Of a stretch of 64,000 bases of DNA, positions 1 to 64,000 are shown piece after piece. This stretch comes from a virus. Location: the IMG/VR virus record IMGVR_UViG_3300035670_009638, positions 1-64,000 of that record, one strand, 5' to 3'. Below the pieces are notes generated by a model. It ran no database searches. It had not been told where the DNA came from and saw nothing but the letters and a program-made list of their open reading frames with translations. The position numbers and the translations under genes were made by a program. Within the stretch, counting starts at the first letter, position 1; the number at the start of each line of letters is the position of its first letter.

Positions 1-147
1 TTTTTCTTGTTTACTCATTTTTAATTACCTCCAGTAGTTTGAGTTTTATATCTCTCTAATTATTATATTAACATAATTTGGAAATTCCGTACATATATAT
101 TTTCAGAATTTTGTAAAAAAAAAAAAAATGACTGGATTAACTCCAGT

Positions 148-300
148 CTATAAAAGTAAGAATGTTGCAGCCAAAGATAAAATTGATGTGATTAGTACAG
201 CTACATAAGAACCTTGTCTTGGGCGATCTCTTTCTCCAACTGAAGCTATACTAAAAAAGAGAATAACAATCATCATTAGAACTTGGTAAGCTATTAACAT
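148..300 (-). CDS. small membrane protein (50 aa, two hydrophobic helices)
   Basis: Hand-translated MLIAYQVLMMIVILFFSIASVGERDRPRQGSYVAVLITSILSLAATFLLL; AGGAGG RBS; followed by terminator hairpin 130-148. Confidence 0.7.
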   Translation of the reverse strand: MLIAYQVLMMIVILFFSIASVGERDRPRQGSYVAVLITSILSLAATFLLL

Positions 301-312
301 AAGTTTCCTCCT

Positions 313-591
313 TTAAGCTAATGCAGCTCTTTTTTCTATTGCTATTGGATTTCTTTCTCTGTTACGTTTAATAATAGTTTTCAAAATCCATTTTCCATTA
401 TCATTAACAAAGATGAATTCTTTGCTATTAAAAGTAAATACATGACGAGTGTTTCCAACATTTACGATTTGTTTAACCTTAGTAAAGTGTAAATCTTTCT
501 TAATTCGTTTTACAATCTCTTTTTCCGAGGCTCCAATTCTTTGTTTATAGCGTTCTTTGATGTGATTAGTAATAATGAAATCTTCAAACAT
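313..591 (-). CDS. hypothetical protein (92 aa)
   Basis: ORF track 313..645; start moved to ATG 591 behind the CGGAGGGAG RBS and class II promoter 654-682. Confidence 0.75.
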   Translation of the reverse strand: MFEDFIITNHIKERYKQRIGASEKEIVKRIKKDLHFTKVKQIVNVGNTRHVFTFNSKEFIFVNDNGKWILKTIIKRNRERNPIAIEKRAALA

Positions 592-653
592 GTTACTCCC
601 TCCGATTTTAGATTTTTGTAGTTGAGAATGAGTTCTATTACTCATTTGATATA

Positions 654-682
654 TTTATATCTGATAGATTTAAAACGTAAAT
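654..682 (-). promoter_or_regulatory. class II (phage-sigma type) promoter ATTTACRTTT-N9-CAGATATAAA
   Basis: One of 12 fixed-spacing copies, all on the - strand. Confidence 0.75.
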
Positions 683-907
683 CATTTTTTAACAAAATAT
701 TCAGAACTTTTATGATAACGAACAACCTGTCGGTTGATTCGTAGTTCGAATTGCTATCGCAATTCTCACTAACTATTAATTTATCTCTATTAATTATATT
801 ATTTAATTTTTTATTTAATTCCTTATTTAATAATTTATTTAAAACTATAAATACCATTGTACAATTCGTAAGTTTCCAAATGGAGATAAATGATAGTATA
901 CTTACGA

Positions 908-1120
908 CCTCAACTATCAACCTCTGATTCAGTTCTCCCCCAATGTTGATTAAGATGTTAATTCATCAAGGCTCAAACATTAAAAGCCATGACAACGGAT
1001 AACTTATTAATTGATTGCAAGATAATAATAAGGTTGGTTATTATCGATCAATTAATATATCCATCGATTGAGTTTTATAGCATCGGCATCAATTAACCTT
1101 GGAGTTATTTGATAATGGAG
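908..1120. ncRNA. long imperfect inverted repeat, candidate rod-like structured RNA
   Basis: Nested stems: 915-920/1109-1114, 940-959/1085-1102, 968-976/1068-1076, 997-1016/1046-1062, 1021-1029/1037-1045; no credible ORF. Confidence 0.45.
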
Positions 1121-1166
1121 TATAACTCTCAGCTTCTAATATCTCCGATATATTCTCTTTGATATA

Positions 1167-1195
1167 TTTATATCTGTTCGTTTGGAAACGTAAAT
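1167..1195 (-). promoter_or_regulatory. class II promoter (degenerate second copy at 1297-1325)
   Basis: Matches the 29-bp repeated motif. Confidence 0.7.
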
Positions 1196-1854
1196 GAGAT
1201 AAGGTAATACCGCCTATACTATATGGAGCTATGCAGAAAATAAGGAGCAGAAAAAAATTGCGAACAGTTATAACTGTTATGAGGGAATATATAACTGTTA
1301 TATCTGAAGATAACTATATGTAAATAAGAGATAAAAAATAAATAATAGACTGATATTTTTTATCAGATGTTTTAATAGATAGGGCGTATATTTATGGCTG
1401 CTATTATTTATGACTAAACAGATTTTTTATCTGCATTTTTTATTGTGATGATCAGCTTATTTATCATCGAGTTTATCAGAAGTTTATGAGTAGATTTATG
1501 CAATGTTTTAAGGCTGTTATTATTCGAATAGCACAGCAGTTTAATCTGATAGTTGTATCTGCTGTTATAGAAGATGTAATAGAAGTTATAAAGCTTTTAT
1601 AAAATAGTTTATATACAGTGTTATAAGGAAGATTAATATGATGTTATAAGAGATTAATAGAGATGAATTGGGGATGATTAATACACAGTACATACAAGAA
1701 GATAGCATCGATGATGTATGAGAAGATGAATGAAGATGTTTAATTAGTTTAGTGTGGATGAACGAGGTGATGATGAAAGGAGTTTGATATCGAGTTGATA
1801 CGAGATTGTAAGAGATTGTTTAATGTGAGTGGGGTAGAATCTTGGTTTGAGTCC

Positions 1855-1950
1855 AAAGTACCCGCCTACCTTTTAGAACAAAAAGCCTCTCTATACCAAA
1901 ATAACGAGGGGCGGGGCGCTTTTTCTGACGGGACCAAAACTCCAAAACAC
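1855..1950. other. candidate cos / packaging initiation region
   Basis: GC-rich island CCCGCCTACC...CGAGGGGCGGGGCGC in non-coding AT-rich DNA; HNH plus HK97-type terminase implies cohesive ends. Confidence 0.45.
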
Positions 1951-1988
1951 CGTTGAAATACAAAAGGCACATGCTAGACAGCATGCAC

Positions 1989-2324
1989 CTATCTTCTTGA
2001 AAATATTCTTTTAATGAAAGACTTCTTCTCAAACTTTTTGTATTGGTTAACAAAGTCTTCTGATGCAGGTTTTCCTTTGTAAAATAATTGGCCATTCTTA
2101 ATCTCTGCTTTCTCAATTATTTTTTTATGGTTGCTGAACATCAGATCTTCTTTTTCATCTTCATCATCTGAGTAACATATAAACTCAACTAGTTGAACTC
2201 CTCTTGAAGAATTAACATATACCAAATCGCCATAGAGTAAATCTGGAACCGTATTTAAGTAAGTATATGATTTTGTATATTTACCATTCTCTTCTTTAAA
2301 CCTTACATATGCGAATTTTTCCAT
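1989..2324 (-). CDS. hypothetical protein (111 aa)
   Basis: ORF track; start ATG 2324 after GGAGG. Confidence 0.7.
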   Translation of the reverse strand: MEKFAYVRFKEENGKYTKSYTYLNTVPDLLYGDLVYVNSSRGVQLVEFICYSDDEDEKEDLMFSNHKKIIEKAEIKNGQLFYKGKPASEDFVNQYKKFEKKSFIKRIFSRR

Positions 2325-2367
2325 TTCACTACCTCCAAACAAAATCCCAGAGCTTATGCTCCAGGAT

Positions 2368-2583
2368 TTAATAACCAAATTTTTCATTTATCTCTTCAAC
2401 GAAATCCCAATCAATATTTCCTTCGTGATTATATTGAATCAATTCATATCCATGTTCATCTCTGAAAAAGTATATTTCTTTTCCTTTATATTCACTCACT
2501 TTTTTCAAAACCATTTTCTCAGTTTCATATTCTCCGTTGTTTAACTCAGCAAAAATTACATCATATTCATTACTAATTTTCAT
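2368..2583 (-). CDS. hypothetical protein, paralogue of 30182..30424
   Basis: GGAGG RBS, own sigma-A promoter 2641-2669, shared GKEIY..YNHEG..DW.F motif. Confidence 0.8.
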   Translation of the reverse strand: MKISNEYDVIFAELNNGEYETEKMVLKKVSEYKGKEIYFFRDEHGYELIQYNHEGNIDWDFVEEINEKFGY

Positions 2584-2640
2584 TTTAATTCCTCCAGTAG
2601 TTAAGTTTTGAGAGTTCTCTTTATATATCTCTCTATTAAT

Positions 2641-2669
2641 ATAATATCAAATATGGAAGAAAAAGTAAA
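2641..2669 (-). promoter_or_regulatory. sigma-A-type early promoter TTTACT-17-TATTAT
   Basis: Same family as 65-93, 30481-30509, 31193-31221, 34475-34503, 34611-34639, 36790-36818, 39354-39381, 40485-40513, 43261-43289, 44502-44530, 53634-53662. Confidence 0.7.
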
Positions 2670-2696
2670 CAGAAATTGCAAAAATTTGTAACTTTT

Positions 2697-2746
2697 TGTC
2701 GAATTTTGTCTAGTAATTGGAAGATACATATATATTAATTAGAGAG
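2697..2746 (+). promoter_or_regulatory. late promoter with phased TGTC repeats
   Basis: Near-identical to 18129-18178; lies at the head of the morphogenesis operon. Confidence 0.65.
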
Positions 2747-2806
2747 CTGTGAGAGGCAGTAGTTCGAGAGATTGAGCTTTCATTACTTTGAAAGAAGGAG
2801 ATTATA

Positions 2807-2971
2807 ATGAAGGACAATCGAACTGGTCAAATCTGCGAAAATTGTTGCTCTCACATTATCACATACCGAGAAGACAATAAGATTATTGTTGAATGCTCTT
2901 ATTGTGGTTTAGTACCGGAAAACATTAATCCTCGGTTTATTGATTTAGAGGATGATGAATATGAGCAGTAA
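2807..2971 (+). CDS. small zinc-ribbon protein (54 aa)
   Basis: Hand-translated MKDNRTGQICENCCSHIITYREDNKIIVECSYCGLVP...; AAGGAG RBS; two CxxC pairs; below ORF-track cutoff. Confidence 0.75.
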   Translation: MKDNRTGQICENCCSHIITYREDNKIIVECSYCGLVPENINPRFIDLEDDEYEQ

Positions 2972-3371
2972 AAAGAAAATATGTTCTTGTGGAAGAATGA
3001 TTAGTTTTACTGAAACTTGTTCATGCAAGAAAAACCAAAATAGAAATGCATATCAAAAACAATATTATAAAAAGAATAAAGAAATTTTAAAACCATTATC
3101 ATCTACTAGGTGGAGAAAACTTAGATCTTTAATTATTAAAAGAGACAAAGGTTTATGTCAAAGATGTTTAATCAAGTATGGAATTCTTAATGGTGACAAC
3201 CTGCAAGTTCATCATATTAAACCAAGAATTGAATATCCTGAGCTGATGTTTGAAGAAAGCAATCTTATAACTCTTTGTCAGACATGTAACTTACAGCTTG
3301 GAACCAATGAAAAATTAGACTTCAAACCTAACATAGAATTAGATGATTATGATTTTGATTATAAACTCTAG
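2952..3371 (+). CDS. HNH endonuclease (terminase-associated)
   Basis: RDKGLCQRC...VHHIKP...NLITLCQTC motif; directly upstream of terS. Confidence 0.92.
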   Translation: MMNMSSKKKICSCGRMISFTETCSCKKNQNRNAYQKQYYKKNKEILKPLSSTRWRKLRSLIIKRDKGLCQRCLIKYGILNGDNLQVHHIKPRIEYPELMFEESNLITLCQTCNLQLGTNEKLDFKPNIELDDYDFDYKL

Positions 3372-3383
3372 GAGGTTGAAAAA

Positions 3384-3875
3384 ATGGCTAGACCAAGAAA
3401 ACCTGCTAGTTTAAAAAAAGGTAAATCTGAAACAAAAGCTCAATTGGAAATTAGAGCAGAACAAGAAGAAAAGTTGAAAGGTAACACAGATTTGTTTAAA
3501 GATGTTCCTGAACATCTTGATGAACTAGCTCAAGAGTATTACAAGTTCCTTGTTACCGAACTTGAAATTAGTGATATTCTCTCTAATCTCGACATTCCTC
3601 TTCTCGAACAAACTGCTGATTGTTTAAGTAAAATGAGACAAGCTGATGAAATTATTAATGAAGAAGGTATCATAATCAAACAAATTGACCGTTATGGTCA
3701 TGAAATGACTAAAGAGCACCCAGCTGTTGGGACTAAACAAAAGTATCTTAATCAATTTAGAGCTTTATCAACTCAGCTTGGATTAAGTCCAGCATCTCGT
3801 GCTCAATTGGCTGGTATGCAAATTGAGAAGAAAGAGGAAGAAGAAGATCCATTACTAAAAATTCTTAAAGGATAA
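3384..3875 (+). CDS. terS: terminase small subunit (P27 family)
   Basis: MARPRKP start, EHPAV and LGLSPASRAQL motifs. Confidence 0.92.
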   Translation: MARPRKPASLKKGKSETKAQLEIRAEQEEKLKGNTDLFKDVPEHLDELAQEYYKFLVTELEISDILSNLDIPLLEQTADCLSKMRQADEIINEEGIIIKQIDRYGHEMTKEHPAVGTKQKYLNQFRALSTQLGLSPASRAQLAGMQIEKKEEEEDPLLKILKG

Positions 3876-3924
3876 TTTGGCTCCTGTCGTTTTCTCCGAT
3901 TGGCGACTTGAGCCTTTTTAATTT

Positions 3925-4002
3925 ATCAGAGTAAAGATAATTGGATAATCGCCTGGTCTCCAAAACCATGGTACGTTGGTTCGATTCCAACCTCTGGTGC
4001 CA
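3925..4002 (+). tRNA. tRNA-Trp (CCA), somewhat degenerate
   Basis: Acceptor ATCAGAG/CTCTGGT, anticodon loop CTCCAAA, T arm GTTGG-TTCGATT-CCAAC, encoded 3' CCA. Confidence 0.85.
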
Positions 4003-4027
4003 AATATAAAGTACTGAAGGTGATGAT

Positions 4028-5725
4028 ATGGTTTCTTCTTATGTACAGGAACATGCTGCTTACCAGTATGCTGTGCAGGTAACAGAGAAGCAAATCATCG
4101 CTGGTAAGTATGTTATAAAAGCATGTCAACAATTTTTAGATGAACTTAATAATCCTGATTCTAAATATTTCATCGATGAAGATGAAATGAAAAAAATTAC
4201 TAACCTAACAAAGTTGATTAACATGGCTACTGGTCTTAAAGCTGGTACTCCAACTCATGATGCTTTAGCTCCTTTCCAGTGGTTCTTCTTGGTTAATGCG
4301 CTTTGTTGGAAACATAAAGACATACCTGAAAAGAGACGATTTGAAAAATCAGTCCTTCTAATTGCTCGTAAATCAGGTAAATCATTCTTAGTTGCATTAA
4401 TTTTCATTATTCTACTTTTAATTGAACCTGAATTCTCAGAGTTCTATTCTGTTGCTCCAGACCGTGAGTTATCTTCTATTGTTAAGAAAGAAGTTGAACA
4501 AGCTATTTCAGCATCCCCTCTTATTCAAAAATATTTCCAAGTTACAAGAGGAGAAATTAGATGCTTGCTAACTAAATCCAAGTTTGTACCATTAGCAAAC
4601 TCTGATAACCGTATGGATGGTCGTAAAGCAAACGTGTTTGTTGCCGATGAAGTTGGTGCATTGAGAAACCGTTATCCAATTGACTCGATGCAATCATCTC
4701 AAATGAACATGGTTAACCGTACTGGTATTTTGATTAGTACTGCTTATGAATCTCTTAATAACCCAATGACCGAAGAAGTTGAATATGCTCAGAAAGTTTT
4801 AGATGGAGTTATTGGAGATGATGCTCTATTTGCTTTGCTTTATAAACCAGACGATCCTAAAGATTGGTTATCTGATAGATCTCTATTAGAAGCCAATCCA
4901 TTAGCAATAGATATACCTGATAACCTTGAATATTTAAAGAAACAAAGAGCAACAGCTTTAGAGTTATCTAGTGCTAAAAAGAACTTCTTGACTAAACATA
5001 TGAACATCTTCGTTGATGGAGATGAAGCTGAAGTTTATATTCCAACTGATGAACTTAAAAAATGTATGATTGAAGATTATGATTGGACAGGTCGAGAAGT
5101 TTATGTTGGTGTCGACTTATCTCAAACTACCGACAATACAGCAATTTCAATGGTAACTTATGATATTGAAAAAGATGAATATGTTGCTCAATCATGGGCT
5201 TTTATCCCAGAAGATAATGCAGCTAATAAAAGTAAAATTGAACGTGTTGATTACTTCACTATGAGAGACAATGGTTATTGTTTCTTCTGTGGAGATAAAG
5301 TTATTAGTTATAGTTTCGTTGAAAATTTTGTTTTAAGTCTTGAAGAAAAGTTCGGTGTGAAAATTAAAGGAATTGGTTATGACCGTTATAACGCTATCTC
5401 TTCTGCCAACAGATGGTATGAAGCTGGTTATGACACAATTGAAATTAGACAGCATTCCTCAGTTCTCCACCCTGCTACAAAGCTTGTAAAAGAGAGAGTC
5501 TTAAAACAAAGCTTCAAATATATTAAAAACCAACTATTAGAAATCAACTTTTCCAATGCTAGAGAAGTTAAAGATACAAATCTCAATACCTATGTAAATA
5601 AGAAAAAATCCATAGGGAAAATAGATATGGTCGTTTCTATCCTAAATGCTATGGTCTTATGGAATAAAGATGTTGAAGAAGGTTTAGTTAGTGTTTATGA
5701 AGAACGAGATATCATCATTATTTAA
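4028..5725 (+). CDS. terL: terminase large subunit
   Basis: Walker A IARKSGKS, Walker B FVADE, nuclease motifs VGVDLS and KIDMVV. Confidence 0.96.
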   Translation: MVSSYVQEHAAYQYAVQVTEKQIIAGKYVIKACQQFLDELNNPDSKYFIDEDEMKKITNLTKLINMATGLKAGTPTHDALAPFQWFFLVNALCWKHKDIPEKRRFEKSVLLIARKSGKSFLVALIFIILLLIEPEFSEFYSVAPDRELSSIVKKEVEQAISASPLIQKYFQVTRGEIRCLLTKSKFVPLANSDNRMDGRKANVFVADEVGALRNRYPIDSMQSSQMNMVNRTGILISTAYESLNNPMTEEVEYAQKVLDGVIGDDALFALLYKPDDPKDWLSDRSLLEANPLAIDIPDNLEYLKKQRATALELSSAKKNFLTKHMNIFVDGDEAEVYIPTDELKKCMIEDYDWTGREVYVGVDLSQTTDNTAISMVTYDIEKDEYVAQSWAFIPEDNAANKSKIERVDYFTMRDNGYCFFCGDKVISYSFVENFVLSLEEKFGVKIKGIGYDRYNAISSANRWYEAGYDTIEIRQHSSVLHPATKLVKERVLKQSFKYIKNQLLEINFSNAREVKDTNLNTYVNKKKSIGKIDMVVSILNAMVLWNKDVEEGLVSVYEERDIIII

Positions 5726-5777
5726 TCAAGTCTGTCATCCATTGGCGGATTTTTATTTTGCTTAAGAAGGAGGATGA

Positions 5778-7139
5778 ATGAACAAAATGGCATTTTTAGA
5801 TCGATTTAAAAAATCATCATCTGAACAACGATCTCAAGAAGACTTTCGATATGGAAGTTTTTCAATCACCTCTTTCTTCGGAGATGGAAGTCAAGTAACT
5901 GAGGAACAAGCAATGAAAATTCCAGCGGTTGTAACTTCAATTGAATTGATTACATCTTCAATTGCTCAATTACCCGTTTATCTTTATAAGGAAAATGAAA
6001 AAGGTGAAGTAACAAAGGTTGATGATCGAAGAGTATTCCTTCTGAATCACGAACCAAATGAATTAGTAAATGGCCATAACTTCAAAAAACAATTAGTAAA
6101 AGACTATTTGTTTTACGGAGCTTCTTATACAAAGATTGAAAGAGTTCGTAATGATGTAATTGCTTTATATCAACTTCCTATCCAAGAAGTTTCAGTTACT
6201 AAATATAAAAAAGATGGATATAAATACGCAGCAAAAATTAATCTTATAAACCAGCAAGGAAATAAAGAGGTTGAGTTTTCACCAGATGAATTGATTATCG
6301 TTCTAAAAGATAGTGAAGATGGAATTACTTCTTCTGGAGTTCTGAAGAACAACAGCGATACATTCATTCTTGCTCTAGACGAACAAAATTACTCTCAGGG
6401 CATTTTGAAAAATGGTGCTTTGCCAATTGGAGTTTTAAAAGCTACTTCTCGATTGACTCAAAATGCAATTGATAGATTAAGAGCAAGCTTTGAAAACTTA
6501 TATGCTGGTTCTAAAAAAGCTGGTAAAACTCTTATTCTCGAAGAAGGCTTAGATTATAAACCTATTTCAATGAAGCCAAATGAAATGGATTTAACGAACT
6601 CTAGAAAACATACTCTTTCAGATATTGCTAGAGTATTCAATATTCCAGAATCAATGATTAATTCTGATGCTAATAAGTATGCATCAAACGAGCAAAATAA
6701 CATTTACTTCCTTCAGTATTGCATCTCCCCTATTGTAACTGCAATTGAAGGAGCTTTAGATAAAACCCTCTTGTTGGAATCAGAAAAAGAGCAAGGATAT
6801 TATTTCCGTTTCGATACTTCTGAAATTCTAAGAACAACTGAAAAAGAGAAGATCGAGACTATTACTAAAGCTATGAAAGAAGGCCTTTTATCTATTAGTG
6901 AGGCCAGATCAAAAATAGATATGCCTGCTCTTGATGTAGATTACTTCACTTGGAGTTTAGGAAGTATTTTCTATAATCCTAAGACTAATGAAATGACTAT
7001 TCCAAATATGGGTATGACTATCGATCCCGACAATCCTATACCTCAAACTAATCAACAACAATCTGTTGATCAGAATGCTCAAAAAGAAACTGAGCAAGAC
7101 GATCAACTTGAAAATAAAGATGATTCTAAGGAGGTGTAG
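5778..7139 (+). CDS. HK97-family portal protein
   Basis: LLNHEPN, ILEEGLDYKPIS, DIARVFNIP motifs. Confidence 0.95.
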   Translation: MNKMAFLDRFKKSSSEQRSQEDFRYGSFSITSFFGDGSQVTEEQAMKIPAVVTSIELITSSIAQLPVYLYKENEKGEVTKVDDRRVFLLNHEPNELVNGHNFKKQLVKDYLFYGASYTKIERVRNDVIALYQLPIQEVSVTKYKKDGYKYAAKINLINQQGNKEVEFSPDELIIVLKDSEDGITSSGVLKNNSDTFILALDEQNYSQGILKNGALPIGVLKATSRLTQNAIDRLRASFENLYAGSKKAGKTLILEEGLDYKPISMKPNEMDLTNSRKHTLSDIARVFNIPESMINSDANKYASNEQNNIYFLQYCISPIVTAIEGALDKTLLLESEKEQGYYFRFDTSEILRTTEKEKIETITKAMKEGLLSISEARSKIDMPALDVDYFTWSLGSIFYNPKTNEMTIPNMGMTIDPDNPIPQTNQQQSVDQNAQKETEQDDQLENKDDSKEV

Positions 7140-7145
7140 TAATCA

Positions 7146-8096
7146 ATGAATATGGAAGTGAGAATGCAAGATACCGAGATTAGAGCTAGTGAAGATGGTT
7201 CATTAACAGTCTCTGGTTATGTAAATAAAACCGAGCAGCTAAGCAATGTCTTAGGTATCACAAAACGATTTGTCGAAAAGATTGCCAAAGGTGCATTCCA
7301 ACGTGCAATTCAAAATGCAAAACAAGACATTGATTTCCTAGTTGAACATAATAACAAACTTATCCTTGCTTCAACTCGAAATGGCTCTTTAGAACTTCGA
7401 GAAGATGAGCAAGGTTTATTTATGTCTGCAACCATTGCTCCAACTTCATGGGGTAAAGACACTTACACATTGATTAAATCTGGTATCTATCAAAATATGT
7501 CTTTTGGTTTCCGTTCAATTAAAGACAGCTGGAAATCTTTAGAAAATGGATTGTATGAAAGAACCATCGAAGAACTTGAGCTATTCGAAGTATCTGTTAT
7601 TAAAGATCCAGCTTATTCTCAATCAACAATTTCAGCTCGTGGAATTGAACTAATTGAAGATATTGAAATTCCAGCTGAATTAGAAAAGGAGAAAAGAGAT
7701 ATGGAAAAAGTTCTTGAAGTCCTCTCTTCTCTTGAAGAACGATTAAATACTTTGACTGAAGAAATCAAAGAGCTTCGTTCAGCTCAAGAGAAAGCACTAG
7801 AAGTTCGAGAAGAACAAAATCCTGAACCTCAAGATGATGAAAAACCTGAGGATAAGTCTGATGAAAAACCAGACGAAAAGGATGAAGAAAAAGAGGAGAA
7901 AGAAGAAAAACCTTCTGATGAACCTCAAGACAAAGAGGAATCTGATGAAAAATCTGAAGATTCTGATGATAAAAAAGAAGATAAAGCAGACGAGGACAAG
8001 GAAGAAGATGAGGAACTTGATGAAGAACAAGAACGTTCTGATAAGTCTACTCCAAACTTCTCTGAATTCCGTAATCGTCTAGCTTCATTAAAATAG
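7146..8096 (+). CDS. HK97-family prohead protease with acidic C-terminal scaffold-like tail
   Basis: FLVEHN, MSFGF, ELFEVSVIKDPAY motifs. Confidence 0.93.
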   Translation: MNMEVRMQDTEIRASEDGSLTVSGYVNKTEQLSNVLGITKRFVEKIAKGAFQRAIQNAKQDIDFLVEHNNKLILASTRNGSLELREDEQGLFMSATIAPTSWGKDTYTLIKSGIYQNMSFGFRSIKDSWKSLENGLYERTIEELELFEVSVIKDPAYSQSTISARGIELIEDIEIPAELEKEKRDMEKVLEVLSSLEERLNTLTEEIKELRSAQEKALEVREEQNPEPQDDEKPEDKSDEKPDEKDEEKEEKEEKPSDEPQDKEESDEKSEDSDDKKEDKADEDKEEDEELDEEQERSDKSTPNFSEFRNRLASLK

Positions 8097-8108
8097 GAGG
8101 TTTCAAAA

Positions 8109-9269
8109 ATGAATTTGAAAGCGCTTAAGGAGAAACGAAACGACCTACTTAATCAAGCAGACGAGATTGTTAACGGTGCTGAAAAAGAGGTTCGTTCATT
8201 AACTCCAGAAGAAGAAAACAAGTTCACAGAACTTGAAAATGAAATCCGTGATTTAGATGAACAAATCAAAAAATTAGAAACCCGTCAATTCGACGGAGAA
8301 AAAATTGAAGACAAGATGGAGGAAAGAGACATGGATAAAAAAGAAAAAGAAATTCGTGGTTTGGAGCAATTCCTTCGTAAGCAAGAAGGCGAAGAAGTTC
8401 GTGAACTTCAAAAAACTGATATTGGTGGCGCAGTAATTCCAGAGAATGTTGAAGGTTCCATTGTTAATAAAATGGAAGAAACTTCACCTGTATTTGCTCG
8501 TGCACGTAAGTTCCCTTCTACTTCAGGTGCTTTAAAAATCGCTAAAGAAACTGCAGTAGATATTGCTGGTTTCGTTGGTGAAGGTGTCAATGTTGCAGAA
8601 GGTAAATTAAACCTAGCTGATGTTAAGTTAACTCAAAAACGTGTTGGTGCTGCTATTAGCTTGTCTAACCAATTCATTCACGATTCTGCTGTTAATATTG
8701 TTGATTACTCTGTAGGATTACTTTCTCGTCGTGCTGCGAAAGCTGTTGAGAAATCTATCCTTACTGGTGCTGGTGGAGATGAGTTCGTTGGTATTAAGGG
8801 TGCAGCTGGTATTGCTGAAGTTCCAGTAGAAGGCGCAGTAGCAATCGATCACCTACTTGACCTTTACAATGCAATCCATCCAGAATTCTTAGATGGTTCT
8901 GGTTTCATTATGAGCCGTGCTTTCTTCAACCAAGTTGCCAAGTTGAAAGATGGTAACAACCACTTCTACATGCAAAATGGTGTTGTTAACGGTAAGTTGA
9001 CTTACACTCTATTCGGTGCAGAAGTTATCGTAACTGATGTACTTGATAAAGGTGAAGTTGCTGGTGACGTTCCTGTTATCTTCGGTAACATTGAAGCTGC
9101 ATATGCTGTAATGATTAAGAAAGGATTCTCTTTACAGCATGTATCTGCCGATACTACTCAAGCTTTACGTGGTAGCCAATTACTTGTTCTTGATGGTTAC
9201 ATGGATGGAACTGTTTATAACGAACAAGCTCTTGCTAAATTGGTTATCGCCCCTGCTACTGTTGTTTAA
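8109..9269 (+). CDS. HK97-fold major capsid protein
   Basis: Coiled-coil delta domain, GGAVIPE, TLFGAEV, IFGN motifs; position in operon. Confidence 0.95.
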   Translation: MNLKALKEKRNDLLNQADEIVNGAEKEVRSLTPEEENKFTELENEIRDLDEQIKKLETRQFDGEKIEDKMEERDMDKKEKEIRGLEQFLRKQEGEEVRELQKTDIGGAVIPENVEGSIVNKMEETSPVFARARKFPSTSGALKIAKETAVDIAGFVGEGVNVAEGKLNLADVKLTQKRVGAAISLSNQFIHDSAVNIVDYSVGLLSRRAAKAVEKSILTGAGGDEFVGIKGAAGIAEVPVEGAVAIDHLLDLYNAIHPEFLDGSGFIMSRAFFNQVAKLKDGNNHFYMQNGVVNGKLTYTLFGAEVIVTDVLDKGEVAGDVPVIFGNIEAAYAVMIKKGFSLQHVSADTTQALRGSQLLVLDGYMDGTVYNEQALAKLVIAPATVV

Positions 9270-9299
9270 TTTTAACTAATCATGTGAGGTTATTCACAT

Positions 9300-9335
9300 A
9301 GGGAGAGGTTATTATACTTCTCCCTTTTATTTTTT
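9300..9335 (+). terminator. intrinsic terminator after the capsid gene
   Basis: GGGAGAGG/CTTCTCCC hairpin followed by a T-tract. Confidence 0.75.
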
Positions 9336-9384
9336 AAAAAGGATTAGTTAATAAAATAACAATTTTATAATTGGGGGTTATCAA

Positions 9385-9762
9385 ATGGCCTCAACTTCAA
9401 AACAAGTTACATTGTATAACTTCACTGATGCTATTGGATCAATTCATACAAGTGAAGACTATTACAGTGTAAATGTTTCAGTCGTTGCTGGTTATACTTG
9501 GCTTCGTCAAAAATGGGATTGGGTAATGGAACTTCAACGTTATGAAGGTGGAACATGGAAGACTATTGGTACTCGTACTGGTTATGTAGCATATCAAGAT
9601 GATTCCCACCGTACCTTCACAAACATTGCTAAAAAGAATGCTTCAATGAGAGTTAAAATTACTTTCCAACCTTACTTCTATTATTACGATACTGATGGTG
9701 GCCAAGGATGGGGCTACAACCGTGGACCATTCGTTCATTACTCAAGAACTTGGACTCGATAA
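9385..9762 (+). CDS. beta-rich aromatic protein, possible head decoration
   Basis: ORF with RBS, flanked by terminators, codon use like the capsid gene. Confidence 0.6.
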   Translation: MASTSKQVTLYNFTDAIGSIHTSEDYYSVNVSVVAGYTWLRQKWDWVMELQRYEGGTWKTIGTRTGYVAYQDDSHRTFTNIAKKNASMRVKITFQPYFYYYDTDGGQGWGYNRGPFVHYSRTWTR

Positions 9763-9816
9763 TCAAAAGACCTCTTCGGAGGTCTCCCCTTTTATTAATG
9801 AAAAGGAGGGAAAATA

Positions 9817-10041
9817 ATGGCTAGAGTTAGATTTTTACAGTCTGTAATTCTTATTTCTCATGGAAAAACGTTTGGATTTAATGACGAACTAGACATTCAA
9901 GATGAGAAATTGGTTGAAAATTTGGTTAAAAGTGGCCTTGTAGATGTTCTAAAAGAAGAGAAAAATGAGCCAAAACCAGCTAAAAAACCTCGAAAAAGAG
10001 CTCCAAAAAAGGCTGAAAATGAGGTAGAAAATGATGCTTAA
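9817..10041 (+). CDS. small head-region protein
   Basis: AAGGAGG RBS; typical small gene before the connector. Confidence 0.7.
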   Translation: MARVRFLQSVILISHGKTFGFNDELDIQDEKLVENLVKSGLVDVLKEEKNEPKPAKKPRKRAPKKAENEVENDA

Positions 10042-10339
10042 TGGAGTAAAAATTACTGAAATTGACTTAGATTTAGTCAAAGAATACCTTCGTATCGATC
10101 ATAATGATGACGATAAAATGTTATCTACAATGCTTATTGCAGCCAAATCTTTCATTCAATCTTATCTAAATAAGAGGTTTGAAGAATTTGATGAACTACC
10201 CGATGAATTTACAATTGCTTGTTTAGCAATAGTTTCTCACTGGTATGAAAAGCGTGAAATTCAAGGAGATAAAAATACTGGTAAGGAACTTTCATATATA
10301 TTTTCTGGCTTATTAGATCTGCACAGAAATTGGAACTAA
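10031..10339 (+). CDS. head-tail connector (gp6-like)
   Basis: VKEYLRIDHNDDD and SHWYEKRE motifs. Confidence 0.9.
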   Translation: MMLNGVKITEIDLDLVKEYLRIDHNDDDKMLSTMLIAAKSFIQSYLNKRFEEFDELPDEFTIACLAIVSHWYEKREIQGDKNTGKELSYIFSGLLDLHRNWN

Positions 10340-10359
10340 GTTAGAACGGAGGTTCCATT

Positions 10360-10677
10360 ATGAACCCAGGCAAATTGAATAAACGAGTAGAAATTATGGA
10401 ACTTGGTCAAGTGCCTGATGGTGGTGGAGGTTACGAAGATGCCTTCATTCCAATCAAAAAAGTTTGGGCCAATATAAGACCTGTTTATGGTAGAGAAAAA
10501 TGGCAAGCCCAACAAGCTCAAGCCGAAATATCTCACAAAGTTATTATTAGATATACCGATGCTATAAATCGTTCGCATATACTTTCTTTCAATGGTAAGA
10601 AATACGATATTCAATACATCATCAATATTGATGAGTCTAATAGATTCTTAGAAATTCAAGTACTGGAGAGACAGTAA
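10360..10677 (+). CDS. head closure protein (SPP1 gp16-like)
   Basis: MNPGKLNKRV, KVWANI, IRY motifs. Confidence 0.9.
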   Translation: MNPGKLNKRVEIMELGQVPDGGGGYEDAFIPIKKVWANIRPVYGREKWQAQQAQAEISHKVIIRYTDAINRSHILSFNGKKYDIQYIINIDESNRFLEIQVLERQ

Positions 10678-10678
10678 A

Positions 10679-11116
10679 ATGAGGATTGTTTACCAAATTG
10701 AAGGCGAACGTGAAACCATTAGAAACATCAATATGTTTGATATGGAAAAGAAAAAAGGTGCAATGACCATTGTAAGAAAGCATACAAACGCAGTTAGAAA
10801 AGCTGCCAAACAAAGAGTTCCAGTATCCCCTTCTAATCGAAAAAAATCTGCTGGTTCTCCAGGAGATTTGAAAAAATCTATCAGAGCCAAATATTACTAT
10901 CAAGGACTTGGTTCTATGGTTATGCCCGCAAAACCAAAAGGTTCTCACAGGCATTTAGTCGAGTATGGTACTAGAAATCGTTATCAAAGGAAAACCGGAA
11001 GATTTGTAGGAAGAAACAAACCACAACCATTTATGACCCCTGCTAAAAGATCTCAAGAGGCTTCCTATAATGCTTCTATGAGGCAGCTATTTGAAGGAGA
11101 CGAGACGATAGTATAA
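10679..11116 (+). CDS. HK97 gp10-like tail component
   Basis: GDLKKSI, HLVEYGT, PQPFMTPA motifs. Confidence 0.88.
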   Translation: MRIVYQIEGERETIRNINMFDMEKKKGAMTIVRKHTNAVRKAAKQRVPVSPSNRKKSAGSPGDLKKSIRAKYYYQGLGSMVMPAKPKGSHRHLVEYGTRNRYQRKTGRFVGRNKPQPFMTPAKRSQEASYNASMRQLFEGDETIV

Positions 11117-11132
11117 GAACTGAGGTGAAATA

Positions 11133-11531
11133 ATGGGTACTAGAATGTATGAGATTCAGCAAAAAGTTTTCTCCCTAATCGACAAAGACGAAAAGATTAA
11201 GAGTGCTACAAATGGTATTTACGATTATGTACCTGAAAAAACAAAAACCCCTTATATTACTTTTGGACCAATCATCTCAGATTCTGACGATACTAAAACC
11301 TCAGACGGTGAAATAGCTACTGTTACTTTGGATATTTGGTCGGAAAGTAAAGGTAGAAAAGAAACAGTAACTATTATAAATGTTATTGAAACTATATTAG
11401 AACAAAATGAAATTGAACTTGATACAGCTACACTTCTTTCCCAAAAAGTAACTCATCGAGAAGTCGAGGAAGAAAATTATGGTCTGTATCATGGTGTAAT
11501 TGATATCCAATTTAGAATTGTTTGGGATTAA
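11133..11531 (+). CDS. tail terminator (DUF3168 / gp17-like)
   Basis: IYDYVP..PYITFG and TLDIWS motifs. Confidence 0.88.
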   Translation: MGTRMYEIQQKVFSLIDKDEKIKSATNGIYDYVPEKTKTPYITFGPIISDSDDTKTSDGEIATVTLDIWSESKGRKETVTIINVIETILEQNEIELDTATLLSQKVTHREVEEENYGLYHGVIDIQFRIVWD

Positions 11532-11590
11532 CTTTTGAAGATCTGTTTTTAGGTCTTCTTTTTTTATTTCAAATTAGGAGGTTGTATAAC

Positions 11591-12010
11591 ATGGCTGGAA
11601 AAATTTCAGGTATGAAAGTCAAGTTATTTATTAAAGATGCAACAACTGGAAAAGTTCTTGCTGGTCAACGTAACGCTACATTAAACCGGAGTGCAGAAAG
11701 TATTGACGCCACAAGTAAGGATACTGAAGGATTTTGGCAAGAAAGTATTCAAGGTTTTAAGTCTTATTCCATTGATGCAGACGGTGCGTTCGTTCAAGAT
11801 GATGAAGCTTACAAAATCCTTGAAACTGCATTCTTAAATTCTGAAAACGTTGATGTGTATTTAGAGATGCCATCTGGAACTAAATACGAAGGAAACTGCA
11901 CTATCACAGACTTCAGTCTTGAGTTCCCATATGACGATCTCGTTACGTATTCAATTTCGCTCCAGGGGTCAGGCCCTCTTGCCACTATCCCTGCTCCAAC
12001 TGGAGTCTAA
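11591..12010 (+). CDS. major tail protein (TP901-1 family)
   Basis: LAGQRNATLNRSAESIDATSKD and VTYSISLQGSG motifs; start at ATG 11591 after AGGAGG. Confidence 0.92.
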   Translation: MAGKISGMKVKLFIKDATTGKVLAGQRNATLNRSAESIDATSKDTEGFWQESIQGFKSYSIDADGAFVQDDEAYKILETAFLNSENVDVYLEMPSGTKYEGNCTITDFSLEFPYDDLVTYSISLQGSGPLATIPAPTGV

Positions 12011-12079
12011 TCCATCTTTGGAGATTGGTAGTTTACCAGTCTCCCATTTATAATATCTCTAAAATAATAATACTTCTAA

Positions 12080-12108
12080 TTTACGGATTTCCATATATTG
12101 GATATAAT
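12080..12108 (+). promoter_or_regulatory. sigma-A promoter of the inserted endonuclease gene
   Basis: TTTACG-17-TATAAT. Confidence 0.7.
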
Positions 12109-12128
12109 TATATTAGAGGTGATTTATT

Positions 12129-13174
12129 ATGCTAGAAAAGGAAATAATTGAAATATTAACGAGTGAAAAAGACAAAACTATTATTGTAAATGGAAAACCA
12201 TTAACAGTATATAAATGTGATAGTTTTAAAGAAAACGTTTTATATTGCTGTTATATGCCGTCAAAGAAAATTGCCTATTTTGGAATAACAAATGATTTTC
12301 CTAGAAGAGACTTAAAACTCATCTTACAGAATTAAAGTTTGATGAAAAAAGAAATAAAAAAGGAAAAAGGACATTTTGGCAAAATTGCTATAATAAATAT
12401 GGAGAGCAATCATTTGAGTGGTATATTGTATATCAGAATAATGATTATAAAAAATTAGGTATAATAGAAAAATTTATTATTAATTACTATGATACCTATA
12501 TGAATAAAGGACAAGGATTCAATATCTCTGAAGGTGGATTTGGTGGAAATACTAAAGCTGGCTACACTGAAGAAGAACTAAACTCTTTTAAAGAAAAGTC
12601 ATCAAAACTAAAATCGCCTGAAATTATGGGTATTGAGAATTATAACAAATGGCGGAAGAGAATTTCCAAATCTCAAAAAGGAAAGAAGCTCTCGGATGAA
12701 ATTAAGAAAAAACAGTCTAAAGCCCTTAAAGGGAGAGTATTTTCTTTAGAGCATAGAAGAAAAATAGGAGAAAAAAATAAAGGAAAACAGCATTCAGAAG
12801 AATTTAGACAGAATCTTTCCAAAATAATGAAAGAAAAATATTCTAATGGAAAAGCTCCGTTTACTGGAAAACATCATACAGAAGAAAACAAAAAAAGATT
12901 ATCGGAAATTAGAAAAGAAAAATATACTGGAAAAAATCATCCAAGTTGTATTCCGATAGTTGTTATTAAAGACAATGAAGTTAAAGAGTTTTCCTACATA
13001 AACGAAGCAGCAACCTATTTTTTAGATAAAATTGATTTAAGCTTTGAATCAATTAGAAAAGGATTTGCTAAAATGTGTAAAGGTACATGGTCACCACCTA
13101 AAACAAGTAAACTTTATGGTTATTCTGCTATGTATCTAGAAGATTATAAAAAGTTAAATAAAAGACAAGCTTAA
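12129..13174 (+). pseudogene. GIY-YIG / NUMOD3 homing endonuclease, frameshifted
   Basis: VLY..AYFGITNDFPRR continues as LKTHLTELK...NKYGEQSFEW in the frame of ORF 12500..13174; extra GA in AGAAGAGA at ~12303-12310. Confidence 0.85.
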
Positions 13175-13246
13175 TCTAAAGCCTTTCACAAGGCTTTTTT
13201 TATTGGAATTCTTTACAATCTTATTCATCAATTGGAGGAATATAAA

Positions 13247-13558
13247 ATGAAAGCATCTGAAATCATTCGTACGGAGAAAAATTCTTATCGTTTCAAAATT
13301 AAATATTCAACTTTATGTGACCTTCGTGAAATGGGTGTCGATCTAATGAGTGAAAAAGGAAGCAAAGAGCTTCAAAATGACCCAACAAAATTCCGTTTAG
13401 TTTTCTGGAAAGGTTTAGAGGCTGGGGAAATGCGTAAATTCGAAAAAGAGGAAGCATTCGATATCTTTGACGAAGTTATGGAAGAAGTCGGTCCAGAAGA
13501 ATTCGCTGAGATTATTCCAAAGGCTCTTGCTATCAAAACTAAGCCATCAAAAAACTAA
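13247..13558 (+). CDS. tail assembly chaperone (gpG-like)
   Basis: Upstream of the tape measure gene; GGAGG RBS. Confidence 0.85.
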   Translation: MKASEIIRTEKNSYRFKIKYSTLCDLREMGVDLMSEKGSKELQNDPTKFRLVFWKGLEAGEMRKFEKEEAFDIFDEVMEEVGPEEFAEIIPKALAIKTKPSKN

Positions 13559-13890
13559 AAAAGGATAGCGACGAAGAAGAAGTCTTAACTCTTGATGAGT
13601 ATATAGAGAAATGCTTCTGTGTTGCTATCCTAGAACTCAGAATAACAAAAGAAGAATTTTTAGATTTGACTCCTTATGATTTTACCACATTAGTTGAACA
13701 TCACGGTCGAATGAAAAAGGATGAATACCAGGTTCTAAGAAATACAATTTACAATGCTGGTGTCAACCTATTAAGGAAGAAAAACCAGAGGGAAATTCCT
13801 CTGTTTAGTGAGGATCGTGAAAAAGAAGTGGATGAAAAACAAAAATTAATGGAAGAACGTGAATCATTATTTGGTGATATATCCAAGTAA
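13549..13890 (+). CDS. -1 frameshift extension of the tail chaperone (gpGT-like)
   Basis: Slippery A AAA AAC at 13549-13555; the -1 frame is open to 13890 (EFLDLTPYDF motif). Confidence 0.85.
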   Translation, partial: KKLKKDSDEEEVLTLDEYIEKCFCVAILELRITKEEFLDLTPYDFTTLVEHHGRMKKDEYQVLRNTIYNAGVNLLRKKNQREIPLFSEDREKEVDEKQKLMEERESLFGDISK

Positions 13891-13927
13891 TGCTTTTTAT
13901 TTTTTCTTTTGGGGGTGAATCAGAGGA

Positions 13928-16654
13928 ATGAGCTTAATAGTCAAGATTGGTGCCGATACTAGAAAATTCGATAAAGAAATGAGAAAACTTACTAAGGATA
14001 TTAACCAAGTAAGCAATAAGCTCGGAGATATCGGTAGGACAATGACTACTACTGTTACTGCCCCATTAGCTGGTGTAGGTGTTATTGCGGCTAAGACTGG
14101 TATGGAATTTGAGGCTGGAATGTCTAAGGTTGCAGCGACTTTAGGAACCACAACGGACAAGATTTCTGACCTTGAAGACTTAGCAAAAGAGATGGGTAGT
14201 ACTACTCGATTCTCTGCAACTGAAGCTGCAGAAGGTATTAACTACATGGCAATGGCTGGTTGGAAATCTGAACAAATCATGAAAGGTTTGCCAGCTGTAT
14301 TAAACTTAGCTGCTGCAGGTGGAATGGAACTAGGTGAAGCTTCAGATATCGTAACAGATGCTATGACTGGTATGGGTATTGGTGCTGATGGAGCTGAAGC
14401 ATTCGTTGATTTAATGGCCAAAACAGCTTCCAATGCCAACACTTCTGTACGAGATATGGGTTCCGCAATGATTCTTACTGCTGGTCAAGCCAACTCATTG
14501 GCAATTGAACAAAAAGACTTAGCTCTTGCAATTGGTCTTATGGCGAACGCTGGTTTCAAAGGTGAAATTGCTGGTCAGCATTTATCTTCTGGTATTCGAC
14601 AACTTGTTAACCCTACCAAGAAACAAAAAGAATACATGGAAAAATACGGTATCGCGATGCAAAAGAATGCTGATGGTGGATTAGATCTTGGTGCTACAAT
14701 GGAACACCTTCGTGATAAATTAACTGGTCTTGATAGAGTTACTCAAGCTCAAGTTATGTCTGTATTGCTTGGTGCAGATGCTCAAAAATCATGGTCTGCA
14801 ATTATTAATTCTTCTGAAACAGACTTCAATAACTTAAAAGATGCAATTTCTAACTCCGAGGGCGCAGGTAAACAAATGGCGGAAACAATGGGAAACAACC
14901 TTTCTGGTAGAATTACCGAGATGAAATCTGCTCTAGAAGGCGTCGCAATTCAAATATACGATTATTTGAAACCAGCACTTGAACAAATTGTTTCTTGGAT
15001 AACTAAAGCTGCTCAAGCCTTTGGAAATCTAAGTCCTAAAACTCAAGCATTTATTGTTTCTTTAGCAGCACTTCTTGCATCAGTGGGTCCACTGTTGGTT
15101 GCTTTTTCAACCATCTTAAAAATGATCGGATTTGTTAAAGGTGCATTTACTGCATTAGGTGTAGCATCCATGGGTGCTGTCGGAATATGGGTAGCTGTCG
15201 GTGTAGCTGTTGCTGCATTAGTTATGGCAATTATTTTCTATTGGGATGAAATAGTTGCTGCTACAAAAGCTGCTTGGGAATGGATTAAAGACTTCTTATC
15301 AGCATTATGGGATGGAATAGTTAGTGTTGCAAAAGCAGTTTGGGAACCAATATCCGAATTCTTCTCTGGATTATGGGAAGGTATTAAGTCTGTAACTGAA
15401 ACTGTCTGGAACGGAATCAAAGACTTCTTCTCTGAATGGGGATTAACAATATTAGCAGTAATCACCGGTCCTATTGGCTGGTTAGTAGGACTAATTGTTA
15501 AGTACTGGGATGAAATTAAAGCTGTAACAACCATTGTTTGGGTAGCTATTAAATCATTCTTAGGTTCAATTTGGAATGGAATAGTAGCAATCTTCTCCCC
15601 TATTTTCAACGGAATTGTAACTGTAATTCAAACAGTTTGGAACACTGTAAAGACAGTAACATCAGCAGTATGGAACTTTATTAAGCAATACTTGATTGCT
15701 TTATGGAATGCATTGATGTATTTCGTAAAACCAGTTTTTGATTCTATGATGAACAGCATTAAATCTGCGTGGGAAACTGTTAAAAATGTTTCCTCAAATA
15801 TTTGGAACGGAATTAAGAATTTCTTAAGTTCCATCTGGAACGGAATTAAGTCTGTTGCAACAACTGTATGGAATGCTATTAAATCGTTCTTTACATCTTG
15901 GTTAAATCAGACTAAATCAAATATGAGTTCAGTATGGAACACAATCAAAAGTGTAGTTTCAAATGTTTGGAACTCTATTAAATCCGTTGCTACTACTGTA
16001 TGGAATGCAATTAAAAACGCTGTCATGGGTCCTATCAATACTCTTAAATCAATGGCTACAAATGCATTTAATAGCTTGAAATCTTCAGTTTCTTCAATCT
16101 TCAATTCTATTAAATCGGTTGCCCTATCAATCTGGAATTCTGTTTATTCTTCAGTGACAAGTAAAGTGAATGCTCTTGTTAATGGAGTTAAGGGTGCTTT
16201 CAATGGATTGAAGTCAGCTGTTGTTGGTATTTGGAACGGTATTAAATCAGCTATTAAATCTGTTGTTAACGGAATTATTTCAATGATTAACAAATTCATT
16301 GGAGGATTTAACAAGCCTGCAGAGTTGTTAAACAAGATTCCTGGTGTTAATGCTCCTAAGATTCCGAAGATCCCTATGCTTGCAACTGGTGGTACTATCT
16401 TTGGTTCAGGTGCTGCAATCGTCGGTGAAGCTGGCCCAGAGTTAATCTCTAAATCTGGTTCACAAGTTAAGGTTACTCCTTTATCTGCACAAGAAAAAGC
16501 ACGTGGAATTTCTGGTGCTATTGGTGGTGGAGGTACATCGATTACTATCCAATCACTTGTTGTTCGTGAAGAAGCAGATATTGAGAAGATTGCTAGGGAA
16601 CTTAATAGAGTACAAGAAAGAGCTCAAAGAGCTTCAGGGAGGTTATCATTCTAA
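13928..16654 (+). CDS. tape measure protein
   Basis: TP901 core (TRFSATEAAEG), 11-residue W repeats, C-terminal VGEAGPE. Confidence 0.96.
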   Translation: MSLIVKIGADTRKFDKEMRKLTKDINQVSNKLGDIGRTMTTTVTAPLAGVGVIAAKTGMEFEAGMSKVAATLGTTTDKISDLEDLAKEMGSTTRFSATEAAEGINYMAMAGWKSEQIMKGLPAVLNLAAAGGMELGEASDIVTDAMTGMGIGADGAEAFVDLMAKTASNANTSVRDMGSAMILTAGQANSLAIEQKDLALAIGLMANAGFKGEIAGQHLSSGIRQLVNPTKKQKEYMEKYGIAMQKNADGGLDLGATMEHLRDKLTGLDRVTQAQVMSVLLGADAQKSWSAIINSSETDFNNLKDAISNSEGAGKQMAETMGNNLSGRITEMKSALEGVAIQIYDYLKPALEQIVSWITKAAQAFGNLSPKTQAFIVSLAALLASVGPLLVAFSTILKMIGFVKGAFTALGVASMGAVGIWVAVGVAVAALVMAIIFYWDEIVAATKAAWEWIKDFLSALWDGIVSVAKAVWEPISEFFSGLWEGIKSVTETVWNGIKDFFSEWGLTILAVITGPIGWLVGLIVKYWDEIKAVTTIVWVAIKSFLGSIWNGIVAIFSPIFNGIVTVIQTVWNTVKTVTSAVWNFIKQYLIALWNALMYFVKPVFDSMMNSIKSAWETVKNVSSNIWNGIKNFLSSIWNGIKSVATTVWNAIKSFFTSWLNQTKSNMSSVWNTIKSVVSNVWNSIKSVATTVWNAIKNAVMGPINTLKSMATNAFNSLKSSVSSIFNSIKSVALSIWNSVYSSVTSKVNALVNGVKGAFNGLKSAVVGIWNGIKSAIKSVVNGIISMINKFIGGFNKPAELLNKIPGVNAPKIPKIPMLATGGTIFGSGAAIVGEAGPELISKSGSQVKVTPLSAQEKARGISGAIGGGGTSITIQSLVVREEADIEKIARELNRVQERAQRASGRLSF

Positions 16655-18114
16655 TGGCTAAGTTTGGAGCAACAACTTTTGACGGAGTTCCTATCCCGAA
16701 CTTCGTCAAAATTAGAAATATTAGTCACACAATTCTTCCCCCAGTTCAACAAACATTGTTAACTATCAACGGAAGACCAGGTGCTTATGATTTTGGAAAT
16801 CAAATTGGCACCAGAGAAATAGAGATTGACATTATGATTATCGCTTCTGAGAAAAACATAATGCCATCTTTATTAAGTGAACTTTCAAGTTGGTTATATC
16901 ATGACGAACCAAAAGAATTAGTTCTTGGAGATAATCCAACAAAATATTATCTTGCCAAATTTACTGGTGACTCGCAAATTGGTGAAGAACTAAATTTAGG
17001 TCGAGGTACATTAAGGTTTATTTGTACTGATCCTTATATTTATCATCCAACTCGTTCGCTCTTAATTCCATATCCTTATGGTGGAGAAGAATTAGAATTA
17101 GTTAATACCGGAAACACAGACACATTTCCAACAATGAAGTTTGAGTTTACAAAAAACGTAAGCGCTTTCTCAGTTGTGTCTGGTGATGAATTTATTGATT
17201 TAGGCTCACCTTATGACATTTCTTCTCAAACCCCAGTTGATGCAAGTCCATATATTTTAAGAGACCAACTTACTACAACTACTGGTTGGACTACTGCCCC
17301 ATCTGTAACTTCTGGTTCAGTGTATGGAAGCTTTGAAGTTTACGGCTCTCATTGTTTTAGACAAGCTAACTTAGACTATGGAACTGCCACTGGTTGGAAA
17401 GGTGCTTCAACAATAAAAGCTTTATCTAATGCAGCTAAAGAATTTGAAGCAAAATTTTTCTTTAGATTAGACTCTAAGATTGCTTCTATGGGAAGGGTCC
17501 AATTCTATTTACAAGATGTTAATGGCTCAAATATTTTCTTACTTCAAATGCACGATGCTTGGGCTGGAAGTAAAAAAATAGACCATGTTGCTTATGCTAT
17601 CAATTCAAGTGGAGCTTCAACTAAAATCTCTAGCAAATCATTTGGTTCAAATATCTCTAGCTTCATCGGAATGATGAGATTAAGAAGAATTAAAAATGTG
17701 TTATACATTGATGTTTATTTAAGAGACTCAAATAAGAAATACAAACTCGTTCATTCAACTAAATACGGAGTTAAAAACAGCGATTGGCTAAGGGATATTA
17801 AACAAGTTCAGATTGCTGTTGGTGCTTATAGTTCGTATGAACCAGCATATATGGAACTTTGGGATGTTGTAGTTGTTAAAAAAGATGCAACTGTAAACGA
17901 AGAGACTGAAGTACCATATATCTTCCAAGCTGGTGATACTCTTGAAATTAATAATAAAACTGGTGCAATCTTAAAAAACGGTCTACCATTCTATGAATAT
18001 CTTAATCCTAATAGCACATTTATTAAATTAGGAAAAGGTAGTAATGGAATTGTAATTTCACCAAATGATTGTTTCCAAAATGGAGAAATAATCTATCAAG
18101 AAAGAACTCTATAA
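16654..18114 (+). CDS. distal tail protein (evolved Dit with inserted domain)
   Basis: FICTDPY and NTGNTDTFP motifs; follows the tape measure gene. Confidence 0.88.
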   Translation: MAKFGATTFDGVPIPNFVKIRNISHTILPPVQQTLLTINGRPGAYDFGNQIGTREIEIDIMIIASEKNIMPSLLSELSSWLYHDEPKELVLGDNPTKYYLAKFTGDSQIGEELNLGRGTLRFICTDPYIYHPTRSLLIPYPYGGEELELVNTGNTDTFPTMKFEFTKNVSAFSVVSGDEFIDLGSPYDISSQTPVDASPYILRDQLTTTTGWTTAPSVTSGSVYGSFEVYGSHCFRQANLDYGTATGWKGASTIKALSNAAKEFEAKFFFRLDSKIASMGRVQFYLQDVNGSNIFLLQMHDAWAGSKKIDHVAYAINSSGASTKISSKSFGSNISSFIGMMRLRRIKNVLYIDVYLRDSNKKYKLVHSTKYGVKNSDWLRDIKQVQIAVGAYSSYEPAYMELWDVVVVKKDATVNEETEVPYIFQAGDTLEINNKTGAILKNGLPFYEYLNPNSTFIKLGKGSNGIVISPNDCFQNGEIIYQERTL

Positions 18115-18128
18115 TAATTGCAAAAAAC

Positions 18129-18178
18129 TGTCAAAATCTGTCTAGAAATTGGGAGTTGTGTATATTTATTTATAGAGA
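18129..18178 (+). promoter_or_regulatory. second late promoter
   Basis: TGTC-N6-TGTCTAG.AATTGG.AG...TATATT, copy of 2697-2746. Confidence 0.65.
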
Positions 18179-18215
18179 TATAAAACTATTACTAATAGAA
18201 GGAGGCATTCGGTAA

Positions 18216-21200
18216 ATGACTGATAGCAGGCATCAAAACCTATATGTCTTGGATTATATGAAGGAAACTATCGGCATTCTGTCTAACAGGATGCCTTCTT
18301 CTTTACCTTTTTATAATGACTTACATCAAAGAAGTCTAGATGATTTTACCGATTACATTACATTTTCTGTCCCTTCAAATCATGAAGGTGCAGAGAAAAT
18401 TACAGCCGATCGATACATCTTATATCCGGTTTTTAACGAAGGTTATAAACTTTATAAGATAAAAGAAGTAAAAGAAATTCGTGAGTCAGGGGAAAGAAGA
18501 AAAGAAGTTTATGCTGAAATCTCTGCCCAAGACGATTTAATTAAAGATGTAGTAAGACCAGCAACACATACATCTGCTTCTCTTGAAACAGTCATTACAA
18601 CTATCCTTTCTAATTCAGATTGGAAAGTTGGTCATGTTGATGATTTTGGAATTAAAGATTATAACATTGACGACTATCCAAATAAACTTGAAGCTTTAGT
18701 TGATGCAGTAAAAGCTTACGGTGGAGAATTAGAATTTGAATATATTGTTCGTGGGACAAAAATTATCTCTCAAATTGTTAATGTATATGAGCAAGTAGGT
18801 GAAAGAACTGGTAAAACTTTCACTTATGGAAAAGACTTAGTGGGAATTGAGAGAATTGAAGATACAACTAAATTAGTAACAGCTTTAATTGGTGTTGGGC
18901 CAGAAAAAGATGGTATAAAATTATCATTTTATAATCAGTCTGCCACTCAATTGGGCGCACCAGAAGGTTTTGAAAAACCAACAAATGCTGATTGGGTTGG
19001 TTCTTTAGAAGCTTTCCAAAAATATAGCACAAACGGTAAGCATATTTTTGGTGTTTTCAAAGATGATAAAGCTCAATCTTCATATGAGTTATTTAATAAT
19101 ACTCTTGAAGCATTAAAGAAATATTCCAAACCTTTAATGACTTATAAAGCTAAGGTTGCTCTTTTAGAAAGAATTGCTGGATACGAACATGAAGTAGTTC
19201 GTCTAGGTGATACTGTCATGATTATTGACAAAGAAATGGGTATCACAGTAAAGGCAAGAATTCGTAAATTACAACGATCTATTACTAATCCAGAAAGCGG
19301 CGGAGTAGAACTAGGAGATTATATTCCAGTTGTTCCTCCGATAAATGATAGAATTTCTGCAATTCAGAGTAAAATTAGAGATCGCGAAGATATTTGGAAT
19401 AAAGCTCAAGAAGTTCCTCAGATCCAACAAGAGCTTGCTCAAAAAGCCGACAAAGGCGATTTATTTTCAGTACCTTCTCAACGTATGAAGATTCGATATG
19501 TTCGTGATTATATTAATGGTAACACTGTAAATAGTCACAACCATTGGGTTGAGTTACAAGTTTGGAGAAAAGGTATTAACTTAGCTAAAGGCATAATACC
19601 AACCGGAACTGAAACAATCACTAATGCTTCTTACATCACAGATGGAATTATTGACTCATTGAGTTATGCTTCAATGGGAACTGGATTACAATATATCGAA
19701 CTAGACTTAGGTCAAGTTTATGATGATGTTGAATATATCCATACATGGCATTATTACAGTGATGGAAGAACATACAATGACCACAGAGTTGATGTTTCAG
19801 AAGATGGGTTAACATGGGTTCATTTATATTCCTCAGAATTAAATGGTTCTCATATAGAAACTTCTGAAGGTTTAATTGTTCCAGTTAACAGTTCAGCAAT
19901 TATTTCTACTCAAAAGAAAGAACAAAATCAAGTTGTTATAAGAGTAGGAGATTTGGAGGACTTTAAACTTTCAACTGAAGAAATCCTTCCTCAGAAAGTT
20001 AACCTTGTAGACTACAACAATAAAGTAACTCAACTAGAGAATGATATTGCTGCTAAAGCTGGTCTTGATTATGTTGACGGTCAACTGTTATTGAAAGCAG
20101 ATAACACAAGAGTTGATACTCTTGCAAACGATGTCGCGAATAAGGCTGATAAGTTATATGTTGACGATAATCTAATTTTAAAAGCTGATAAGTCTACAAC
20201 TTACACAAAGACAGAAGTAGATAATGCTCTTAACAGTAAAGTAAGTACAACTACTTACGATACTGATATTAATGGCATTGTTTCTCGCTTAGATAGCGCA
20301 GAAACTCGAATAACCCAAACTGAAAATGAAATTACTCTTAAAGCTTCAAAAACAGAAGTTGAGCAAGCAAAAGATTTAGCTACTGCTTCCACTGTTAAAC
20401 CAGTATTTTCTGGTAATAGCTCAAATATTTCTGTAAATCAAGGAACATTTGAAACTACTCCAGAAGGAAATATAAGAATTACTGGAACAGGTTCAGATGT
20501 AATGCTTTACCTAAATCCATCTTCACCTTTTAGTGGTGGAAAAAATGAACGGATCGCAATTAGAGTAAGATATATCGCAGACAATGGAACACCTTCATGG
20601 CAAGGACAAATATATTACCAAACTGCGACTCATACAGATAGCGAAAGTTACACCAAAAAGGGAATTCCTCAGCCAGCCAAAGATGGTAAGTGGCATACAA
20701 TTTCTGTTGATATGCATGATTTAACAACTGGTGGAACAGATTGGAAAGATAACAATATTATAAAAGTTAGATTAGACTTCTGGAATTACGCTATTTGGGA
20801 AGTTCAATTCGTTGTCATTGGTACAGTTTCAACTGACTTTGCTACTCCTGAGTCTGTAGATGCTTTAGAGCAAAGAATATCAACAGCAGAAACATCTATC
20901 ACTCAAAACTCTAATGAGATTTCATTAAGAGCTAAATCAAGTGATGTATATACAAAAACTGAAACTGATACAAAAGTTAATGCAAAGGCTGACCAAACAA
21001 CAGTTGATAATTTAACAACAAGAGTTTCTAACGCAGAAGCTCAATTAACTGTTCATTCGAATGAGATTGCAGCAAGAGTAAAAACAGTTGATTATGACGC
21101 AGACATGAGTGGTGTTGTTACAAGATTAGATACTGCTGAAGCTAATATTACAGCCAATGCTAATGAAATTAGTTTAAAAGCTTCTCAGTCTTCTGTTGAC

Positions 21201-23453
21201 ACTTTAAATACTAGAATGTCGGATGCAGAAGCTCAATTAACTGTTCATTCGAACGAAATTTCAACTAAAGTAACTTTAGATGAAGTTAAAGACGAAGCTA
21301 GAAGATCTGGAAATGAAGTTGTAAAAGCTCGTTATGTTCGTATTTATTCTAATGGAAACACAGTAAATACTAGCAACCATTTAGTTGAAGTTAAGGTTAT
21401 GAAAGATGATGTTAACCTTGCAAAAGGTTTAATTGCCACAAGTTCAACTACAATGAGTTATCCTGAAAGAATGACTGACGAAGTTATTGACACTTATCAA
21501 TATTCATCTTTCGGAAGTGGAAGACAATGGGTTCAATTCGATTTAGGCCAAATTTATGATGATATAGATTATATTCAAGTTTGGTTTTATTGGGCAGATG
21601 GAAGAAGTTACAACTATGAAGTTGAAGTTTCAGAAGACTCAATAAACTGGATGAACCTATTTGATACTAGCCGAAGTGGAAGACCTAAAGCAACTAGCTC
21701 GGGATTTGTTATTTTAGTTAACAAACAAGCTTCAATTAGTTCTTTAGCAAGTTCTATTAAACAAACTGCAAATAGCATCAACCTTAGAGTTGATAATGTC
21801 GAAGGAACTGCAAATACAGCAAAATCTTCTGCCGATACTGCTAATAATAAAATAGATAATCTAAAAGTTGGTGGTCGAAATCTTCTTTATAACTCCACCG
21901 GTGAAATAACTAACGAAAATGGAGAAGCTGATGGATGGGCAGCAGGAACGGTTGTTGAGCATGTTGAAAATAAAACTTGTTTAACAATTCATACCGCATC
22001 AACTACAGAAGTAACAAAAGCTTCTGAAAGATTTAGAGTGAAACCTAATACAAAATATGCGGTTAGAGCTTTAGTTAAAGGTACTACTAATGCTAAAGGT
22101 TTTGACATTTTCTTTTTAGGTAGACCATTAAGTTCAGCTAACAACTATGATTTTATTCATAATATGAATGCTGTCTTGCCTACTGATAAATTAACTGAAA
22201 AGTTTTGGACCTTTACTACAGAATCAACTGAGGAAGAAGGCTACATCAGAATTGATAACAATGGCTCTTCTGATGGATTAAATGCAACTGTTTGGTTCTC
22301 CGAAATTCAAATTGAAGAAGGAGATAAACATACAACTTGGAAACCTTCATTGGATGATACAGAGCAACGAATGGCTTCAGTTGAGCAAAGATTGTCAAAT
22401 GCTGAAATTGCAATTTCTGATAGTTCTATTATAAGTACAGTTATGAACTCTACAGAATATCAAGTTGCAATGGAAGGAAAAGCAAATTCAGACGATCTTG
22501 CTGGTTATGCAACAACTGGTCAGTTATCAGAAATGGAAACGTCTCTAAATAATAGTATAGATGATAAAATTTCTGCACTTGATATTGGGTCATATGTAAA
22601 AAGCTCTGAACTGAGTCAAACTTCTAGCGATTTAACTGCCAAATTCTCTAGAGCTGGTGGAGTCAACTTAATAAAGAACTCTGTTGGTTTTGCTGGATTT
22701 GAGTTTTGGAATGCCCCGACTCCAGATAGGTATAGTGTTGTAAGTCACTCAGCATTAGACTATCTTGGATTTGGTAGTGGTTTCTATTTCCCTTACCACG
22801 GAACATCTCCCAGATATATTACTCAAGAAGTTAATGTTGTATCGGGCAATCCATATACATTATCTTGGTTTGTGAATAAAACAAATAGTGATCCGGCAAC
22901 AAATAATGCAGGAGCTTTTTATGTTCAAGTATTAGAATATGATGCTTCTGGAAATACCCTTTACACTATGAGTTATAGATATGGTAGCGAAGTAACTACT
23001 AATGGTTATGAAGAGCATTTTGAAACATTTACTCCAGTGACCAATAAAATCACAGTGAGATTGTATGCTTATCAAAATGTTGATGCTACTGCAACTGGTC
23101 TAATGCTAAATGTTGGTGATGTTCCATTACAATGGACAATGGCACCAGGGGAAATCTATAACACAAATGTACGAATGGATATGAAAGGTTTAAAAGTATC
23201 TAAGTTTGAAGGGGAAAAAGAAACAAAATTCACCGTTATGACACCAGAACGTTTTGCAGGTTTTTATGATGTAAATGGTGACGGTGTAATTGAGGACTAT
23301 GATGGTTCTCCTGACGAAGTATTCAAAATGGACGAAGACTCGTTTATCATGAAGAAAGCCGTTATTAAGGAAGAACAATCTATGGGTCCGATGAAAATAA
23401 TTAAAATTGAAAGCGCTTCAAATACTGGATGGGCTTTTGTTCCTTCAGAATAA
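18216..23453 (+). CDS. tail spike / Tal-type protein with coiled coils, two discoidin-like repeats and CBM-like domains
   Basis: Prophage-tail N-terminus (FTYGKDL..IER, TALIGVG); duplicated RYVR..NGNTVN..NH.VE domain; GGRNLL and GGVNLIKNS domain starts. Confidence 0.85.
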   Translation: MTDSRHQNLYVLDYMKETIGILSNRMPSSLPFYNDLHQRSLDDFTDYITFSVPSNHEGAEKITADRYILYPVFNEGYKLYKIKEVKEIRESGERRKEVYAEISAQDDLIKDVVRPATHTSASLETVITTILSNSDWKVGHVDDFGIKDYNIDDYPNKLEALVDAVKAYGGELEFEYIVRGTKIISQIVNVYEQVGERTGKTFTYGKDLVGIERIEDTTKLVTALIGVGPEKDGIKLSFYNQSATQLGAPEGFEKPTNADWVGSLEAFQKYSTNGKHIFGVFKDDKAQSSYELFNNTLEALKKYSKPLMTYKAKVALLERIAGYEHEVVRLGDTVMIIDKEMGITVKARIRKLQRSITNPESGGVELGDYIPVVPPINDRISAIQSKIRDREDIWNKAQEVPQIQQELAQKADKGDLFSVPSQRMKIRYVRDYINGNTVNSHNHWVELQVWRKGINLAKGIIPTGTETITNASYITDGIIDSLSYASMGTGLQYIELDLGQVYDDVEYIHTWHYYSDGRTYNDHRVDVSEDGLTWVHLYSSELNGSHIETSEGLIVPVNSSAIISTQKKEQNQVVIRVGDLEDFKLSTEEILPQKVNLVDYNNKVTQLENDIAAKAGLDYVDGQLLLKADNTRVDTLANDVANKADKLYVDDNLILKADKSTTYTKTEVDNALNSKVSTTTYDTDINGIVSRLDSAETRITQTENEITLKASKTEVEQAKDLATASTVKPVFSGNSSNISVNQGTFETTPEGNIRITGTGSDVMLYLNPSSPFSGGKNERIAIRVRYIADNGTPSWQGQIYYQTATHTDSESYTKKGIPQPAKDGKWHTISVDMHDLTTGGTDWKDNNIIKVRLDFWNYAIWEVQFVVIGTVSTDFATPESVDALEQRISTAETSITQNSNEISLRAKSSDVYTKTETDTKVNAKADQTTVDNLTTRVSNAEAQLTVHSNEIAARVKTVDYDADMSGVVTRLDTAEANITANANEISLKASQSSVDTLNTRMSDAEAQLTVHSNEISTKVTLDEVKDEARRSGNEVVKARYVRIYSNGNTVNTSNHLVEVKVMKDDVNLAKGLIATSSTTMSYPERMTDEVIDTYQYSSFGSGRQWVQFDLGQIYDDIDYIQVWFYWADGRSYNYEVEVSEDSINWMNLFDTSRSGRPKATSSGFVILVNKQASISSLASSIKQTANSINLRVDNVEGTANTAKSSADTANNKIDNLKVGGRNLLYNSTGEITNENGEADGWAAGTVVEHVENKTCLTIHTASTTEVTKASERFRVKPNTKYAVRALVKGTTNAKGFDIFFLGRPLSSANNYDFIHNMNAVLPTDKLTEKFWTFTTESTEEEGYIRIDNNGSSDGLNATVWFSEIQIEEGDKHTTWKPSLDDTEQRMASVEQRLSNAEIAISDSSIISTVMNSTEYQVAMEGKANSDDLAGYATTGQLSEMETSLNNSIDDKISALDIGSYVKSSELSQTSSDLTAKFSRAGGVNLIKNSVGFAGFEFWNAPTPDRYSVVSHSALDYLGFGSGFYFPYHGTSPRYITQEVNVVSGNPYTLSWFVNKTNSDPATNNAGAFYVQVLEYDASGNTLYTMSYRYGSEVTTNGYEEHFETFTPVTNKITVRLYAYQNVDATATGLMLNVGDVPLQWTMAPGEIYNTNVRMDMKGLKVSKFEGEKETKFTVMTPERFAGFYDVNGDGVIEDYDGSPDEVFKMDEDSFIMKKAVIKEEQSMGPMKIIKIESASNTGWAFVPSE

Positions 23454-23471
23454 TAGAGAGGTGAAACCTTA

Positions 23472-26400
23472 ATGGCTTTATCTGGTTCTTTTTATACCAA
23501 CGTTGGTAGCCATTGGAGATTACAGTTGGAGTGGTCTGGGACACAAAGTGTCTCAGGCAACTACACTGATGTAACTGCGAAATTATACTGGATTGCGCTA
23601 GACAGTTATGGAGCAATATACTCAAGTGCTACTAAAGATGGTGGTATTTATATAAGTGGTTCTTGGAGTTATTTCAGTGGTGCTGGATTAGCTGCACTTT
23701 CAGCCAACCAAAAAAAATTACTCCATACTTACACAAAAAGGATTAACCATAATTCAGACGGTACAGGTTCTGTAACACTAGATGGCTTCTTTGATGCTGA
23801 AGTTACTCTTTCTGGTACTTATTATGGAAGAATAAACTTACCTTCAAAAACTTATACTCTGAATACAATTCCTCGTGCTTCAAGTTTAACTTCAAGCGCA
23901 AGTTGGACAGCACCAAATAATTTAAGTATCTCTATTTCAAGAGCTTCTACAAGTTTTACACATACAGTGAAAATCTATGCTGGCTCGACATTAATTAAAA
24001 CTTTAACTGGTATTAGAACAAGTGCAACTGCTTCGTTTACCACTTCTGAAAATACGAGCATTTTCAATGTGATTAATACTGGTTCAAGTACAAGCTCAAA
24101 AATTGAACTATTAACGTATTCTGGTTCAACATATATTGGAATGAAAACCTATACTGGAACAATTTCTGCTCCATCGGCAAGTTCTGTTTCAAGTAGTACA
24201 GATCGTTATCGTTATGTCGATGAAAACTTCCCAGTATCTTTAAGTGTTGGCCATAGTTCATTTACTCATACTTTAAAATGGACTTTTGGTTCATTCACTA
24301 AAACAATTTCTGGTGTTGGTTCAAGCTATACTTGGGACCCAACTTCCACTGAAGAACAATCAATCTATGCCCAAATTCCAAATGCAAAATATGGTAGTGG
24401 AACATTACAAGTTACAACTTACTATAATGGAGAACAAGTTAGAACCCCGACTTCAGTAAGTATTCAATGGCATGTACGAAACAGTGAACCTACATTTGGA
24501 ACTGGCTACACTTATAAAGATACAAATACAACAACAACTGGTATCACCGGGGATGCTACTAAGATTATTCAAAATAAATCTAGTGTTCTAGTAGAAATTC
24601 CAACAACAGCAAAAGCGACAGCTAGAAACAGTGCGACAATGGTTGAATACGTAGCAACGTTGAACGGTGTATCAATAACTCAACCATATTCTGATACAGC
24701 AACAGTATCATTTAACTTTGGTGCTGTTAATGCAAATGTTGATTTATCTTTAACAATTAAAGCAGTAGACAGTCGTGGTTTCTCGACTTCAACTTCAAAA
24801 ACTGTAACAATTATTCCTTATTCAAATCCGACTGTAACAACAAGTGCTTCTCGTGCAAATAACTTTGAAAACTCTACGACAGTAAAAATGAGTGGTGGAT
24901 TTTCTCCATTAACTATTGGTGGAGTAGATAAAAATACTGTTTCTTCTGTTCAATATCGATATAAAACAAGCACTTCAACTACTTGGGGAGCCTGGACAGA
25001 CTTCGTGTTTTCAATTAGTGGTTCAAGCTATTTTGCAACAGATGTTGTGCTTGACCTAGATAATATGCAATCTTGGAATATTGAAGTCCGAGCAGTTGAT
25101 AAATTAGGGAGTACAGTTGTAGCAAGATTAGTTGGCACCGGACAACCAATTTTCTTTATTGATACTACTAAAAAGGCTTTAGGAGTAAATAAATTTCCAA
25201 CTTTTAATAGAGATTTAGAAGTTGGTGGAACTGGAGCTATTAGTGCTAAAGGTCTGTTTGGTCAATATATGAATGATTATATGATATATGACCACGGAAA
25301 TGGAAACGTGACTCTCAATGCTTTAGGTGGAGATTTATATTTAGGATATAGAAATTCAGCTAAAGTGAGGTTGTCTTCAGACCTTTATACTTATGATGGT
25401 GTAAAACTAATTATTGATAAGTATGGGAATCTTAAAGCTGCTAGTGGAACACTTTCAGTTTCTAAGAATGGAACAGACTCATATATCAGATTTGATGCAC
25501 AAACAAATGACCCTGCCTACATCAGACACTACGAAAGTAGTAATACTGGTATTATGTATTTTTCTGCATCTGACGATAGAACGAGTGGAGATTACTTCTC
25601 ATTCGGTTCTACTCCTGGTGGAACTTATTCCGAAGCAGTAAGAATTCAAACAGATGGACATATACTTGCTGATGGAAACCTTTATTTAAGAGGTTCAGAT
25701 GCAAAAGTGTATATGAGTACAACATCTGGATCGCAATCATGGTACGGTCAAAACGGTGGAAACCTTGCAGTTGGTACGGATGATATTTTCGAAATTATTG
25801 AGACTGATGCAAGTGCTTCTAAATTCAAGTTTAGTGCCAATAATGGTACTTTCCAGATTAATAATGGTGTTGTATTGTCCAATCAAAGTGGAAATACTAT
25901 TAGAATACAAACTGCTTACGGGTATACGCAAATTGGGCCAAAAAACTCATCTTGGGCGCACTTTTATACTGATAGACCAAGTTGGTATTTTGATAAAGAA
26001 GTTGCAATCAATAATACTTTGAAGGGATATGGAACATATTTAAATATTAATACAACAACTCCTTCTGATAGTGGGTCATACCTTCGTGTTGCTGATTATA
26101 TCAGTGGTTCATATGGAACAGAGGTAACACTTACTTCTGAAGGTAGAACTGACTTGTATGGTGCAATCGGTACTTCTGGTAACCGTTTCTATCGTATGTA
26201 TTCTGGTGCTTTCTCAACATCTTCTTCTATGCATATCAAGAAAAATATTAAGAATGCTAGATCGAGAAGATACAAGATGAGAAGTGGAATTGAACTAAGT
26301 GCATTAGAAGCAGTTAGAAGCTTAACTCCATATCGATATAACTTCTACAACAGACCGGATAAAGTCGAAGAAGAACAAATTGGTATTTTAACAGAAGAAG

Positions 26401-26684
26401 CTCCAATTGATATTCTTGATGAAGATTTACAGAACGTTGATTTATACTCTTTATCAATGCTTTTAATGCAAGCTCTCCAAGAAGCAGATGAAAGATTAGA
26501 CTTCTTAGAAAGAAAGCTCAATATGAAAAAGGTTAGTGAAAGAGGTAATAAATCATATTACGGTCCAGAAGTTGAAGTTGATAACCCTTATAAAACTTGG
26601 GTTGGTAAAGGTATTCCTGAAGATGTACGTAAGAAATTAAATATGAAAGCCGGAAGGGAAAAGGAGAATTTCTATGTACTTTAA
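23472..26684 (+). CDS. tail fibre / receptor-binding protein (DUF859-like N-terminus, S74-type chaperone C-terminus)
   Basis: LNTIPRAS motif; SSSMHIKKNI...LTPYRYNF...IGILTEE. Confidence 0.85.
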   Translation: MALSGSFYTNVGSHWRLQLEWSGTQSVSGNYTDVTAKLYWIALDSYGAIYSSATKDGGIYISGSWSYFSGAGLAALSANQKKLLHTYTKRINHNSDGTGSVTLDGFFDAEVTLSGTYYGRINLPSKTYTLNTIPRASSLTSSASWTAPNNLSISISRASTSFTHTVKIYAGSTLIKTLTGIRTSATASFTTSENTSIFNVINTGSSTSSKIELLTYSGSTYIGMKTYTGTISAPSASSVSSSTDRYRYVDENFPVSLSVGHSSFTHTLKWTFGSFTKTISGVGSSYTWDPTSTEEQSIYAQIPNAKYGSGTLQVTTYYNGEQVRTPTSVSIQWHVRNSEPTFGTGYTYKDTNTTTTGITGDATKIIQNKSSVLVEIPTTAKATARNSATMVEYVATLNGVSITQPYSDTATVSFNFGAVNANVDLSLTIKAVDSRGFSTSTSKTVTIIPYSNPTVTTSASRANNFENSTTVKMSGGFSPLTIGGVDKNTVSSVQYRYKTSTSTTWGAWTDFVFSISGSSYFATDVVLDLDNMQSWNIEVRAVDKLGSTVVARLVGTGQPIFFIDTTKKALGVNKFPTFNRDLEVGGTGAISAKGLFGQYMNDYMIYDHGNGNVTLNALGGDLYLGYRNSAKVRLSSDLYTYDGVKLIIDKYGNLKAASGTLSVSKNGTDSYIRFDAQTNDPAYIRHYESSNTGIMYFSASDDRTSGDYFSFGSTPGGTYSEAVRIQTDGHILADGNLYLRGSDAKVYMSTTSGSQSWYGQNGGNLAVGTDDIFEIIETDASASKFKFSANNGTFQINNGVVLSNQSGNTIRIQTAYGYTQIGPKNSSWAHFYTDRPSWYFDKEVAINNTLKGYGTYLNINTTTPSDSGSYLRVADYISGSYGTEVTLTSEGRTDLYGAIGTSGNRFYRMYSGAFSTSSSMHIKKNIKNARSRRYKMRSGIELSALEAVRSLTPYRYNFYNRPDKVEEEQIGILTEEAPIDILDEDLQNVDLYSLSMLLMQALQEADERLDFLERKLNMKKVSERGNKSYYGPEVEVDNPYKTWVGKGIPEDVRKKLNMKAGREKENFYVL

Positions 26685-27162
26685 TTCTGAATTAGAAATT
26701 AAATTGGTCAAAGAAGGATGGGCAGCATTTAGCCTTGGCGAAAAAAATGCTTTAATACTAAGTCTTGCCACAAAGGACCAAGTTGAATACTCAAAAATTA
26801 CTGATGAATATATTTTAGACCATCACAAGTTCTTGAAGAAAGAACTTCTAAAAGAGAAATGTGAATTAGTTATTGAAGAAGGGTTTGTTTACTCTGTCAA
26901 TGGTCACAAATATAGAACAAATCGTGACGATCAAATTAATATGATAGGTCAAAAAGATGAACTTCTTGCTGATGAAACGATTACTATTGTTCAGTGGAAG
27001 ACTGAGGATGCTGGTTATATTAGCCACACAAGGGATGAATGGTTAGATATTTATAATCAAGCATTTGTTCATAAGAAAGAAACACTTTTAAAATATGATA
27101 CTTTGAAAAAAGCTGTTCAAGATGCTTTAACTCATGAAGAAATACTTTCTATCACTTGGTAA
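26674..27162 (+). CDS. DUF4376-like tail fibre-associated protein
   Basis: DDQINM, WKTED, C-terminal SITW. Confidence 0.7.
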   Translation: MYFNSELEIKLVKEGWAAFSLGEKNALILSLATKDQVEYSKITDEYILDHHKFLKKELLKEKCELVIEEGFVYSVNGHKYRTNRDDQINMIGQKDELLADETITIVQWKTEDAGYISHTRDEWLDIYNQAFVHKKETLLKYDTLKKAVQDALTHEEILSITW

Positions 27163-27215
27163 AAATATTTAAGACTCTCATTAGTGGGAGTCTTTTTAAT
27201 TTGGAGGAAATTAGA

Positions 27216-27395
27216 ATGGAACAACAACAAATCAACCCTCAAGAAGAAATGGTTAATGAAATCATTAATGATTTATCAAATAAAATTGCAGCACTCACCA
27301 AAGAGAATTCAATCCTGGTGGCAAACTTAAAAATGCTGCAAAAACAATTACAAGAAAAAGAACAAAATAACCAAGAACCACCTCAAGGAAAATAA
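27216..27395 (+). CDS. small coiled-coil protein
   Basis: ATG after GGAGG. Confidence 0.7.
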   Translation: MEQQQINPQEEMVNEIINDLSNKIAALTKENSILVANLKMLQKQLQEKEQNNQEPPQGK

Positions 27396-27431
27396 TCCCT
27401 TGGGGTTTTTCTTGTAAGAGGGGAGGATGCC

Positions 27432-27665
27432 GTGTTGGAGCAACTACTTTTGGAATTCGGACTAAAAGATGGGGTTTTTGTAGGTTTATTCATTTGGCTA
27501 CTAATCTATGTATTAAACACATCAAAAGAACGTGAGACGAAATTAACTAACTTCTTAGATGGAATGAAAGTTGAATTCGCAAAATTAACTGGTAGTTATG
27601 AAAGCCTATCAAAAGATGTTAAAGAAATCCGTGAAGAGCTTACTGAAATGAAAAGCAACAAATAA
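27432..27665 (+). CDS. BhlA/UviB-family holin-like protein
   Basis: GVFVGLFIWLLIYVL..SKERE.KL. Confidence 0.88.
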   Translation: MLEQLLLEFGLKDGVFVGLFIWLLIYVLNTSKERETKLTNFLDGMKVEFAKLTGSYESLSKDVKEIREELTEMKSNK

Positions 27666-27715
27666 CAACCTGAGATTTTTATAATCTCAGGTTATTTTTT
27701 TAAGGAGGAATTCTA

Positions 27716-28813
27716 ATGGCATTTAAAGTTGGCGTATGTGCTGGTCATGGTGGTTCCAATTCTACTCCTGGTAAAAGAACTCCAGACGGTGAATATGAAT
27801 GGACTTTTAATGACAAAGTTGTAAGGGCTTTCATTAATGAAATTAACACCTATCAAAACGTTTCTGTTCTTAGAACTGACGATGCTTCAGGTAAGACAGA
27901 TGTTCCTCTAAAAACTAGAACAGATAAAGCTAACTCTTGGGGTGCTGATATTTATATCTCATTCCATCATAATGCTTTTGCTGGTAAATGGGGAACTCAT
28001 ACTGGAGTTGAAACTCATGTATACCAATCTCGTCCAGCAAATTCAGTTAAACTAGCTAAGGCTGTTCACCCTGCTTTAGTTAAAGCTTATGGTTTACGAG
28101 ATCGTGGAATCAAATACACTAATTTTCATATCACAAGAGAAACTAAAATGGCAGCTGTTCTAATCGAAGGTGGATTTATGGATTCCACAATTGATATTAA
28201 AAAATTAAGAGACGATAAAGTCTTAGCAAATGTTGGTAAAGAAATTTCAATTGCTGTAGCTAAACTTTATGGACTTAAGAAGAAGCCTGTTTCAAAACCT
28301 TCTACACCTTCTACCCCAACTTCTGGAACGTACAAACTTTATAACGATGTTGCTGGTTACGTTACAGCAACTAACGCTAAAAGTGGTACTAACAGAAAAA
28401 CAACAGTCAAAAAAGGTGACTATTTCATTTTCAATGAATCTCAAGGAATGTTAAACCTTACTAAGAAAAAAGGTGTACCAGGTTCTTGGATTAACCCTTC
28501 TCATAACAAAATTCCAAAACCATCTAGCTCAGCTAAAACTTATACAGTTAAAAGTGGAGATACTTTATGGGGAATATCTCGATCAACTGGAGTGTCAGTG
28601 AACACTCTTAAGTCTATCAATAATCTAAAATCTGATTTAATTCGTCCAGGACAAGTTCTCTATTTAGAAAAGACAACTATTCACACAGTTGTTAAGGGAG
28701 AAACTTTATGGGCGATTTCTAGAAAATATAATACAACTGTAAATGCAATTAAGTCAGCTAACAGCTTATCATCCGATACTATTCATGTTGGAGATAAGCT
28801 AGTAATTAAATAA
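27716..28813 (+). CDS. endolysin: Amidase_3 plus two LysM domains
   Basis: AGHGG, ISFHHNA, VLIEGGFM motifs; YTVKSGDTLW and HTVVKGETLW. Confidence 0.95.
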   Translation: MAFKVGVCAGHGGSNSTPGKRTPDGEYEWTFNDKVVRAFINEINTYQNVSVLRTDDASGKTDVPLKTRTDKANSWGADIYISFHHNAFAGKWGTHTGVETHVYQSRPANSVKLAKAVHPALVKAYGLRDRGIKYTNFHITRETKMAAVLIEGGFMDSTIDIKKLRDDKVLANVGKEISIAVAKLYGLKKKPVSKPSTPSTPTSGTYKLYNDVAGYVTATNAKSGTNRKTTVKKGDYFIFNESQGMLNLTKKKGVPGSWINPSHNKIPKPSSSAKTYTVKSGDTLWGISRSTGVSVNTLKSINNLKSDLIRPGQVLYLEKTTIHTVVKGETLWAISRKYNTTVNAIKSANSLSSDTIHVGDKLVIK

Positions 28814-28825
28814 GGAGGAATTCTT

Positions 28826-29071
28826 ATGCTTCAAAAAATCAAGAAAAGAATTCGTAATCCTAAAGTAATTCTTGGTATTGTGTCTGGTGTTTTAATGATT
28901 CTAGTAAACTTAGGAATCATTGATGCAGTAATGTCGGACCAAGTTATCGAGATTACTAACATGATTCTTGGGGTCGGTGTGGCAATTGGTATTTTCTCAA
29001 ATCCTGAAAGTCATGTAAAACCAGAAGAACTTGAAGTTCCAGAAGAAGTTGAAGAAGAAAAAGCTGAGTAA
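28826..29071 (+). CDS. holin
   Basis: Two TM helices, RIRNP...GIFSNP. Confidence 0.85.
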   Translation: MLQKIKKRIRNPKVILGIVSGVLMILVNLGIIDAVMSDQVIEITNMILGVGVAIGIFSNPESHVKPEELEVPEEVEEEKAE

Positions 29072-29190
29072 TTCATTTACGTCCTAAGCATGACGTTAAA
29101 CTGCTTTCTTTTTATCATAAAATTACTATTTTATAAATTATTTAGGCTCATTCGAGTCTTTATTTTTTTTATAAAGGAGGCCGATATGCA

Positions 29191-30168
29191 ATGGCTAAAA
29201 GGAATTATATTTATACTAATGAACTTTATGAAAAAGTAAATAGTGAAAATAAAATACTTCTTGATGACTATATTCTTGAAATGAAATCAAATGGCAGAAG
29301 CGATAAAACAATCTACCAATATACTGCCGACATTAAAATGTTTTACTGTTGGGCTGTAAAGGGTGTTAAAAACAAATCTATCTTAGAATTAAAGAAACGT
29401 GACTTCAGAAGATTCTTCCTACAACTTCAAGACAATGGAACCTCAGCTGCACGTATAAACAGAGTACAATGTTCTCTTCGAAATATGCTTGAGTTTGCCT
29501 CTCAAGATGAAGATGAATATGATTATCCGATCAATATAATGAAAGGAATCAGAGGGCTACAGAAAGAAGAAGTTCGAGAGATTTGCTTCCTAACTAATGA
29601 ACAAATTGAGATGATATTAGATTATCTGATTTCTAAAAAACAATATCAGAAGGCTCTTTATCTGTCATTATCTTATGAGAGCGCTGGTAGACGTAACGAA
29701 GTATTCCAGGTGATGAAAGAAGGTTTCTTAGAAAATAATAGGACGAACGAGGTCACAGGTAAACGTGGGAAAAAATTTAGACTACTTTATTTTAATCGTT
29801 CCAAAGAAATTGCAAAGTTGTATTTTGAACAGCGTGGAGAAGATGATATTTCAGAACTTTGGATTGTCGGCAAAGGTGAAAATAAACGTACTGCAAAATA
29901 TGAAACTTTATATAACTGGACAGTAAGCTTCAGAAAGATTCTTGAAAAATTAACTGGAGATCACATTGAATTCAACCCTCACTCATATCGTCATTCAGCA
30001 CTCGAGAACTATTCAAACGGGACCCATTATGTCCTAAAAGAATTAGGAAAAGATAAACTTGATTTAAAAGTTTTGAAAGTTTTAGCGAATCACAATTCAA
30101 TCGAAACCACGGAAGGTTATTTGAAAGATCGGGATCAAGAATTATTAAACGAAGCATTTGGATTATAA
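29191..30168 (+). CDS. tyrosine recombinase (Xer-like resolvase or integrase)
   Basis: Catalytic R (GRRNE), K (GKRGK), HSYR, H and Y (TEGY) all present. Confidence 0.92.
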   Translation: MAKRNYIYTNELYEKVNSENKILLDDYILEMKSNGRSDKTIYQYTADIKMFYCWAVKGVKNKSILELKKRDFRRFFLQLQDNGTSAARINRVQCSLRNMLEFASQDEDEYDYPINIMKGIRGLQKEEVREICFLTNEQIEMILDYLISKKQYQKALYLSLSYESAGRRNEVFQVMKEGFLENNRTNEVTGKRGKKFRLLYFNRSKEIAKLYFEQRGEDDISELWIVGKGENKRTAKYETLYNWTVSFRKILEKLTGDHIEFNPHSYRHSALENYSNGTHYVLKELGKDKLDLKVLKVLANHNSIETTEGYLKDRDQELLNEAFGL

Positions 30169-30181
30169 AAAGGGTGATTTC

Positions 30182-30424
30182 TCACCCTACTTTATAACCA
30201 CCATATAAATCATTTATTACTTTTTGAATAAAATTCCAATCTACAGAACCTTCGTGGTTATACATCATATACTCTTCTGAGAATTCATTTTCAAAAATAT
30301 AAATTTCTTTACCTTCATAAAAATTAATACTTTTTAATTTTAAATCTTCATACTCATAAGATTTGTTTTGGTTCTCACCTACAATTACTGAATAAATTTC
30401 TCCAATTATCATTTTTTCTTTCAT
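30182..30424 (-). CDS. hypothetical protein, paralogue of 2368..2583
   Basis: Shared C-terminal motif; promoter 30481-30509. Confidence 0.75.
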   Translation of the reverse strand: MKEKMIIGEIYSVIVGENQNKSYEYEDLKLKSINFYEGKEIYIFENEFSEEYMMYNHEGSVDWNFIQKVINDLYGGYKVG

Positions 30425-30574
30425 GTTACTCATCTCCTGGTTGTTATTTATAAGGATTTATTTCTTTACCTTATATATATATTATATACCATTTTCTTCC
30501 ATCTGTACACCCTTATTTACTTAATTTTTCAAAAAATTTGAATTTTATTACATAATTATTAACAGTCTTATAGA

Positions 30575-30701
30575 GCTATACTCTACGAGTCATCTAGTCG
30601 GCATTTAAAATCCACCGCGATGAACAACTTGTCTTTTTAAACTTGTTCTGACGCAATCGATCTTTTAATACTTGGTTCTCTTATTCTAAATTTCATTTTC
30701 A
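30575..30701 (-). pseudogene. remnant of a small basic phage protein (MKFRIREPSIKRSIA/RTSLKRQVVHRGG)
   Basis: RBS and start present; frameshift and stop; resembles a small phage protein family from memory. Confidence 0.45.
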
Positions 30702-30743
30702 TCTACTCCGATTTATATCTCTGAAACTGAACAAGCACGCTGA

Positions 30744-31139
30744 TTATTCAGCGTACTTGAACAGATAGCCGCCAGTTTTAAATTTTCGACCCGCAACAGT
30801 TTCTTTTCCAGTTTTAAGTGAATGCTTCACCCAACCAACATTACAGATATTGTTTTCTGTTGCCCACTTGAAAGTTTCTAATAATCCATTAATTGTATTT
30901 ACTAGTTGACCATCTTTATATACTTCAATAACTCTTCTACGCCCTCTTCGTGGTTGAGGTTTTTCTACTTCTTCTTGTTGAGATTGTTCAGATTGCTCTT
31001 CAGCAATTCTAGCTTCTTCTTCAAGGATTGGAGTTAAAGCATCGATTAATTGTTGTTTATTCATATCCCAACGACCAGTAATATTTTTTTCTCCTGCTAG
31101 ATTTCTAAGTTCTTTTACTTTCATTTCTTGTAAATTCAT
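30744..31139 (-). CDS. Rho N-terminal-like domain protein
   Basis: MKVKELRNLAGEKNITGRWDMNKQQLIDAL. Confidence 0.75.
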   Translation of the reverse strand: MNLQEMKVKELRNLAGEKNITGRWDMNKQQLIDALTPILEEEARIAEEQSEQSQQEEVEKPQPRRGRRRVIEVYKDGQLVNTINGLLETFKWATENNICNVGWVKHSLKTGKETVAGRKFKTGGYLFKYAE

Positions 31140-31321
31140 TTTTCTTACCTCCAATTTAGTAGTTGAATTTTTTTTATATCTCTCTAATTATTATTATATA
31201 CAGATTCTACCAACTCGTAAACACTTTTTTTGCAATATTTTGAAAGTTCTTGCAACTTTTTGTCAAAAAAAGAGAGGCTTTAGGCCCCTCTAAAATCACT
31301 CAACTAAATAAATCAGAAATA

Positions 31322-31552
31322 TTAATTAATAGGAATGTTAAAAATGATTAGAACAATCAATATAGCAGTAATAAAAAATCCATAGAATCCATAGAACAAT
31401 ATACGATCGCTAACATGACCATCAATTCCAAAGTATTCATTTACTTTCCAATAAATCGTAGATAGAACTTCCAATGTCATTAAAATTAAGATGCTAATCT
31501 TTTGGCGAAGTGTCAGTTTTTTTCGACTAGGAAGTTGAACAATTCTTTCCAT
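31322..31552 (-). CDS. small membrane protein
   Basis: Two hydrophobic segments, AAGGAG RBS. Confidence 0.7.
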   Translation of the reverse strand: MERIVQLPSRKKLTLRQKISILILMTLEVLSTIYWKVNEYFGIDGHVSDRILFYGFYGFFITAILIVLIIFNIPIN

Positions 31553-31615
31553 TTTGATATACTCTCCTTAGAAATAGTTTTTGTTTGGTTACTGGTTCGT
31601 GTTGCAGCACGAACC

Positions 31616-32260
31616 TCAAACGTAACCTTTTTCTTTCAAAGAAACATGTTTTCCTTGACCGATTATAATATGATCGAGCAGTTCAATTCCAACCATTTTT
31701 CCAACTTCTGAAAGTCTCTTAGTTACTTCAACATCTTGTCTGCTGGGATCAGGATTCCCAGAAGGATGATTATGACAAACAATAACTGAGGCTGCACTTA
31801 ATCGAATTCCTTCTCGAAAAACCTCTCTCGGATGAACAATACTAGAATTTAGTGAACCTTTGAAAACCATTTTTCTTGAAATGATAATATTCTTTGTGTT
31901 CAAGTAAATTGCTTCAAAATGTTCTTGATTCTGTAAAGTTAAATCTTCGAAATACTTAGCTACATCTTCCGGGCTTCTTACAATATAGCTATCTTCTTTT
32001 TTGAATTTTCTTATATAGTTTGCTAGTCCAAATGAAGAAACAATTCTTCTCGCCGAAACTTCACCGATCCCTTCGAATTTTTTAAGTTCATCGATACTCA
32101 TATCTACTAGTCTACTAATTCCAAGACTCGCCAATTTACCAGTTGATTCTGGATTTGCTTTAGGACCAATTAGAATTGCCAACATATTTTGTAATGAGGT
32201 TCCATCTGGACCATAAAAACTTAATTCTTCTTTTGCTACCTGAAAATGATTATTTTCCAT
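31616..32260 (-). CDS. radC: RadC / JAB-domain protein
   Basis: VHPREVF, HNHPSG, LLDHIIIG motifs. Confidence 0.95.
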   Translation of the reverse strand: MENNHFQVAKEELSFYGPDGTSLQNMLAILIGPKANPESTGKLASLGISRLVDMSIDELKKFEGIGEVSARRIVSSFGLANYIRKFKKEDSYIVRSPEDVAKYFEDLTLQNQEHFEAIYLNTKNIIISRKMVFKGSLNSSIVHPREVFREGIRLSAASVIVCHNHPSGNPDPSRQDVEVTKRLSEVGKMVGIELLDHIIIGQGKHVSLKEKGYV

Positions 32261-32411
32261 TTAAATACCTCCTAATTAAAATAAAATATTTAATATATTT
32301 TTGCACTCATTGATAATAAATCATCATAGAAGGCTACAGGATGTCCTGTATTTCATTTTGTTTTCCGTTTAATATAAAACATTAGACTGGATTTCGAAAA
32401 GGCCATACGGG

Positions 32412-32906
32412 TCAAATATGAGCCTCGTTTCCGGTCAAAGGGCAATTTCCACAGTCTTGTGTTAAACATTGAGCACAAGGAAGAATTTTAATTCTACAAT
32501 TTGGACAAGACTGACTTTCGAATCTTTGTTCCAATTCAACTTCATTTTCACAATGAGGACACCATTCAGAAACTGTTTGGTTTTTTTGATATTCTTCAAG
32601 ACTAGATTGTGACCAGTATTTCTCAATTCCTTTATGTTCAGAATGACAAGGTCCGCAAAGAACCATATCAAGGAGTTCCAGCCAAATATCTTCGTTCTTT
32701 CTCATATCTAAAATTTTTCCACATTTATCGCATATTTCAAAACCAACATCCATTTCATCAATATCATTCAATAAATCTACTTTTCTTTGAAGTCTTTCTT
32801 TAAACTCTGGACCAGACAAGTTCTCGAATGTTTCCATTAAACTGACCGCATCATCTAGTTCTCTAAATAATTTTCGGGCCAAATCATATTGCAATAAGTT
32901 CCTCAT
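32412..32906 (-). CDS. Cys-rich zinc-finger protein
   Basis: Six CxxC pairs. Confidence 0.75.
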   Translation of the reverse strand: MRNLLQYDLARKLFRELDDAVSLMETFENLSGPEFKERLQRKVDLLNDIDEMDVGFEICDKCGKILDMRKNEDIWLELLDMVLCGPCHSEHKGIEKYWSQSSLEEYQKNQTVSEWCPHCENEVELEQRFESQSCPNCRIKILPCAQCLTQDCGNCPLTGNEAHI

Positions 32907-33756
32907 TTTTAACCTCCTGGAATTCTAAAATATAATCTGCTGCTTTTTGTGCATGTTGTGCCGCATAAATTATCAACTTGGGATCTTTCTTGATTTCAGA
33001 TAACCAACCGTATAAATAAGAAATTGAATTTTGATGTTGTTTTTCATTTTCAATTCCTAAGACTGAAAGAATCATGTTACTACCGATTTCAGCAACTAGC
33101 TCTTCTTTTGAGTAACTTTCTGAACCAAAAACTGACTGATCATCATTAGTAAATCGATTGAGTCTAATATTATGTCCAGTTGAATGAACCATTTCATGGA
33201 ATATCGTAGAGTAATATTCTTCAACTTCTCTAAACTGGCTTAGGTCTGGCATCGTAATGATGTCTAAGGTTGGTGTGTAATAAGCTCGGTTTGAGCCTTT
33301 ATGAATTCGAATTTTCACTTCAGACTTATATGATTGAATCAAGTTCTCTGCTTGTTCGTTGGGGTTATGATGGAAATTCATTTGTTCTTCTTCAATACCT
33401 TCAACATCAGCAGCAGAAAAGACCCTGTAATAACGGAACACTGGATAACTTTCTTCTTCTCCATCTTCATTCTTCTTCTCAACAAATTTCCAAAATGCTA
33501 CCATATGAGACTTACTTCCTTTTTTCAATTTGACCTCTGGATTTTTCTTGTTTAAATCTTGTATTTGGTTAAAGGTTAAATAATTTCCACCATCCAAAAG
33601 CAAAAGATTAATTCCTCGATAAGGCTTCTTGGTTACGTAGTTCTTTGGAATGCCACCTTTCCAAGGTTTTCTCCAAGGAGTAGTTCTACCATTTTGGATG
33701 GCATCTTCAATTTCCTTAATAATTTTCTCCTGAACAATTTGGTAGACTTTTGACAT
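32884..33756 (-). CDS. ardC: ArdC-family antirestriction / ssDNA-binding zincin protein
   Basis: PWRKPW, YRGINLLLL, HEMVHSTGH, YSKEELVAE motifs. Confidence 0.92.
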   Translation of the reverse strand: MSKVYQIVQEKIIKEIEDAIQNGRTTPWRKPWKGGIPKNYVTKKPYRGINLLLLDGGNYLTFNQIQDLNKKNPEVKLKKGSKSHMVAFWKFVEKKNEDGEEESYPVFRYYRVFSAADVEGIEEEQMNFHHNPNEQAENLIQSYKSEVKIRIHKGSNRAYYTPTLDIITMPDLSQFREVEEYYSTIFHEMVHSTGHNIRLNRFTNDDQSVFGSESYSKEELVAEIGSNMILSVLGIENEKQHQNSISYLYGWLSEIKKDPKLIIYAAQHAQKAADYILEFQEVKNEELIAI

Positions 33757-33766
33757 CTTTATCCTC

Positions 33767-33964
33767 CTAACGAATAAAAGTTGAAAATGAAATCAATCTT
33801 GGTCGTTGATTATATTTTTTAGCAATCTCTTTTGACTTCTTGTTAAACAAGGTTATATAAGGCTCAATTTCGTCCTTTGCTTGTTCTCTATTGATTTTAC
33901 CAATGTTATACAAGGCTCTTGCTTCTTGAGCTCTTAGAAGTAGCGTACGGGATTCGTGTGTCAT
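33767..33964 (-). CDS. hypothetical protein
   Basis: ORF with AAGGAGG RBS. Confidence 0.75.
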   Translation of the reverse strand: MTHESRTLLLRAQEARALYNIGKINREQAKDEIEPYITLFNKKSKEIAKKYNQRPRLISFSTFIR

Positions 33965-33985
33965 TTTAAAGTCCTCCTTATATAA

Positions 33986-34063
33986 TTAAATTAAATCATC
34001 TTCACCATAACCCAAGAAAATTACTGATAACACTACTAATACAGAAGATAATACTTTTTTCAT
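33986..34063 (-). CDS. 25-aa signal-peptide-like ORF
   Basis: MKKVLSSVLVVLSVIFLGYGEDDLI with a strong AAAGGAGG RBS. Confidence 0.45.
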   Translation of the reverse strand: MKKVLSSVLVVLSVIFLGYGEDDLI

Positions 34064-34143
34064 TCTGATACCTCCTTTATTAATTGTTAGTTGCTTCTAG
34101 CTAAAACAACTCCGAGACTTATGTCTCAGAGCTGCTTATTATT

Positions 34144-34428
34144 TTATTTATAGATAATTATTAAACTTTCTAATGCTTCTCTAGTTCCACAAGAATCGCA
34201 AATCATTGTCTTATTATCTTTTCTTGAAAGAGCTAATAATCTTTCAAAAGTTTGTTTACAACTAGGACAGATTTCAATAAATTCTACATCCAGGTTTTCT
34301 TTCTTAAATTTTCTAAACTCATTTAAATTTTCAAAATTGTAAAAGAAAGATTCAATTCTTTTCTTTTTAACTTGGACTTCAACTAAAATTTCTCCAGATT
34401 TCAATGTTTCTACGTAAGCTTGTTTCAT
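34144..34428 (-). CDS. hypothetical protein with C-terminal zinc ribbon
   Basis: CPSC...ALSRKDNKTMICDSCGTREAL. Confidence 0.75.
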   Translation of the reverse strand: MKQAYVETLKSGEILVEVQVKKKRIESFFYNFENLNEFRKFKKENLDVEFIEICPSCKQTFERLLALSRKDNKTMICDSCGTREALESLIIIYK

Positions 34429-34481
34429 TTTTCTTCACTCCTAGTAGTTGGTTATTTATATTTCTCTATAATTAATTATAT

Positions 34482-34495
34482 CAAACGTTTGTTCG
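34482..34495. promoter_or_regulatory. LexA (SOS) box in the promoter spacer
   Basis: CAAACGTTTGTTCG versus the Bacillus core GAAC-N4-GTTC; inside promoter 34475-34503. Confidence 0.6.
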
Positions 34496-34710
34496 CTTGT
34501 ACATAATTATTTGCAATTTTCAGAAAATTTATTTTAACTTTTATTATAATTAGATCAAGAGATAAAGGCCTTGATCAATTGATTTTTTTATTTATATCTC
34601 TGTAATTATTATTATAAATAGATTACTGCCAAACGTAAACGATTTTTCAAATTTTACAATATTTTTAATTTTATTACAAACAATTAAATATAAGAAGAAG
34701 TAGCCTGTGA

Positions 34711-36711
34711 TTAGACTACTTCTACTTTTTTAAGTTCACCCCGTCTTGTAGCATAAGTTCCAGGTGTTGCTCGACTTTTAATTGCAGTCAAGTCTTTTGT
34801 ATTTACTTCCACTTCAGTACGAGTTGTTTTTAGTTTTAAAGTTACTTCCTTATCAAGGGTAATCATATCAACAACTTCTTGACCTTCTTTGTAACCATAT
34901 TTCAGAACTTTTCTTCTACTAGAGAAAACTTTCATATCGACTTTAGCAATTCGATTATTCTTGTAAGCAATAATCAAGAATTTTCTTTTGCCATCATAGA
35001 TCGTATAATTAACAACATTTTCATTTTCAATTTCGAAGATGTTCATCAAGTAAGTTCCTAGAGAATTATTCTTCGTATCTTCAATCCTGCTTAATTCAAT
35101 TTTGTATGCCATACAAGCATCAGTTATCATAACAACTTCAGACTTATTAGTAGCCTCGAAGACTTGAATAATTTCGTCACCTGGTTTCAATGCTGGTTCT
35201 TGTTCGAAATTCTTGAGTTTATAAACGTATCCTTCTTTAGTCAAATGAACTTTAACTGGATAATCAGGAATTGTTTGTTCTTGAATAAGACTTATTGGTT
35301 TTACATTCGTAAGCTCAATAATCTCAGATTGTCTTGGCTTACCATATTTTTCTTTCGTTTCTTCTAAATCGTTGATGATCAACTCGTTCAATCTTTTTTC
35401 ATTTCCAACAATGTCTTTATAATCCTTAATTTTCTTTTCAAGGTTTTCAATGTCCTTGATTTTCTTGACAATGTAATCTTTATTGATGTTTCGAAGTTTC
35501 ATGTCAGCTACTTCTTTTGCTTGCTCTTTGTCGATTCCAAAATGTTTTTGAAGATTCTTTTCAATCATATCTTCTTTAGATTTTCTAATGATATCGATTG
35601 CTTTATCAATATCAAGCAATACTTTTTCCAAACCTCTTAAAATATGAAGCTTCTCACTCATTCTTTTAATATCATAAGTTAAGCTTCTTTGAAGACTTGT
35701 TCTTCTCCATTTTAGCCATTCTTCGATAATGTTCCACACTCCCAGAACTCTTGGTAAATCATTAACAAGAATGTTCATATTGGAACTGTATGTTGATTGG
35801 AGTGGTGTAAATCGATATAACTTTTCAAGGAGCAATTTCATATCTGTTCCACGTCTTGCTGTAACTGTTATAAGCATTCCTCGAAGACCTGTTAAATCTT
35901 TAACATCTGTTACTTCTTTTAATTTCCCAGTTTTAGCGAGCTCAACGATCTTTTCAATTATTGCCTCTCTTGTCGTTGAATATGGAACTTCAGTTATAAG
36001 AATTTCATTTCCTTCGATTTCAGCTTTTCCACGAATCTTCACTGTTCCAGTTCCTTCAGTATTGATTTGCTTAAATACTTCTAGCTCTTTTACAATGAAT
36101 CCTCCAGTAGCAAAATCTGGAACCAAAGTGGTTTTCTTTTTTGTTTTTAGATATTTAATAACTGAGTCACAAAGTTCAATTAAGTTAAATGATGGGGTTG
36201 ATGAGCTAAATCCAACACCAATTCCAGATTGAGCATAAGTTAGTATTGCCGGGAATTTTACCGGAAGAACTTCTGGGATTTTAATTGTTCCATCATAATT
36301 GTCTACAAAATCTACAATATTCTTTTCAAAATCTTTCATCATATCAATAGAGATATCAGATAGTTTAACTTCAGAATATCGGCTTGCTGCTGGAGCTAAG
36401 TCTCTTGATGTATAGTTACCAAAGTTTCCTTTACCGATCAACCATGGATGAGAATGTCTGTCTTTTTGAACCATTCCAACCATCGTTCCATAAGTCGAAC
36501 CATGTGGGTGGTACTTGAAAACTTCTCCTTCAGCATTTGCACTTTTTGTAAACTTAATTGCATTCATTTGTTTCATTGCCCATAAAATTCTTCGATGGGC
36601 TGGTTTCAATCCATCTCTCAAATCTGGCAAAGCTCTGTCAAGAAGAACGTACGCGCTGTAGTTCATCATGTTATCTTGTACGATATTTTCAATTTGTTTA
36701 GTAGTAGTCAA
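34711..36711 (-). CDS. gyrA: type IIA topoisomerase subunit A (GyrA/ParC-like)
   Basis: RALPDLRDGLKP, YHPHG, catalytic AASRYSE. Confidence 0.93.
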   Translation of the reverse strand: MTTTKQIENIVQDNMMNYSAYVLLDRALPDLRDGLKPAHRRILWAMKQMNAIKFTKSANAEGEVFKYHPHGSTYGTMVGMVQKDRHSHPWLIGKGNFGNYTSRDLAPAASRYSEVKLSDISIDMMKDFEKNIVDFVDNYDGTIKIPEVLPVKFPAILTYAQSGIGVGFSSSTPSFNLIELCDSVIKYLKTKKKTTLVPDFATGGFIVKELEVFKQINTEGTGTVKIRGKAEIEGNEILITEVPYSTTREAIIEKIVELAKTGKLKEVTDVKDLTGLRGMLITVTARRGTDMKLLLEKLYRFTPLQSTYSSNMNILVNDLPRVLGVWNIIEEWLKWRRTSLQRSLTYDIKRMSEKLHILRGLEKVLLDIDKAIDIIRKSKEDMIEKNLQKHFGIDKEQAKEVADMKLRNINKDYIVKKIKDIENLEKKIKDYKDIVGNEKRLNELIINDLEETKEKYGKPRQSEIIELTNVKPISLIQEQTIPDYPVKVHLTKEGYVYKLKNFEQEPALKPGDEIIQVFEATNKSEVVMITDACMAYKIELSRIEDTKNNSLGTYLMNIFEIENENVVNYTIYDGKRKFLIIAYKNNRIAKVDMKVFSSRRKVLKYGYKEGQEVVDMITLDKEVTLKLKTTRTEVEVNTKDLTAIKSRATPGTYATRRGELKKVEVV

Positions 36712-36745
36712 GTTAAGTAACCTCCTTGTTAATCTCTCTCATATA

Positions 36746-36774
36746 TTTATATCTGTCTGAGAGAAAATGTAAAT
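36746..36774 (-). promoter_or_regulatory. class II promoter (tandem with sigma-A promoter 36790-36818)
   Basis: Repeated 29-bp motif. Confidence 0.75.
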
Positions 36775-36876
36775 TATATTTCTATAATTATTATATAAAA
36801 GATATTGTAATTCGTACATATATTTTTGCAATTTTCAGATAATTTATAAATAAAAACTAGACTGGATAATTCCAGC

Positions 36877-37284
36877 CTAGTTTCGTGTTCCAGTATATAT
36901 TTTTCCTTCTTCTATCAAGCTATTGATTAAATCACAAACACGATCAAGAGTATTTAAGTCATTTACAATTATTCTATTCGAAATAAAGTTTTTATTCTCT
37001 TTGCTTACAATACCAAATATTTCTTCGTTAAGTGGATTTTTTAGGTTTGTGTCTATATAAAAGGTTCCAATTGAGTTTTTATTAAGTCTTACTCCACCGA
37101 GAGTTTTTAGTGTATCAGAATCTTTAAGATATAACCAAGGCCTATTAACACTTTTCTTTGTTACAATATTGCACTTCAATTCTAGAAATTCAGAAAGCTT
37201 TTTAGGATCTTTTATATTTTCAGAAGTAACGGTAATTGTCTCAACGTGCTTTTTTTCAAATGTCAATGTTTCAATTTGAGTCAT
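36877..37284 (-). CDS. hypothetical protein
   Basis: ORF with RBS and downstream terminator. Confidence 0.7.
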   Translation of the reverse strand: MTQIETLTFEKKHVETITVTSENIKDPKKLSEFLELKCNIVTKKSVNRPWLYLKDSDTLKTLGGVRLNKNSIGTFYIDTNLKNPLNEEIFGIVSKENKNFISNRIIVNDLNTLDRVCDLINSLIEEGKIYTGTRN

Positions 37285-37383
37285 TTTAAAAACACCCCCT
37301 TTTGAGTTCTTATTATTATATTACTTGAATTTATTCAATAAAACAATTTTTTCATTTTTTTATTAAAAAACAAGTAGAAAGCA

Positions 37384-39297
37384 TCAATCGATGCTCTCTA
37401 CATAGTTATGGAGATTTTCTGAAATATACTGTCTTCTGTTGGATGAATCAATTCCCATCCACGTTTCGAGGGAATCAATCATTGATTTTGCATCCTCGAC
37501 AGTTACTTTTATCAAGTCTCTTGTTTCAGGATTCATTGCTGTTTCTGCCATAGTTTCAGCATCCAATTCCCCAAGTCCTTTACAACGGGCAACTGTTTTT
37601 ACATTTTGTAATGTATGAAGTTTTTCTTCCTTTTCTTTTTCAGAATAGAAGTAAATCATATTATCATCTTTTAACTTCACTTCGTACAATGGAGTTTGAG
37701 CAATATAAACATATCCTTGTTTAATTAATTCTGGCATTAGTCTGTAGAACATAGTAATAATTAAGCAGGCAATTTGATGACCATCTGGGTCAGCATCTGT
37801 ACTTATGATTATCTTCCCGAATCTCAACTTTTTAATATCAAAATTTTCGAGGTCTTTATTTTTCTTGTCTGTCTGAATACCACAACCTAGAACCTTAACT
37901 AAGTCAGTTATGACTTGGTTTTTAAAGATTGTTGTATAATCTGATTTCAGACAGTTTAAGATTTTTCCTCGAAGTGGATATGCTGCCTGATACATTGCAT
38001 CTCTGGCCAAAACAATAGAACCTAAAGCTGAGTTACCTTCCGCAATAAACAATTCTGAATCTGGTCCGTGTTTTTTACAATCAACAAGTTTTTCAACTTT
38101 GTTCCCAATACCATCCACTTTTTCTGTGAGTTTTTTCTTTAAAGCTTTTTTAGCTTTAAGAGACTGAGCATTATGTTTTTGTACTGCCAATAAATGATTG
38201 ATCAGCTTTTTTAATCCTTTTTCATTTTCAACTTTAAGAACTTCTAATAATTGAACTGCATGCTTTTGTGCAATTTTTTTATATAGCTTCTTATTGGTTG
38301 AAAGTTTAGTCTGGTTTTGGAATTCTCCCTTATTTGATAATGCTACCAATACAAAGCTTACTGAAGATTCAACATCAGACATTGTAAATGAGGTTACTCC
38401 TTTAGGAAATAACTTATTATCTTTACAATACTTATTTGCAAATTGACGTATTCCAGAAATAACTCCATCGTTGAAACTTCCACCTTCAGCTAGGTAGGTT
38501 AGGTTTAAGTAAGATTCTTGGATTGGCTCAGCTGTGGTAGAAAATATAAGCTCGATACTGTTCTTTTCATCTTCATCATCATATAAAGTTACTGGAGAAG
38601 TTATGATTGGTGAAGTTGATGAATTTCCAATAATTTCACCATAATAATCTTGAATGCTTCCATAATGGAATTCATGTGATTCTTCTTTATGCTTAAAGAA
38701 AAGTTTAACTTTTGGAGATCCAACAGCAAACCTTTTTACAATATCTTTAACTTCATCTTTATCATAAGTCGTAATAGGATAAACTTCTGGGTCCAACTTA
38801 AAAGTAATTGATGTTCCATGTAAGTTCTTATCACATTTTTCTTTCTTTAAGTCTTGAACAAGTTCTCCACCATTTTCAAATTTCAATGAATGTTTATATC
38901 CATTGTAATATGCTTCAACATAGAAAATGGAAGATGTATAACATAAAACTGTATTACCAACACCATTAGTTCCGGTTGTAGTTGAATCAGTAGTTTCATA
39001 TTTTGTACCGGCGAACAGGGTTCTGAATAGAAGTTCGTAATTCTTGACTCCATCTGTTTTACCATCAATAGGAATTCCACGACCTGTATCTTTTACAGTT
39101 ATTGTCTGTAAATCATCATGGAGTTCAACTGTTACAACTCCTTCATCAAAGTTATTAATTACTTCATCAGTTCCATTTGCAATAACTTCTTTTAAACCAT
39201 GATAGTAGTTGTCTCTTGAACCATACCAAACAGAAATTTTTTCTCTAGCTTTCTCTCTGTCATTCAATACTCGGATTCTGTCATTATTAGTAGTCAT
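37384..39297 (-). CDS. gyrB: type IIA topoisomerase subunit B (GyrB/ParE-like)
   Basis: EVIANGTDE, DTGRGIP, EGNSA, PLRGKILN, DADPDG, KGLGE motifs. Confidence 0.95.
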   Translation of the reverse strand: MTTNNDRIRVLNDREKAREKISVWYGSRDNYYHGLKEVIANGTDEVINNFDEGVVTVELHDDLQTITVKDTGRGIPIDGKTDGVKNYELLFRTLFAGTKYETTDSTTTGTNGVGNTVLCYTSSIFYVEAYYNGYKHSLKFENGGELVQDLKKEKCDKNLHGTSITFKLDPEVYPITTYDKDEVKDIVKRFAVGSPKVKLFFKHKEESHEFHYGSIQDYYGEIIGNSSTSPIITSPVTLYDDEDEKNSIELIFSTTAEPIQESYLNLTYLAEGGSFNDGVISGIRQFANKYCKDNKLFPKGVTSFTMSDVESSVSFVLVALSNKGEFQNQTKLSTNKKLYKKIAQKHAVQLLEVLKVENEKGLKKLINHLLAVQKHNAQSLKAKKALKKKLTEKVDGIGNKVEKLVDCKKHGPDSELFIAEGNSALGSIVLARDAMYQAAYPLRGKILNCLKSDYTTIFKNQVITDLVKVLGCGIQTDKKNKDLENFDIKKLRFGKIIISTDADPDGHQIACLIITMFYRLMPELIKQGYVYIAQTPLYEVKLKDDNMIYFYSEKEKEEKLHTLQNVKTVARCKGLGELDAETMAETAMNPETRDLIKVTVEDAKSMIDSLETWMGIDSSNRRQYISENLHNYVESID

Positions 39298-39405
39298 TAA
39301 GCAATTCCTCCTAAAAAGTTTTTCCAATATTTGGAAATATCTCTCTAATAATTATTATATCAAGTTCCGTAAAAACGTAAACACTTTTTAGGAGGGTTTT
39401 TTCTT

Positions 39406-40350
39406 TTATTTGTCATCATTTAACCAATCGTATAATACACTCTTACCAGTAGAAGAATAATCAAAAACATAAAACTGTTCTTTCTTGTAAGTGAAAGCTT
39501 GCTCTACCCATTCTTTAATTAGACCTCTCATATTCTTTATGTCTTTAACTCTAGTAAGCATCTTAACTACCGTATTACTAAACTCGTAATCATTTAAAGC
39601 TTCAGGATCTTCCATAGAGCAATCAGGAATTATAAATCCTTTAGAAATTTGGTATTTATAAGCATCTTCAATTTCTAGTATTTGAGAAGCATTTAAATAG
39701 ATTTGTTTATTAACAATCATAACCTTAATCCTATTCTTTAATTCTTGAGGTAAATTACAATCCCATAGTATTTCATATATATCTACTAGATTAGGATTAG
39801 GATTAAGATTTTTATTTATATTTATTTCTTTTATATCTGTTTTATTTATATCTATTTTATTTAATAGGTGCTCGTTTTCAACAGTTGAAAATGAACTGTT
39901 GATGTTCAATTGTTGATTTTCAGCACTTGAAGAAACCTTGATTTGACGCGATTCTTTCAATTGTTGATTTTCGTCAATTGAAAGTAAATGACCAAAAGTG
40001 CTGCTAATTTCCATAATCTTGAAGTCTACTTGTACTTCCTCAATTAGCTCAACTACTTCTTCATCAGAAAAAGGAACGTCTGAAATATGATAGATATGTT
40101 CATTCTTTTTTCCATTTCTGTACTTTATATCAATCCAAAATTTCTTTTCTTCCAATTCTTTAATTGCATGAGAAATAGCAGCTCTACCAAACTTTGAATA
40201 TAGCTGCATTTTTCTAATCTCCCAAGTTTCTGGTAAAGACATTAAATGAGCTATCAAACCGATAGATCTAATATCTTCCAAATTTTGAAGAGGATTATTA
40301 TGGATTTGCGCATACTTGACTGTCTTCCTACGTTTAATGATATTTGACAT
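39406..40350 (-). CDS. replication initiator (N-terminal winged HTH) with internal iterons
   Basis: GLIAHLMSLPETW...AIKELEE; internal direct repeats; antisense-type leader. Confidence 0.8.
   Translation of the reverse strand: MSNIIKRRKTVKYAQIHNNPLQNLEDIRSIGLIAHLMSLPETWEIRKMQLYSKFGRAAISHAIKELEEKKFWIDIKYRNGKKNEHIYHISDVPFSDEEVVELIEEVQVDFKIMEISSTFGHLLSIDENQQLKESRQIKVSSSAENQQLNINSSFSTVENEHLLNKIDINKTDIKEININKNLNPNPNLVDIYEILWDCNLPQELKNRIKVMIVNKQIYLNASQILEIEDAYKYQISKGFIIPDCSMEDPEALNDYEFSNTVVKMLTRVKDIKNMRGLIKEWVEQAFTYKKEQFYVFDYSSTGKSVLYDWLNDDK
39790..39985. repeat. candidate origin: iterons plus AT-rich tract inside rep
   Basis: TTCAATTGTTGATTTTC at 39905 and 39956, palindrome TTTTCAAC-A-GTTGAAAA at 39875-39891, AT-rich 39790-39865. 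Confidence 0.65.
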
Positions 40351-40407
40351 AATTTGTCGCTCCTTTTCTTCTTGATTTTTAGGAGCAACACCTGATATAA
40401 TAAAGTA

Positions 40408-40484
40408 AACCAAATTAAATGCACTTGTGAACTTTGGTCGGGGATCAGGTGTTGCAGTAGACGAGTTGGCGCTCGTCTATTTTT
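40408..40484 (+). ncRNA. countertranscript (antisense) RNA to the rep leader
   Basis: Promoter TTGATT-18-TATAAT with extended TG (40372-40401); two hairpins with loops TTTGGTCG and TTGGCG; T-tract. Confidence 0.75.
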
Positions 40485-40518
40485 ATTATAATCTTAATTA
40501 TTGATACCGTAAATTGAA

Positions 40519-40547
40519 TTGACGATATAACCTCAACATGGTAAAAT
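40519..40547 (+). promoter_or_regulatory. strong sigma-A promoter of the sRNA
   Basis: TTGACG-17-TAAAAT with extended TG. Confidence 0.75.
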
Positions 40548-40553
40548 ATAAGT

Positions 40554-40619
40554 AGTAGTTGAGTTAAGCAATTAACTTGTTGTCCTGAATCTTTCCTCCG
40601 ATTGGTTCAGGACCTTTTT
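40554..40619 (+). ncRNA. candidate trans-acting sRNA with an anti-RBS loop
   Basis: Bounded by promoter and terminator; GCAA-tetraloop hairpin; 10-bp stem displaying UUUCCUCCGAUU. Confidence 0.7.
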
Positions 40620-40974
40620 ATGTATATTCATCAAAGAATGGCTCTAAGTATTCTGATTTTCCACAGGTGGGACAGACCTCTACAGAATTGGAAACTTTAT
40701 TACATAATTCGCAATATGCTTTTCCTTTTCTCTCATCATCAATTACTTCCTCAACATATTCTTCCATAATTCTTATTCCTTTTTTAGTTATTCCAGGTAT
40801 AGGCTTAGTATTAAATTCATGCTTAAATAACATTTCAGTATCTACTTCAATAATTTTTCCAGCTAATTTTTTTAATGCTCTTTCCCATTTATCTTTTCCG
40901 TTGTATGTACCATTCCAGTCTGTATGTTCTTGTATGTATAGTTCGGCAGCATCTTTTCTGATTCTAATCTTCAC
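40618..40974 (-). CDS. hypothetical protein with C-terminal zinc ribbon
   Basis: GTG after GGAGGTG; CELC...CPTC. Confidence 0.75.
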   Translation of the reverse strand: MKIRIRKDAAELYIQEHTDWNGTYNGKDKWERALKKLAGKIIEVDTEMLFKHEFNTKPIPGITKKGIRIMEEYVEEVIDDERKGKAYCELCNKVSNSVEVCPTCGKSEYLEPFFDEYT

Positions 40975-41082
40975 GTTCTCACCTCCCCACAAATATAATT
41001 ATAAATCATTTCTACAAAAAAGAAAATATAAGTAAAAAAACAAATAAAAAAATAAGCTCAGAAAAGAGCTTATTTCAAGTTT

Positions 41083-41655
41083 TTAGCTAAAATAATGTTT
41101 TTTACAATAAGCAAGATATTTACTCTTCTCTTCTACGAATGTATCACCATTTCTTGCTACTTTTCCATTAACAATTCTAGCGTTGTATTCTGCTATAGAT
41201 TCGCAGTTATCATGCTGACAATTCATAGGAATGTTGGAAATGTTCATTGGCTCTATTTCACTTAATAGGTAACTCGAACCTTCAAAGTAGTCACCAGTGA
41301 ATGTAGTTGATAATCCGTAGAAATGAATATCAATTCCATTTTCAATTGCCCCGTTCAAAATTTTTGATAAAGTCATTTTATTTAAAAATTGAACTTCATC
41401 AATATAAACTGTTTCAAGTTCTGGAACTGAAAAAAATAAATTAACAAATCTTATGACCTTTTCATGTTCATTAGCATTTATATTGATCGAGAAAATAAAT
41501 TGTCCATTTCTACTTTCAATTGTACCAATGGTTCCTGTTTCTTCTTCTAATTTTGCAGAAAGAGTAATACATAAAGTATTATCTTTTTTAATTTTTTCAA
41601 TTAAAGATTTTGATTTCCCTGAACCCATAAGTCCAGTAGTAAAAGTTGCAACCAT
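41083..41655 (-). CDS. tdk: thymidine kinase
   Basis: GLMGSGKS, IESRNG, YIDEVQF, FYGL motifs and Zn-binding cysteines. Confidence 0.9.
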   Translation of the reverse strand: MVATFTTGLMGSGKSKSLIEKIKKDNTLCITLSAKLEEETGTIGTIESRNGQFIFSININANEHEKVIRFVNLFFSVPELETVYIDEVQFLNKMTLSKILNGAIENGIDIHFYGLSTTFTGDYFEGSSYLLSEIEPMNISNIPMNCQHDNCESIAEYNARIVNGKVARNGDTFVEEKSKYLAYCKKHYFS

Positions 41656-41694
41656 ATTATTTTCCTCCTGGTATAGTAGTTGAATTACATTGTA

Positions 41695-41723
41695 ATTATA
41701 TCTGCACCAGGGAAAACGTAAAT
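41695..41723 (-). promoter_or_regulatory. class II promoter
   Basis: Repeated 29-bp motif. Confidence 0.75.
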
Positions 41724-41737
41724 TTCAATTCTCATAA

Positions 41738-41962
41738 TTATACTGGTCTTTTTATACTGGGCTTATCATCCTCATCTTCATCATCCAATATGCCTTTTTC
41801 TTCAAGTTTCATAACTATATAATCGTAGTCTTTTATTGGAAGAATTTCTCCGTAGATTCTAGAATACCTTTTACATAGATCGGACACAAACTGGTCAAAA
41901 GATTGACCAGCTGTGAAGATCCCTTCATTTTTTATTTTCATCAATTTTTCTTTTGAGTCCAT
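41738..41962 (-). CDS. hypothetical protein
   Basis: Coupled to the GGCT gene. Confidence 0.7.
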   Translation of the reverse strand: MDSKEKLMKIKNEGIFTAGQSFDQFVSDLCKRYSRIYGEILPIKDYDYIVMKLEEKGILDDEDEDDKPSIKRPV

Positions 41963-41963
41963 A

Positions 41964-42377
41964 TTAAACCACCTCTACCATATGTTTTCTAAAATCACCG
42001 TCATTTATAGGCTCACCGAGGCCTTCTCTTTTGGTGTTATATAAATACATATAGCACTCAATCAAAGAGCCATCTGAGGCCTTACAGTGACCTAAAATAC
42101 GATGATAAAGGTTCATATCGTTATTTGGTCCATAGTAACCTTCTAGTCTGTCCAAAAGTTTCATGCTAATATTCAAGTATTCAGGTTTGATTGTAATAAT
42201 CTCACCAGACACTTTTCCTGTTCCTTTTAGCATGCAAGGAAATCTTCCACATTCATGCATGTATAAATCTTTGTCATCAGCTACAGCAGATTCAATGCTT
42301 TCAATTGCCTCTTGGATTAAAATTTTATGATTGCTCATTCCACTCATTAAAGTACCATATACAAAAAATTTATTCAT
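41964..42377 (-). CDS. gamma-glutamylcyclotransferase (AIG2/GGACT family)
   Basis: FVYGTLMSG..NH, VSGE, LDRLEGY motifs. Confidence 0.92.
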   Translation of the reverse strand: MNKFFVYGTLMSGMSNHKILIQEAIESIESAVADDKDLYMHECGRFPCMLKGTGKVSGEIITIKPEYLNISMKLLDRLEGYYGPNNDMNLYHRILGHCKASDGSLIECYMYLYNTKREGLGEPINDGDFRKHMVEVV

Positions 42378-42442
42378 TATTTTTCCTCCTCTTATTTTAA
42401 TCTTAAGATTAAGAACTCCCCTTCTGGGGAGCTCTCTTTTTA

Positions 42443-43198
42443 TTAAGCTAGCTTAGCGATGTATCGTTGGGCTCTTTTGAATTGTTTTACTACCGGTTTA
42501 TTATCTGAAAGACCAACTTCTTCTAGCATTTCATCAAGAGCTTCTTCGTTGTTGCTTGACTGTAATGGAGTCATCTCTTGAATATTTGCTGCTGTTTCAA
42601 CTAACTTGTGTGTGAATTCGATCCATGCAAGAATTTCATTAATATTTGTTGTTCCTTGATGATGTCTGAACTCAATTGTTCCATACTTAACGTATGCTCT
42701 GTTGTTTAAATTGTAATATCTTGAACGGATTGAGTTTTTAAATTCTTCGATATTGGAAGCGCTTTCAACATTTTCCATAATTGGAGCAATTGGACTGCAA
42801 TAAGAACTTATTCTTCTTGATGGATTAATGATTGAGTAAATTGCATTTCTTTCATATTTATTATAAAGTCTGTATAAGTTTTTGATTTGGTTTATGTTGA
42901 AATCGTTGATATCATGATGAACATGTAAACCAGTTTTCTTATTACAACGAACTTTCAACTCTTTTCTTAAAACATGAACTACAGTTTTTAATTCTTCTGT
43001 GTCAGTAAGTGGTGGGCTAACAATCTCCCATCCATTGATTGAAGCATCTGGTTGAACTTTCCATGCATTGTGATTTACTGGGCTTCCGTAACGATCACCT
43101 TCAACATTAATTCCAGCATTTTGTAATGCTTCAATTACCTCATAACGAGATTTACTTGTTGCTACTTCTAATTCTGCTCCAAATTTCATTTGTCTCAT
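42443..43198 (-). CDS. putative amidoligase (COOH-NH2 ligase type 2)
   Basis: FGAELE, DASI..WEIVSP, GLHVH, TIEFRHHQGT motifs. Confidence 0.9.
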   Translation of the reverse strand: MRQMKFGAELEVATSKSRYEVIEALQNAGINVEGDRYGSPVNHNAWKVQPDASINGWEIVSPPLTDTEELKTVVHVLRKELKVRCNKKTGLHVHHDINDFNINQIKNLYRLYNKYERNAIYSIINPSRRISSYCSPIAPIMENVESASNIEEFKNSIRSRYYNLNNRAYVKYGTIEFRHHQGTTNINEILAWIEFTHKLVETAANIQEMTPLQSSNNEEALDEMLEEVGLSDNKPVVKQFKRAQRYIAKLA

Positions 43199-43271
43199 TT
43201 TAATTACCTCCGATTTTTTTATTTTAGTTGAGTGATTATTTATATCTCTCTCTATTTATTATTATATCATG

Positions 43272-43285
43272 CAAACATATGTTCG
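43272..43285. promoter_or_regulatory. LexA box in the amidoligase promoter
   Basis: CAAACATATGTTCG inside promoter 43261-43289. Confidence 0.65.
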
Positions 43286-43364
43286 TACACTATTATTTTC
43301 ATTATTTTGCAACTTTTTTGCATTTTTTAAGAAAAAATAAAAAAGACAGCAATTAAGCTGCCTT

Positions 43365-43637
43365 TTATACGAAACCTCCAGAATCATCTGGAAGTTCGTT
43401 ATCATCATTATCAATATTTTTATCAATTTTTATAGAAGAAGTATTATCGTTATTAACTGGTTTATGTTCAACATATATAGTTTTATTATTAGAATATATA
43501 TCGTTCATTATCAGTTTTCTTAAATAGAATGCAATTCCATTATCTTCTTTTTCACGTTCTAAAGCTTCACAAATCTCAGGATACTTCTTTCTATTGAAGT
43601 TGATCTGGTACAAGAAGTTGTCCTGGTTTTTGTTCAT
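43365..43637 (-). CDS. ParR-like centromere-binding adaptor
   Basis: Small RHH-like protein with a disordered acidic tail, overlapping the ParM stop. Confidence 0.7.
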   Translation of the reverse strand: MNKNQDNFLYQINFNRKKYPEICEALEREKEDNGIAFYLRKLIMNDIYSNNKTIYVEHKPVNNDNTSSIKIDKNIDNDDNELPDDSGGFV

Positions 43638-44458
43638 GTAAACATCGCCTCAAACTTCTTGCTATACTTTAGAAGTAATCCAACTGCATTAACGTAATAA
43701 GTTGGATAACCATCAAGTTCAGCAGCAGAAACTTTTTCATATCCTAACTGTTCAAGAGATTTTTGTATATCAAAAGCTTTGCCTCCAGTTGTTATGATCG
43801 GATAATCGTACTCAATTTGTGGACAAGACTTTAGAACGTTGTTCGCAATTTGGAAAGGGCTATTATTGATAGTTCCTCCATTCAATGTTGCGCTATCTTC
43901 TTTACTTATTGCTCCATTTATTAAATATAGAACATTTGTAGTCATAGAGCCTGCATCGATGATTACAAAGTTTTTCTCTTTAGAGAAATGAGCTGCGCCA
44001 AATCCTTCAGCTGCACATATAATTCTATTAACTTCAAAATCAAAAGGATTTTCATCAATCCAAGATGTTCTTTTTCCTTGGAAGTTTTTTACGAAATAAT
44101 CTTTATCGCTGACCATGCTTTTATAAGGACTTGTAAGTATTAGATTAAATTCTCTTTCTCCAGTTTCTTTATATATATTATGTAGAGCTGCAACAAGTCT
44201 TACTTGAGCTTCATGATGGCCTTTCTTTGTATTTCCAAAATACATTCTTTCTTCTTTTCCACTGTAGAAATTTTTTACAGCTTCACCAACATAGTAGTCT
44301 AAGTTATTGTAGACATACCTTGTCATTCCCTCTGTTTCTTCCAATGGTTTATAAGGATGAATTACGGAAGAGAAAGATCCCATCTTTGTTTCATTTTTCC
44401 ATTCGTACACGTATTTGGTACTAAAATTCCCAACATCAATTACAGTAGTTAGTGTCAA
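43634..44458 (-). CDS. parM: ParM/StbA-family actin-like partition ATPase
   Basis: IDVGNFSTK, AEGFGA, IIDAGSMTTN, TTGGKA motifs; TTG start after AGGAGG. Confidence 0.88.
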   Translation of the reverse strand: MTLTTVIDVGNFSTKYVYEWKNETKMGSFSSVIHPYKPLEETEGMTRYVYNNLDYYVGEAVKNFYSGKEERMYFGNTKKGHHEAQVRLVAALHNIYKETGEREFNLILTSPYKSMVSDKDYFVKNFQGKRTSWIDENPFDFEVNRIICAAEGFGAAHFSKEKNFVIIDAGSMTTNVLYLINGAISKEDSATLNGGTINNSPFQIANNVLKSCPQIEYDYPIITTGGKAFDIQKSLEQLGYEKVSAAELDGYPTYYVNAVGLLLKYSKKFEAMFT

Positions 44459-44544
44459 ACTAAGCAACCTCCTAAATTTATTTATAGTACTCTCATAATC
44501 TATTATAGGACAAAAACCTAACAAAGTAAAGGGTTTATGTATTT

Positions 44545-44622
44545 TTTTAAATAACTAATTATTTAAGTTGTTATGTAATAAATTAAATAACTGAATATTA
44601 AGAAATTATATCTTAAATAGGT
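44545..44622. repeat. parC-like iterons (TTAAATAACT)
   Basis: Copies at 44547, 44557 (inverted), 44583, 44598, 44613, upstream of parM promoter 44502-44530. Confidence 0.5.
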
Positions 44623-44709
44623 AGAAAAAAACCCGTATAAATGTTATAATTAGATAAGAAAATAAAAAGACTTACCCTTTTTTAGGATAAGTCTTTCTTC
44701 TGTTGGAGA

Positions 44710-45306
44710 TTAGGCGATCTCTAGATATTGTTCGGCAACTACTTTTTGTAATTTCTTCTTAAGTTTATTCACTCTTTGGTTGGCAGCCTGACGAGTGATA
44801 CCATATTTATCAGCGTAATTTTGAACTGAGAAGGATTTTTTGTCGAGGATAACTTTTAGGAGATCTTCTTCTCCAGGTTCAATGCTTTCTTGAATGATGG
44901 CAGTCAATTCTTTGAAAGCAAGGTTGTCCATTGAGTTGTCATCTGTTGCGAACATATCTTCAAGTTTGAGATCGTCGTCTCCAACAGGAGCGTTCATTGA
45001 AACTGTAACACCTTGATTTTTCAAGGAGTATTTATGGTAAGTGGCGTTTCTTACACCTTTTTGAAGTTTGTAATATAGATAAGTTGTGAAGCAATTTCCC
45101 TGAGTTGGTTCATATTGCTCATATGCTCTCCATAATTCTAAATCAAGTTCTTGTCTAAAATCTTCTTCTTCTACTGCGTTGAAGATAAACTTGTTGTTTG
45201 CTCTCTTCATAGCTTTAATGACCATTGGAGTAAATTGTTCTCTTACTTCTTCAAAAGTCATTTCCTTGCTAGTGTTATCAGAAAATAAGATTGTCTTTGT
45301 CATCAT
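44710..45306 (-). CDS. phage RNA polymerase sigma factor (sigma-70 regions 2 and 4)
   Basis: EEDFRQELDLELWRAYEQY...FTTY, SMNAPVG, HTH YADKYGITRQAANQR. Confidence 0.9.
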   Translation of the reverse strand: MMTKTILFSDNTSKEMTFEEVREQFTPMVIKAMKRANNKFIFNAVEEEDFRQELDLELWRAYEQYEPTQGNCFTTYLYYKLQKGVRNATYHKYSLKNQGVTVSMNAPVGDDDLKLEDMFATDDNSMDNLAFKELTAIIQESIEPGEEDLLKVILDKKSFSVQNYADKYGITRQAANQRVNKLKKKLQKVVAEQYLEIA

Positions 45307-45352
45307 AATAAAGTTCTCCTCCGATTCATTAATTTTTATATCTCACATTTTA

Positions 45353-45381
45353 TTTATATCTGTCTTTTATAAAACGTAAAT
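45353..45381 (-). promoter_or_regulatory. class II promoter upstream of the sigma gene (autoregulation)
   Basis: Repeated 29-bp motif. Confidence 0.75.
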
Positions 45382-45405
45382 TAAAAATTAAATAAATTTA
45401 AAAGA

Positions 45406-45470
45406 ATTTTAAAATAAGAACTGATGTTCTACAAAAAAGAGTATGAAGTTTTAGATAGAACGTATGTTCT
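45406..45470 (-). promoter_or_regulatory. sigma-A promoter TTGTAG-17-TAAAAT with two LexA boxes
   Basis: AGAACTGATGTTCT at 45417-45430 and AGAACGTATGTTCT at 45457-45470. Confidence 0.7.
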
Positions 45471-45519
45471 ATGAAAAAGTATAAGGTAGTATAGAACAAA
45501 TTGTTATGTAAAAGCAATT

Positions 45520-45720
45520 CCTCCCCTCTAAAAGTGGATTAGACCAAATATTCAGTTTTCGTTTAACTAAAAAAATAATGGTGAACCAAATAACCAACGG
45601 ATGAAGATTGTTGGTTAAAATACTTGCATATAAAGCCAACTGGTGGAGATTGTTGGCTTTACTCCGATGCAAATCAACTTCTGTGAAGATAGAAGTTAAG
45701 CGATGTTGCAGGGGAAACAT
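45520..45720 (+). ncRNA. candidate multi-hairpin RNA with three UGRAGA loops
   Basis: Stems 45591-45617, 45631-45661, 45676-45697 and closing helices. Confidence 0.5.
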
Positions 45721-45958
45721 GATGTAATTATAAATTTGAAAGATATAATAAATTGAGAATCTATATCTCTCTCACATTTATAATTATATCACAAATTCTT
45801 CCATTCGAGAATATTTTTTTACAACTTTCTTAATAATTTTTTGTTACTACAATTTTAAGAAGCTACATTCACTATTGTGAAACACTAAACAAAATAATAC
45901 AACAACATGGACAAATTGTCTACTTGTAATCATAAAATACTCATTTTATAATAAATAA

Positions 45959-46005
45959 CGTCAATATATAGTGCGTATTGGCGAATATAACACTACATAT
46001 TGACG
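45959..46005. promoter_or_regulatory. tandem NrdR-box-like sites forming an inverted repeat
   Basis: CGTCAATATATAGTGC and ACACTACATATTGACG, 31 bp apart. Confidence 0.55.
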
Positions 46006-46016
46006 GTTAATTTTCG

Positions 46017-46568
46017 TTATTTCTTCTTGCTGCAAACCCCTTTTTCTACTTCTGGAATAATTCTATTATCTAGTAATCTTTTCATTATTCCGCACTTGTT
46101 TACATCTTTTTTGCAAAGTTTGCAGTTATTTTTCATAAACGTTTCAAGCTCTTCTTGGCTATCAAAAACCCCGATAGCTTCACTTTCGAATATTTCAATT
46201 TCAATTCTTGGGTTAGCAGCATCAATATAAATTCTATCTGCAACCGGTAAAGCTATATCATCATCAAGATAGACTCCAGCCTCAGTTAATGCATCCAATG
46301 GAACTTTAAGAAGATTGTTTGCATCCTTTCTTTTTCTGTCCAAGAAGAATGTCATTCGAACATAAACTTGTTTACCTTTTTCAGGTCTACTCCATTTTTG
46401 TTCTCTTATCTGATCCTTTACATAATCAACAAAGAAAGTCTTGTAAGCAACTGTTTCTTCAGTTGGGTAAGCTTGAACATATCTTCTGTTTCCTCTTCTA
46501 GCAATTCTATAGTTCAAATAACTATTCACTGATGGAGGTAAAGGTGAAGTTAGGAATAGTTTTTTCAA
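46017..46568 (-). CDS. rusA: RusA-family Holliday junction resolvase
   Basis: LPPSVN, RKDANNLLKVPLDAL..AGVYLDD. Confidence 0.9.
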   Translation of the reverse strand: MKKLFLTSPLPPSVNSYLNYRIARRGNRRYVQAYPTEETVAYKTFFVDYVKDQIREQKWSRPEKGKQVYVRMTFFLDRKRKDANNLLKVPLDALTEAGVYLDDDIALPVADRIYIDAANPRIEIEIFESEAIGVFDSQEELETFMKNNCKLCKKDVNKCGIMKRLLDNRIIPEVEKGVCSKKK

Positions 46569-47116
46569 GATTGTTTACCTCCTTGGATTATTTTTAGTAT
46601 TTCATTAAGTACTCCAGATTTGGTAGTTTTATTTATTACATAGTCAACTTCTTTTTCGAAGTCTTTAAAGTCTTCTTCGTCTGCCATTAATCTTCTAAGA
46701 AGTTCGTTCACCCGGTCTTTCCGATTCAGTCCTCGAAGCAATCTGATCTCAAGATCTACCATTAGATAAATTCCAGTTACATTTTCTTTGCCAAGATTTT
46801 TAACTAAATCTCTGTAACCTTTTGGTTCAGTTACAACCACAAGATCTTTAGTTAAATCAATATCCTGGCGATTGATAGCATAATGCCATTCTGTTCCGAA
46901 AGCATTTTTAAATGTGTTCTTAGCAATCAATAGGTTGAATTCGTCAAGATGGTTATATTGTTGATCAGAAATAAAGTAATAATCTTTTCCACTAACTTCA
47001 TTTTTTCTTTTTGGTCGAGTTGTGTAAGTTATGATGGTTTCATATCCAATGTTAATGAGTTGCTTTAAAGTCGTGGTTTTACCAGAACAAGTTGGTCCCA
47101 ATAAAACATAAATCAT
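46565..47116 (-). CDS. gmk: guanylate kinase-like nucleotide kinase
   Basis: GPTCSGKTT, YTTRPKRKNEVSGKDYYF. Confidence 0.88.
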   Translation of the reverse strand: MIYVLLGPTCSGKTTTLKQLINIGYETIITYTTRPKRKNEVSGKDYYFISDQQYNHLDEFNLLIAKNTFKNAFGTEWHYAINRQDIDLTKDLVVVTEPKGYRDLVKNLGKENVTGIYLMVDLEIRLLRGLNRKDRVNELLRRLMADEEDFKDFEKEVDYVINKTTKSGVLNEILKIIQGGKQS

Positions 47117-47400
47117 AAGCAACCACCCTTTATTCTATTGGCCAAAGTTCCTTTAGCTTCGTATAGCAAAGCTTCTAAAGTCTTTGAATCAAAAACACCA
47201 TCATGTCTTACTAGCTCATTTCCTCGTTTATCTGAAAAAATAATTGTATGCCATTTTTCAGGATGATATTTTTCTACGACTTCGTTATCAAGTTTTATTC
47301 TTTCAAGCTTGTACCCTTCTAATTTAGCTTCATCAATCTGACGATCTAAGAACGGAACAATCAAGCTGTCTTCTTCGTAAAGATAAATAATTTTTATCAT
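47113..47400 (-). CDS. hypothetical protein, possibly thioredoxin-like fold without CxxC
   Basis: TIIFSDKRGNELVRHDG resembles a thioredoxin C-terminus. Confidence 0.55.
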   Translation of the reverse strand: MIKIIYLYEEDSLIVPFLDRQIDEAKLEGYKLERIKLDNEVVEKYHPEKWHTIIFSDKRGNELVRHDGVFDSKTLEALLYEAKGTLANRIKGGCL

Positions 47401-47452
47401 AATCGTTCCTCCGATATTTAGTAGTTAAGTAACCAGAGAGAAATCTCTCTGA

Positions 47453-48067
47453 TTACAAAATATCAATAGCGATCTTCGACCAGTTTTCTAATCTGTCATA
47501 GAATTGCTTCAGCTTTAATTTTTCGATTGAGAAGAATTGTCCTTGAAGTTCTTCAGTTTCACGAACCTGAACATCTGTATCTTCTGGAACTTCAATTGCA
47601 ACTAATACTCCAATATGAACTCGACCAACTTCATCTTCATCATCATTTATAAGTCCAATAGGAGTTACTTTGAAGTTCTTATTATCAATAACTAGTTCTT
47701 CTTCAATTTCTCGTAGAAGGTTTTCATCCAGGACTTTATTAAAATCTTTTTCATCTGGAACTTCATTCATATGGCCACCAACACCTATTGAAAGTTTATT
47801 GTGCAATCTTGTTTCTCCTGCACCTTTCAATCGTTCATAAACAAAAACTTCATTTCCACGTTTTATAACTGCATATGGAATTGGTTGTTTGAAGTTTTCA
47901 TCTTCTTCTGCATTTCCACGTCTCATCACTTCATAAGTGTTGCTGATATTTTTTACGATTTTATTTACTATCTTTTTATCTTGAAAAGTTCCTTGGAATA
48001 CAAGCTTTTCATTTTCAAAGACTTCAGAACGTGGAGCAACAATAATCATTTCATCCATTTTTCCCAT
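47453..48067 (-). CDS. NUDIX-superfamily phosphoesterase (YmaB-like)
   Basis: KQPIPY, SIGVGGHMN, REIEEEL, VGRVHIG motifs. Confidence 0.85.
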   Translation of the reverse strand: MGKMDEMIIVAPRSEVFENEKLVFQGTFQDKKIVNKIVKNISNTYEVMRRGNAEEDENFKQPIPYAVIKRGNEVFVYERLKGAGETRLHNKLSIGVGGHMNEVPDEKDFNKVLDENLLREIEEELVIDNKNFKVTPIGLINDDEDEVGRVHIGVLVAIEVPEDTDVQVRETEELQGQFFSIEKLKLKQFYDRLENWSKIAIDIL

Positions 48068-48199
48068 ATTTAAAAACCTCCGATTAATAAGAATTGAAAG
48101 AATTTATATCCGAAATATGAATAAATAACAGTTGCAGATAATGAAACAAAGAAATGAATAACAAGAATAGTGTTGTATAGTTTGTTACTCATAAACTGA

Positions 48200-48406
48200 T
48201 CACTCCGTAACTACCAAGTCGGCAGCTCGATAATATTCAACAACGACAGTAACAATGAAATATTCGATCTCTTTTCTTTGTCGTTTAGCAATTGTATAAT
48301 CTTTTAAATTACTTCCATGTTCTTCTTTCATTTGTTGAACCATAGATTCGGCTTCTAAAAGAGTGTCAGCGAAAAAAGTTTCTTTTTTACCCATCAAAGT
48401 TTTCAT
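48200..48406 (-). CDS. hypothetical protein
   Basis: ORF with ATCGGAGG RBS. Confidence 0.75.
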   Translation of the reverse strand: MKTLMGKKETFFADTLLEAESMVQQMKEEHGSNLKDYTIAKRQRKEIEYFIVTVVVEYYRAADLVVTE

Positions 48407-48426
48407 AGTTTATTTACCTCCGATTT

Positions 48427-48792
48427 TTAATATCCATTTTCTTGTCTTTCGTAGTTGACTTTGTTTTTAGCAATATACATGCTGATAATTTCTTCTTCAT
48501 TTCTAAAACCAAGAGCTAAACCAACATTTATAGCAAAATGAAGGAAATCAATATATTCTTCTTTAGATAATTTATTTTGGATCTCAAGTTTTTCTGGTCC
48601 CCATTTCAAATACTTTGAAGACCAATCTTTAGCAAACGGTACTTCATGAAGCATTTCATGTAGTTCATCTGTAGCCCATAGCATGTGTTCTTTTATATAT
48701 TTAGCTCGTTCTTGCAAGTCCATAGAATCCAAGTCATAACCCATACGTTTTTGAAATTTAAGTTGGGAATCAAGTAAAAATTGAAGTGTCAT
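48427..48792 (-). CDS. all-alpha (dimeric dUTPase / dCTPase-like) dNTP pyrophosphatase
   Basis: DELHE, KDWS, EEYIDFLHF, KNKVNYERQENGY; start at ATG 48792. Confidence 0.85.
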   Translation of the reverse strand: MTLQFLLDSQLKFQKRMGYDLDSMDLQERAKYIKEHMLWATDELHEMLHEVPFAKDWSSKYLKWGPEKLEIQNKLSKEEYIDFLHFAINVGLALGFRNEEEIISMYIAKNKVNYERQENGY

Positions 48793-48854
48793 AGTAGTTG
48801 AGTTCCTCCTATTCAATAATTTTTTAAATAACTTTTTATTTAACTCACATTGTA

Positions 48855-48883
48855 TTTATATCTGTTTAAATAAAAACGTAAAT
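48855..48883 (-). promoter_or_regulatory. class II promoter
   Basis: Repeated 29-bp motif. Confidence 0.75.
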
Positions 48884-48922
48884 AATTTATTACATAATTT
48901 TTTAAATAAAAAGTTGGAGATA

Positions 48923-51900
48923 TTACTCCCCAACTTTTTCCATTTGTAAGTAAAGGTTATCTGAGTTATAACCGTTCACTTTCATGCAAGTATGATTAAA
49001 TTGGGTTCCAGTTTTTCTTAATACAAATTCTTCTCCCTTTCTAAATCCTACAAGAACTAAGATTGTTCCTCGTTCGAACCAGCTTGGGTCCAATACCTGC
49101 TTCTCTTTTCCATTCACTCGAACAACTTTCTTGTCATAATGAGCAAATTGTCCCTTAGTGAATCGAACAGTTACAACACCAGAAGGAGTGAGAACATAAA
49201 CCAAAGACTTTCCTTTTGCTTTATCAACAACTGTTCCAGCAATAACATCGATTTTGAATTGAGGAATTTTTCTTCCTCTATAACTCTTGTAACCAGTTAC
49301 AACCGGCTCTTTTGGCAGTTCTTCAAAATCTACTACATTGAAATACTTGTCAATTGGCATATAGTCTAGTTCATGCTTATCAGAATAGAATAAATTTGTT
49401 TCCATCTCCCAGGACTCAACTGCTCCTCTACAGTTCTTTTTCCAGAATTCTTGCATCTTTACTTTATTGAAAAGAGTTGCAGCTTCTGGGGAAGTGACCC
49501 AGTCTTTTAATTTTTCAATTGCTTTTCCATAGAACTTGTTCCAACTCTTCTCATCGATTTTAAGTTGGCCATCAACAAAATCATAATTAACTTGGCTAGA
49601 ATAATTTTTGATAAAGTCTGACTCAATCTCTTTGTTCATTGGAACTTTGTTTCTTCCTTGAATTTTGTGTCTAAATTCATAGATCTCAAGTTCTTTAGCA
49701 AACTTCTCTTTATCTACTAAATGTGCAATCACAGGGAATTGAACCATTGTGAGCTTTTCTCGTTTTGGTGTTACTAATCTGACATAATCGATCATTAGCT
49801 GTCTTCTATCAGGATTCAACTTATCGAAGCAACCAGATTTGATTAAAGTAACACCTTTTGCATCAGAAATAAGTTTTGTTTTGATGACTCTTTCATAGAA
49901 GTCTACAAAACTTTCATATGGTCTGTTTTGGATAATAGCTTCAATAGCATCAACACCTAAACCAGAGATTGGCTTTAGACCAAACAATATTTTTCCTTCA
50001 GATTCTAGTGGAGTGAATCCCATATTTGACAAGTTAATATCTGGAGGAAGTATATCACCTTTCATATCTCCAATAGCTTTAGCGATTGCTCCGTAGTTTG
50101 TTCCAGCTGCACTATCACCAAGTAGACCAGCATTTACCGATAAGCATGCAGTCTTCCACCAAACTGGACCAAATCGATAACAAATGTTCATTTCAATCAT
50201 CAAAATTAATGTATATCCAGCAATATGAGGAAGAGAGAAAGAATAACCAAACTGAGGCTTTAGTTCTTTTTCCCATACATAATCAAGGAACTCTTTTCTT
50301 GTGCCATTCTTTTCTCCGCCTTCATAGAATAGAATTCTTTGTTCTTCAATTAATTTTTGATTCTGTTTAGCCACAGCTTTACGAAATTTGTTTGCTTGAG
50401 TTAAACTAAATCCAGCAATTTTCGGGTCCATAGAGAGCAACATAAGACCTTCTTGAGTATCACAAATTCCATATCGATCTAATAAGTGTTTCTCAAGTAC
50501 TTTAATTTCATCTTGTGTCAATCCATATTCGTTCATTTCTTCATACCATTGGTTAATATCATTTTTAAAACGAACGAATTTATCAAGAGGTTGTTCTCCG
50601 TCTGTTGAAAGTCTCATTAAAGAGTTGCCAGCACACAACTCTTCAAAGTTTCTTGGATTGATTTTAGTTAGAGCTTGAATTCCTACTGCAGTCTCAAATT
50701 GGAAAGCATTTAGAACATGACCTTCGAATAACATATCCCACATTTCTGGCGCTTCCATTTCAAGTACGTCAGGATGGAAATATTTGTTGTAAGTTTCTCG
50801 TAGAGTTCCTTGCCATTCAATTTTTCCATGTTCAAGAAGCAAATCCATTGCAGCTCTAATTCTGTCCAATGCGTTGATTGAAAGATAATCAAGTTTAAGG
50901 GCTCCCATATAAACAGAATCATTCATATCAAATTGAGTAACAGGCAAGCCAGATGTTGTTTTCATCATTGCATTTTGAGCAACATATCCATCTGGGAAGA
51001 TAATAACTCCTGAAGCATGTTGTCCACGTCCTGAAATTAGACCCTCAATTGATAACATTGCTTCTTTTAAACCATCATATTTTTCTACTTCAGCAATAAA
51101 ATCTTTAGCTGGTTTTTTACCTTTGGCTGGGTTTCCATTAAAGCATTCATCTAAATTCCAAATTCCACCTTTTTCAGTAGGAATTAAGTTTGCAATATTA
51201 TGAGCAATATCTTTATCAATTCCTAAGCCACGACAAGCAGTTAAAACTGTTGATCGAGTGCCCTCAGTTGTGAATGTTCCCATGTTTAAAACATTTTCTT
51301 CTCCATAAGCTTCCTTAGTTAAAGAAATTATTTCTGCTCGTTTTGACCCTTCTGAGTCTAAATCAATATCAGGAAGTTCAACACGTTCTTTGGATAAGAA
51401 ACGCCAATGAGGAAGATTGTGTTTTAATGGATTAATTTGAACGATGTCTAAAAGATAATTTAGATAGAAACAGCTTGCAGAACCACGAGAAACACCAACT
51501 AATGATACTTGCCACATTAGGTCAACTACTTCTTTTGTTAGAACAAAGTAAGATGACATTGGCTGATTAAGTTTTTCAGTGATGTGATATAACTCATTTA
51601 ATTCTGTATCAATACGACTTAAGTTTGTTTCGTTTAACTCTTCATTTTTTGAAATCATTCCTTCAGCAATCAAATGAAGATAGTAACGATCAACTTCATA
51701 TTTCGATTCTGAGTATTTTTTGATATATTCATATTTGTCATAGAACTGTTCAAATAAAGGATTGAGTTCAAATTTTGGAATATGAGCTTTCGGAATTTTA
51801 ACTTCTTGTTCGAATTTTATAGGCTGAATTTTTTTCATGATCAGATGAGTGTTTCTAATCAGTTCATCTAAAAGCTGTTCATCGAAGTATTCAAGCAGTT

Positions 51901-52714
51901 CTTCTCGATTCATTACATAAGTTGTTGCGTAGAAAGCTTCAACTTCTCTTTCACCTTGAGACGATTGCAAATAGATTTTGTGTGCTGTTGCTTGGTCTTT
52001 ATTTAGATAATGAGCATCTGTTGAAACAACACAAGTAACACCATATGCTTGACCAATTTTATAAAGCATTTTGTTAGCAATTTGTTGGTCTCTGTTATGG
52101 CTTGGCTGTAGCTCAAAATACAAGTCATCACCAAAAACACCTTTAAGCCAAACAACAAGATTATGAACATTTCTTTTGTTCTCTTCTGTTGGTTCATCAT
52201 GATATTTAATTAAAAGTTGTGGTACCTCTCCACCAACACAAGCTGTTGTAGCAATGATATGTCCTCGGTATTCTTCCATAAGAGCCATTAATTCATCTTT
52301 ATATGTTGGTACTCGTTCCATTCCTCGATAGAAAAACGAATTATACCAAGCTCGTGATGATAATTTTCTGAGGCCTTCATATCCTTTATCGTCTTTGGCA
52401 ATTAAGATAAAGTGATGGAATGAAACCCTTTCATTAATTTCTCTTTTCTCTTGAACTTCATCTTTATCAACTAGATATATCTCGTTTCCGAATGCAAGGA
52501 CAAACTTTCCAAATCTATCTCTATTACTCTCAACATACTGGTGTGCTTTCACGTGAGAAGACAAAGTCTCATGATCGGTTATTGCGATTCCTGGCAATCC
52601 AAGTTCTAGTGCATAGTCTAATAACTCTTCTGGCTTGTTAATAGCATCTCGTAACCGAAAATTCGACGCGTGCGTGTGGTTATGGACTGAAAAAGGTTGT
52701 AGTAGTTGAGTCAT
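48923..52714 (-). CDS. dnaE: DNA polymerase III alpha subunit
   Basis: PHP domain (HNHT, AITDHE), RGSA, PDIDLD, QHASGV, KLDYL motifs. Confidence 0.96.
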   Translation of the reverse strand: MTQLLQPFSVHNHTHASNFRLRDAINKPEELLDYALELGLPGIAITDHETLSSHVKAHQYVESNRDRFGKFVLAFGNEIYLVDKDEVQEKREINERVSFHHFILIAKDDKGYEGLRKLSSRAWYNSFFYRGMERVPTYKDELMALMEEYRGHIIATTACVGGEVPQLLIKYHDEPTEENKRNVHNLVVWLKGVFGDDLYFELQPSHNRDQQIANKMLYKIGQAYGVTCVVSTDAHYLNKDQATAHKIYLQSSQGEREVEAFYATTYVMNREELLEYFDEQLLDELIRNTHLIMKKIQPIKFEQEVKIPKAHIPKFELNPLFEQFYDKYEYIKKYSESKYEVDRYYLHLIAEGMISKNEELNETNLSRIDTELNELYHITEKLNQPMSSYFVLTKEVVDLMWQVSLVGVSRGSASCFYLNYLLDIVQINPLKHNLPHWRFLSKERVELPDIDLDSEGSKRAEIISLTKEAYGEENVLNMGTFTTEGTRSTVLTACRGLGIDKDIAHNIANLIPTEKGGIWNLDECFNGNPAKGKKPAKDFIAEVEKYDGLKEAMLSIEGLISGRGQHASGVIIFPDGYVAQNAMMKTTSGLPVTQFDMNDSVYMGALKLDYLSINALDRIRAAMDLLLEHGKIEWQGTLRETYNKYFHPDVLEMEAPEMWDMLFEGHVLNAFQFETAVGIQALTKINPRNFEELCAGNSLMRLSTDGEQPLDKFVRFKNDINQWYEEMNEYGLTQDEIKVLEKHLLDRYGICDTQEGLMLLSMDPKIAGFSLTQANKFRKAVAKQNQKLIEEQRILFYEGGEKNGTRKEFLDYVWEKELKPQFGYSFSLPHIAGYTLILMIEMNICYRFGPVWWKTACLSVNAGLLGDSAAGTNYGAIAKAIGDMKGDILPPDINLSNMGFTPLESEGKILFGLKPISGLGVDAIEAIIQNRPYESFVDFYERVIKTKLISDAKGVTLIKSGCFDKLNPDRRQLMIDYVRLVTPKREKLTMVQFPVIAHLVDKEKFAKELEIYEFRHKIQGRNKVPMNKEIESDFIKNYSSQVNYDFVDGQLKIDEKSWNKFYGKAIEKLKDWVTSPEAATLFNKVKMQEFWKKNCRGAVESWEMETNLFYSDKHELDYMPIDKYFNVVDFEELPKEPVVTGYKSYRGRKIPQFKIDVIAGTVVDKAKGKSLVYVLTPSGVVTVRFTKGQFAHYDKKVVRVNGKEKQVLDPSWFERGTILVLVGFRKGEEFVLRKTGTQFNHTCMKVNGYNSDNLYLQMEKVGE

Positions 52715-52750
52715 ATTTTTACCTCATTTCTTTTTATTTCTCACATTGTT

Positions 52751-52779
52751 TTTATATCCGTCCGATTGGAAACGTAAAA
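52751..52779 (-). promoter_or_regulatory. class II promoter of dnaE
   Basis: Repeated 29-bp motif. Confidence 0.7.
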
Positions 52780-52804
52780 AGAAATAGGCAAAAAAAATAG
52801 AGCA

Positions 52805-53596
52805 CTAGGCTCTATAAGAAAACAATTTTCCTTTAAATGGTTTATCATTTGTGGCACTAAACTTAATACCTTGATGACCAATACCAGTCGCCTCAACTGC
52901 GTGCTTAACAGATGGAAATTCATCTATAACTTCTTTTGTGACTGGGTCTAATAATTGAACTACCTTTCTTCTTGGTGAAGGCTTTCCGAACATTCCATTT
53001 CCTTTCCCAGAATTCACTTTTGAAATTCGTTCTTTGGCTTCTTCAGAATGGTTCTTACCAAGGAATGCTAGTTTAGTTTTAGCTCTAGCTTCATCTGATA
53101 ATTTTCTTCCAGTAAGTTTTCTTCTCATCTTTTCTTTTGCTGCTGGAGGCATCGGAACTCCTTTGTTTGCTGGTTGAACCCCAATACGAGCCTTACTCAT
53201 CTTTAACCTTGACTGTTTAGAATGAGTCTTACCAAACATTGGAGCGTTCTCTCCTACTCTTATTTCTCTCATTACTTTAGCAAGCTTTTCTCTTGTTTCT
53301 TCTGTGTGATGGTAACCAGTAATCCCTTCTCCACCATCAGTCATATTCGAAAGTTTAAATCCAAATTCATCTTTATATACAGCAATATAGTAAACTTCGT
53401 ATTCAAGAGCTTCTTCCTCAGTAAGACCTTCATGAAGAATAACAACAGCAACATTCTCGAATCCAAGTTTCTTAATTATATTGTTGAAGTACCTGTTTCT
53501 GCAAGGATAGTATGCTCTTCCTCCCTGACCTTTACCAACATAGAAAGGTTCGTTTGTATCTAATCTAATCCATTCATAAACATAAAAATCATTCAT
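52805..53596 (-). CDS. free-standing GIY-YIG / NUMOD3 homing endonuclease
   Basis: FYVY..PFYVGKG..R, NMTDGGEG, HTEETREK repeats. Confidence 0.9.
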   Translation of the reverse strand: MNDFYVYEWIRLDTNEPFYVGKGQGGRAYYPCRNRYFNNIIKKLGFENVAVVILHEGLTEEEALEYEVYYIAVYKDEFGFKLSNMTDGGEGITGYHHTEETREKLAKVMREIRVGENAPMFGKTHSKQSRLKMSKARIGVQPANKGVPMPPAAKEKMRRKLTGRKLSDEARAKTKLAFLGKNHSEEAKERISKVNSGKGNGMFGKPSPRRKVVQLLDPVTKEVIDEFPSVKHAVEATGIGHQGIKFSATNDKPFKGKLFSYRA

Positions 53597-53672
53597 GATT
53601 GAGTCACCTCTTGGAAATAATTGGTATATATTTATTATATAATATAAACATTGAACCGTACATATGTTCTTA

Positions 53673-53748
53673 TAATAACTTTTATAACTTCTATAACGGT
53701 TATAACTAAAAAAGATAGCCGAAAGGCTATCTTCATAACAGTTATAAC
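53673..53748. repeat. 9-bp-period YATAAC array
   Basis: Units at 53673, 53682, 53691, 53700, 53733, 53742. Confidence 0.7.
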
Positions 53749-53751
53749 CCC

Positions 53752-54207
53752 TTAATCTTCAATCTTTTTCTTTTTTCCTTTGAAAATATGAGGCATGCTA
53801 ACAAAAATATTTATATCAACTTTTGAACCAGGAAGATATTTGTTAACAAAATAATTAAAGAATTGAACATCATCTTCAAGATTCAAAAGGTTAGAAGATC
53901 TTTGGAATGCATTGATTTGCTTAACTTTATTGTTTTCATCAAATATGAAATGAATTGTTGAAATACATTCTTCTGAATGATACATAACTTGTCTTTCTGA
54001 AGTTATCCATCCATGTTCATACTTGAATAACAAATGTCTTAGCTGCATTTCAAGTGAAGTATAATATGGTTCATCAGAAGGTGGAAAATCAGTTTTTGTA
54101 ACTGGATTAATCAAGAGGAATGGCTCAAATAGAACCATATCCTCAGTCTCTTTTGAAACTAATAATTCATCAACAACTGGTAGTTCATATTGAAAACTTG
54201 TGAGCAT
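53752..54207 (-). CDS. minimal thymidylate-synthase (ThyA)-fold protein, possible dCMP-modifying enzyme
   Basis: SERQ...ECISTIHF, AFQRSSN..LEDD and SMPHIF align to ThyA / dCMP hydroxymethylase motifs. Confidence 0.6.
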   Translation of the reverse strand: MLTSFQYELPVVDELLVSKETEDMVLFEPFLLINPVTKTDFPPSDEPYYTSLEMQLRHLLFKYEHGWITSERQVMYHSEECISTIHFIFDENNKVKQINAFQRSSNLLNLEDDVQFFNYFVNKYLPGSKVDINIFVSMPHIFKGKKKKIED

Positions 54208-55175
54208 TAAAGATTACCTCCACGAAGTTCTTCCATGTATTTTTTAGATTGAGCAGCAAGTAATTCAAGCTCTTTCTTATACTCAGCAAACATCTTCTGG
54301 AAGATTGTTGGACCTTCTGGAGGATTTGTTCCATTAACTTCCTCACGATATGCTTGATAGATAAAGTCTTTCTCGTTCCATTCGAATTTGTCTGAGTTTT
54401 CTTCAGGGAAGTATAAGTTTGTTGCATGTCCATTACGAGCATTTTTAATGTAATGGAATGATGGCATTTCAAAATCAATAATGTTCAAGTGAGCAATTGG
54501 ATATGCTTTACATACTGCTAACCACATTTGATATGCAATGATGTTATCTGATTTTGGTTGAATTTGTCGGTCAATACGTTGCTTAACAAATCCAAGTAAA
54601 TCTTTAAAGTTACAACTTGCATAATAGAAATTGTCATGGTTTTTATTAAGAATTAATCGAGCATCCATAATTGAAATTTGTTTAGAATCAATCATGTCTT
54701 GATATAACTTTCTGCATTCATAAGTTAATTGTTTATATCGTTCATAGAATTCTGGAGAGTTTTGAATAGCTTCTGGAACTACTGCTGTATGATGGGTTAA
54801 CCAGCGATCTCCAGTACACTGAGCTGAGAATGAGAAAGTTCGATGGCGAATTAAATGAGTTACGTCCTGAACTGAAATACCTTCAATTCGGAAAGTTAAA
54901 CGAATTGTTTCAAGAATAGAAGGTAAAGTTTTGAAAGTGAAAGCTTTCTCGATATCTTCAACTACTTGTTCCATAGAATATTCTTGTCCAGGCTCATCTG
55001 CCCAAGTTGCATTTACATAACCAGGAAGGTAATTAACAATGTTTTGCCATGGAGTATGATCGACTAGGGTAACATTAATATTCTCTAAGTCATTAACAAA
55101 CTCAAAATCTGGTTCTTCACCGAAACGTAATTCCATTGGTAATTTTACAGGTTCAAGATTGTTATTTTTTGGCAT
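54207..55175 (-). CDS. thyX: flavin-dependent thymidylate synthase (ThyX)-like protein, variant active site
   Basis: HLIRHRTFSFSAQC, DARLIL, NFKDLLGFVKQR motifs; start at ATG 55175. Confidence 0.85.
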   Translation of the reverse strand: MPKNNNLEPVKLPMELRFGEEPDFEFVNDLENINVTLVDHTPWQNIVNYLPGYVNATWADEPGQEYSMEQVVEDIEKAFTFKTLPSILETIRLTFRIEGISVQDVTHLIRHRTFSFSAQCTGDRWLTHHTAVVPEAIQNSPEFYERYKQLTYECRKLYQDMIDSKQISIMDARLILNKNHDNFYYASCNFKDLLGFVKQRIDRQIQPKSDNIIAYQMWLAVCKAYPIAHLNIIDFEMPSFHYIKNARNGHATNLYFPEENSDKFEWNEKDFIYQAYREEVNGTNPPEGPTIFQKMFAEYKKELELLAAQSKKYMEELRGGNL

Positions 55176-55238
55176 AATAGAAAACCTCCGATTGATTAAA
55201 TAATTTTTTAAATAAGTTATTAAATAACTCACATTGTA

Positions 55239-55267
55239 TTTATATCTGATCAAATAAAAATGTAAAT
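55239..55267 (-). promoter_or_regulatory. class II promoter
   Basis: Repeated 29-bp motif. Confidence 0.75.
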
Positions 55268-55289
55268 CATTTTTTAAATAATTTTTTAT

Positions 55290-55889
55290 TTAAAACCAAA
55301 TTGTTGTTTTATCTAGGCTAAATCTTTCGCTGTAGTAAGGCTCCTCTGACTTCTTGCCAATTGGAATAAACATGATGGGAACTAGATTTTCTGGAACATC
55401 AAATGAACCTTCAAATTGTTCTCTGTCAAATCCACCAATAATTCCAGTGTTGTAGCCTTTAGATTCGGCTGCATAAACTAATGTCATTGCTGCCAACGGA
55501 GCATTAACAAAAGCATGTTCTAAAGCATCATAGTAATCTTCATAAGCTTTTTCTACTTGTTTCTTTAATTTCGCCTTAACAAAATCATTCATATAACCTT
55601 TTTCGACCAAAGGATTATAAACTTCGTCAAAATTTAGATCAGCATCAATGTCCGCAAGAACTGCCACAACAGCACTAGAATTAATAATTTGATTTTGATA
55701 GTAGGCAATTGGTAGAAGTTGTTCTTTTGATTCTTTACTTTCAAAAACAAAGAACTTCCAATGTTGTAGGTTCCAAGCCGAAGGAGACTTACCTGATAAA
55801 GTTAAAATCTCCTCCAGATCCTCCCTAGGAATCTTAAAATTTGGGTCGAATGAAGTTGTGTTTTTACGATTCAAAATTATCTCTTTCAT
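55290..55889 (-). CDS. nitroreductase-family flavoprotein
   Basis: SPSAWNLQHWKF, IGGFD motifs. Confidence 0.9.
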   Translation of the reverse strand: MKEIILNRKNTTSFDPNFKIPREDLEEILTLSGKSPSAWNLQHWKFFVFESKESKEQLLPIAYYQNQIINSSAVVAVLADIDADLNFDEVYNPLVEKGYMNDFVKAKLKKQVEKAYEDYYDALEHAFVNAPLAAMTLVYAAESKGYNTGIIGGFDREQFEGSFDVPENLVPIMFIPIGKKSEEPYYSERFSLDKTTIWF

Positions 55890-56338
55890 ATCATCTCATC
55901 CATTGCTTTATTTGCTAATTCATCTGCTCTCTCATTTCCAGGTTCACCGGAATGGCCTTTGACTTTAGTGAATTGGATAAATGCAAACTTATTAATCAAA
56001 TCAATAAGTTCAATCCACAATTCTCTGTTTTCAACTGGAGTTTTAGCTGATGTAACCCATCCATTATTCATCCATTTGACATACCATTTTTGGTTGATGC
56101 AATTACATACATAAGCTGAATCAGTTCGTACTTCAACAGGGATATTAAACTTTTTCATAGCTCTGAGGCCTTCAATAGCAGCTTTTAATTCCATTTGATT
56201 ATTAGTTACATTTCTAAAACCTTGATACAATTCTTTGGTGTGTTCTCCGTATTGAAGAACAACACCATAACCTCCAATTGAATTAGTTTTACTATTACCT
56301 CTCGAACCGCCATCAACGTAAATTACAACTCTACTCAT
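55886..56338 (-). CDS. rnhA: ribonuclease HI
   Basis: YVDGGSRGN, TNNQMEL, TDSAY, KVKGHSG..GNERADELA. Confidence 0.95.
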   Translation of the reverse strand: MSRVVIYVDGGSRGNSKTNSIGGYGVVLQYGEHTKELYQGFRNVTNNQMELKAAIEGLRAMKKFNIPVEVRTDSAYVCNCINQKWYVKWMNNGWVTSAKTPVENRELWIELIDLINKFAFIQFTKVKGHSGEPGNERADELANKAMDEMI

Positions 56339-57366
56339 TAAAGAATTCCTCCTTCAATAAGTTCTTTAACAATTTCTGAAACGTGTTTCTCGGTTGTATC
56401 AATTTTGATTTTGTTTTTATATGCAGAATTATCAAAGTAAAATTCCATAACTGCTTTATGATAATCAAAATCTAGTATTTCATGGTTTGTTTCAATACAT
56501 CTTCTTTCTAATTCTTCTGTCGAGCAATCAATATAAATTGCTAAAACACAATCTGATTTTGCAAGTTGGATTTCCATTTCCTTATAAGTTTCTTTTAGAT
56601 CGTCGCTTTTTTCAAAAATATCACAATATGCTTGGAAAGATTCGGGTCCTCTATCCATTGTCATATGTTTATATTTTGTTTGTTTATCAATTTCATTGAT
56701 TAATGTATCTTTACCAGCTCGATCTACAGCAGAAATAACAATTATTTTTGGAGAAGACTCAAGAATATATTCCATTCTAATTCCTTCCAAATGTTTATAT
56801 TTTGAATAAGGAGTTTTATAAGGTTCTCCAGTTCTTAATAGTTCTTTTACTTTTCCTGAACTTAGTCCAAAATTTTCTTTAAAGTATTTGTAAGCTTCTC
56901 CAACAAAATTAAAGAAAATTTGTTTCCCATCAGGCATTATAAGTTTGCATTTCCTTCTTGATGGAGAGGGTTTGCCATACATTCCATTGTTTTTTCCTAA
57001 AACTCTTTCTTTCTGTTCATCTGACCATTTATTTCCGTAATTTGGATTATCTTGTCCCTTATACATTTCAGAGAATTCAATTCTTGTTTTCTCTGAAATT
57101 CTTTCTCCTTCTTTTTTATTAAATCTGGCTTCACCTAAATTATGGTATCTTTTTGTAAGTATTTCTTCGTATTTAAAAGCTATCATCTTATCATCAAATT
57201 CTTTTACAATTTCAATATCAACACTTTCTTTAAGGTAAGGTCGTTGGTGCCAATCGCCATATGCTCTACCACCAGAACCTTTACCAACATAAAGAACTTC
57301 TCCAGTTTCTTTATCTTTGTGGATATAAACATAATGTTTAGTAGTAATTGAGATTTGTTTAGTCAT
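56338..57366 (-). CDS. GIY-YIG endonuclease fused to a thymidylate-kinase-like P-loop domain
   Basis: YVY..LYVGKGSGGR N-terminus; IIVISAVDRAGKDT and MDRG C-terminal domain. Confidence 0.8.
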   Translation of the reverse strand: MTKQISITTKHYVYIHKDKETGEVLYVGKGSGGRAYGDWHQRPYLKESVDIEIVKEFDDKMIAFKYEEILTKRYHNLGEARFNKKEGERISEKTRIEFSEMYKGQDNPNYGNKWSDEQKERVLGKNNGMYGKPSPSRRKCKLIMPDGKQIFFNFVGEAYKYFKENFGLSSGKVKELLRTGEPYKTPYSKYKHLEGIRMEYILESSPKIIVISAVDRAGKDTLINEIDKQTKYKHMTMDRGPESFQAYCDIFEKSDDLKETYKEMEIQLAKSDCVLAIYIDCSTEELERRCIETNHEILDFDYHKAVMEFYFDNSAYKNKIKIDTTEKHVSEIVKELIEGGIL

Positions 57367-57404
57367 AACTCTTATAACCTCCGATTTATTTATTTCTCAT
57401 AACT

Positions 57405-57433
57405 TTTATATCTGTTATGACTGAAACGTAAAT
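57405..57433 (-). promoter_or_regulatory. class II promoter overlapping a 9-bp-period array
   Basis: Repeated 29-bp motif. Confidence 0.75.
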
Positions 57434-57592
57434 CGAATAGGTTAATAAAATTTCAATTTTATAATAAAAAATGAGCTCAGTTTTCATCAAACTCACTACG
57501 TTAAGACTATTAAGTTGGTTTATATGTAATAAAATTTGGGCATGATATAATATATCCTAAATAGCAAAAAATAAAGCAGAGACAAACTCTGC

Positions 57593-58972
57593 TTATATAA
57601 CTTCTCTAATTGCTTTACCAGATTTACCAGTAAAAATAGATATTTTATTTTCTTCAATAGCTCCAGGAACCATAGGAATTAAATTGCCTTCTTCATACAG
57701 CTCCACAAACTTTTCTGCTTTTGAAATAGATTTTGTAAGATACTCAACAAGTTCAAAATCGCTTTCGAACTTATAAGGATCTTTTGTAATGTTGAATAGT
57801 TGGGACATAAGCTTAGGTAGAACAACAGAATTATCATATTCATTCATTAATACATTGAATGCTGTGTCTCGATATAACTGTTGTAACTCTGGATTTTCAG
57901 CAACTCGTTTCATTTCTTGAATCGCATCATGAGGATTATCTTCATCCATATAAATAGCAAAATTCGGAATATCGATATATCTTACTTCATCTACAGTTTT
58001 ACATTCTTCTGCCCATTCTTTGTCTACAACTAAAATAGCTCCCGCACAAATGGCTTCTTGCATTGTATATTCTAATCGATCACCATAGAAGGACTTATCA
58101 ATTCCTGTTTTGAACTTGAAAAGAGTACAAGCGAATAAGCTTTGATTAAATTTGTTCAGGACTTCTTCTCGTTCAATTCTTCCGTATGTTGGAACAATAG
58201 GATTTTCATTCTTAGGAAGAGTAGGCTGCAATAAATTATCGCAGTTTGGATGACTTAGGATTTGTTGCTTACAACCAATTCCTGTGTCCATTCCATAAAT
58301 AACCGGCTGTATTCCAGCTTCGTAAACTGCCTCTGAAATATCTAAAAGTCGTCTTGGACCCTTATACAATACAAATCTACCAATATAGGTTAGATTGTTT
58401 TCACGTTTAGAATTCTTATAGAAGTGCTGAAATCTTTTTACGTCAGTCCATAAATGCATTGGGAAAGCTCTGTCTCTTTTAGATGGAAGTTTCTTCACTA
58501 AAGAATTCATATAGTAACTTTCCGAAGAATGGTTATAAACCGCATCAGACTCGTTTATATAAGACCAACAGAATGGAGTTTCTTTTATTGCTTTGACAAA
58601 AGATGTATGTTGCATTTGAACTTTAACTGGAGTAATTTTTTTATACATCTTATGAAACTCAAGAACATCTTCTTTTTTAAGGCCACTATGAGGTTTCGCT
58701 GGGTTGATCAGAATTACTAAATCATACTTTTCGTTGATTTCATTAGTAATTTCATCGATATTCTCTCTTGAGAAAATTGTGTGTTCATGGATATATCCAT
58801 CTTTATATTCTGGCTTTTTCCTTTTCCATGGAGCATGGTAGTAGTAAGTATGGAATTCTACATCATTTTTTAATCCCCAACGAAACATTTCCTCGACTGA
58901 GGTTGATTCACCATCAATCAGCCGAGGGTAACCACGAAGTATAGCGACTTTTTTACCAGAATAATTGTTCAT
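57593..58972 (-). CDS. DNA alpha-glucosyltransferase-like GT-B glycosyltransferase
   Basis: Motifs colinear with T4 AGT as recalled: VQMQH, DAVYNHS, YIGRFVLYKG, LEYTMQE..AGAILV, MDEDN. Confidence 0.8.
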   Translation of the reverse strand: MNNYSGKKVAILRGYPRLIDGESTSVEEMFRWGLKNDVEFHTYYYHAPWKRKKPEYKDGYIHEHTIFSRENIDEITNEINEKYDLVILINPAKPHSGLKKEDVLEFHKMYKKITPVKVQMQHTSFVKAIKETPFCWSYINESDAVYNHSSESYYMNSLVKKLPSKRDRAFPMHLWTDVKRFQHFYKNSKRENNLTYIGRFVLYKGPRRLLDISEAVYEAGIQPVIYGMDTGIGCKQQILSHPNCDNLLQPTLPKNENPIVPTYGRIEREEVLNKFNQSLFACTLFKFKTGIDKSFYGDRLEYTMQEAICAGAILVVDKEWAEECKTVDEVRYIDIPNFAIYMDEDNPHDAIQEMKRVAENPELQQLYRDTAFNVLMNEYDNSVVLPKLMSQLFNITKDPYKFESDFELVEYLTKSISKAEKFVELYEEGNLIPMVPGAIEENKISIFTGKSGKAIREVI

Positions 58973-58986
58973 ATTTAATTCCTCCA

Positions 58987-59547
58987 TTATTTAGATTCCT
59001 CAGTAATTTTATCTTCAAGTTTTTGAATTAAACGAGCAACTCTTTCTTGAGCCCCTTCATTAATATCTCTCATTTGGGGTGTTTGATTGCCTAAACTAAT
59101 TTCACGATTAGAGTATTGAAGGACTGAAACTGTATCAGCTAATTTAGTGACCAAGTAAGGAATTGTCTCTTGCTTTTCTTCTTCAATGAATTTCTTGTAT
59201 GAATCCAAGTATTCTGGCATATTTTGTTCCAAAGCAATTACTTCAGCTTGCTCACAAGCTTCTCTTAATGCAGGATTATTTACTTTTGTGTCATATGGAA
59301 TATCTCCAACCATTAGTTCTGGAATATCATGAACTGTTGCAAATTCTAAAGCTTTATATTTAATTTCATCACTTAAGTTGAACATTTTAACAATTTTTAA
59401 GACAGTTGTAATTACATAAAACGAATGTTCGGCAACATTTTCATGTTTAATCTTTGGTCTGTTATTGTATCGAATAATCTCACCAAGACCTAAAATTGTA
59501 GTATCACCTAACGTACGAACTTTACCACGATTGAAATATCCTGACAT
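58987..59547 (-). CDS. HD-domain deoxynucleotide hydrolase (YfbR/DatZ-like)
   Basis: IRY..ENVAEHSFYV, HDIPE..GDIP..K, KLAD motifs. Confidence 0.9.
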   Translation of the reverse strand: MSGYFNRGKVRTLGDTTILGLGEIIRYNNRPKIKHENVAEHSFYVITTVLKIVKMFNLSDEIKYKALEFATVHDIPELMVGDIPYDTKVNNPALREACEQAEVIALEQNMPEYLDSYKKFIEEEKQETIPYLVTKLADTVSVLQYSNREISLGNQTPQMRDINEGAQERVARLIQKLEDKITEESK

Positions 59548-59602
59548 ATAGCATTCCTCCGATTGATTTAGTAATTGGGTGGAAGGGATTAAACCCTTCC
59601 GT

Positions 59603-59869
59603 TTAAACTAATCCTCTCTTTTCAAAAATTGAACGAAGTTTTGTTTGGCCAACACCACGAACTTTTTCGATTTCATTACCTTCATCATCAACAAGAACAA
59701 ATGTTGGAGATTACATAACTCCGTATTTTACAGCCAATTCATTAGCTCGATCATCGTCATTAAATAGAATAAGAGTTTCATCTGGTTGAGTCTTTAATTC
59801 TTCTTTTATAAATGAATCTGCCATTTTACAAGGTGTGCAGTTATTTTGTTTAAACATTAGTAATTTCAT
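59603..59869 (-). pseudogene. thioredoxin / NrdH-like protein interrupted by an in-frame TAA
   Basis: MKLLMFKQNNCTPCK...KYGVM*SPTFVLVDDEGNEIEK; stop at 59711-59713. Confidence 0.85.
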
Positions 59870-59923
59870 AGAAGTTCCTCCAATAAAATATTAAATAAAG
59901 TATTATTTAATTTATTATTGAAA

Positions 59924-60382
59924 TTATTCAATAAGACCTTCATAATAAATTTCTTCACCAAGAATTGCTGCTTCAAGTTCTTCGACTGTTCGACAGGCTG
60001 CAACTCCAGACTCAGCTAACATCAAGTTAAACATGCCATCTTTTCCAAGAGTAAAAGCAACATAAATTACTGGAATTTTTGAAGCAAAAGCATGACCAGC
60101 TTCAAAAATAGTTCCCATATCTTTTCCATCTGTAATAGCAATTAGGAACTCAGCTCCTTCAATTCCTTTAACATTCATTTCGAAAGATTTCTTACGAACT
60201 TCTGGAGAAGAAATAGGACCGATAGCTGACTGTTTTCGTGGTGAAAAATATGTGAATCCATGTTTTTCTAGTAATGTTTCTACTAAAGCAACACGAGTGA
60301 TTTGATCTGGATTAAAGAACGGTGCTGCAATATAAACATGATGTTTCTTTCCTTCTTTTAATGAACGAGTAGTTTGAGTCAT
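59924..60382 (-). CDS. nucleoside 2-deoxyribosyltransferase / nucleotide N-hydrolase family protein
   Basis: VYIAAPFF, FSPR, DMGTIFEAG, NLML motifs. Confidence 0.88.
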   Translation of the reverse strand: MTQTTRSLKEGKKHHVYIAAPFFNPDQITRVALVETLLEKHGFTYFSPRKQSAIGPISSPEVRKKSFEMNVKGIEGAEFLIAITDGKDMGTIFEAGHAFASKIPVIYVAFTLGKDGMFNLMLAESGVAACRTVEELEAAILGEEIYYEGLIE

Positions 60383-60442
60383 GATTTATTTCCTCCGATT
60401 TCATATTTTTATTTCGTGAGTATTTATATCTCTCACATTGTA

Positions 60443-60471
60443 TTTATATCTGCTACTTGAAAAATGTAAAT
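60443..60471 (-). promoter_or_regulatory. class II promoter heading the modification cluster
   Basis: Repeated 29-bp motif. Confidence 0.75.
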
Positions 60472-60551
60472 TAAAAAACAAAAATTAAATTTAATATATT
60501 TTTCAATTCTGTTATAATAGTTATAACTACTATAATCGGGGGAATTGAATA

Positions 60552-61082
60552 ATGGGAGTCTACATTAAAATTGACGATGTCGCCAAAGCTATAGGTTTAT
60601 CTCCTTCTACTATTAAAAAATATTACTTGATGGTAGAAGATTATGGTTATAGGTTTGCAAGGAATAACCAAGGACAATTAATCTTCTCAGATCAAGATAT
60701 AAATATGTTCAGAAAAATAATTCAACTCAAGAATGAGCCTAATATGAGTGTACAAAAAGCAGTAGAAAAAGTTGTATCAAGCATAACTTCTATAACTGTC
60801 TACAACGAAAGCTCCAACAGTTCAAACAGTTATAACATTGATTTGTTGTCAGATGATATAAACGAAATTAAAGAGTTTATAAAAGTTCAAGCTGAAGTGA
60901 ATAAATCTCTTTTAACTGAGTTACAAGATACAAAGAAATATATAGCAAACAGGCTAGAAGAAAGAGATCAGACTCTTATGCTTGCTTTAAAAGAAACAAT
61001 GGAGACTAAAAAGCTGATCTCTGACAGGCAGAATAAAAAGTGGTGGCAGATATTCAAGAAAAGTCATAACAATCATGACTAA
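60552..61082 (+). CDS. MerR-like HTH, coiled-coil, amphipathic-tail protein (DUF3967 / RacA / pSK1-Par-like)
   Basis: DVAKAIGLSPSTIKKY, RLEERDQTLM, KKWWQIF. Confidence 0.8.
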   Translation: MGVYIKIDDVAKAIGLSPSTIKKYYLMVEDYGYRFARNNQGQLIFSDQDINMFRKIIQLKNEPNMSVQKAVEKVVSSITSITVYNESSNSSNSYNIDLLSDDINEIKEFIKVQAEVNKSLLTELQDTKKYIANRLEERDQTLMLALKETMETKKLISDRQNKKWWQIFKKSHNNHD

Positions 61083-61120
61083 TAGACATGACCGTTATGA
61101 CTGATATAATCGTTATGACT
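61064..61120. repeat. 9-bp-period YATRAC array
   Basis: Units at 61064, 61073, 61086, 61095, 61104, 61113. Confidence 0.7.
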
Positions 61121-62873
61121 AGAAGACTATGTTTTCAACTGTAATTTCTTCTTCAACATCGCCAGACTCATTTCTCTGACAGTCTTCTAATATAATTCTA
61201 GGAGTTTTTCGACCACTCCAGTTGTTTTCTCCTGGTATTCCTACGAAATCCATTGTTATATATTGATCGAAATTATGAGTCAAACTTTCGAATAATCCAT
61301 GGGGCGCTGAGAACATTACAAATTCAACCCCATTTTCGAAGAAGGTGAGCATTGAGCCTCGTTGTCTAATGAAATCTTTTCTCACCTTAATTCCAGTAAA
61401 GGCGAAAAGGGGATCATGAACCTTTCCACCAAATAGGTGTTTATTTTCATTTACTTCGATAATAGGTTGCTTATCAACTTTTCCTTTTACATGCAAATCC
61501 ACTTCATATACAAACTTGGGAGGCTCCACTTCATGCGCTTTATTTTTGAAATCTTCAAAATTCTCTTCAAAGATTGATATACCAAAAGCATTAGCATGTC
61601 CTTGTGCAAACTCTACTAATTCTGTTTCTTGGCACCAATCTTTGAGAGAAGGTAAGACTTTTTCATATCCTCGTCCAGAACCAACGTATTTACCGTTTTT
61701 ATCTTCATCATTCTTAATATAATGAACTAGAATAACAGGCTTTTGAAGTTTTCTTGCAAGTTTATTAGCAACTAAACCAGTTATTGAACCTTCATCAGAG
61801 TTAGGAACAATTCCAATTGCAATTCCACCAGTTGAATCAATTGTCTTTTCAATTTCTGCGTTTATTTTCTTTACCAAAGATGCTTGTCTATTTTTTACTC
61901 GTTTACAAGCATCGTGAGCATATTCATAAAGATTTTGATTAACTGTGATTTTATCAAACTTTCCAGTTTTCTTGTTTTTCTTTCTCTTTTCAACCACCCA
62001 TACTTCATCTGAACCAATTCCATTTAATGCTCTAAAAAGTAATTCTTTCTCTTCCACCGTTCCAACTCGAACAACAGCATTAATTAAAGGAATTATAGAG
62101 AATGACAAATCTTTGGGGGCAACGCTTTCAATATCATCAAAAGAATCTTCAAGAACTAACTTTATAAATGGATTATTGATATTTCTCAATCCTTTAAAAA
62201 CTAAGTTCCTTACTTCATTTTCACTAATATCTGAGGCATCTCCAACTTGTCCGATTGCTACTAAATCATAAAGATCTTCAGTGTTAGCAGTTTTTAAGAA
62301 GGTGTCCATAGCTTGGCAAAATTTAAAAGCCATACCAGCACCAACTAAGTTTCTATTTGTTTCTTCATTATGGGAAAGTTGGTTGTTTATTAGAATTCCA
62401 AAACGAGGCTCTTTTTCAACTTCGTGATGGTCAACAATTACAATATCAATACCCATATGATAAATTCTTTCAATTCCTAAAGAATCGTTGGATGCCGCAT
62501 CTGGAATAATGACTAAATCTATACTAGAATCAGCAATCTGCTCTAGAATTTTTTCTGTTAATCCATGAGCTTTGCTATCATGAAGGAAGTAAGAAATTTT
62601 ACTTTCAGGATTTAACTTTTTAAGATATTGATAGATTATAGTGGCTGAAGAAAAACCATCAGCATCTGGGTCAACCAATATTCCAATATGATTTTCAACC
62701 ACCATATGAGCTAGAGTTATTTCTGCGCCTTCTTTCATGTTGGTCAATTTCATTGCATCCAAATCATCTTTATCGTTAGGATTAAAGAATAAATCAATAT
62801 CTTCAATATTCCTATTTCTGAGGATTGTCGAGATTATATCTCCGTCATACTTACCAATTTGTTTAATTTTCAT
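61119..62873 (-). CDS. recJ: RecJ-like ssDNA exonuclease (DHH)
   Basis: DPDADG, HGL, VDHH, DLVAIG..GD, GSGR, GHANAFG motifs. Confidence 0.93.
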   Translation of the reverse strand: MKIKQIGKYDGDIISTILRNRNIEDIDLFFNPNDKDDLDAMKLTNMKEGAEITLAHMVVENHIGILVDPDADGFSSATIIYQYLKKLNPESKISYFLHDSKAHGLTEKILEQIADSSIDLVIIPDAASNDSLGIERIYHMGIDIVIVDHHEVEKEPRFGILINNQLSHNEETNRNLVGAGMAFKFCQAMDTFLKTANTEDLYDLVAIGQVGDASDISENEVRNLVFKGLRNINNPFIKLVLEDSFDDIESVAPKDLSFSIIPLINAVVRVGTVEEKELLFRALNGIGSDEVWVVEKRKKNKKTGKFDKITVNQNLYEYAHDACKRVKNRQASLVKKINAEIEKTIDSTGGIAIGIVPNSDEGSITGLVANKLARKLQKPVILVHYIKNDEDKNGKYVGSGRGYEKVLPSLKDWCQETELVEFAQGHANAFGISIFEENFEDFKNKAHEVEPPKFVYEVDLHVKGKVDKQPIIEVNENKHLFGGKVHDPLFAFTGIKVRKDFIRQRGSMLTFFENGVEFVMFSAPHGLFESLTHNFDQYITMDFVGIPGENNWSGRKTPRIILEDCQRNESGDVEEEITVENIVF

Positions 62874-62908
62874 TATGTTTCCTCCTCATAAGTTTTCGCT
62901 TCTTTGTA

Positions 62909-62937
62909 TTTATATCTGCTTTAGAGGAAACGTAAAT
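62909..62937 (-). promoter_or_regulatory. class II promoter of recJ
   Basis: Repeated 29-bp motif. Confidence 0.75.
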
Positions 62938-63977
62938 CAAACTACTATTCTTTGTTCGAATAGTTTTGAGAACACTTTTAAGCCTTTATCAGTAGGTGAA
63001 TCCTTTAAATCTAGAAGTCCTTCGGTGTCCCGGATAACTGAAGTTCTGTAATAAGGAGATAACTTGTCGATAAAGACATTCGTTATTTTTTGTGCATAGA
63101 ATTTTTCTTCAGGAGATCCAACTTCTTCAAACTCTTTATCAAGAGCTATAATAACCTCATCAACGTTCAAAGTTTTTAATATATCTAGTTGATGATAAGT
63201 CATGTTACTTCCACTTAAACAAACACCAATAGACATATCTGGAAGCATTGTGTCTAATTGAAGAACAGATTTTTCAGACTCGAATAATATTACTGTTTTG
63301 CATTGTTCTATGCTTTCTTTGGTGACATTTAGGCCGTATAATGCTGCCCCTGTGGGGTGTTTTAATACTTCTTTCTTCCAATAAACAGGCATATACTTCT
63401 TTCCATCTTCAACTAATTCTGGATTAAGATTTCTTGCTCGAACTCCAATTAAATTACCATCAATATCATAATGAGGAATAATAATTTGATTATCCGAAAT
63501 TGAGAACTTAATACCAAACTTTTTCATTGAAGAAACGCTTATTCCATCGTCAATCCAAGATTGATGGTATAAATTCCAATAAGAATTCAAAATATTTTTG
63601 TTCAATTTCTTTAAATTAATTTTTTCTTTTTGCTTCTTAAATTTCTGAAAGAACGAAGTATCTATTCTATCACTTTCAGCAAATCCACCTTGATAAGAAA
63701 TGCCAAACTTCATACACACATATTTAAAAGAATTATAGAAATCTAAGTCCATAACTCTGCCTACTAAGCCATAAATATCCATGGACCCACAGCTATCTGT
63801 GAAGCATCTAAACATTCTTGAGTCTCCAAAGTATATAAGTTTATGTTTATGGCCACTATGGCAAATCGTTTTACAATGTATGTTGTTTCCCATTCTTTGA
63901 GGTTCGGCACCAAGATCATTAAGAAGACTAATGAGATCGTTATCACTTAGTATTTGTTTTACTTCATTAGCATCCAA
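62937..63977 (-). CDS. DNA primase-like protein (Zn finger plus TOPRIM)
   Basis: ICH..FRCFTDSCG, IIIPHYD, LYGLN, LFESEKS, IALDKE motifs. Confidence 0.88.
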   Translation of the reverse strand: MDANEVKQILSDNDLISLLNDLGAEPQRMGNNIHCKTICHSGHKHKLIYFGDSRMFRCFTDSCGSMDIYGLVGRVMDLDFYNSFKYVCMKFGISYQGGFAESDRIDTSFFQKFKKQKEKINLKKLNKNILNSYWNLYHQSWIDDGISVSSMKKFGIKFSISDNQIIIPHYDIDGNLIGVRARNLNPELVEDGKKYMPVYWKKEVLKHPTGAALYGLNVTKESIEQCKTVILFESEKSVLQLDTMLPDMSIGVCLSGSNMTYHQLDILKTLNVDEVIIALDKEFEEVGSPEEKFYAQKITNVFIDKLSPYYRTSVIRDTEGLLDLKDSPTDKGLKVFSKLFEQRIVV

Positions 63978-64000
63978 CCCTAGTCACCTCGTTCAATTTT

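Follow-up and report, generated by a model that had tools for sequence, protein, structure and literature searches.

A candidate phage-encoded sRNA with a terminator loop complementary to extended Shine-Dalgarno sequences of early and middle genes in a relative of Geobacillus phage GR1

The window, i.e. the whole stretch of 64,000 nt analysed here, comprises bases 1-64000 of an IMG/VR virus record of 82.5 kb with a completeness estimate of 98%. Gene calls are crude, and the counts given below are based on 103 genes, 69 on the minus strand and 34 on the plus strand. The structural late genes occupy the plus strand between ~2.8 and 30.2 kb, and ~70 early/middle genes are encoded on the minus strand. 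Both ends of the record share the same sequence of >100 nt, found at window position 52 and genome position 82359 (within 1-200 and 82300-82501), which contains the promoter and leader of a 50-codon gene. These overlapping ends suggest a genome of ~82.3 kb that is circular or terminally redundant. Among described phages, Geobacillus phage GR1 (OK896991.1, 79 kb) is the closest, with ~87% identity across 60 kb.

The locus under study fills a 267-bp gap between two minus-strand genes that code for a Zn-ribbon protein (40618..40974) and the replication initiator (39406..40350). It comprises the following elements:

40485..40513, minus strand: back-to-back promoter of the replication-gene operon (TTTACG-17-TATAAT); the divergent arrangement is kept in the homologs
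40519..40547, plus strand: predicted sigma-A-type promoter (TTGACG at 40519-24, 17-nt spacer with TG at 40539-40, TAAAAT at 40542-47)
40554..40619, plus strand: predicted sRNA of ~66 nt without ORF (fold, identity to GR1, covariance model R1)
40554..40563, plus strand: 5' single-stranded segment AGUAGUUGAG (seed 2), of which GUAGUUGAG is invariant in four distinct homologs
40561..40578, plus strand: hairpin 1 of the predicted fold, 7-bp stem with GCAA loop
40582..40613, plus strand: hairpin 2, the terminator stem of 10 bp (40582-91 with 40604-13), based on the fold and compensatory changes
40592..40603, plus strand: seed 1, the 12-nt loop UUUCCUCCGAUU, complementary to SD and tag, invariant in four distinct homologs
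40614..40619, plus strand: tail of the intrinsic terminator (one C and five T), which extends into the stop codon of the convergent gene 40618..40974

A preliminary description had proposed a near-consensus promoter and a terminator that bound an ORF-less plus-strand unit of ~66 nt, and all these elements were found where it had placed them. Promoter-like matches alone are not significant in this AT-rich DNA (20 found vs 13.5 expected in 2.5 kb); the promoter at 40519-40547 counts because it is conserved and not because of the motif match alone. The predicted sRNA folds with -21.5 kcal/mol (z = -4.3 compared to shuffled sequences). Its loop UUUCCUCCGAUU is the complement of AAUCGGAGG(AAA), and RNAfold closes two pairs within the 12 nt, leaving CUCC exposed. 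At gathering score, Rfam yielded no family at the sRNA and, across the whole window, only a tRNA-like match at 3927-3996 on the plus strand (29.7 bits vs a gathering score of 29). When E values up to 10 were admitted for 40300-40700, only chance sub-threshold matches with E of at least 1.2 appeared. A Pfam search of the genes neighbouring the sRNA revealed neither an RNA chaperone nor an RNA-binding candidate.

Beside this locus, a second small plus-strand unit is located at 40372-40490, with TTGATT-18-TATAAT including a TG and a terminator at 40456-81. It is wholly antisense to the structured leader of ~130 nt that precedes the replication gene. A T-to-C exchange present in GR1 in the 12-bp stem of this leader results in a G.U pair on the minus strand and an A.C mismatch on the plus strand. 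In a related phage (G002, see below), the loop of the terminator hairpin of the second unit is inverted. The same phage carries an extra gene of ~120 codons (L017:1690-2060) between the sRNA promoter and the replication-gene leader; its coding strand is that of the early genes and not that of the sRNA, and it has a phage-type promoter of its own. Despite the inserted gene, the G002 sRNA gene is still arranged tail-to-tail with the Zn-ribbon gene.

Four distinct versions of the sRNA were found: that of the window, which is the same in GR1, those of two IMG/VR phages and that of one metagenome contig. The three diverged copies were detected by pattern scans:

IMG/VR contig 3300025519_000053 (G002)
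IMG/VR contig 3300025519_000052 (G004, 84 kb, complete)
metagenome contig Ga0157374_10332273 (L037)

The initial patterns (AGTAGTTGAG...TTCCTCCGAT) had returned only chance matches in coding sequences from the viral and genome collections, and the true homologs were retrieved after the 5' base and hairpin 1 had been loosened in the search pattern. A search for related loci with the replication protein gave no matches. With covariance model R1, four related genomes or contigs yield one copy apiece. Four DNA metagenomes contained only short contig pieces identical to the window over the sRNA and, hence, added no variation. Between GR1 and the window, the 66 nt of the sRNA are 100% identical, whereas differences affect 6 of the 17 bases of the promoter spacer and the sequence immediately beyond the T tract. 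The intergenic region 40351-40617 shares 95.5% identity with GR1 compared to 81.8% amino acid identity for the adjacent replication protein (39406-40350), which means that the intergenic DNA is under more constraint than the replication gene. In the homologs, the -35 box reads TTGACG, TTGATT, TTGACA or TTGACT. All of them retain TAAAAT as -10 box at a spacing of 17 nt, and the spacers are unrelated. Conservation starts with GUAGUUGAG, which begins 7-8 nt downstream of the -10 box in the four distinct homologs. A T tract of 5-8 follows hairpin 2 in every homolog on the plus strand only; on the minus strand, no such tract follows it.

The four distinct sequences were aligned with the help of the model, and a MAFFT alignment was set aside because it misaligned the G002 loop. 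In helix 2, 100% of the cells are paired and 5 of 10 pairs are changed on both sides. Its covariation score was matched in 1 of 500 shuffles, and pairing was lost when the partners were slid by 1-3 columns. The structure of helix 2 fits the plus strand only, because seven G.U cells become A.C mismatches on the minus strand, whose fold reaches -15.1 kcal/mol compared to the -21.5 kcal/mol of the plus strand. The 12-nt loop is unchanged though the window and L037 disagree at ~45% of their stem bases. At the place of hairpin 1, some hairpin is present in all homologs (84% of the cells paired, no double changes); it is rebuilt between them without support from covariation. For G002, the minimum-energy fold (-19.2 kcal/mol) buries both seeds and is more stable than the homologous fold (-14.3 kcal/mol). 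Each genome has only one strong terminator hairpin with a CCUCC loop, and this is the predicted sRNA. A promoter and a terminator around a region without ORF as well as conserved seeds and covariation among four distinct sequences are the features of a trans-encoded sRNA. Judged by them, 40554-40619 is very probably a plus-strand sRNA gene.

The complement of the sRNA loop is a prominent word at gene starts. The 8-mer ATCGGAGG is present in 12 copies on the minus strand of the window and in 17 copies in the 82.5-kb genome, with 0 copies on the plus strand, and every CGGAGG on the minus strand of the genome is part of it. In an unbiased k-mer count over positions -40 to +15 of the 69 minus-strand starts, for which no words were preselected, ATCGGAGG proved to be the top 8-mer (15 starts vs 0.34 expected) and AACTACT the best 7-mer apart from SD words and A-runs (10 starts vs 0.7 expected). 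A second count over -40 to +18 of all 103 genes found AATCGGAGG at 14 starts vs 0.47 expected and AACTACT at 12 vs 1.1, so that both motifs are enriched at starts, as the preliminary description had led one to expect. Taken as a word of 8 or 9 letters, the loop complement AAUCGGAGG is the most enriched one at minus-strand starts. The tag is always located 16-20 nt 5' of the start codon. AACUACU is found either beside the SD (-31 to -19) or in codons 2-4 (+5 to +10). Seed complementarity is, thus, enriched at the start regions of unlinked genes. The late plus-strand starts have an AAGGAGG SD and 0 tag copies. The sole ATCGGAGG copy outside gene starts and the sRNA locus (19335-19342, minus strand) lies antisense within the plus-strand tail gene 18216..23453 and is probably due to chance.

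The following sites were recorded in the window:

599..606, minus strand: tagged SD (ATCGGAGG, exact motif) of gene 313..591
43207..43214, minus strand: tagged SD of the amidoligase gene 42443..43198
45318..45325, minus strand: tagged SD of the sigma factor gene 44710..45306; the leader diverges, yet GR1, G001 and G002 retain the tag
47408..47415, minus strand: tagged SD of gene 47113..47400 (thioredoxin-like), with AACTACT at 47420-26, 5 nt upstream; tag in 5/5 genomes
48077..48084, minus strand: tagged SD of the NUDIX gene 47453..48067
48417..48424, minus strand: tagged SD of gene 48200..48406
55185..55192, minus strand: tagged SD of the ThyX-like gene 54207..55175
57378..57385, minus strand: tagged SD of gene 56338..57366
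59556..59563, minus strand: tagged SD of the HD-domain gene 58987..59547
60368..60403, minus strand: start region of the NDT gene 59924..60382, with a 12/12 loop match at 60389-60400 and AACUACU in codons 3-5 (60368-74)
52701..52707, minus strand: AACUACU in codons 2-5 of dnaE (48923..52714), tail duplex -14.0 kcal/mol
31158..31164, minus strand: AACUACU directly 5' of the SD of gene 30744..31139
33, 2596, 34443, 41675, 44444 and 48793, minus strand: further AACUACU copies
661, 45360, 48862, 52758, 55246, 57412, 60450 and 62916, continuing to genome position 80617, minus strand: examples of phage-type promoter-like copies just 5' of operon-first genes

All ten starts at which the preliminary description had seen the complement of the loop carry it, including the 12/12 match at 60389; the exact 8-mer is positioned at 59556 and 60392 in the last two. 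Its list of sites for the 5' end holds as well, except for 618 and 43225, where only the partial matches CAACTACA and CAACTAAA are present. The claim that neither motif occurs at late plus-strand starts is correct for the tag, but AACTACT is found at two plus-strand starts, 27432 and 60552, the latter inside the early block. The NDT start region was, in antisense orientation, the best non-self match of model R1. Genome-wide, the tagged genes include those for the sigma factor, a ThyX-like protein, RNR beta, two NDT, NUDIX, HD-domain and thioredoxin-like proteins and the amidoligase. About 15 genes bear the tag here and 16-21 do so in GR1; most of them come first in operons behind the phage-specific promoter described next.

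A promoter-like motif specific to the phage, (A/T)TTTACGTTT-N12-CAGATATAAAT, also written TTTACGTTT-N12-GATATAAAT, is present ~18 times in the genome and is often followed by ACAATGTGAG. All copies are on the early/middle strand, and the sigma factor gene 44710..45306 carries two of them; they are probably read by this phage sigma factor. Among the first genes behind phage-type promoters 8 of 14 are tagged vs 6 of 43 internal genes. AACTACT is more frequent behind early-type promoters. Many tagged leaders open with a hairpin and a stretch rich in A.

Sigma-A-type early promoters were observed on the minus strand at 31180, 34598, 43246 and 52 (= genome 82359). They have a TTTACG-like -35 box followed by TATAATAATAATTAGAGAGATATAAA, which combines the -10 box with a conserved initial transcribed sequence and often leads into an AACTACT leader. 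Within the minus-strand block, a plus-strand gene at 60552-61082 encodes a MerR-HTH/DUF3967 protein, and its leader contains both motifs in a variant form (AACTACTATAATCGGGGG) that is conserved in relatives. This protein could be a regulator that is itself targeted by the sRNA.

Related genomes display the same strand bias: tag copies on the gene strand and the opposite strand number 21 vs 0 in GR1, 8 vs 0 in G001, 5 vs 0 in G002 and 7 vs 0 in G004. G001 is a half-genome fragment that closely resembles G002, and the sRNA locus lies outside this fragment. Over five genomes, AATC precedes a GGAGG-type SD at 47 of 180 early-strand sites and at 0 of 39 late-strand sites. AATCGGAGG is kept in orthologous leaders with diverged flanks (sigma factor, thioredoxin-like protein, RNR beta and NDT). 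Turnover of the tag between relatives, for example to ATTGGAGG, was also seen, and the sigma factor gene of G004 has no tag. The sRNA, the tag and the AACTACT enrichment co-occur in the window phage, GR1, G002 and G004, and AACTACT is ~10-fold enriched at starts in the window phage, GR1 and G004. G003, a more distant relative with a complete genome of 95 kb and a 35% identical sigma factor, has no sRNA, no tag, no AACTACT enrichment and no comparable terminator with a CCUCC loop; for its commonest extended SD, AATGGAGG, no matching loop was found. Covariation between seeds and targets in related phages, suggested in the preliminary description as a check, is absent because the loop never varies in the four distinct homologs. 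An invariant regulator facing many targets is the expected pattern, though this is no proof. Among one-off variants of the tag, counts were too small, and too much confounded by AT-richness, to reveal a preference for wobble-compatible changes. The link between sRNA and tag is based on complementarity, enrichment and co-occurrence within one small clade.

Duplex energies were calculated with a 16S 3' end sequence taken from general knowledge. The tag pairs with the sRNA loop at -15.1 kcal/mol and with the 16S tail at -10.9 kcal/mol at 37 °C, and at -10.7 vs -7.7 kcal/mol at 55 °C. With a canonical SD, the 16S tail reaches -18.6 kcal/mol compared to -10.9 kcal/mol with the tag; the pairing of the tag is weaker because the C directly 5' of GGAGG breaks the AGGAGG extension. 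A loop duplex of -13 kcal/mol or lower is predicted for 23 of 69 minus-strand starts and 3 of 34 plus-strand starts; among intragenic controls the share is 1.6%. Good scores for both seeds together were obtained at seven minus-strand starts and at 0 plus-strand starts. The duplex of seed 2 (7 nt, AU-rich) is weak at host growth temperature, with -6 to -9 kcal/mol at 55-65 °C. In most leaders AACUACU sits 5' of the SD, an order that does not allow a single continuous duplex with both seeds. Only NDT (59924..60382), dnaE and 48427..48792 are colinear with the sRNA, and in the non-colinear leaders the two contacts would need separate helices.

Our main reading, to which we assign a rough probability of 55%, is that the RNA acts in trans as an anti-SD sRNA that lowers translation of the tagged early/middle genes including the sigma factor gene. 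Host sigma-A RNA polymerase would transcribe 40554-40619, and the transcript would end at the intrinsic terminator encoded in the unit itself. Through its loop (CCUCCGAUU within UUUCCUCCGAUU), this terminator would pair with the private SD extension AAUCGGAGG. As the tag pairs worse with 16S rRNA than a canonical SD does and far better with the sRNA, the latter could outcompete 30S subunits at tagged SDs, so that translation of the tagged set would fall. The 5' end (A)GUAGUUGAG may provide a second, weaker contact with AACUACU beside the SD or in codons 2-5, and this contact may either add affinity or extend the target set to the early sigma-A-driven leaders and dnaE. With regard to timing, the sRNA might impose a delay or threshold on the translation of the sigma factor and the middle genes, or it might serve in their shut-off. 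A strong sigma-A promoter implies that the repressor would be made alongside its early/middle targets, so that an assumption on titration or timing is needed. We infer transcription, pairing in vivo, the repressive sign and the timing from the DNA sequence.

The arrangement of the locus would also suit a local role, in which the RNA is a cis-antisense or convergent-transcription element that stops or processes read-through of the tdk/Zn-ribbon operon into the replication operon, or an origin-associated transcript beside the initiator gene, and the match to the tag is incidental. The sRNA gene is always tail-to-tail with the Zn-ribbon gene, overlapping its stop codon, and back-to-back with the minus-strand promoter by the replication-gene leader. 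Moreover, no minus-strand terminator was found between 40618 and the replication promoter, and the adjacent second plus-strand unit is antisense to the replication-gene leader. However, a local function does not require the 12-nt loop and the 5' end to stay unchanged next to drifting stems, and it leaves unexplained why the loop is the exact complement of the top start-site word of the genome. In addition, G002 has the extra gene between the sRNA gene and the replication-gene leader. We therefore consider an exclusively local role unlikely.

Complementarity, enrichment and conservation apply equally if the sRNA pairs with the tagged leaders to a positive or protective effect, be it as a shield of the SD region against an endonuclease, by opening an inhibitory structure in the leader or by holding the mRNAs for a later stage. 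The hairpins and A-rich stretches at the beginning of many tagged leaders would suit such an effect, and so would the early (sigma-A) class of the sRNA promoter, which would provide for effector and targets being made together. Nevertheless, 9-12 bp over an SD represent the textbook geometry of occlusion, the sRNA duplex is predicted to be stronger than the 16S pairing, and neither a nuclease site nor an inhibitory structure common to the tagged leaders was found. Activation or protection thus appears improbable.

A role in host take-over or defence evasion, with host mRNAs as main targets and the phage tags as a by-product or as an aid to self-titration, would agree with the frequent action of published phage sRNAs on host genes (bioRxiv 10.1101/2024.10.31.621285; PMC13502914). 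The CCUCC core would touch any SD, but the GAUU flank pairs with AAUC at 47 phage SDs in five genomes, and we consider host mRNAs rather improbable as the main targets. Least of all can the locus be expected to act as DNA or on the minus strand, with an SD-like AAUCGGAGGAAA in the loop of a read-through mRNA as decoy or operator for a protein or 30S subunits and no plus-strand sRNA: all 17 of 17 ATCGGAGG copies, that of the sRNA locus included, share one orientation and the flanking genes are all on the minus strand, but the seven G.U pairs of helix 2 and two of hairpin 1 become A.C, the fold is the weaker one on this strand, the T tract is on the plus side only, the conserved sigma-A promoter with its variable spacer points inward, and the SD-like loop has no start codon downstream.

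Returning to the anti-SD repressor, the preliminary description had combined it with a role in prophage maintenance. The sRNA gene is supported by the evidence above, as are its two conserved segments complementary to start motifs; neither the prophage part nor the constitutive expression assumed with it is supported. In a sigma-factor comparison, the closest phages are ~86-kb Enterococcus and Staphylococcus phages, which are virulent. A tyrosine recombinase gene is present in the phage, and no integrated copy was seen. GR1 has been designated temperate, with integrase genes as the only ground (PMC10237291). A prophage-stabilising role is unsupported, since integrase genes are all that suggests temperate life, the record ends overlap and the record carries no host flanks.

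Temporal programmes of phages are usually attributed to transcription, i.e. to sigma factors, antiterminators and repressors. One may speculate on a broader concept, which we propose only tentatively: the private SD tag AAUCGGAGG and AACUACU might form an RNA addressing system that marks ~20 early/middle genes including those for the sigma factor and dnaE, and a single sRNA reading both might serve as master translational gate for the threshold or timing of the sigma cascade and, possibly, for the decision between lysis and lysogeny. The main reading is directly testable, as a letter-identical RNA is present in the cultured phage GR1 and its host, G. stearothermophilus ATCC 10149, is available. 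If it is correct, an SD tag with its matched sRNA would serve as a compact switch for orthogonal control of translation in thermophilic Bacillota.

C-rich-loop sRNAs of Firmicutes, such as those of the RsaE/RoxS, LhrC and RNAIII type, act in trans and pair via their loops with the SDs of many mRNAs. The RNA described here resembles them in that it belongs to the same host phylum and uses a terminator hairpin as functional loop. Those sRNAs are chromosomal, carry CCCC/UCCC and control metabolic or virulence regulons; the RNA described here is phage-encoded, and its CCUCC is extended by a 4-nt flank that matches the phage tag. Neither RsaE/RoxS nor any other curated Rfam family matched the sRNA in 40300-40700.

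Among phage RNAs, the nearest published analogue is the c4 antisense RNA of P1/P7. According to a review, loop segments of c4 pair with two short phage mRNA sites, one of them over the RBS, and translation is blocked (PMC12197685; Citron and Schuster, 1990, cited therein). Similarly, the RNA here is phage-encoded and has exposed segments complementary to sites in RBS regions. In contrast to c4, which acts on one operon (icd-ant) in an immunity locus, it has its own promoter and ~15-20 dispersed candidate targets with an SD tag. Its neighbours are the genes for the Zn-ribbon protein and the replication initiator, and there is no antirepressor gene as in the c4 operon. The Rfam C4 model matched nowhere in the window at gathering score, and admitting E values up to 10 for 40300-40700 gave no C4 match either. 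The same 2025 review on phage sRNAs contains no example from a Gram-positive phage; the words 'Bacillus' and 'Gram-positive' occur 0 times each (PMC12197685). The sRNAs of Pseudomonas phage PAK_P3 had been considered as a precedent for many phage RBS targets, but on checking this did not hold.

Phage-wide control at translation initiation regions is also found in T4, where RegA is a translational repressor of a class of early genes. The second T4 factor, RegB, is described as an endoribonuclease that cleaves GGAG in early SDs (PMC9409239). Like RegA/RegB, the system proposed here would be a phage-wide post-transcriptional switch that turns off the early class via initiation regions. RegA and RegB are proteins; in the present system an RNA is proposed to take their part, and the gene class would be marked by a tag that is read through base pairing. 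If this holds true, one sRNA reading the RBS tag of a whole gene class would constitute a regulon-wide layer of translational control, the RNA counterpart of RegA/RegB.

Follow-up and report, generated by a model that had tools for sequence, protein, structure and literature searches.

What base would a phage make with a homologue of the T4 DNA alpha-glucosyltransferase (AGT) when the synthases encoded beside it are atypical? The question is raised by nine minus-strand genes at positions 53752-60471 of a 64,000-nt window (the whole stretch of DNA analysed). The initial annotation had read these genes as a T4-like route, from modified nucleotide through kinase to AGT, and homology, fold and gene context support such a route. 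In our estimate there is slightly better than an even chance that the cluster serves DNA hypermodification, with 5-hydroxy-dC nucleotides made before replication and then O-glycosylated in DNA.

Organization of the locus

The phage is a GR1-like Bacillaceae siphophage of the Geobacillus type. Its full genome, which is 82 kb long and AT-rich (32% GC), encodes an integrase along with a partition gene of the plasmid type, and the phage infects a thermophilic Gram-positive host. All nine genes named in the initial annotation were located on the minus strand where it had placed them (Table 1), and the names NDT-family, HD dNMP/dNTP hydrolase (here YfbR-like), RNase H and nitroreductase were retained. 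The "class II promoters" proved to be a genuine repeated motif, phage-specific and promoter-like (TTTACRTTT-N9-13-GATATAAAWRYWATGWGA), with five exact matches in the whole window against none expected; every copy lies on the minus strand, and three of the five are inside the cluster.

Table 1. Coordinates of features in and near the cluster (window positions)
Feature	Position	Strand	Length (aa)	Evidence or remark
Promoter-like motif, copy 1	60433..60470	-		Exact match; upstream of NDT gene
NDT-family protein (nucleoside deoxyribosyltransferase or dNMP N-hydrolase)	59924..60382	-	152	Pfam Nuc_deoxyrib_tr, E 4e-14
Thioredoxin-like gene	59603..59869	-		In-frame TAA at 59711-59713
HD-domain YfbR-like deoxynucleotide phosphohydrolase	58987..59547	-	186	Pfam YfbR-like, E 3e-19
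GT-B glycosyltransferase (GT), T4 AGT family	57593..58987	-	464	
Terminator-like hairpin	57574..57594	-		3' of GT gene
Promoter-like motif, copy 2	57395..57432	-		Exact match
GIY-YIG/NUMOD3 homing endonuclease	56776..57366	-		Translation: GIY-YIG motif and NUMOD3
Small P-loop (d)NMP-kinase-like protein	56338..56775	-	145	PHROG thymidylate kinase, E 1e-9
RNase H	55886..56338	-	150	Pfam RNase_H, E 2e-34
Nitroreductase-family flavoprotein	55290..55889	-	199	Pfam Nitroreductase, E 1e-22
Promoter-like motif, copy 3	55229..55266	-		Exact match; upstream of ThyX-like gene
ThyX-like flavoprotein	54207..55175	-	322	Pfam Thy1, E 8e-18
Minimal ThyA-fold protein (mini-ThyA)	53752..54207	-	151	Candidate flavin-dependent dCMP 5-hydroxylase
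Terminator-like hairpin	53711..53734	-		3' of mini-ThyA gene
Promoter-like motif	52741-52778	-		Ahead of DnaE gene
DnaE-type polymerase	48923..52714	-	1263	GR1 annotation, 93% identity; adjoins cassette
Promoter-like motif	48845-48882	-		Ahead of all-alpha NTPase gene
All-alpha dUTPase_2/MazG-like NTP pyrophosphatase	48427..48816	-	129	Pfam dUTPase_2, E 1.4e-9

Some of the names required qualification. The thioredoxin-like gene is present but is interrupted at codon 53, where the intact GR1 gene has CAA in place of TAA; its 52-aa N-terminal piece (59711-59869) gave a weak Pfam Thioredoxin match. The 342-aa ORF described as a TMK-like kinase does contain a kinase domain, but also a homing endonuclease, which lies in frame with the 145-aa kinase with no stop between them. 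The endonuclease is absent from this site in GR1 and present in loci L005 and L008, and the cluster has been invaded by two homing endonucleases. The all-alpha NTPase, Gmk and DnaE genes were found nearby as described, but the "NUDIX" gene had no Pfam match, and its name comes only from the GR1 record. Thymidine kinase and RNR are also encoded by the phage; no PurZ was found in this genome.

The NDT-family protein matched the PDB NDT 6EVS (E 3e-8) in an alignment that includes the Glu of the GT..E.G motif, and the HD protein matched the PHROG "dATP triphosphohydrolase" (E 1e-37) and, in the PDB, YfbR and OxsA-like entries. The nitroreductase-family flavoprotein, a candidate NAD(P)H:flavin reductase, scored below the NCBIfam NfsB-like cut-off; it is present only in the closest relatives and missing from L007, L012 and L028. 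RNase H is not part of the compact cassette of L007, and its role is probably in replication rather than modification.

The glycosyltransferase

Profile comparison upheld the description of the GT as full-length and T4 alpha-glucosyltransferase-like. The GT profile (A1) matched T4 AGT (1Y6F/1XV5) at E 7e-20 over residues 28-392 and PHROG 2888 (alpha-glucosyltransferase) at E 7e-51; tblastn returned phage G gp313 (34%) and T4-like a-gt genes. Throughout the family the G-R..K and E-x4-E residues do not vary, and one homologue carries Pfam AGT (PF11440). Judged by sequence, the protein is thus a true, full-length homologue of T4 AGT. The clade is tied to modified cytosine by two phage G homologues, whose neighbour is a dCMP hydroxymethylase of the T4 type bearing RSND...D. 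T4 AGT acts on 5hmC and, to our knowledge, on 5hmC only; activity of an AGT-family enzyme on 5hoC would be an extrapolation.

The minimal ThyA-fold protein

The ThyA fold proposed for the 151-aa protein was borne out by its AF2 model (pLDDT 93). The top structural matches (Foldseek) were all ThyA folds, led by 9IQU (AfhB, the dCMP 5-hydroxylase of phage HY126), 9IQC and MilA; with these, VIA gave Z 9.7-10 over about 140 of the 151 residues. Four independent alignments agreed on one register on E. coli ThyA, with C81 at the catalytic C146, R103-S104 at R166-S167, N106 at D169 and D113 at N177. Taken singly, the sequence matches to the ThyA family are weak (E 0.33 to 7e-4, the best among the hhalign comparisons run being that with RB69 gp48 over 76 columns), and the case rests on the fold and the consistent register. 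RB69 gp48 is a verified 5hodCMP synthase (PMC13326640). According to Lee et al. 2026 (PMC13326640), D169N is diagnostic of the 5hodCMP synthases, which are flavin-dependent and all of which, where verified, have Asn at this position; N177D confers the preference for dCMP, and the product is glycosylated in DNA.

Among 29 family members the Cys and the Asp at the N177 position are invariant (29/29 each), and the D169 position holds Asn in 24 and Asp or Glu in 4. Asp is found there in half of the kinase::mini-ThyA fusions and in the ~200-aa forms located 3' of ThyX-like genes in other phages. In L007 and the GR1 group the Asn form has an AGT-like gene as its neighbour, and in L012 a 262-aa gene of no assigned family occupies the AGT slot beside an Asn form; no AGT-like gene was seen within the fetched flanks of the Asp forms examined. 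Every 5hodCMP synthase characterised so far exceeds the protein by ~65 residues or more, which speaks against this function, and flavin binding is not legible in the sequence. Most of the ThyA folate-binding part is absent, a loss that fits a flavin enzyme better than a folate enzyme. From its residues and model the protein is a candidate flavin-dependent 5-hydroxy-dCMP synthase. The cytosine-type Asp combined with the synthase-type Asn supports the earlier suggestion that the base may not be standard hmC: it probably is not, and the likely product is 5-hydroxycytosine, the pathway to which was published in 2025-2026 and is thus not unprecedented.

Production of glucosyl-5-hydroxymethylcytosine as in T4, with mini-ThyA as dCMP hydroxymethylase and the AGT homologue glucosylating 5hmC, is unlikely. 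Either folate or the flavin-methylene intermediate of the neighbouring ThyX-like enzyme would have to provide the one-carbon unit; the mini-ThyA gene overlaps the ThyX-like gene here and lies directly 3' of it in 15 of 57 further loci, but we know of no precedent for a ThyA-ThyX methylene hand-over. The substrate of T4 AGT, the GT's characterised relative, and the phage G neighbours agree with 5hmC, as do the Asp retained in many family members and the CMP hydroxymethylase MilA, which ties with AfhB as top VIA match. Against it stand the loss of most of the folate-binding part and the Asn shared with verified 5hodCMP synthases (PMC13326640).

The ThyX-like protein

The start of the ThyX-like gene is most likely the ATG at 55175 rather than a TTG at 55253. 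The protein was aptly called a variant ThyX: its AF2 model has the complete ThyX fold (Z 15.7 against Mtb ThyX) with the RHR motif and the equivalents of Arg147 and Arg174 retained, but it falls below the TIGR02170 ThyX equivalog cut-off and carries the changes S88C, R90G and Y91D (hhalign against canonical phage ThyX), the motif Ser being replaced by an invariant Cys120. A canonical ThyA (76012-76839 of the genome, outside the window) keeps L143, D169 and N177; because it fills the role of thymidylate synthase, the ThyX-like enzyme does not.

An NDT-like gene lies near the ThyX-like gene in 23/23 lineages, DnaE and all-alpha NTPase cluster c2 in 19/23 each, mini-ThyA in 13/23 and the GT in few. 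The ThyX-like, NDT and HD genes belong to a much wider, almost virus-only module, usually without AGT, and may stand outside the glycosylation route as such. Of the two atypical synthases assigned to the modifying step, mini-ThyA is kept and the ThyX-like enzyme may not belong.

A thymine-side pathway, in which the ThyX-like enzyme would convert dUMP to 5-hydroxymethyl-dUMP or another 5-substituted dUMP, the NDT, HD and all-alpha NTPase enzymes would clear dTTP and dTMP, and the GT would glycosylate hmU in DNA, we regard as quite improbable. Glycosylated hmU is known from base J and SP-15. The intact fold and retained residues favour this pathway, as do redundancy with ThyA here and with canonical ThyX in 12 other loci, the near-constant company of NDT, nucleotidase and all-alpha NTPase, and the occurrence of NDT relatives in YerA41 and Carin-5, two phages with hypermodified T. 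On the other hand, ThyA and thymidine kinase are encoded, so the phage makes dTMP; the cytosine-type Asp of mini-ThyA is invariant; the GT is rare among ThyX-like lineages; and known T-hypermodifying phages yielded no homologue of the kinase or of mini-ThyA in tblastn searches.

Kinase, cassette and proposed pathway

The kinase family forms the N-terminal domain of 276-301-aa kinase::mini-ThyA fusion proteins in other phages, which links it to the mini-ThyA product; the fusion-protein kinase domain matched SPbeta YorR (2AXP) at E 1.6e-11. In the diverged phage L007 (21% GC), the NDT, HD, AGT, kinase, ThyX-like and mini-ThyA genes are contiguous (38-56% identity).

In the proposed route to glycosylated 5-hydroxycytosine, mini-ThyA would activate dCMP through its catalytic Cys and, with O2 and reduced flavin supplied by the nitroreductase-family or ThyX-like flavoprotein, yield 5-hydroxy-dCMP. 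This modified dNMP would be phosphorylated by the small P-loop kinase and, through host NDP kinase and then the DnaE of the phage, would enter DNA instead of dC; the GT would then attach a hexose to its new hydroxyl within the polymer. The all-alpha NTP pyrophosphatase, HD phosphohydrolase and NDT-family enzyme may reshape the pool by feeding dCMP or removing a canonical nucleotide. If the genes are expressed only in the lytic phase, as the initial annotation proposed, a prophage might remain unmodified. GATC (O/E 0.57) and CATG (O/E 0.67) are both still avoided in the genome, which is less expected if every C is shielded at all times.

That avoidance, the AT-rich genome, the broken thioredoxin gene, the two homing endonucleases and the commonness of NDT, nucleotidases, TK, ThyA, RNR and Gmk among phage nucleotide-metabolism genes would suit an ordinary salvage or pool-rebalancing set without base replacement, the GT acting on a non-DNA acceptor or modifying DNA in part; this too is quite improbable, since the GT clade is tied to DNA by its sole characterised member and its phage G neighbours, three different C5-pyrimidine synthase folds in an 82-kb phage are hard to explain by salvage, the fusions and the six-gene cassette in so diverged a phage argue for one pathway, and cellular genomes hardly ever contain the ThyX-like family (3 MAG contigs in a set of 185,579 species).

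Comparison with known systems

T4 makes glucosyl-hmC with gp42 dCMP hydroxymethylase, gp1 kinase, gp56 dCTPase and AGT/BGT. The present locus follows this scheme with an all-alpha NTPase, a candidate dCMP modifier of the ThyA fold, a dNMP kinase and a GT of the AGT family; unlike in T4, the folate-binding part is missing from the modifier, Asn takes the place of the Asp171 of gp42, no BGT is encoded, and the polymerase is of the DnaE type.

The ThyX-like protein has its complete fold, RHR motif and two distal Arg residues in common with ThyX, and its top phmmer match in the PDB was PolB (4P5A), a UMP/dUMP methylase and repurposed ThyX relative. It differs from both in its invariant Cys for the motif Ser, Gly for Arg90 and Asp for Tyr91, in its N- and C-terminal extensions and sub-cut-off score, in being almost only viral and always near an NDT-like gene, and in coexisting with canonical ThyA or ThyX.

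Z-genome phages remove canonical nucleotides with the help of NDT-like and YfbR-like enzymes, the set comprising the NDT-like dAMP hydrolase DmtZ, the HD enzyme DatZ and MazZ (PMC12884076). The present locus likewise clusters NDT-like, YfbR-like HD and all-alpha NTP pyrophosphatase genes with a putative replacement-nucleotide synthase and polymerase; it differs in having no PurZ and a pyrimidine-type synthase, and a PurA-like gene was found in only 1 of 57 related loci.

The glycosyl-5-hydroxycytosine pathway is known in RB69, DLP3, HY126 (AfhB) and RL38J1 (Lee et al. 2026, PMC13326640; PDB 9IQU, 9IQC). In those phages the ThyA-fold enzyme has 217-238 aa (here 151). The GT of the present phage is a T4 AGT relative rather than an arabinosyltransferase, and NDP-arabinose genes are absent. 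The present enzyme is also separate from its YorR-like mini kinase (fused in relatives), its gene is closely accompanied by those for a ThyX-like flavoprotein and an NDT-like protein, and the phage, a siphophage of a Gram-positive thermophile, encodes an integrase as well as the plasmid-type partition protein. In both settings a ThyA-fold enzyme carries the catalytic Cys together with Asn and Asp at the D169 and N177 positions, respectively; a dNMP kinase is dedicated to the route, and the genes cluster beside that for DNA polymerase. O-glycosylation of the new hydroxyl in DNA after replication, predicted here from the genes, would be a further common trait. If the proposed route is correct, the cluster would be a Gram-positive siphophage variant of this recently described pathway.

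Organization of the proposed modification cassette

The cassette on the minus strand of this phage probably directs the formation of a non-canonical, glycosylated pyrimidine in DNA. The phage genome, from IMG/VR, is 82.5 kb in length and about 98% complete, and the window, which comprises its first 64 kb, has a GC content of 30-35%. The cassette stretch shares 87% DNA identity with Geobacillus phage GR1 (OK896991), a phage of 79 kb whose isolation host was G. stearothermophilus ATCC 10149. Both phages encode tyrosine recombinases, an actin-like partition protein, their own sigma factor and a DnaE-type polymerase, together with RNR, thymidine kinase, an amidoligase and a gamma-glutamylcyclotransferase. 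The amidoligase gene (Pfam Amidoligase_2, E 8e-27) adjoins the gamma-glutamylcyclotransferase-like gene (GGACT, E 2e-20); amidoligases were reportedly placed by Lee and colleagues in 2021 among the genes co-associated with thymidine-hypermodification clusters.

All of the genes named in the initial annotation were located, co-oriented on the minus strand. The promoters that it proposed were recovered as a shared promoter-like motif, TTTACRTTT-N9-13-GATATAAAWRYWATGWGA, present in five exact copies in the window where none was expected. The copies, all on the minus strand, precede the NDT, endonuclease-kinase, ThyX-like, DnaE and all-alpha NTPase genes, and the sigma factor encoded by the phage probably recognises them. 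The lytic-only expression proposed in the initial annotation would be compatible with these shared phage-specific promoters and with the presence of integrase and partition genes. The ribosome-binding context AATCGGAGG recurs downstream of the motif, and terminator-like hairpins follow the glycosyltransferase (GT) gene and the gene for the 151-aa minimal ThyA-fold protein (mini-ThyA).

Two of the assignments held in part. The thioredoxin gene is present, but its reading frame is cut at codon 53 by an in-frame TAA where GR1 has CAA, and it may be a pseudogene, the result of a sequencing error or the source of a shortened 52-aa CxxC peptide. The TMK-like kinase is also present (145 aa), but the 342-aa ORF that contains it holds a GIY-YIG/NUMOD3 homing endonuclease in the same frame. 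The kinase is only 54% identical to that of GR1 whereas the flanking genes are 88-96% identical, a contrast suggestive of an endonuclease-linked exchange of alleles. Another homing endonuclease, of 263 aa and NUMOD3 type, lies between the mini-ThyA gene and DnaE; at its place GR1 has only a 228-nt ORF.

Features of the cassette and its surroundings, in window coordinates except where G000 (the whole phage genome) is given
Feature	Coordinates	Strand	Remarks
Amidoligase	41964-43198 (with the adjoining gamma-glutamylcyclotransferase-like gene)	minus	
Sigma factor	44710-45306		
All-alpha NTPase	48427-48816	minus	
Promoter-like motif	48845-48882	minus	
DnaE	48923-52714	minus	
Promoter-like motif	52741-52778	minus	
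Second homing endonuclease	52805-53596	minus	NUMOD3 type
Mini-ThyA	53752-54207	minus	151 aa
ThyX-like protein	54207-55175	minus	322 aa
Promoter-like motif	55229-55266	minus	
Nitroreductase	55290-55889	minus	
Homing endonuclease and kinase ORF	56338-57366	minus	GIY-YIG/NUMOD3, then kinase, no stop between
Kinase	56338-56775	minus	P-loop protein
Promoter-like motif	57395-57432	minus	
GT	57593-58987	minus	T4-AGT-like GT-B
HD protein	58987-59547	minus	
Thioredoxin-like gene	59603-59869	minus	TAA at 59711-59713
NDT-like protein	59924-60382	minus	
Promoter-like motif	60433-60470	minus	
Second NDT-like gene	G000 73087-73569		outside window; 160 aa
Canonical ThyA	G000 76012-76839 (locus L073:1468-2295)	minus	outside window; 275 aa; Pfam E 4.5e-64

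The minimal ThyA-fold protein

The 151-aa protein had no match in Pfam and matched only an unnamed family in PHROGs, and 42 relatives were found among 1.84 billion representatives. Several of these are proteins of 276-301 aa in which a TMK-like P-loop domain, of the same family as the 145-aa kinase and resembling SPbeta YorR, is N-terminal to the mini-ThyA domain. The ThyA fold attributed to the protein by the initial annotation was upheld by an AF2 model (pLDDT 93): all of the good structural matches have this fold, the first Foldseek match being the dCMP hydroxylase AfhB of phage HY126 (9IQU), and a BFVD search agrees. Using VIA-align, Z scores of 10.0 for MilA, 9.9 for 9IQU (rmsd 4.0, 145 aligned) and 9.7 for 9IQC were obtained. 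Since about 140 of the 151 residues align along the whole ThyA chain, the protein is a stripped ThyA core and not a fragment, and it lacks the insertions and the folate/flavin-side helices. The loss of the folate-side helices fits a putative enzyme that no longer uses folate.

In the register obtained, C81 corresponds to the catalytic Cys (E. coli C146), R103-S104 to R166-S167, N106 to D169, D113 to N177 and H140 to the GDxH His. Four independent alignments, with T4 gp42, phage G gp319, the phage's own ThyA and RB69 gp48, gave this identical register, each being weak alone (E 0.33 to 7e-4); RB69 gp48 was the best and longest among three hhalign comparisons. N106 and D113 align with T4 D171 and D179 and with RSQN...D of RB69 gp48. 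The catalytic Cys and the phosphate-binding residues (C81, R103 and S104) are invariant in 29/29 family sequences, as is the Asp at the N177 position, while Asn occupies the D169 position in 24 of the 29.

RB69 gp48, DLP3 gp80 and nine diverse homologues convert dCMP to 5-hydroxy-dCMP with molecular oxygen and flavin; the authors report Asn at D169 as the diagnostic residue and attribute the preference for dCMP to Asp at N177 (Lee et al., NAR 2026, PMC13326640). Efficient incorporation requires the cognate dNMP kinase, and a sugar is added to the hydroxyl group once the nucleotide is in DNA (PMC13326640). The 151-aa protein agrees with this type (AfhB/RB69 gp48) in its ThyA fold and Cys/Arg-Ser residues, but not in size, the characterised synthases being of 217-238 aa. 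Two flavoprotein genes adjoin its gene, one ThyX-like and one of the nitroreductase family. The latter product could supply reduced flavin; its gene is missing from more distant cassettes.

The ThyX-like protein

The AF2 model of the ThyX-like protein (pLDDT 83) has a complete ThyX fold (Z 15.7, rmsd 3.0, 211 aligned against Mtb ThyX), and the Pfam Thy1 domain was detected at E 8e-18. The protein scored 46.3 bits against a cut-off of 87.9 for the ThyX equivalog (NCBIfam TIGR02170) and, when aligned by hhalign with canonical phage ThyX, departed from the motif RHR-X7-S-x-R-Y: RHR and two distal arginines are kept, but Ser88 is replaced by an invariant Cys120, Arg90 by Gly122 and Tyr91 by Asp123. 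More than 870 relatives at about 50% identity were found, mostly viral; among 185,579 species genomes the gene occurred on only three MAG contigs, and the only cultured phage that carries it is GR1.

Neighbouring genes were counted in 57 further IMG/VR loci, which represent 23 lineages at 80% identity. An NDT-like gene was present in 23/23 lineages, the all-alpha NTP pyrophosphatase and DnaE in 19 each, the HD enzyme in 16, a mini-ThyA-like gene in 13 and a dUTPase_2-NT5C fusion in 6. The mini-ThyA-like gene usually starts between -43 and +113 nt from the ThyX-like stop codon. A complex prediction for the ThyX-like and 151-aa proteins, run without controls, gave a score of 0.00 and counts neither for nor against binding.

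The ThyX-like protein is not needed for dTMP, since a genuine ThyA and a thymidine kinase are both encoded by the phage. Co-occurrence with canonical ThyX was discarded as an argument that it is not a thymidylate synthase, because the 12 loci collapse to 2 of the 23 lineages after de-duplication; the canonical ThyA is the better argument. The ThyX-like protein may donate flavin to mini-ThyA, act as a C5 synthase in its own right or work together with the NDT-like enzyme. That it founds a virus-only enzyme family with a chemistry other than dTMP synthesis is a tentative and rather doubtful proposal, which may take two forms. In one, it would act as the flavin (or flavin-methylene) partner of mini-ThyA in a two-component pyrimidine C5 oxygenase or alkylase. 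In the other, it and the always-linked NDT-like enzyme would make a 5-substituted pyrimidine, the base being moved onto deoxyribose 5-phosphate while the canonical dNMP is destroyed. Either form, if true, would add a previously undescribed way of making non-canonical DNA, present in at least 23 phage lineages, with GR1 alone in culture.

Canonical ThyA and nucleotide pool enzymes

The 275-aa ThyA scored 131.9 bits against a TIGR03284 cut-off of 108.35 and keeps L143, C146, D169 and N177, with the NLPPC and QRSND....N motifs read directly; the GR1 record leaves this gene unannotated. Three different genes of C5-pyrimidine synthase fold are thus present in one phage.

The NDT-like protein (Pfam E 4e-14) belongs to the NDT/dNMP N-hydrolase superfamily. 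It aligns with the true deoxyribosyltransferases 6EVS and 1S2D and keeps the catalytic Glu in 'GTIFEAG', making it a candidate transferase or hydrolase. The HD protein is YfbR/OxsA-like. In Z-genome phages, NDT-like and YfbR-like relatives remove dAMP and dATP (PMC12884076), a precedent for a putative clearing role of the NDT-like and HD proteins here. The GR1 counterpart of the second NDT-like gene is annotated as a nucleoside 2-deoxyribosyltransferase and adjoins a PQ-loop protein. The few relatives of the NDT-like protein in cultured phages include matches in Yersinia phage YerA41 (MW570730, 41701-42090), where the match falls inside a gene annotated as a mannosyltransferase, and Cobetia phage Carin-5 (PV155638, 7186-7578). 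Both phages have heavily hypermodified thymidine.

Glycosyltransferase

The single GT sequence had no phmmer match in the PDB. T4 AGT (1Y6F/1XV5) was reached only through a family profile of 14 homologues (E 7e-20, query 28-392 on chain 25-401), a full-length homology that places the protein in the T4 AGT family (Pfam AGT PF11440, GT-B); homologue P0023 itself carries PF11440. Matches to T4-like a-gt genes, and to two genes in Bacillus phage G, were also obtained by tblastn. In the homologue alignment A1, the sugar-nucleotide-binding residues G203, R204, K209, E306 and E311 are invariant and align with GR..K and LEYTHLE of T4 AGT. From the association with a ThyA-fold enzyme in the cassette and from the phage G neighbours, the putative acceptor would be a hydroxylated pyrimidine in duplex DNA and the donor UDP-glucose.

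Phage G (NC_023719, 219845-239140, locus L069) carries two AGT-like genes, gp313 and gp306. Near these lie a ThyA homologue with T4-type dCMP hydroxymethylase motifs (gp319, PC...MRSND...D), a kinase extended at its C terminus (gp315), a gene resembling dCMP deaminase and a sugar-1-phosphate nucleotidyltransferase. This GT clade therefore accompanies cytosine-modifying ThyA homologues in Bacillus phages too, and the gene content suggests that the DNA of giant phage G may be glucosyl-hmC-like.

Conservation of the cassette

The NDT, HD, AGT, kinase, ThyX-like and mini-ThyA genes are contiguous in the related locus L007 (a 64.7-kb viral contig, 21% GC over the fetched stretch), with proteins 38-56% identical to those of the window. 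Among the loci with a ThyX-like gene, only L007 and the GR1 group carry the AGT. An unknown 262-aa gene occupies the AGT slot in locus L012, and in locus L028 the AGT is absent and the kinase is fused to mini-ThyA. In L007 and the GR1 group, the mini-ThyA genes are of the Asn form and have an AGT-like gene next to them; within the fetched flanks of the Asp-form genes seen here, no AGT-like gene was found. A constant core with a variable decorating enzyme is the usual pattern of hypermodification clusters, and the cassettes of the relatives match it.

Proposed nature of the modified base

The favoured reading is that 5-hydroxy-dCMP made by the 151-aa protein would be phosphorylated by the kinase, incorporated by DnaE and glycosylated in DNA by the GT. 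Glycosyl-5-hydroxycytosine as the specific product is about as likely as not. Against it count that the 151-aa enzyme is far smaller than any tested and that Asn is not universal in its family.

The first of the main rivals is glucosyl-5hmC. To our knowledge T4 AGT acts only on 5hmC, which speaks against a 5-hydroxycytosine acceptor; on the other side, Asn106 replaces Asp171 of the T4-type dCMP hydroxymethylase, and some 95 residues of gp42 (246 aa), whose type has a folate-binding N-terminal part, have no counterpart in the length of the 151-aa protein. A second main rival, a thymine-side product, would assign the modifying step to the ThyX-like enzyme, whose fold is complete and whose signature is altered. 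For thymidine hypermodification through a 5-hmdU DNA kinase and an aGPT-Pplase, tblastn with the kinase and the 151-aa protein reached no known T-hypermodifying phage: the only matches were GR1 and one unannotated faecal phage contig, and the kinase domain resembles the nucleotide kinases YorR, TMK and AK. The third main rival is that no base is replaced at all. Compared with Markov expectation, GATC (O/E 0.57, z about -7), CATG (0.67) and GTAC (0.75) are under-represented in the whole genome, and the persisting avoidance of GATC and CATG counts against the favoured reading; as an indirect test of cytosine shielding it can be read either way, since the same avoidance would follow from a lysogenic stage with unmodified DNA.

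A Z-genome (2-aminoadenine), considered as an account of the NDT, HD, all-alpha NTPase and Gmk genes, was rejected, as the phage's own genome had no adenylosuccinate-synthetase/PurZ match while the positive control was detected in 14/14 genomes. The PurA-like motif occurred among the related loci only in L017, a viral contig that encodes a 368-aa PurA/PurZ-like protein (18737-19843, GDEGKGK motif) in addition to a ThyX-like gene; its source may be a phage in which a Z-genome and the ThyX-like/NDT module occur together.

Comparison with known pathways

If the favoured reading is true, glycosyl-5-hydroxycytosine DNA extends to Gram-positive, thermophile-infecting siphophages with integrase and partition genes, and 151 residues of ThyA core are enough for a hydroxylase. 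The latter would bear on the family's change of cofactor from folate to flavin, which the 2026 authors left unexplained (PMC13326640). The analysis also brings to light a large family of ThyX-like proteins that do not conform to the ThyX signature, occur almost exclusively in viruses and are always accompanied by an NDT-like gene. With GR1 and its host both in culture the pathway is directly testable, and new DNA glycosyltransferases and thermostable nucleotide-modifying enzymes would have value as reagents.

Glycosyl-5-hydroxycytosine DNA first came to be described in 2025-2026, from myoviruses that infect Gram-negative hosts. Like the published 5-hydroxy-dCMP synthases (PMC13326640), the 151-aa protein carries both the Asn and the Asp signature residues. 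The type of pathway is therefore a known one; what is new here is the host range, the type of phage, the minimal enzyme, the AGT-type transferase and the tightly linked, uncharacterised ThyX-like/NDT module, the newest and least understood of these.
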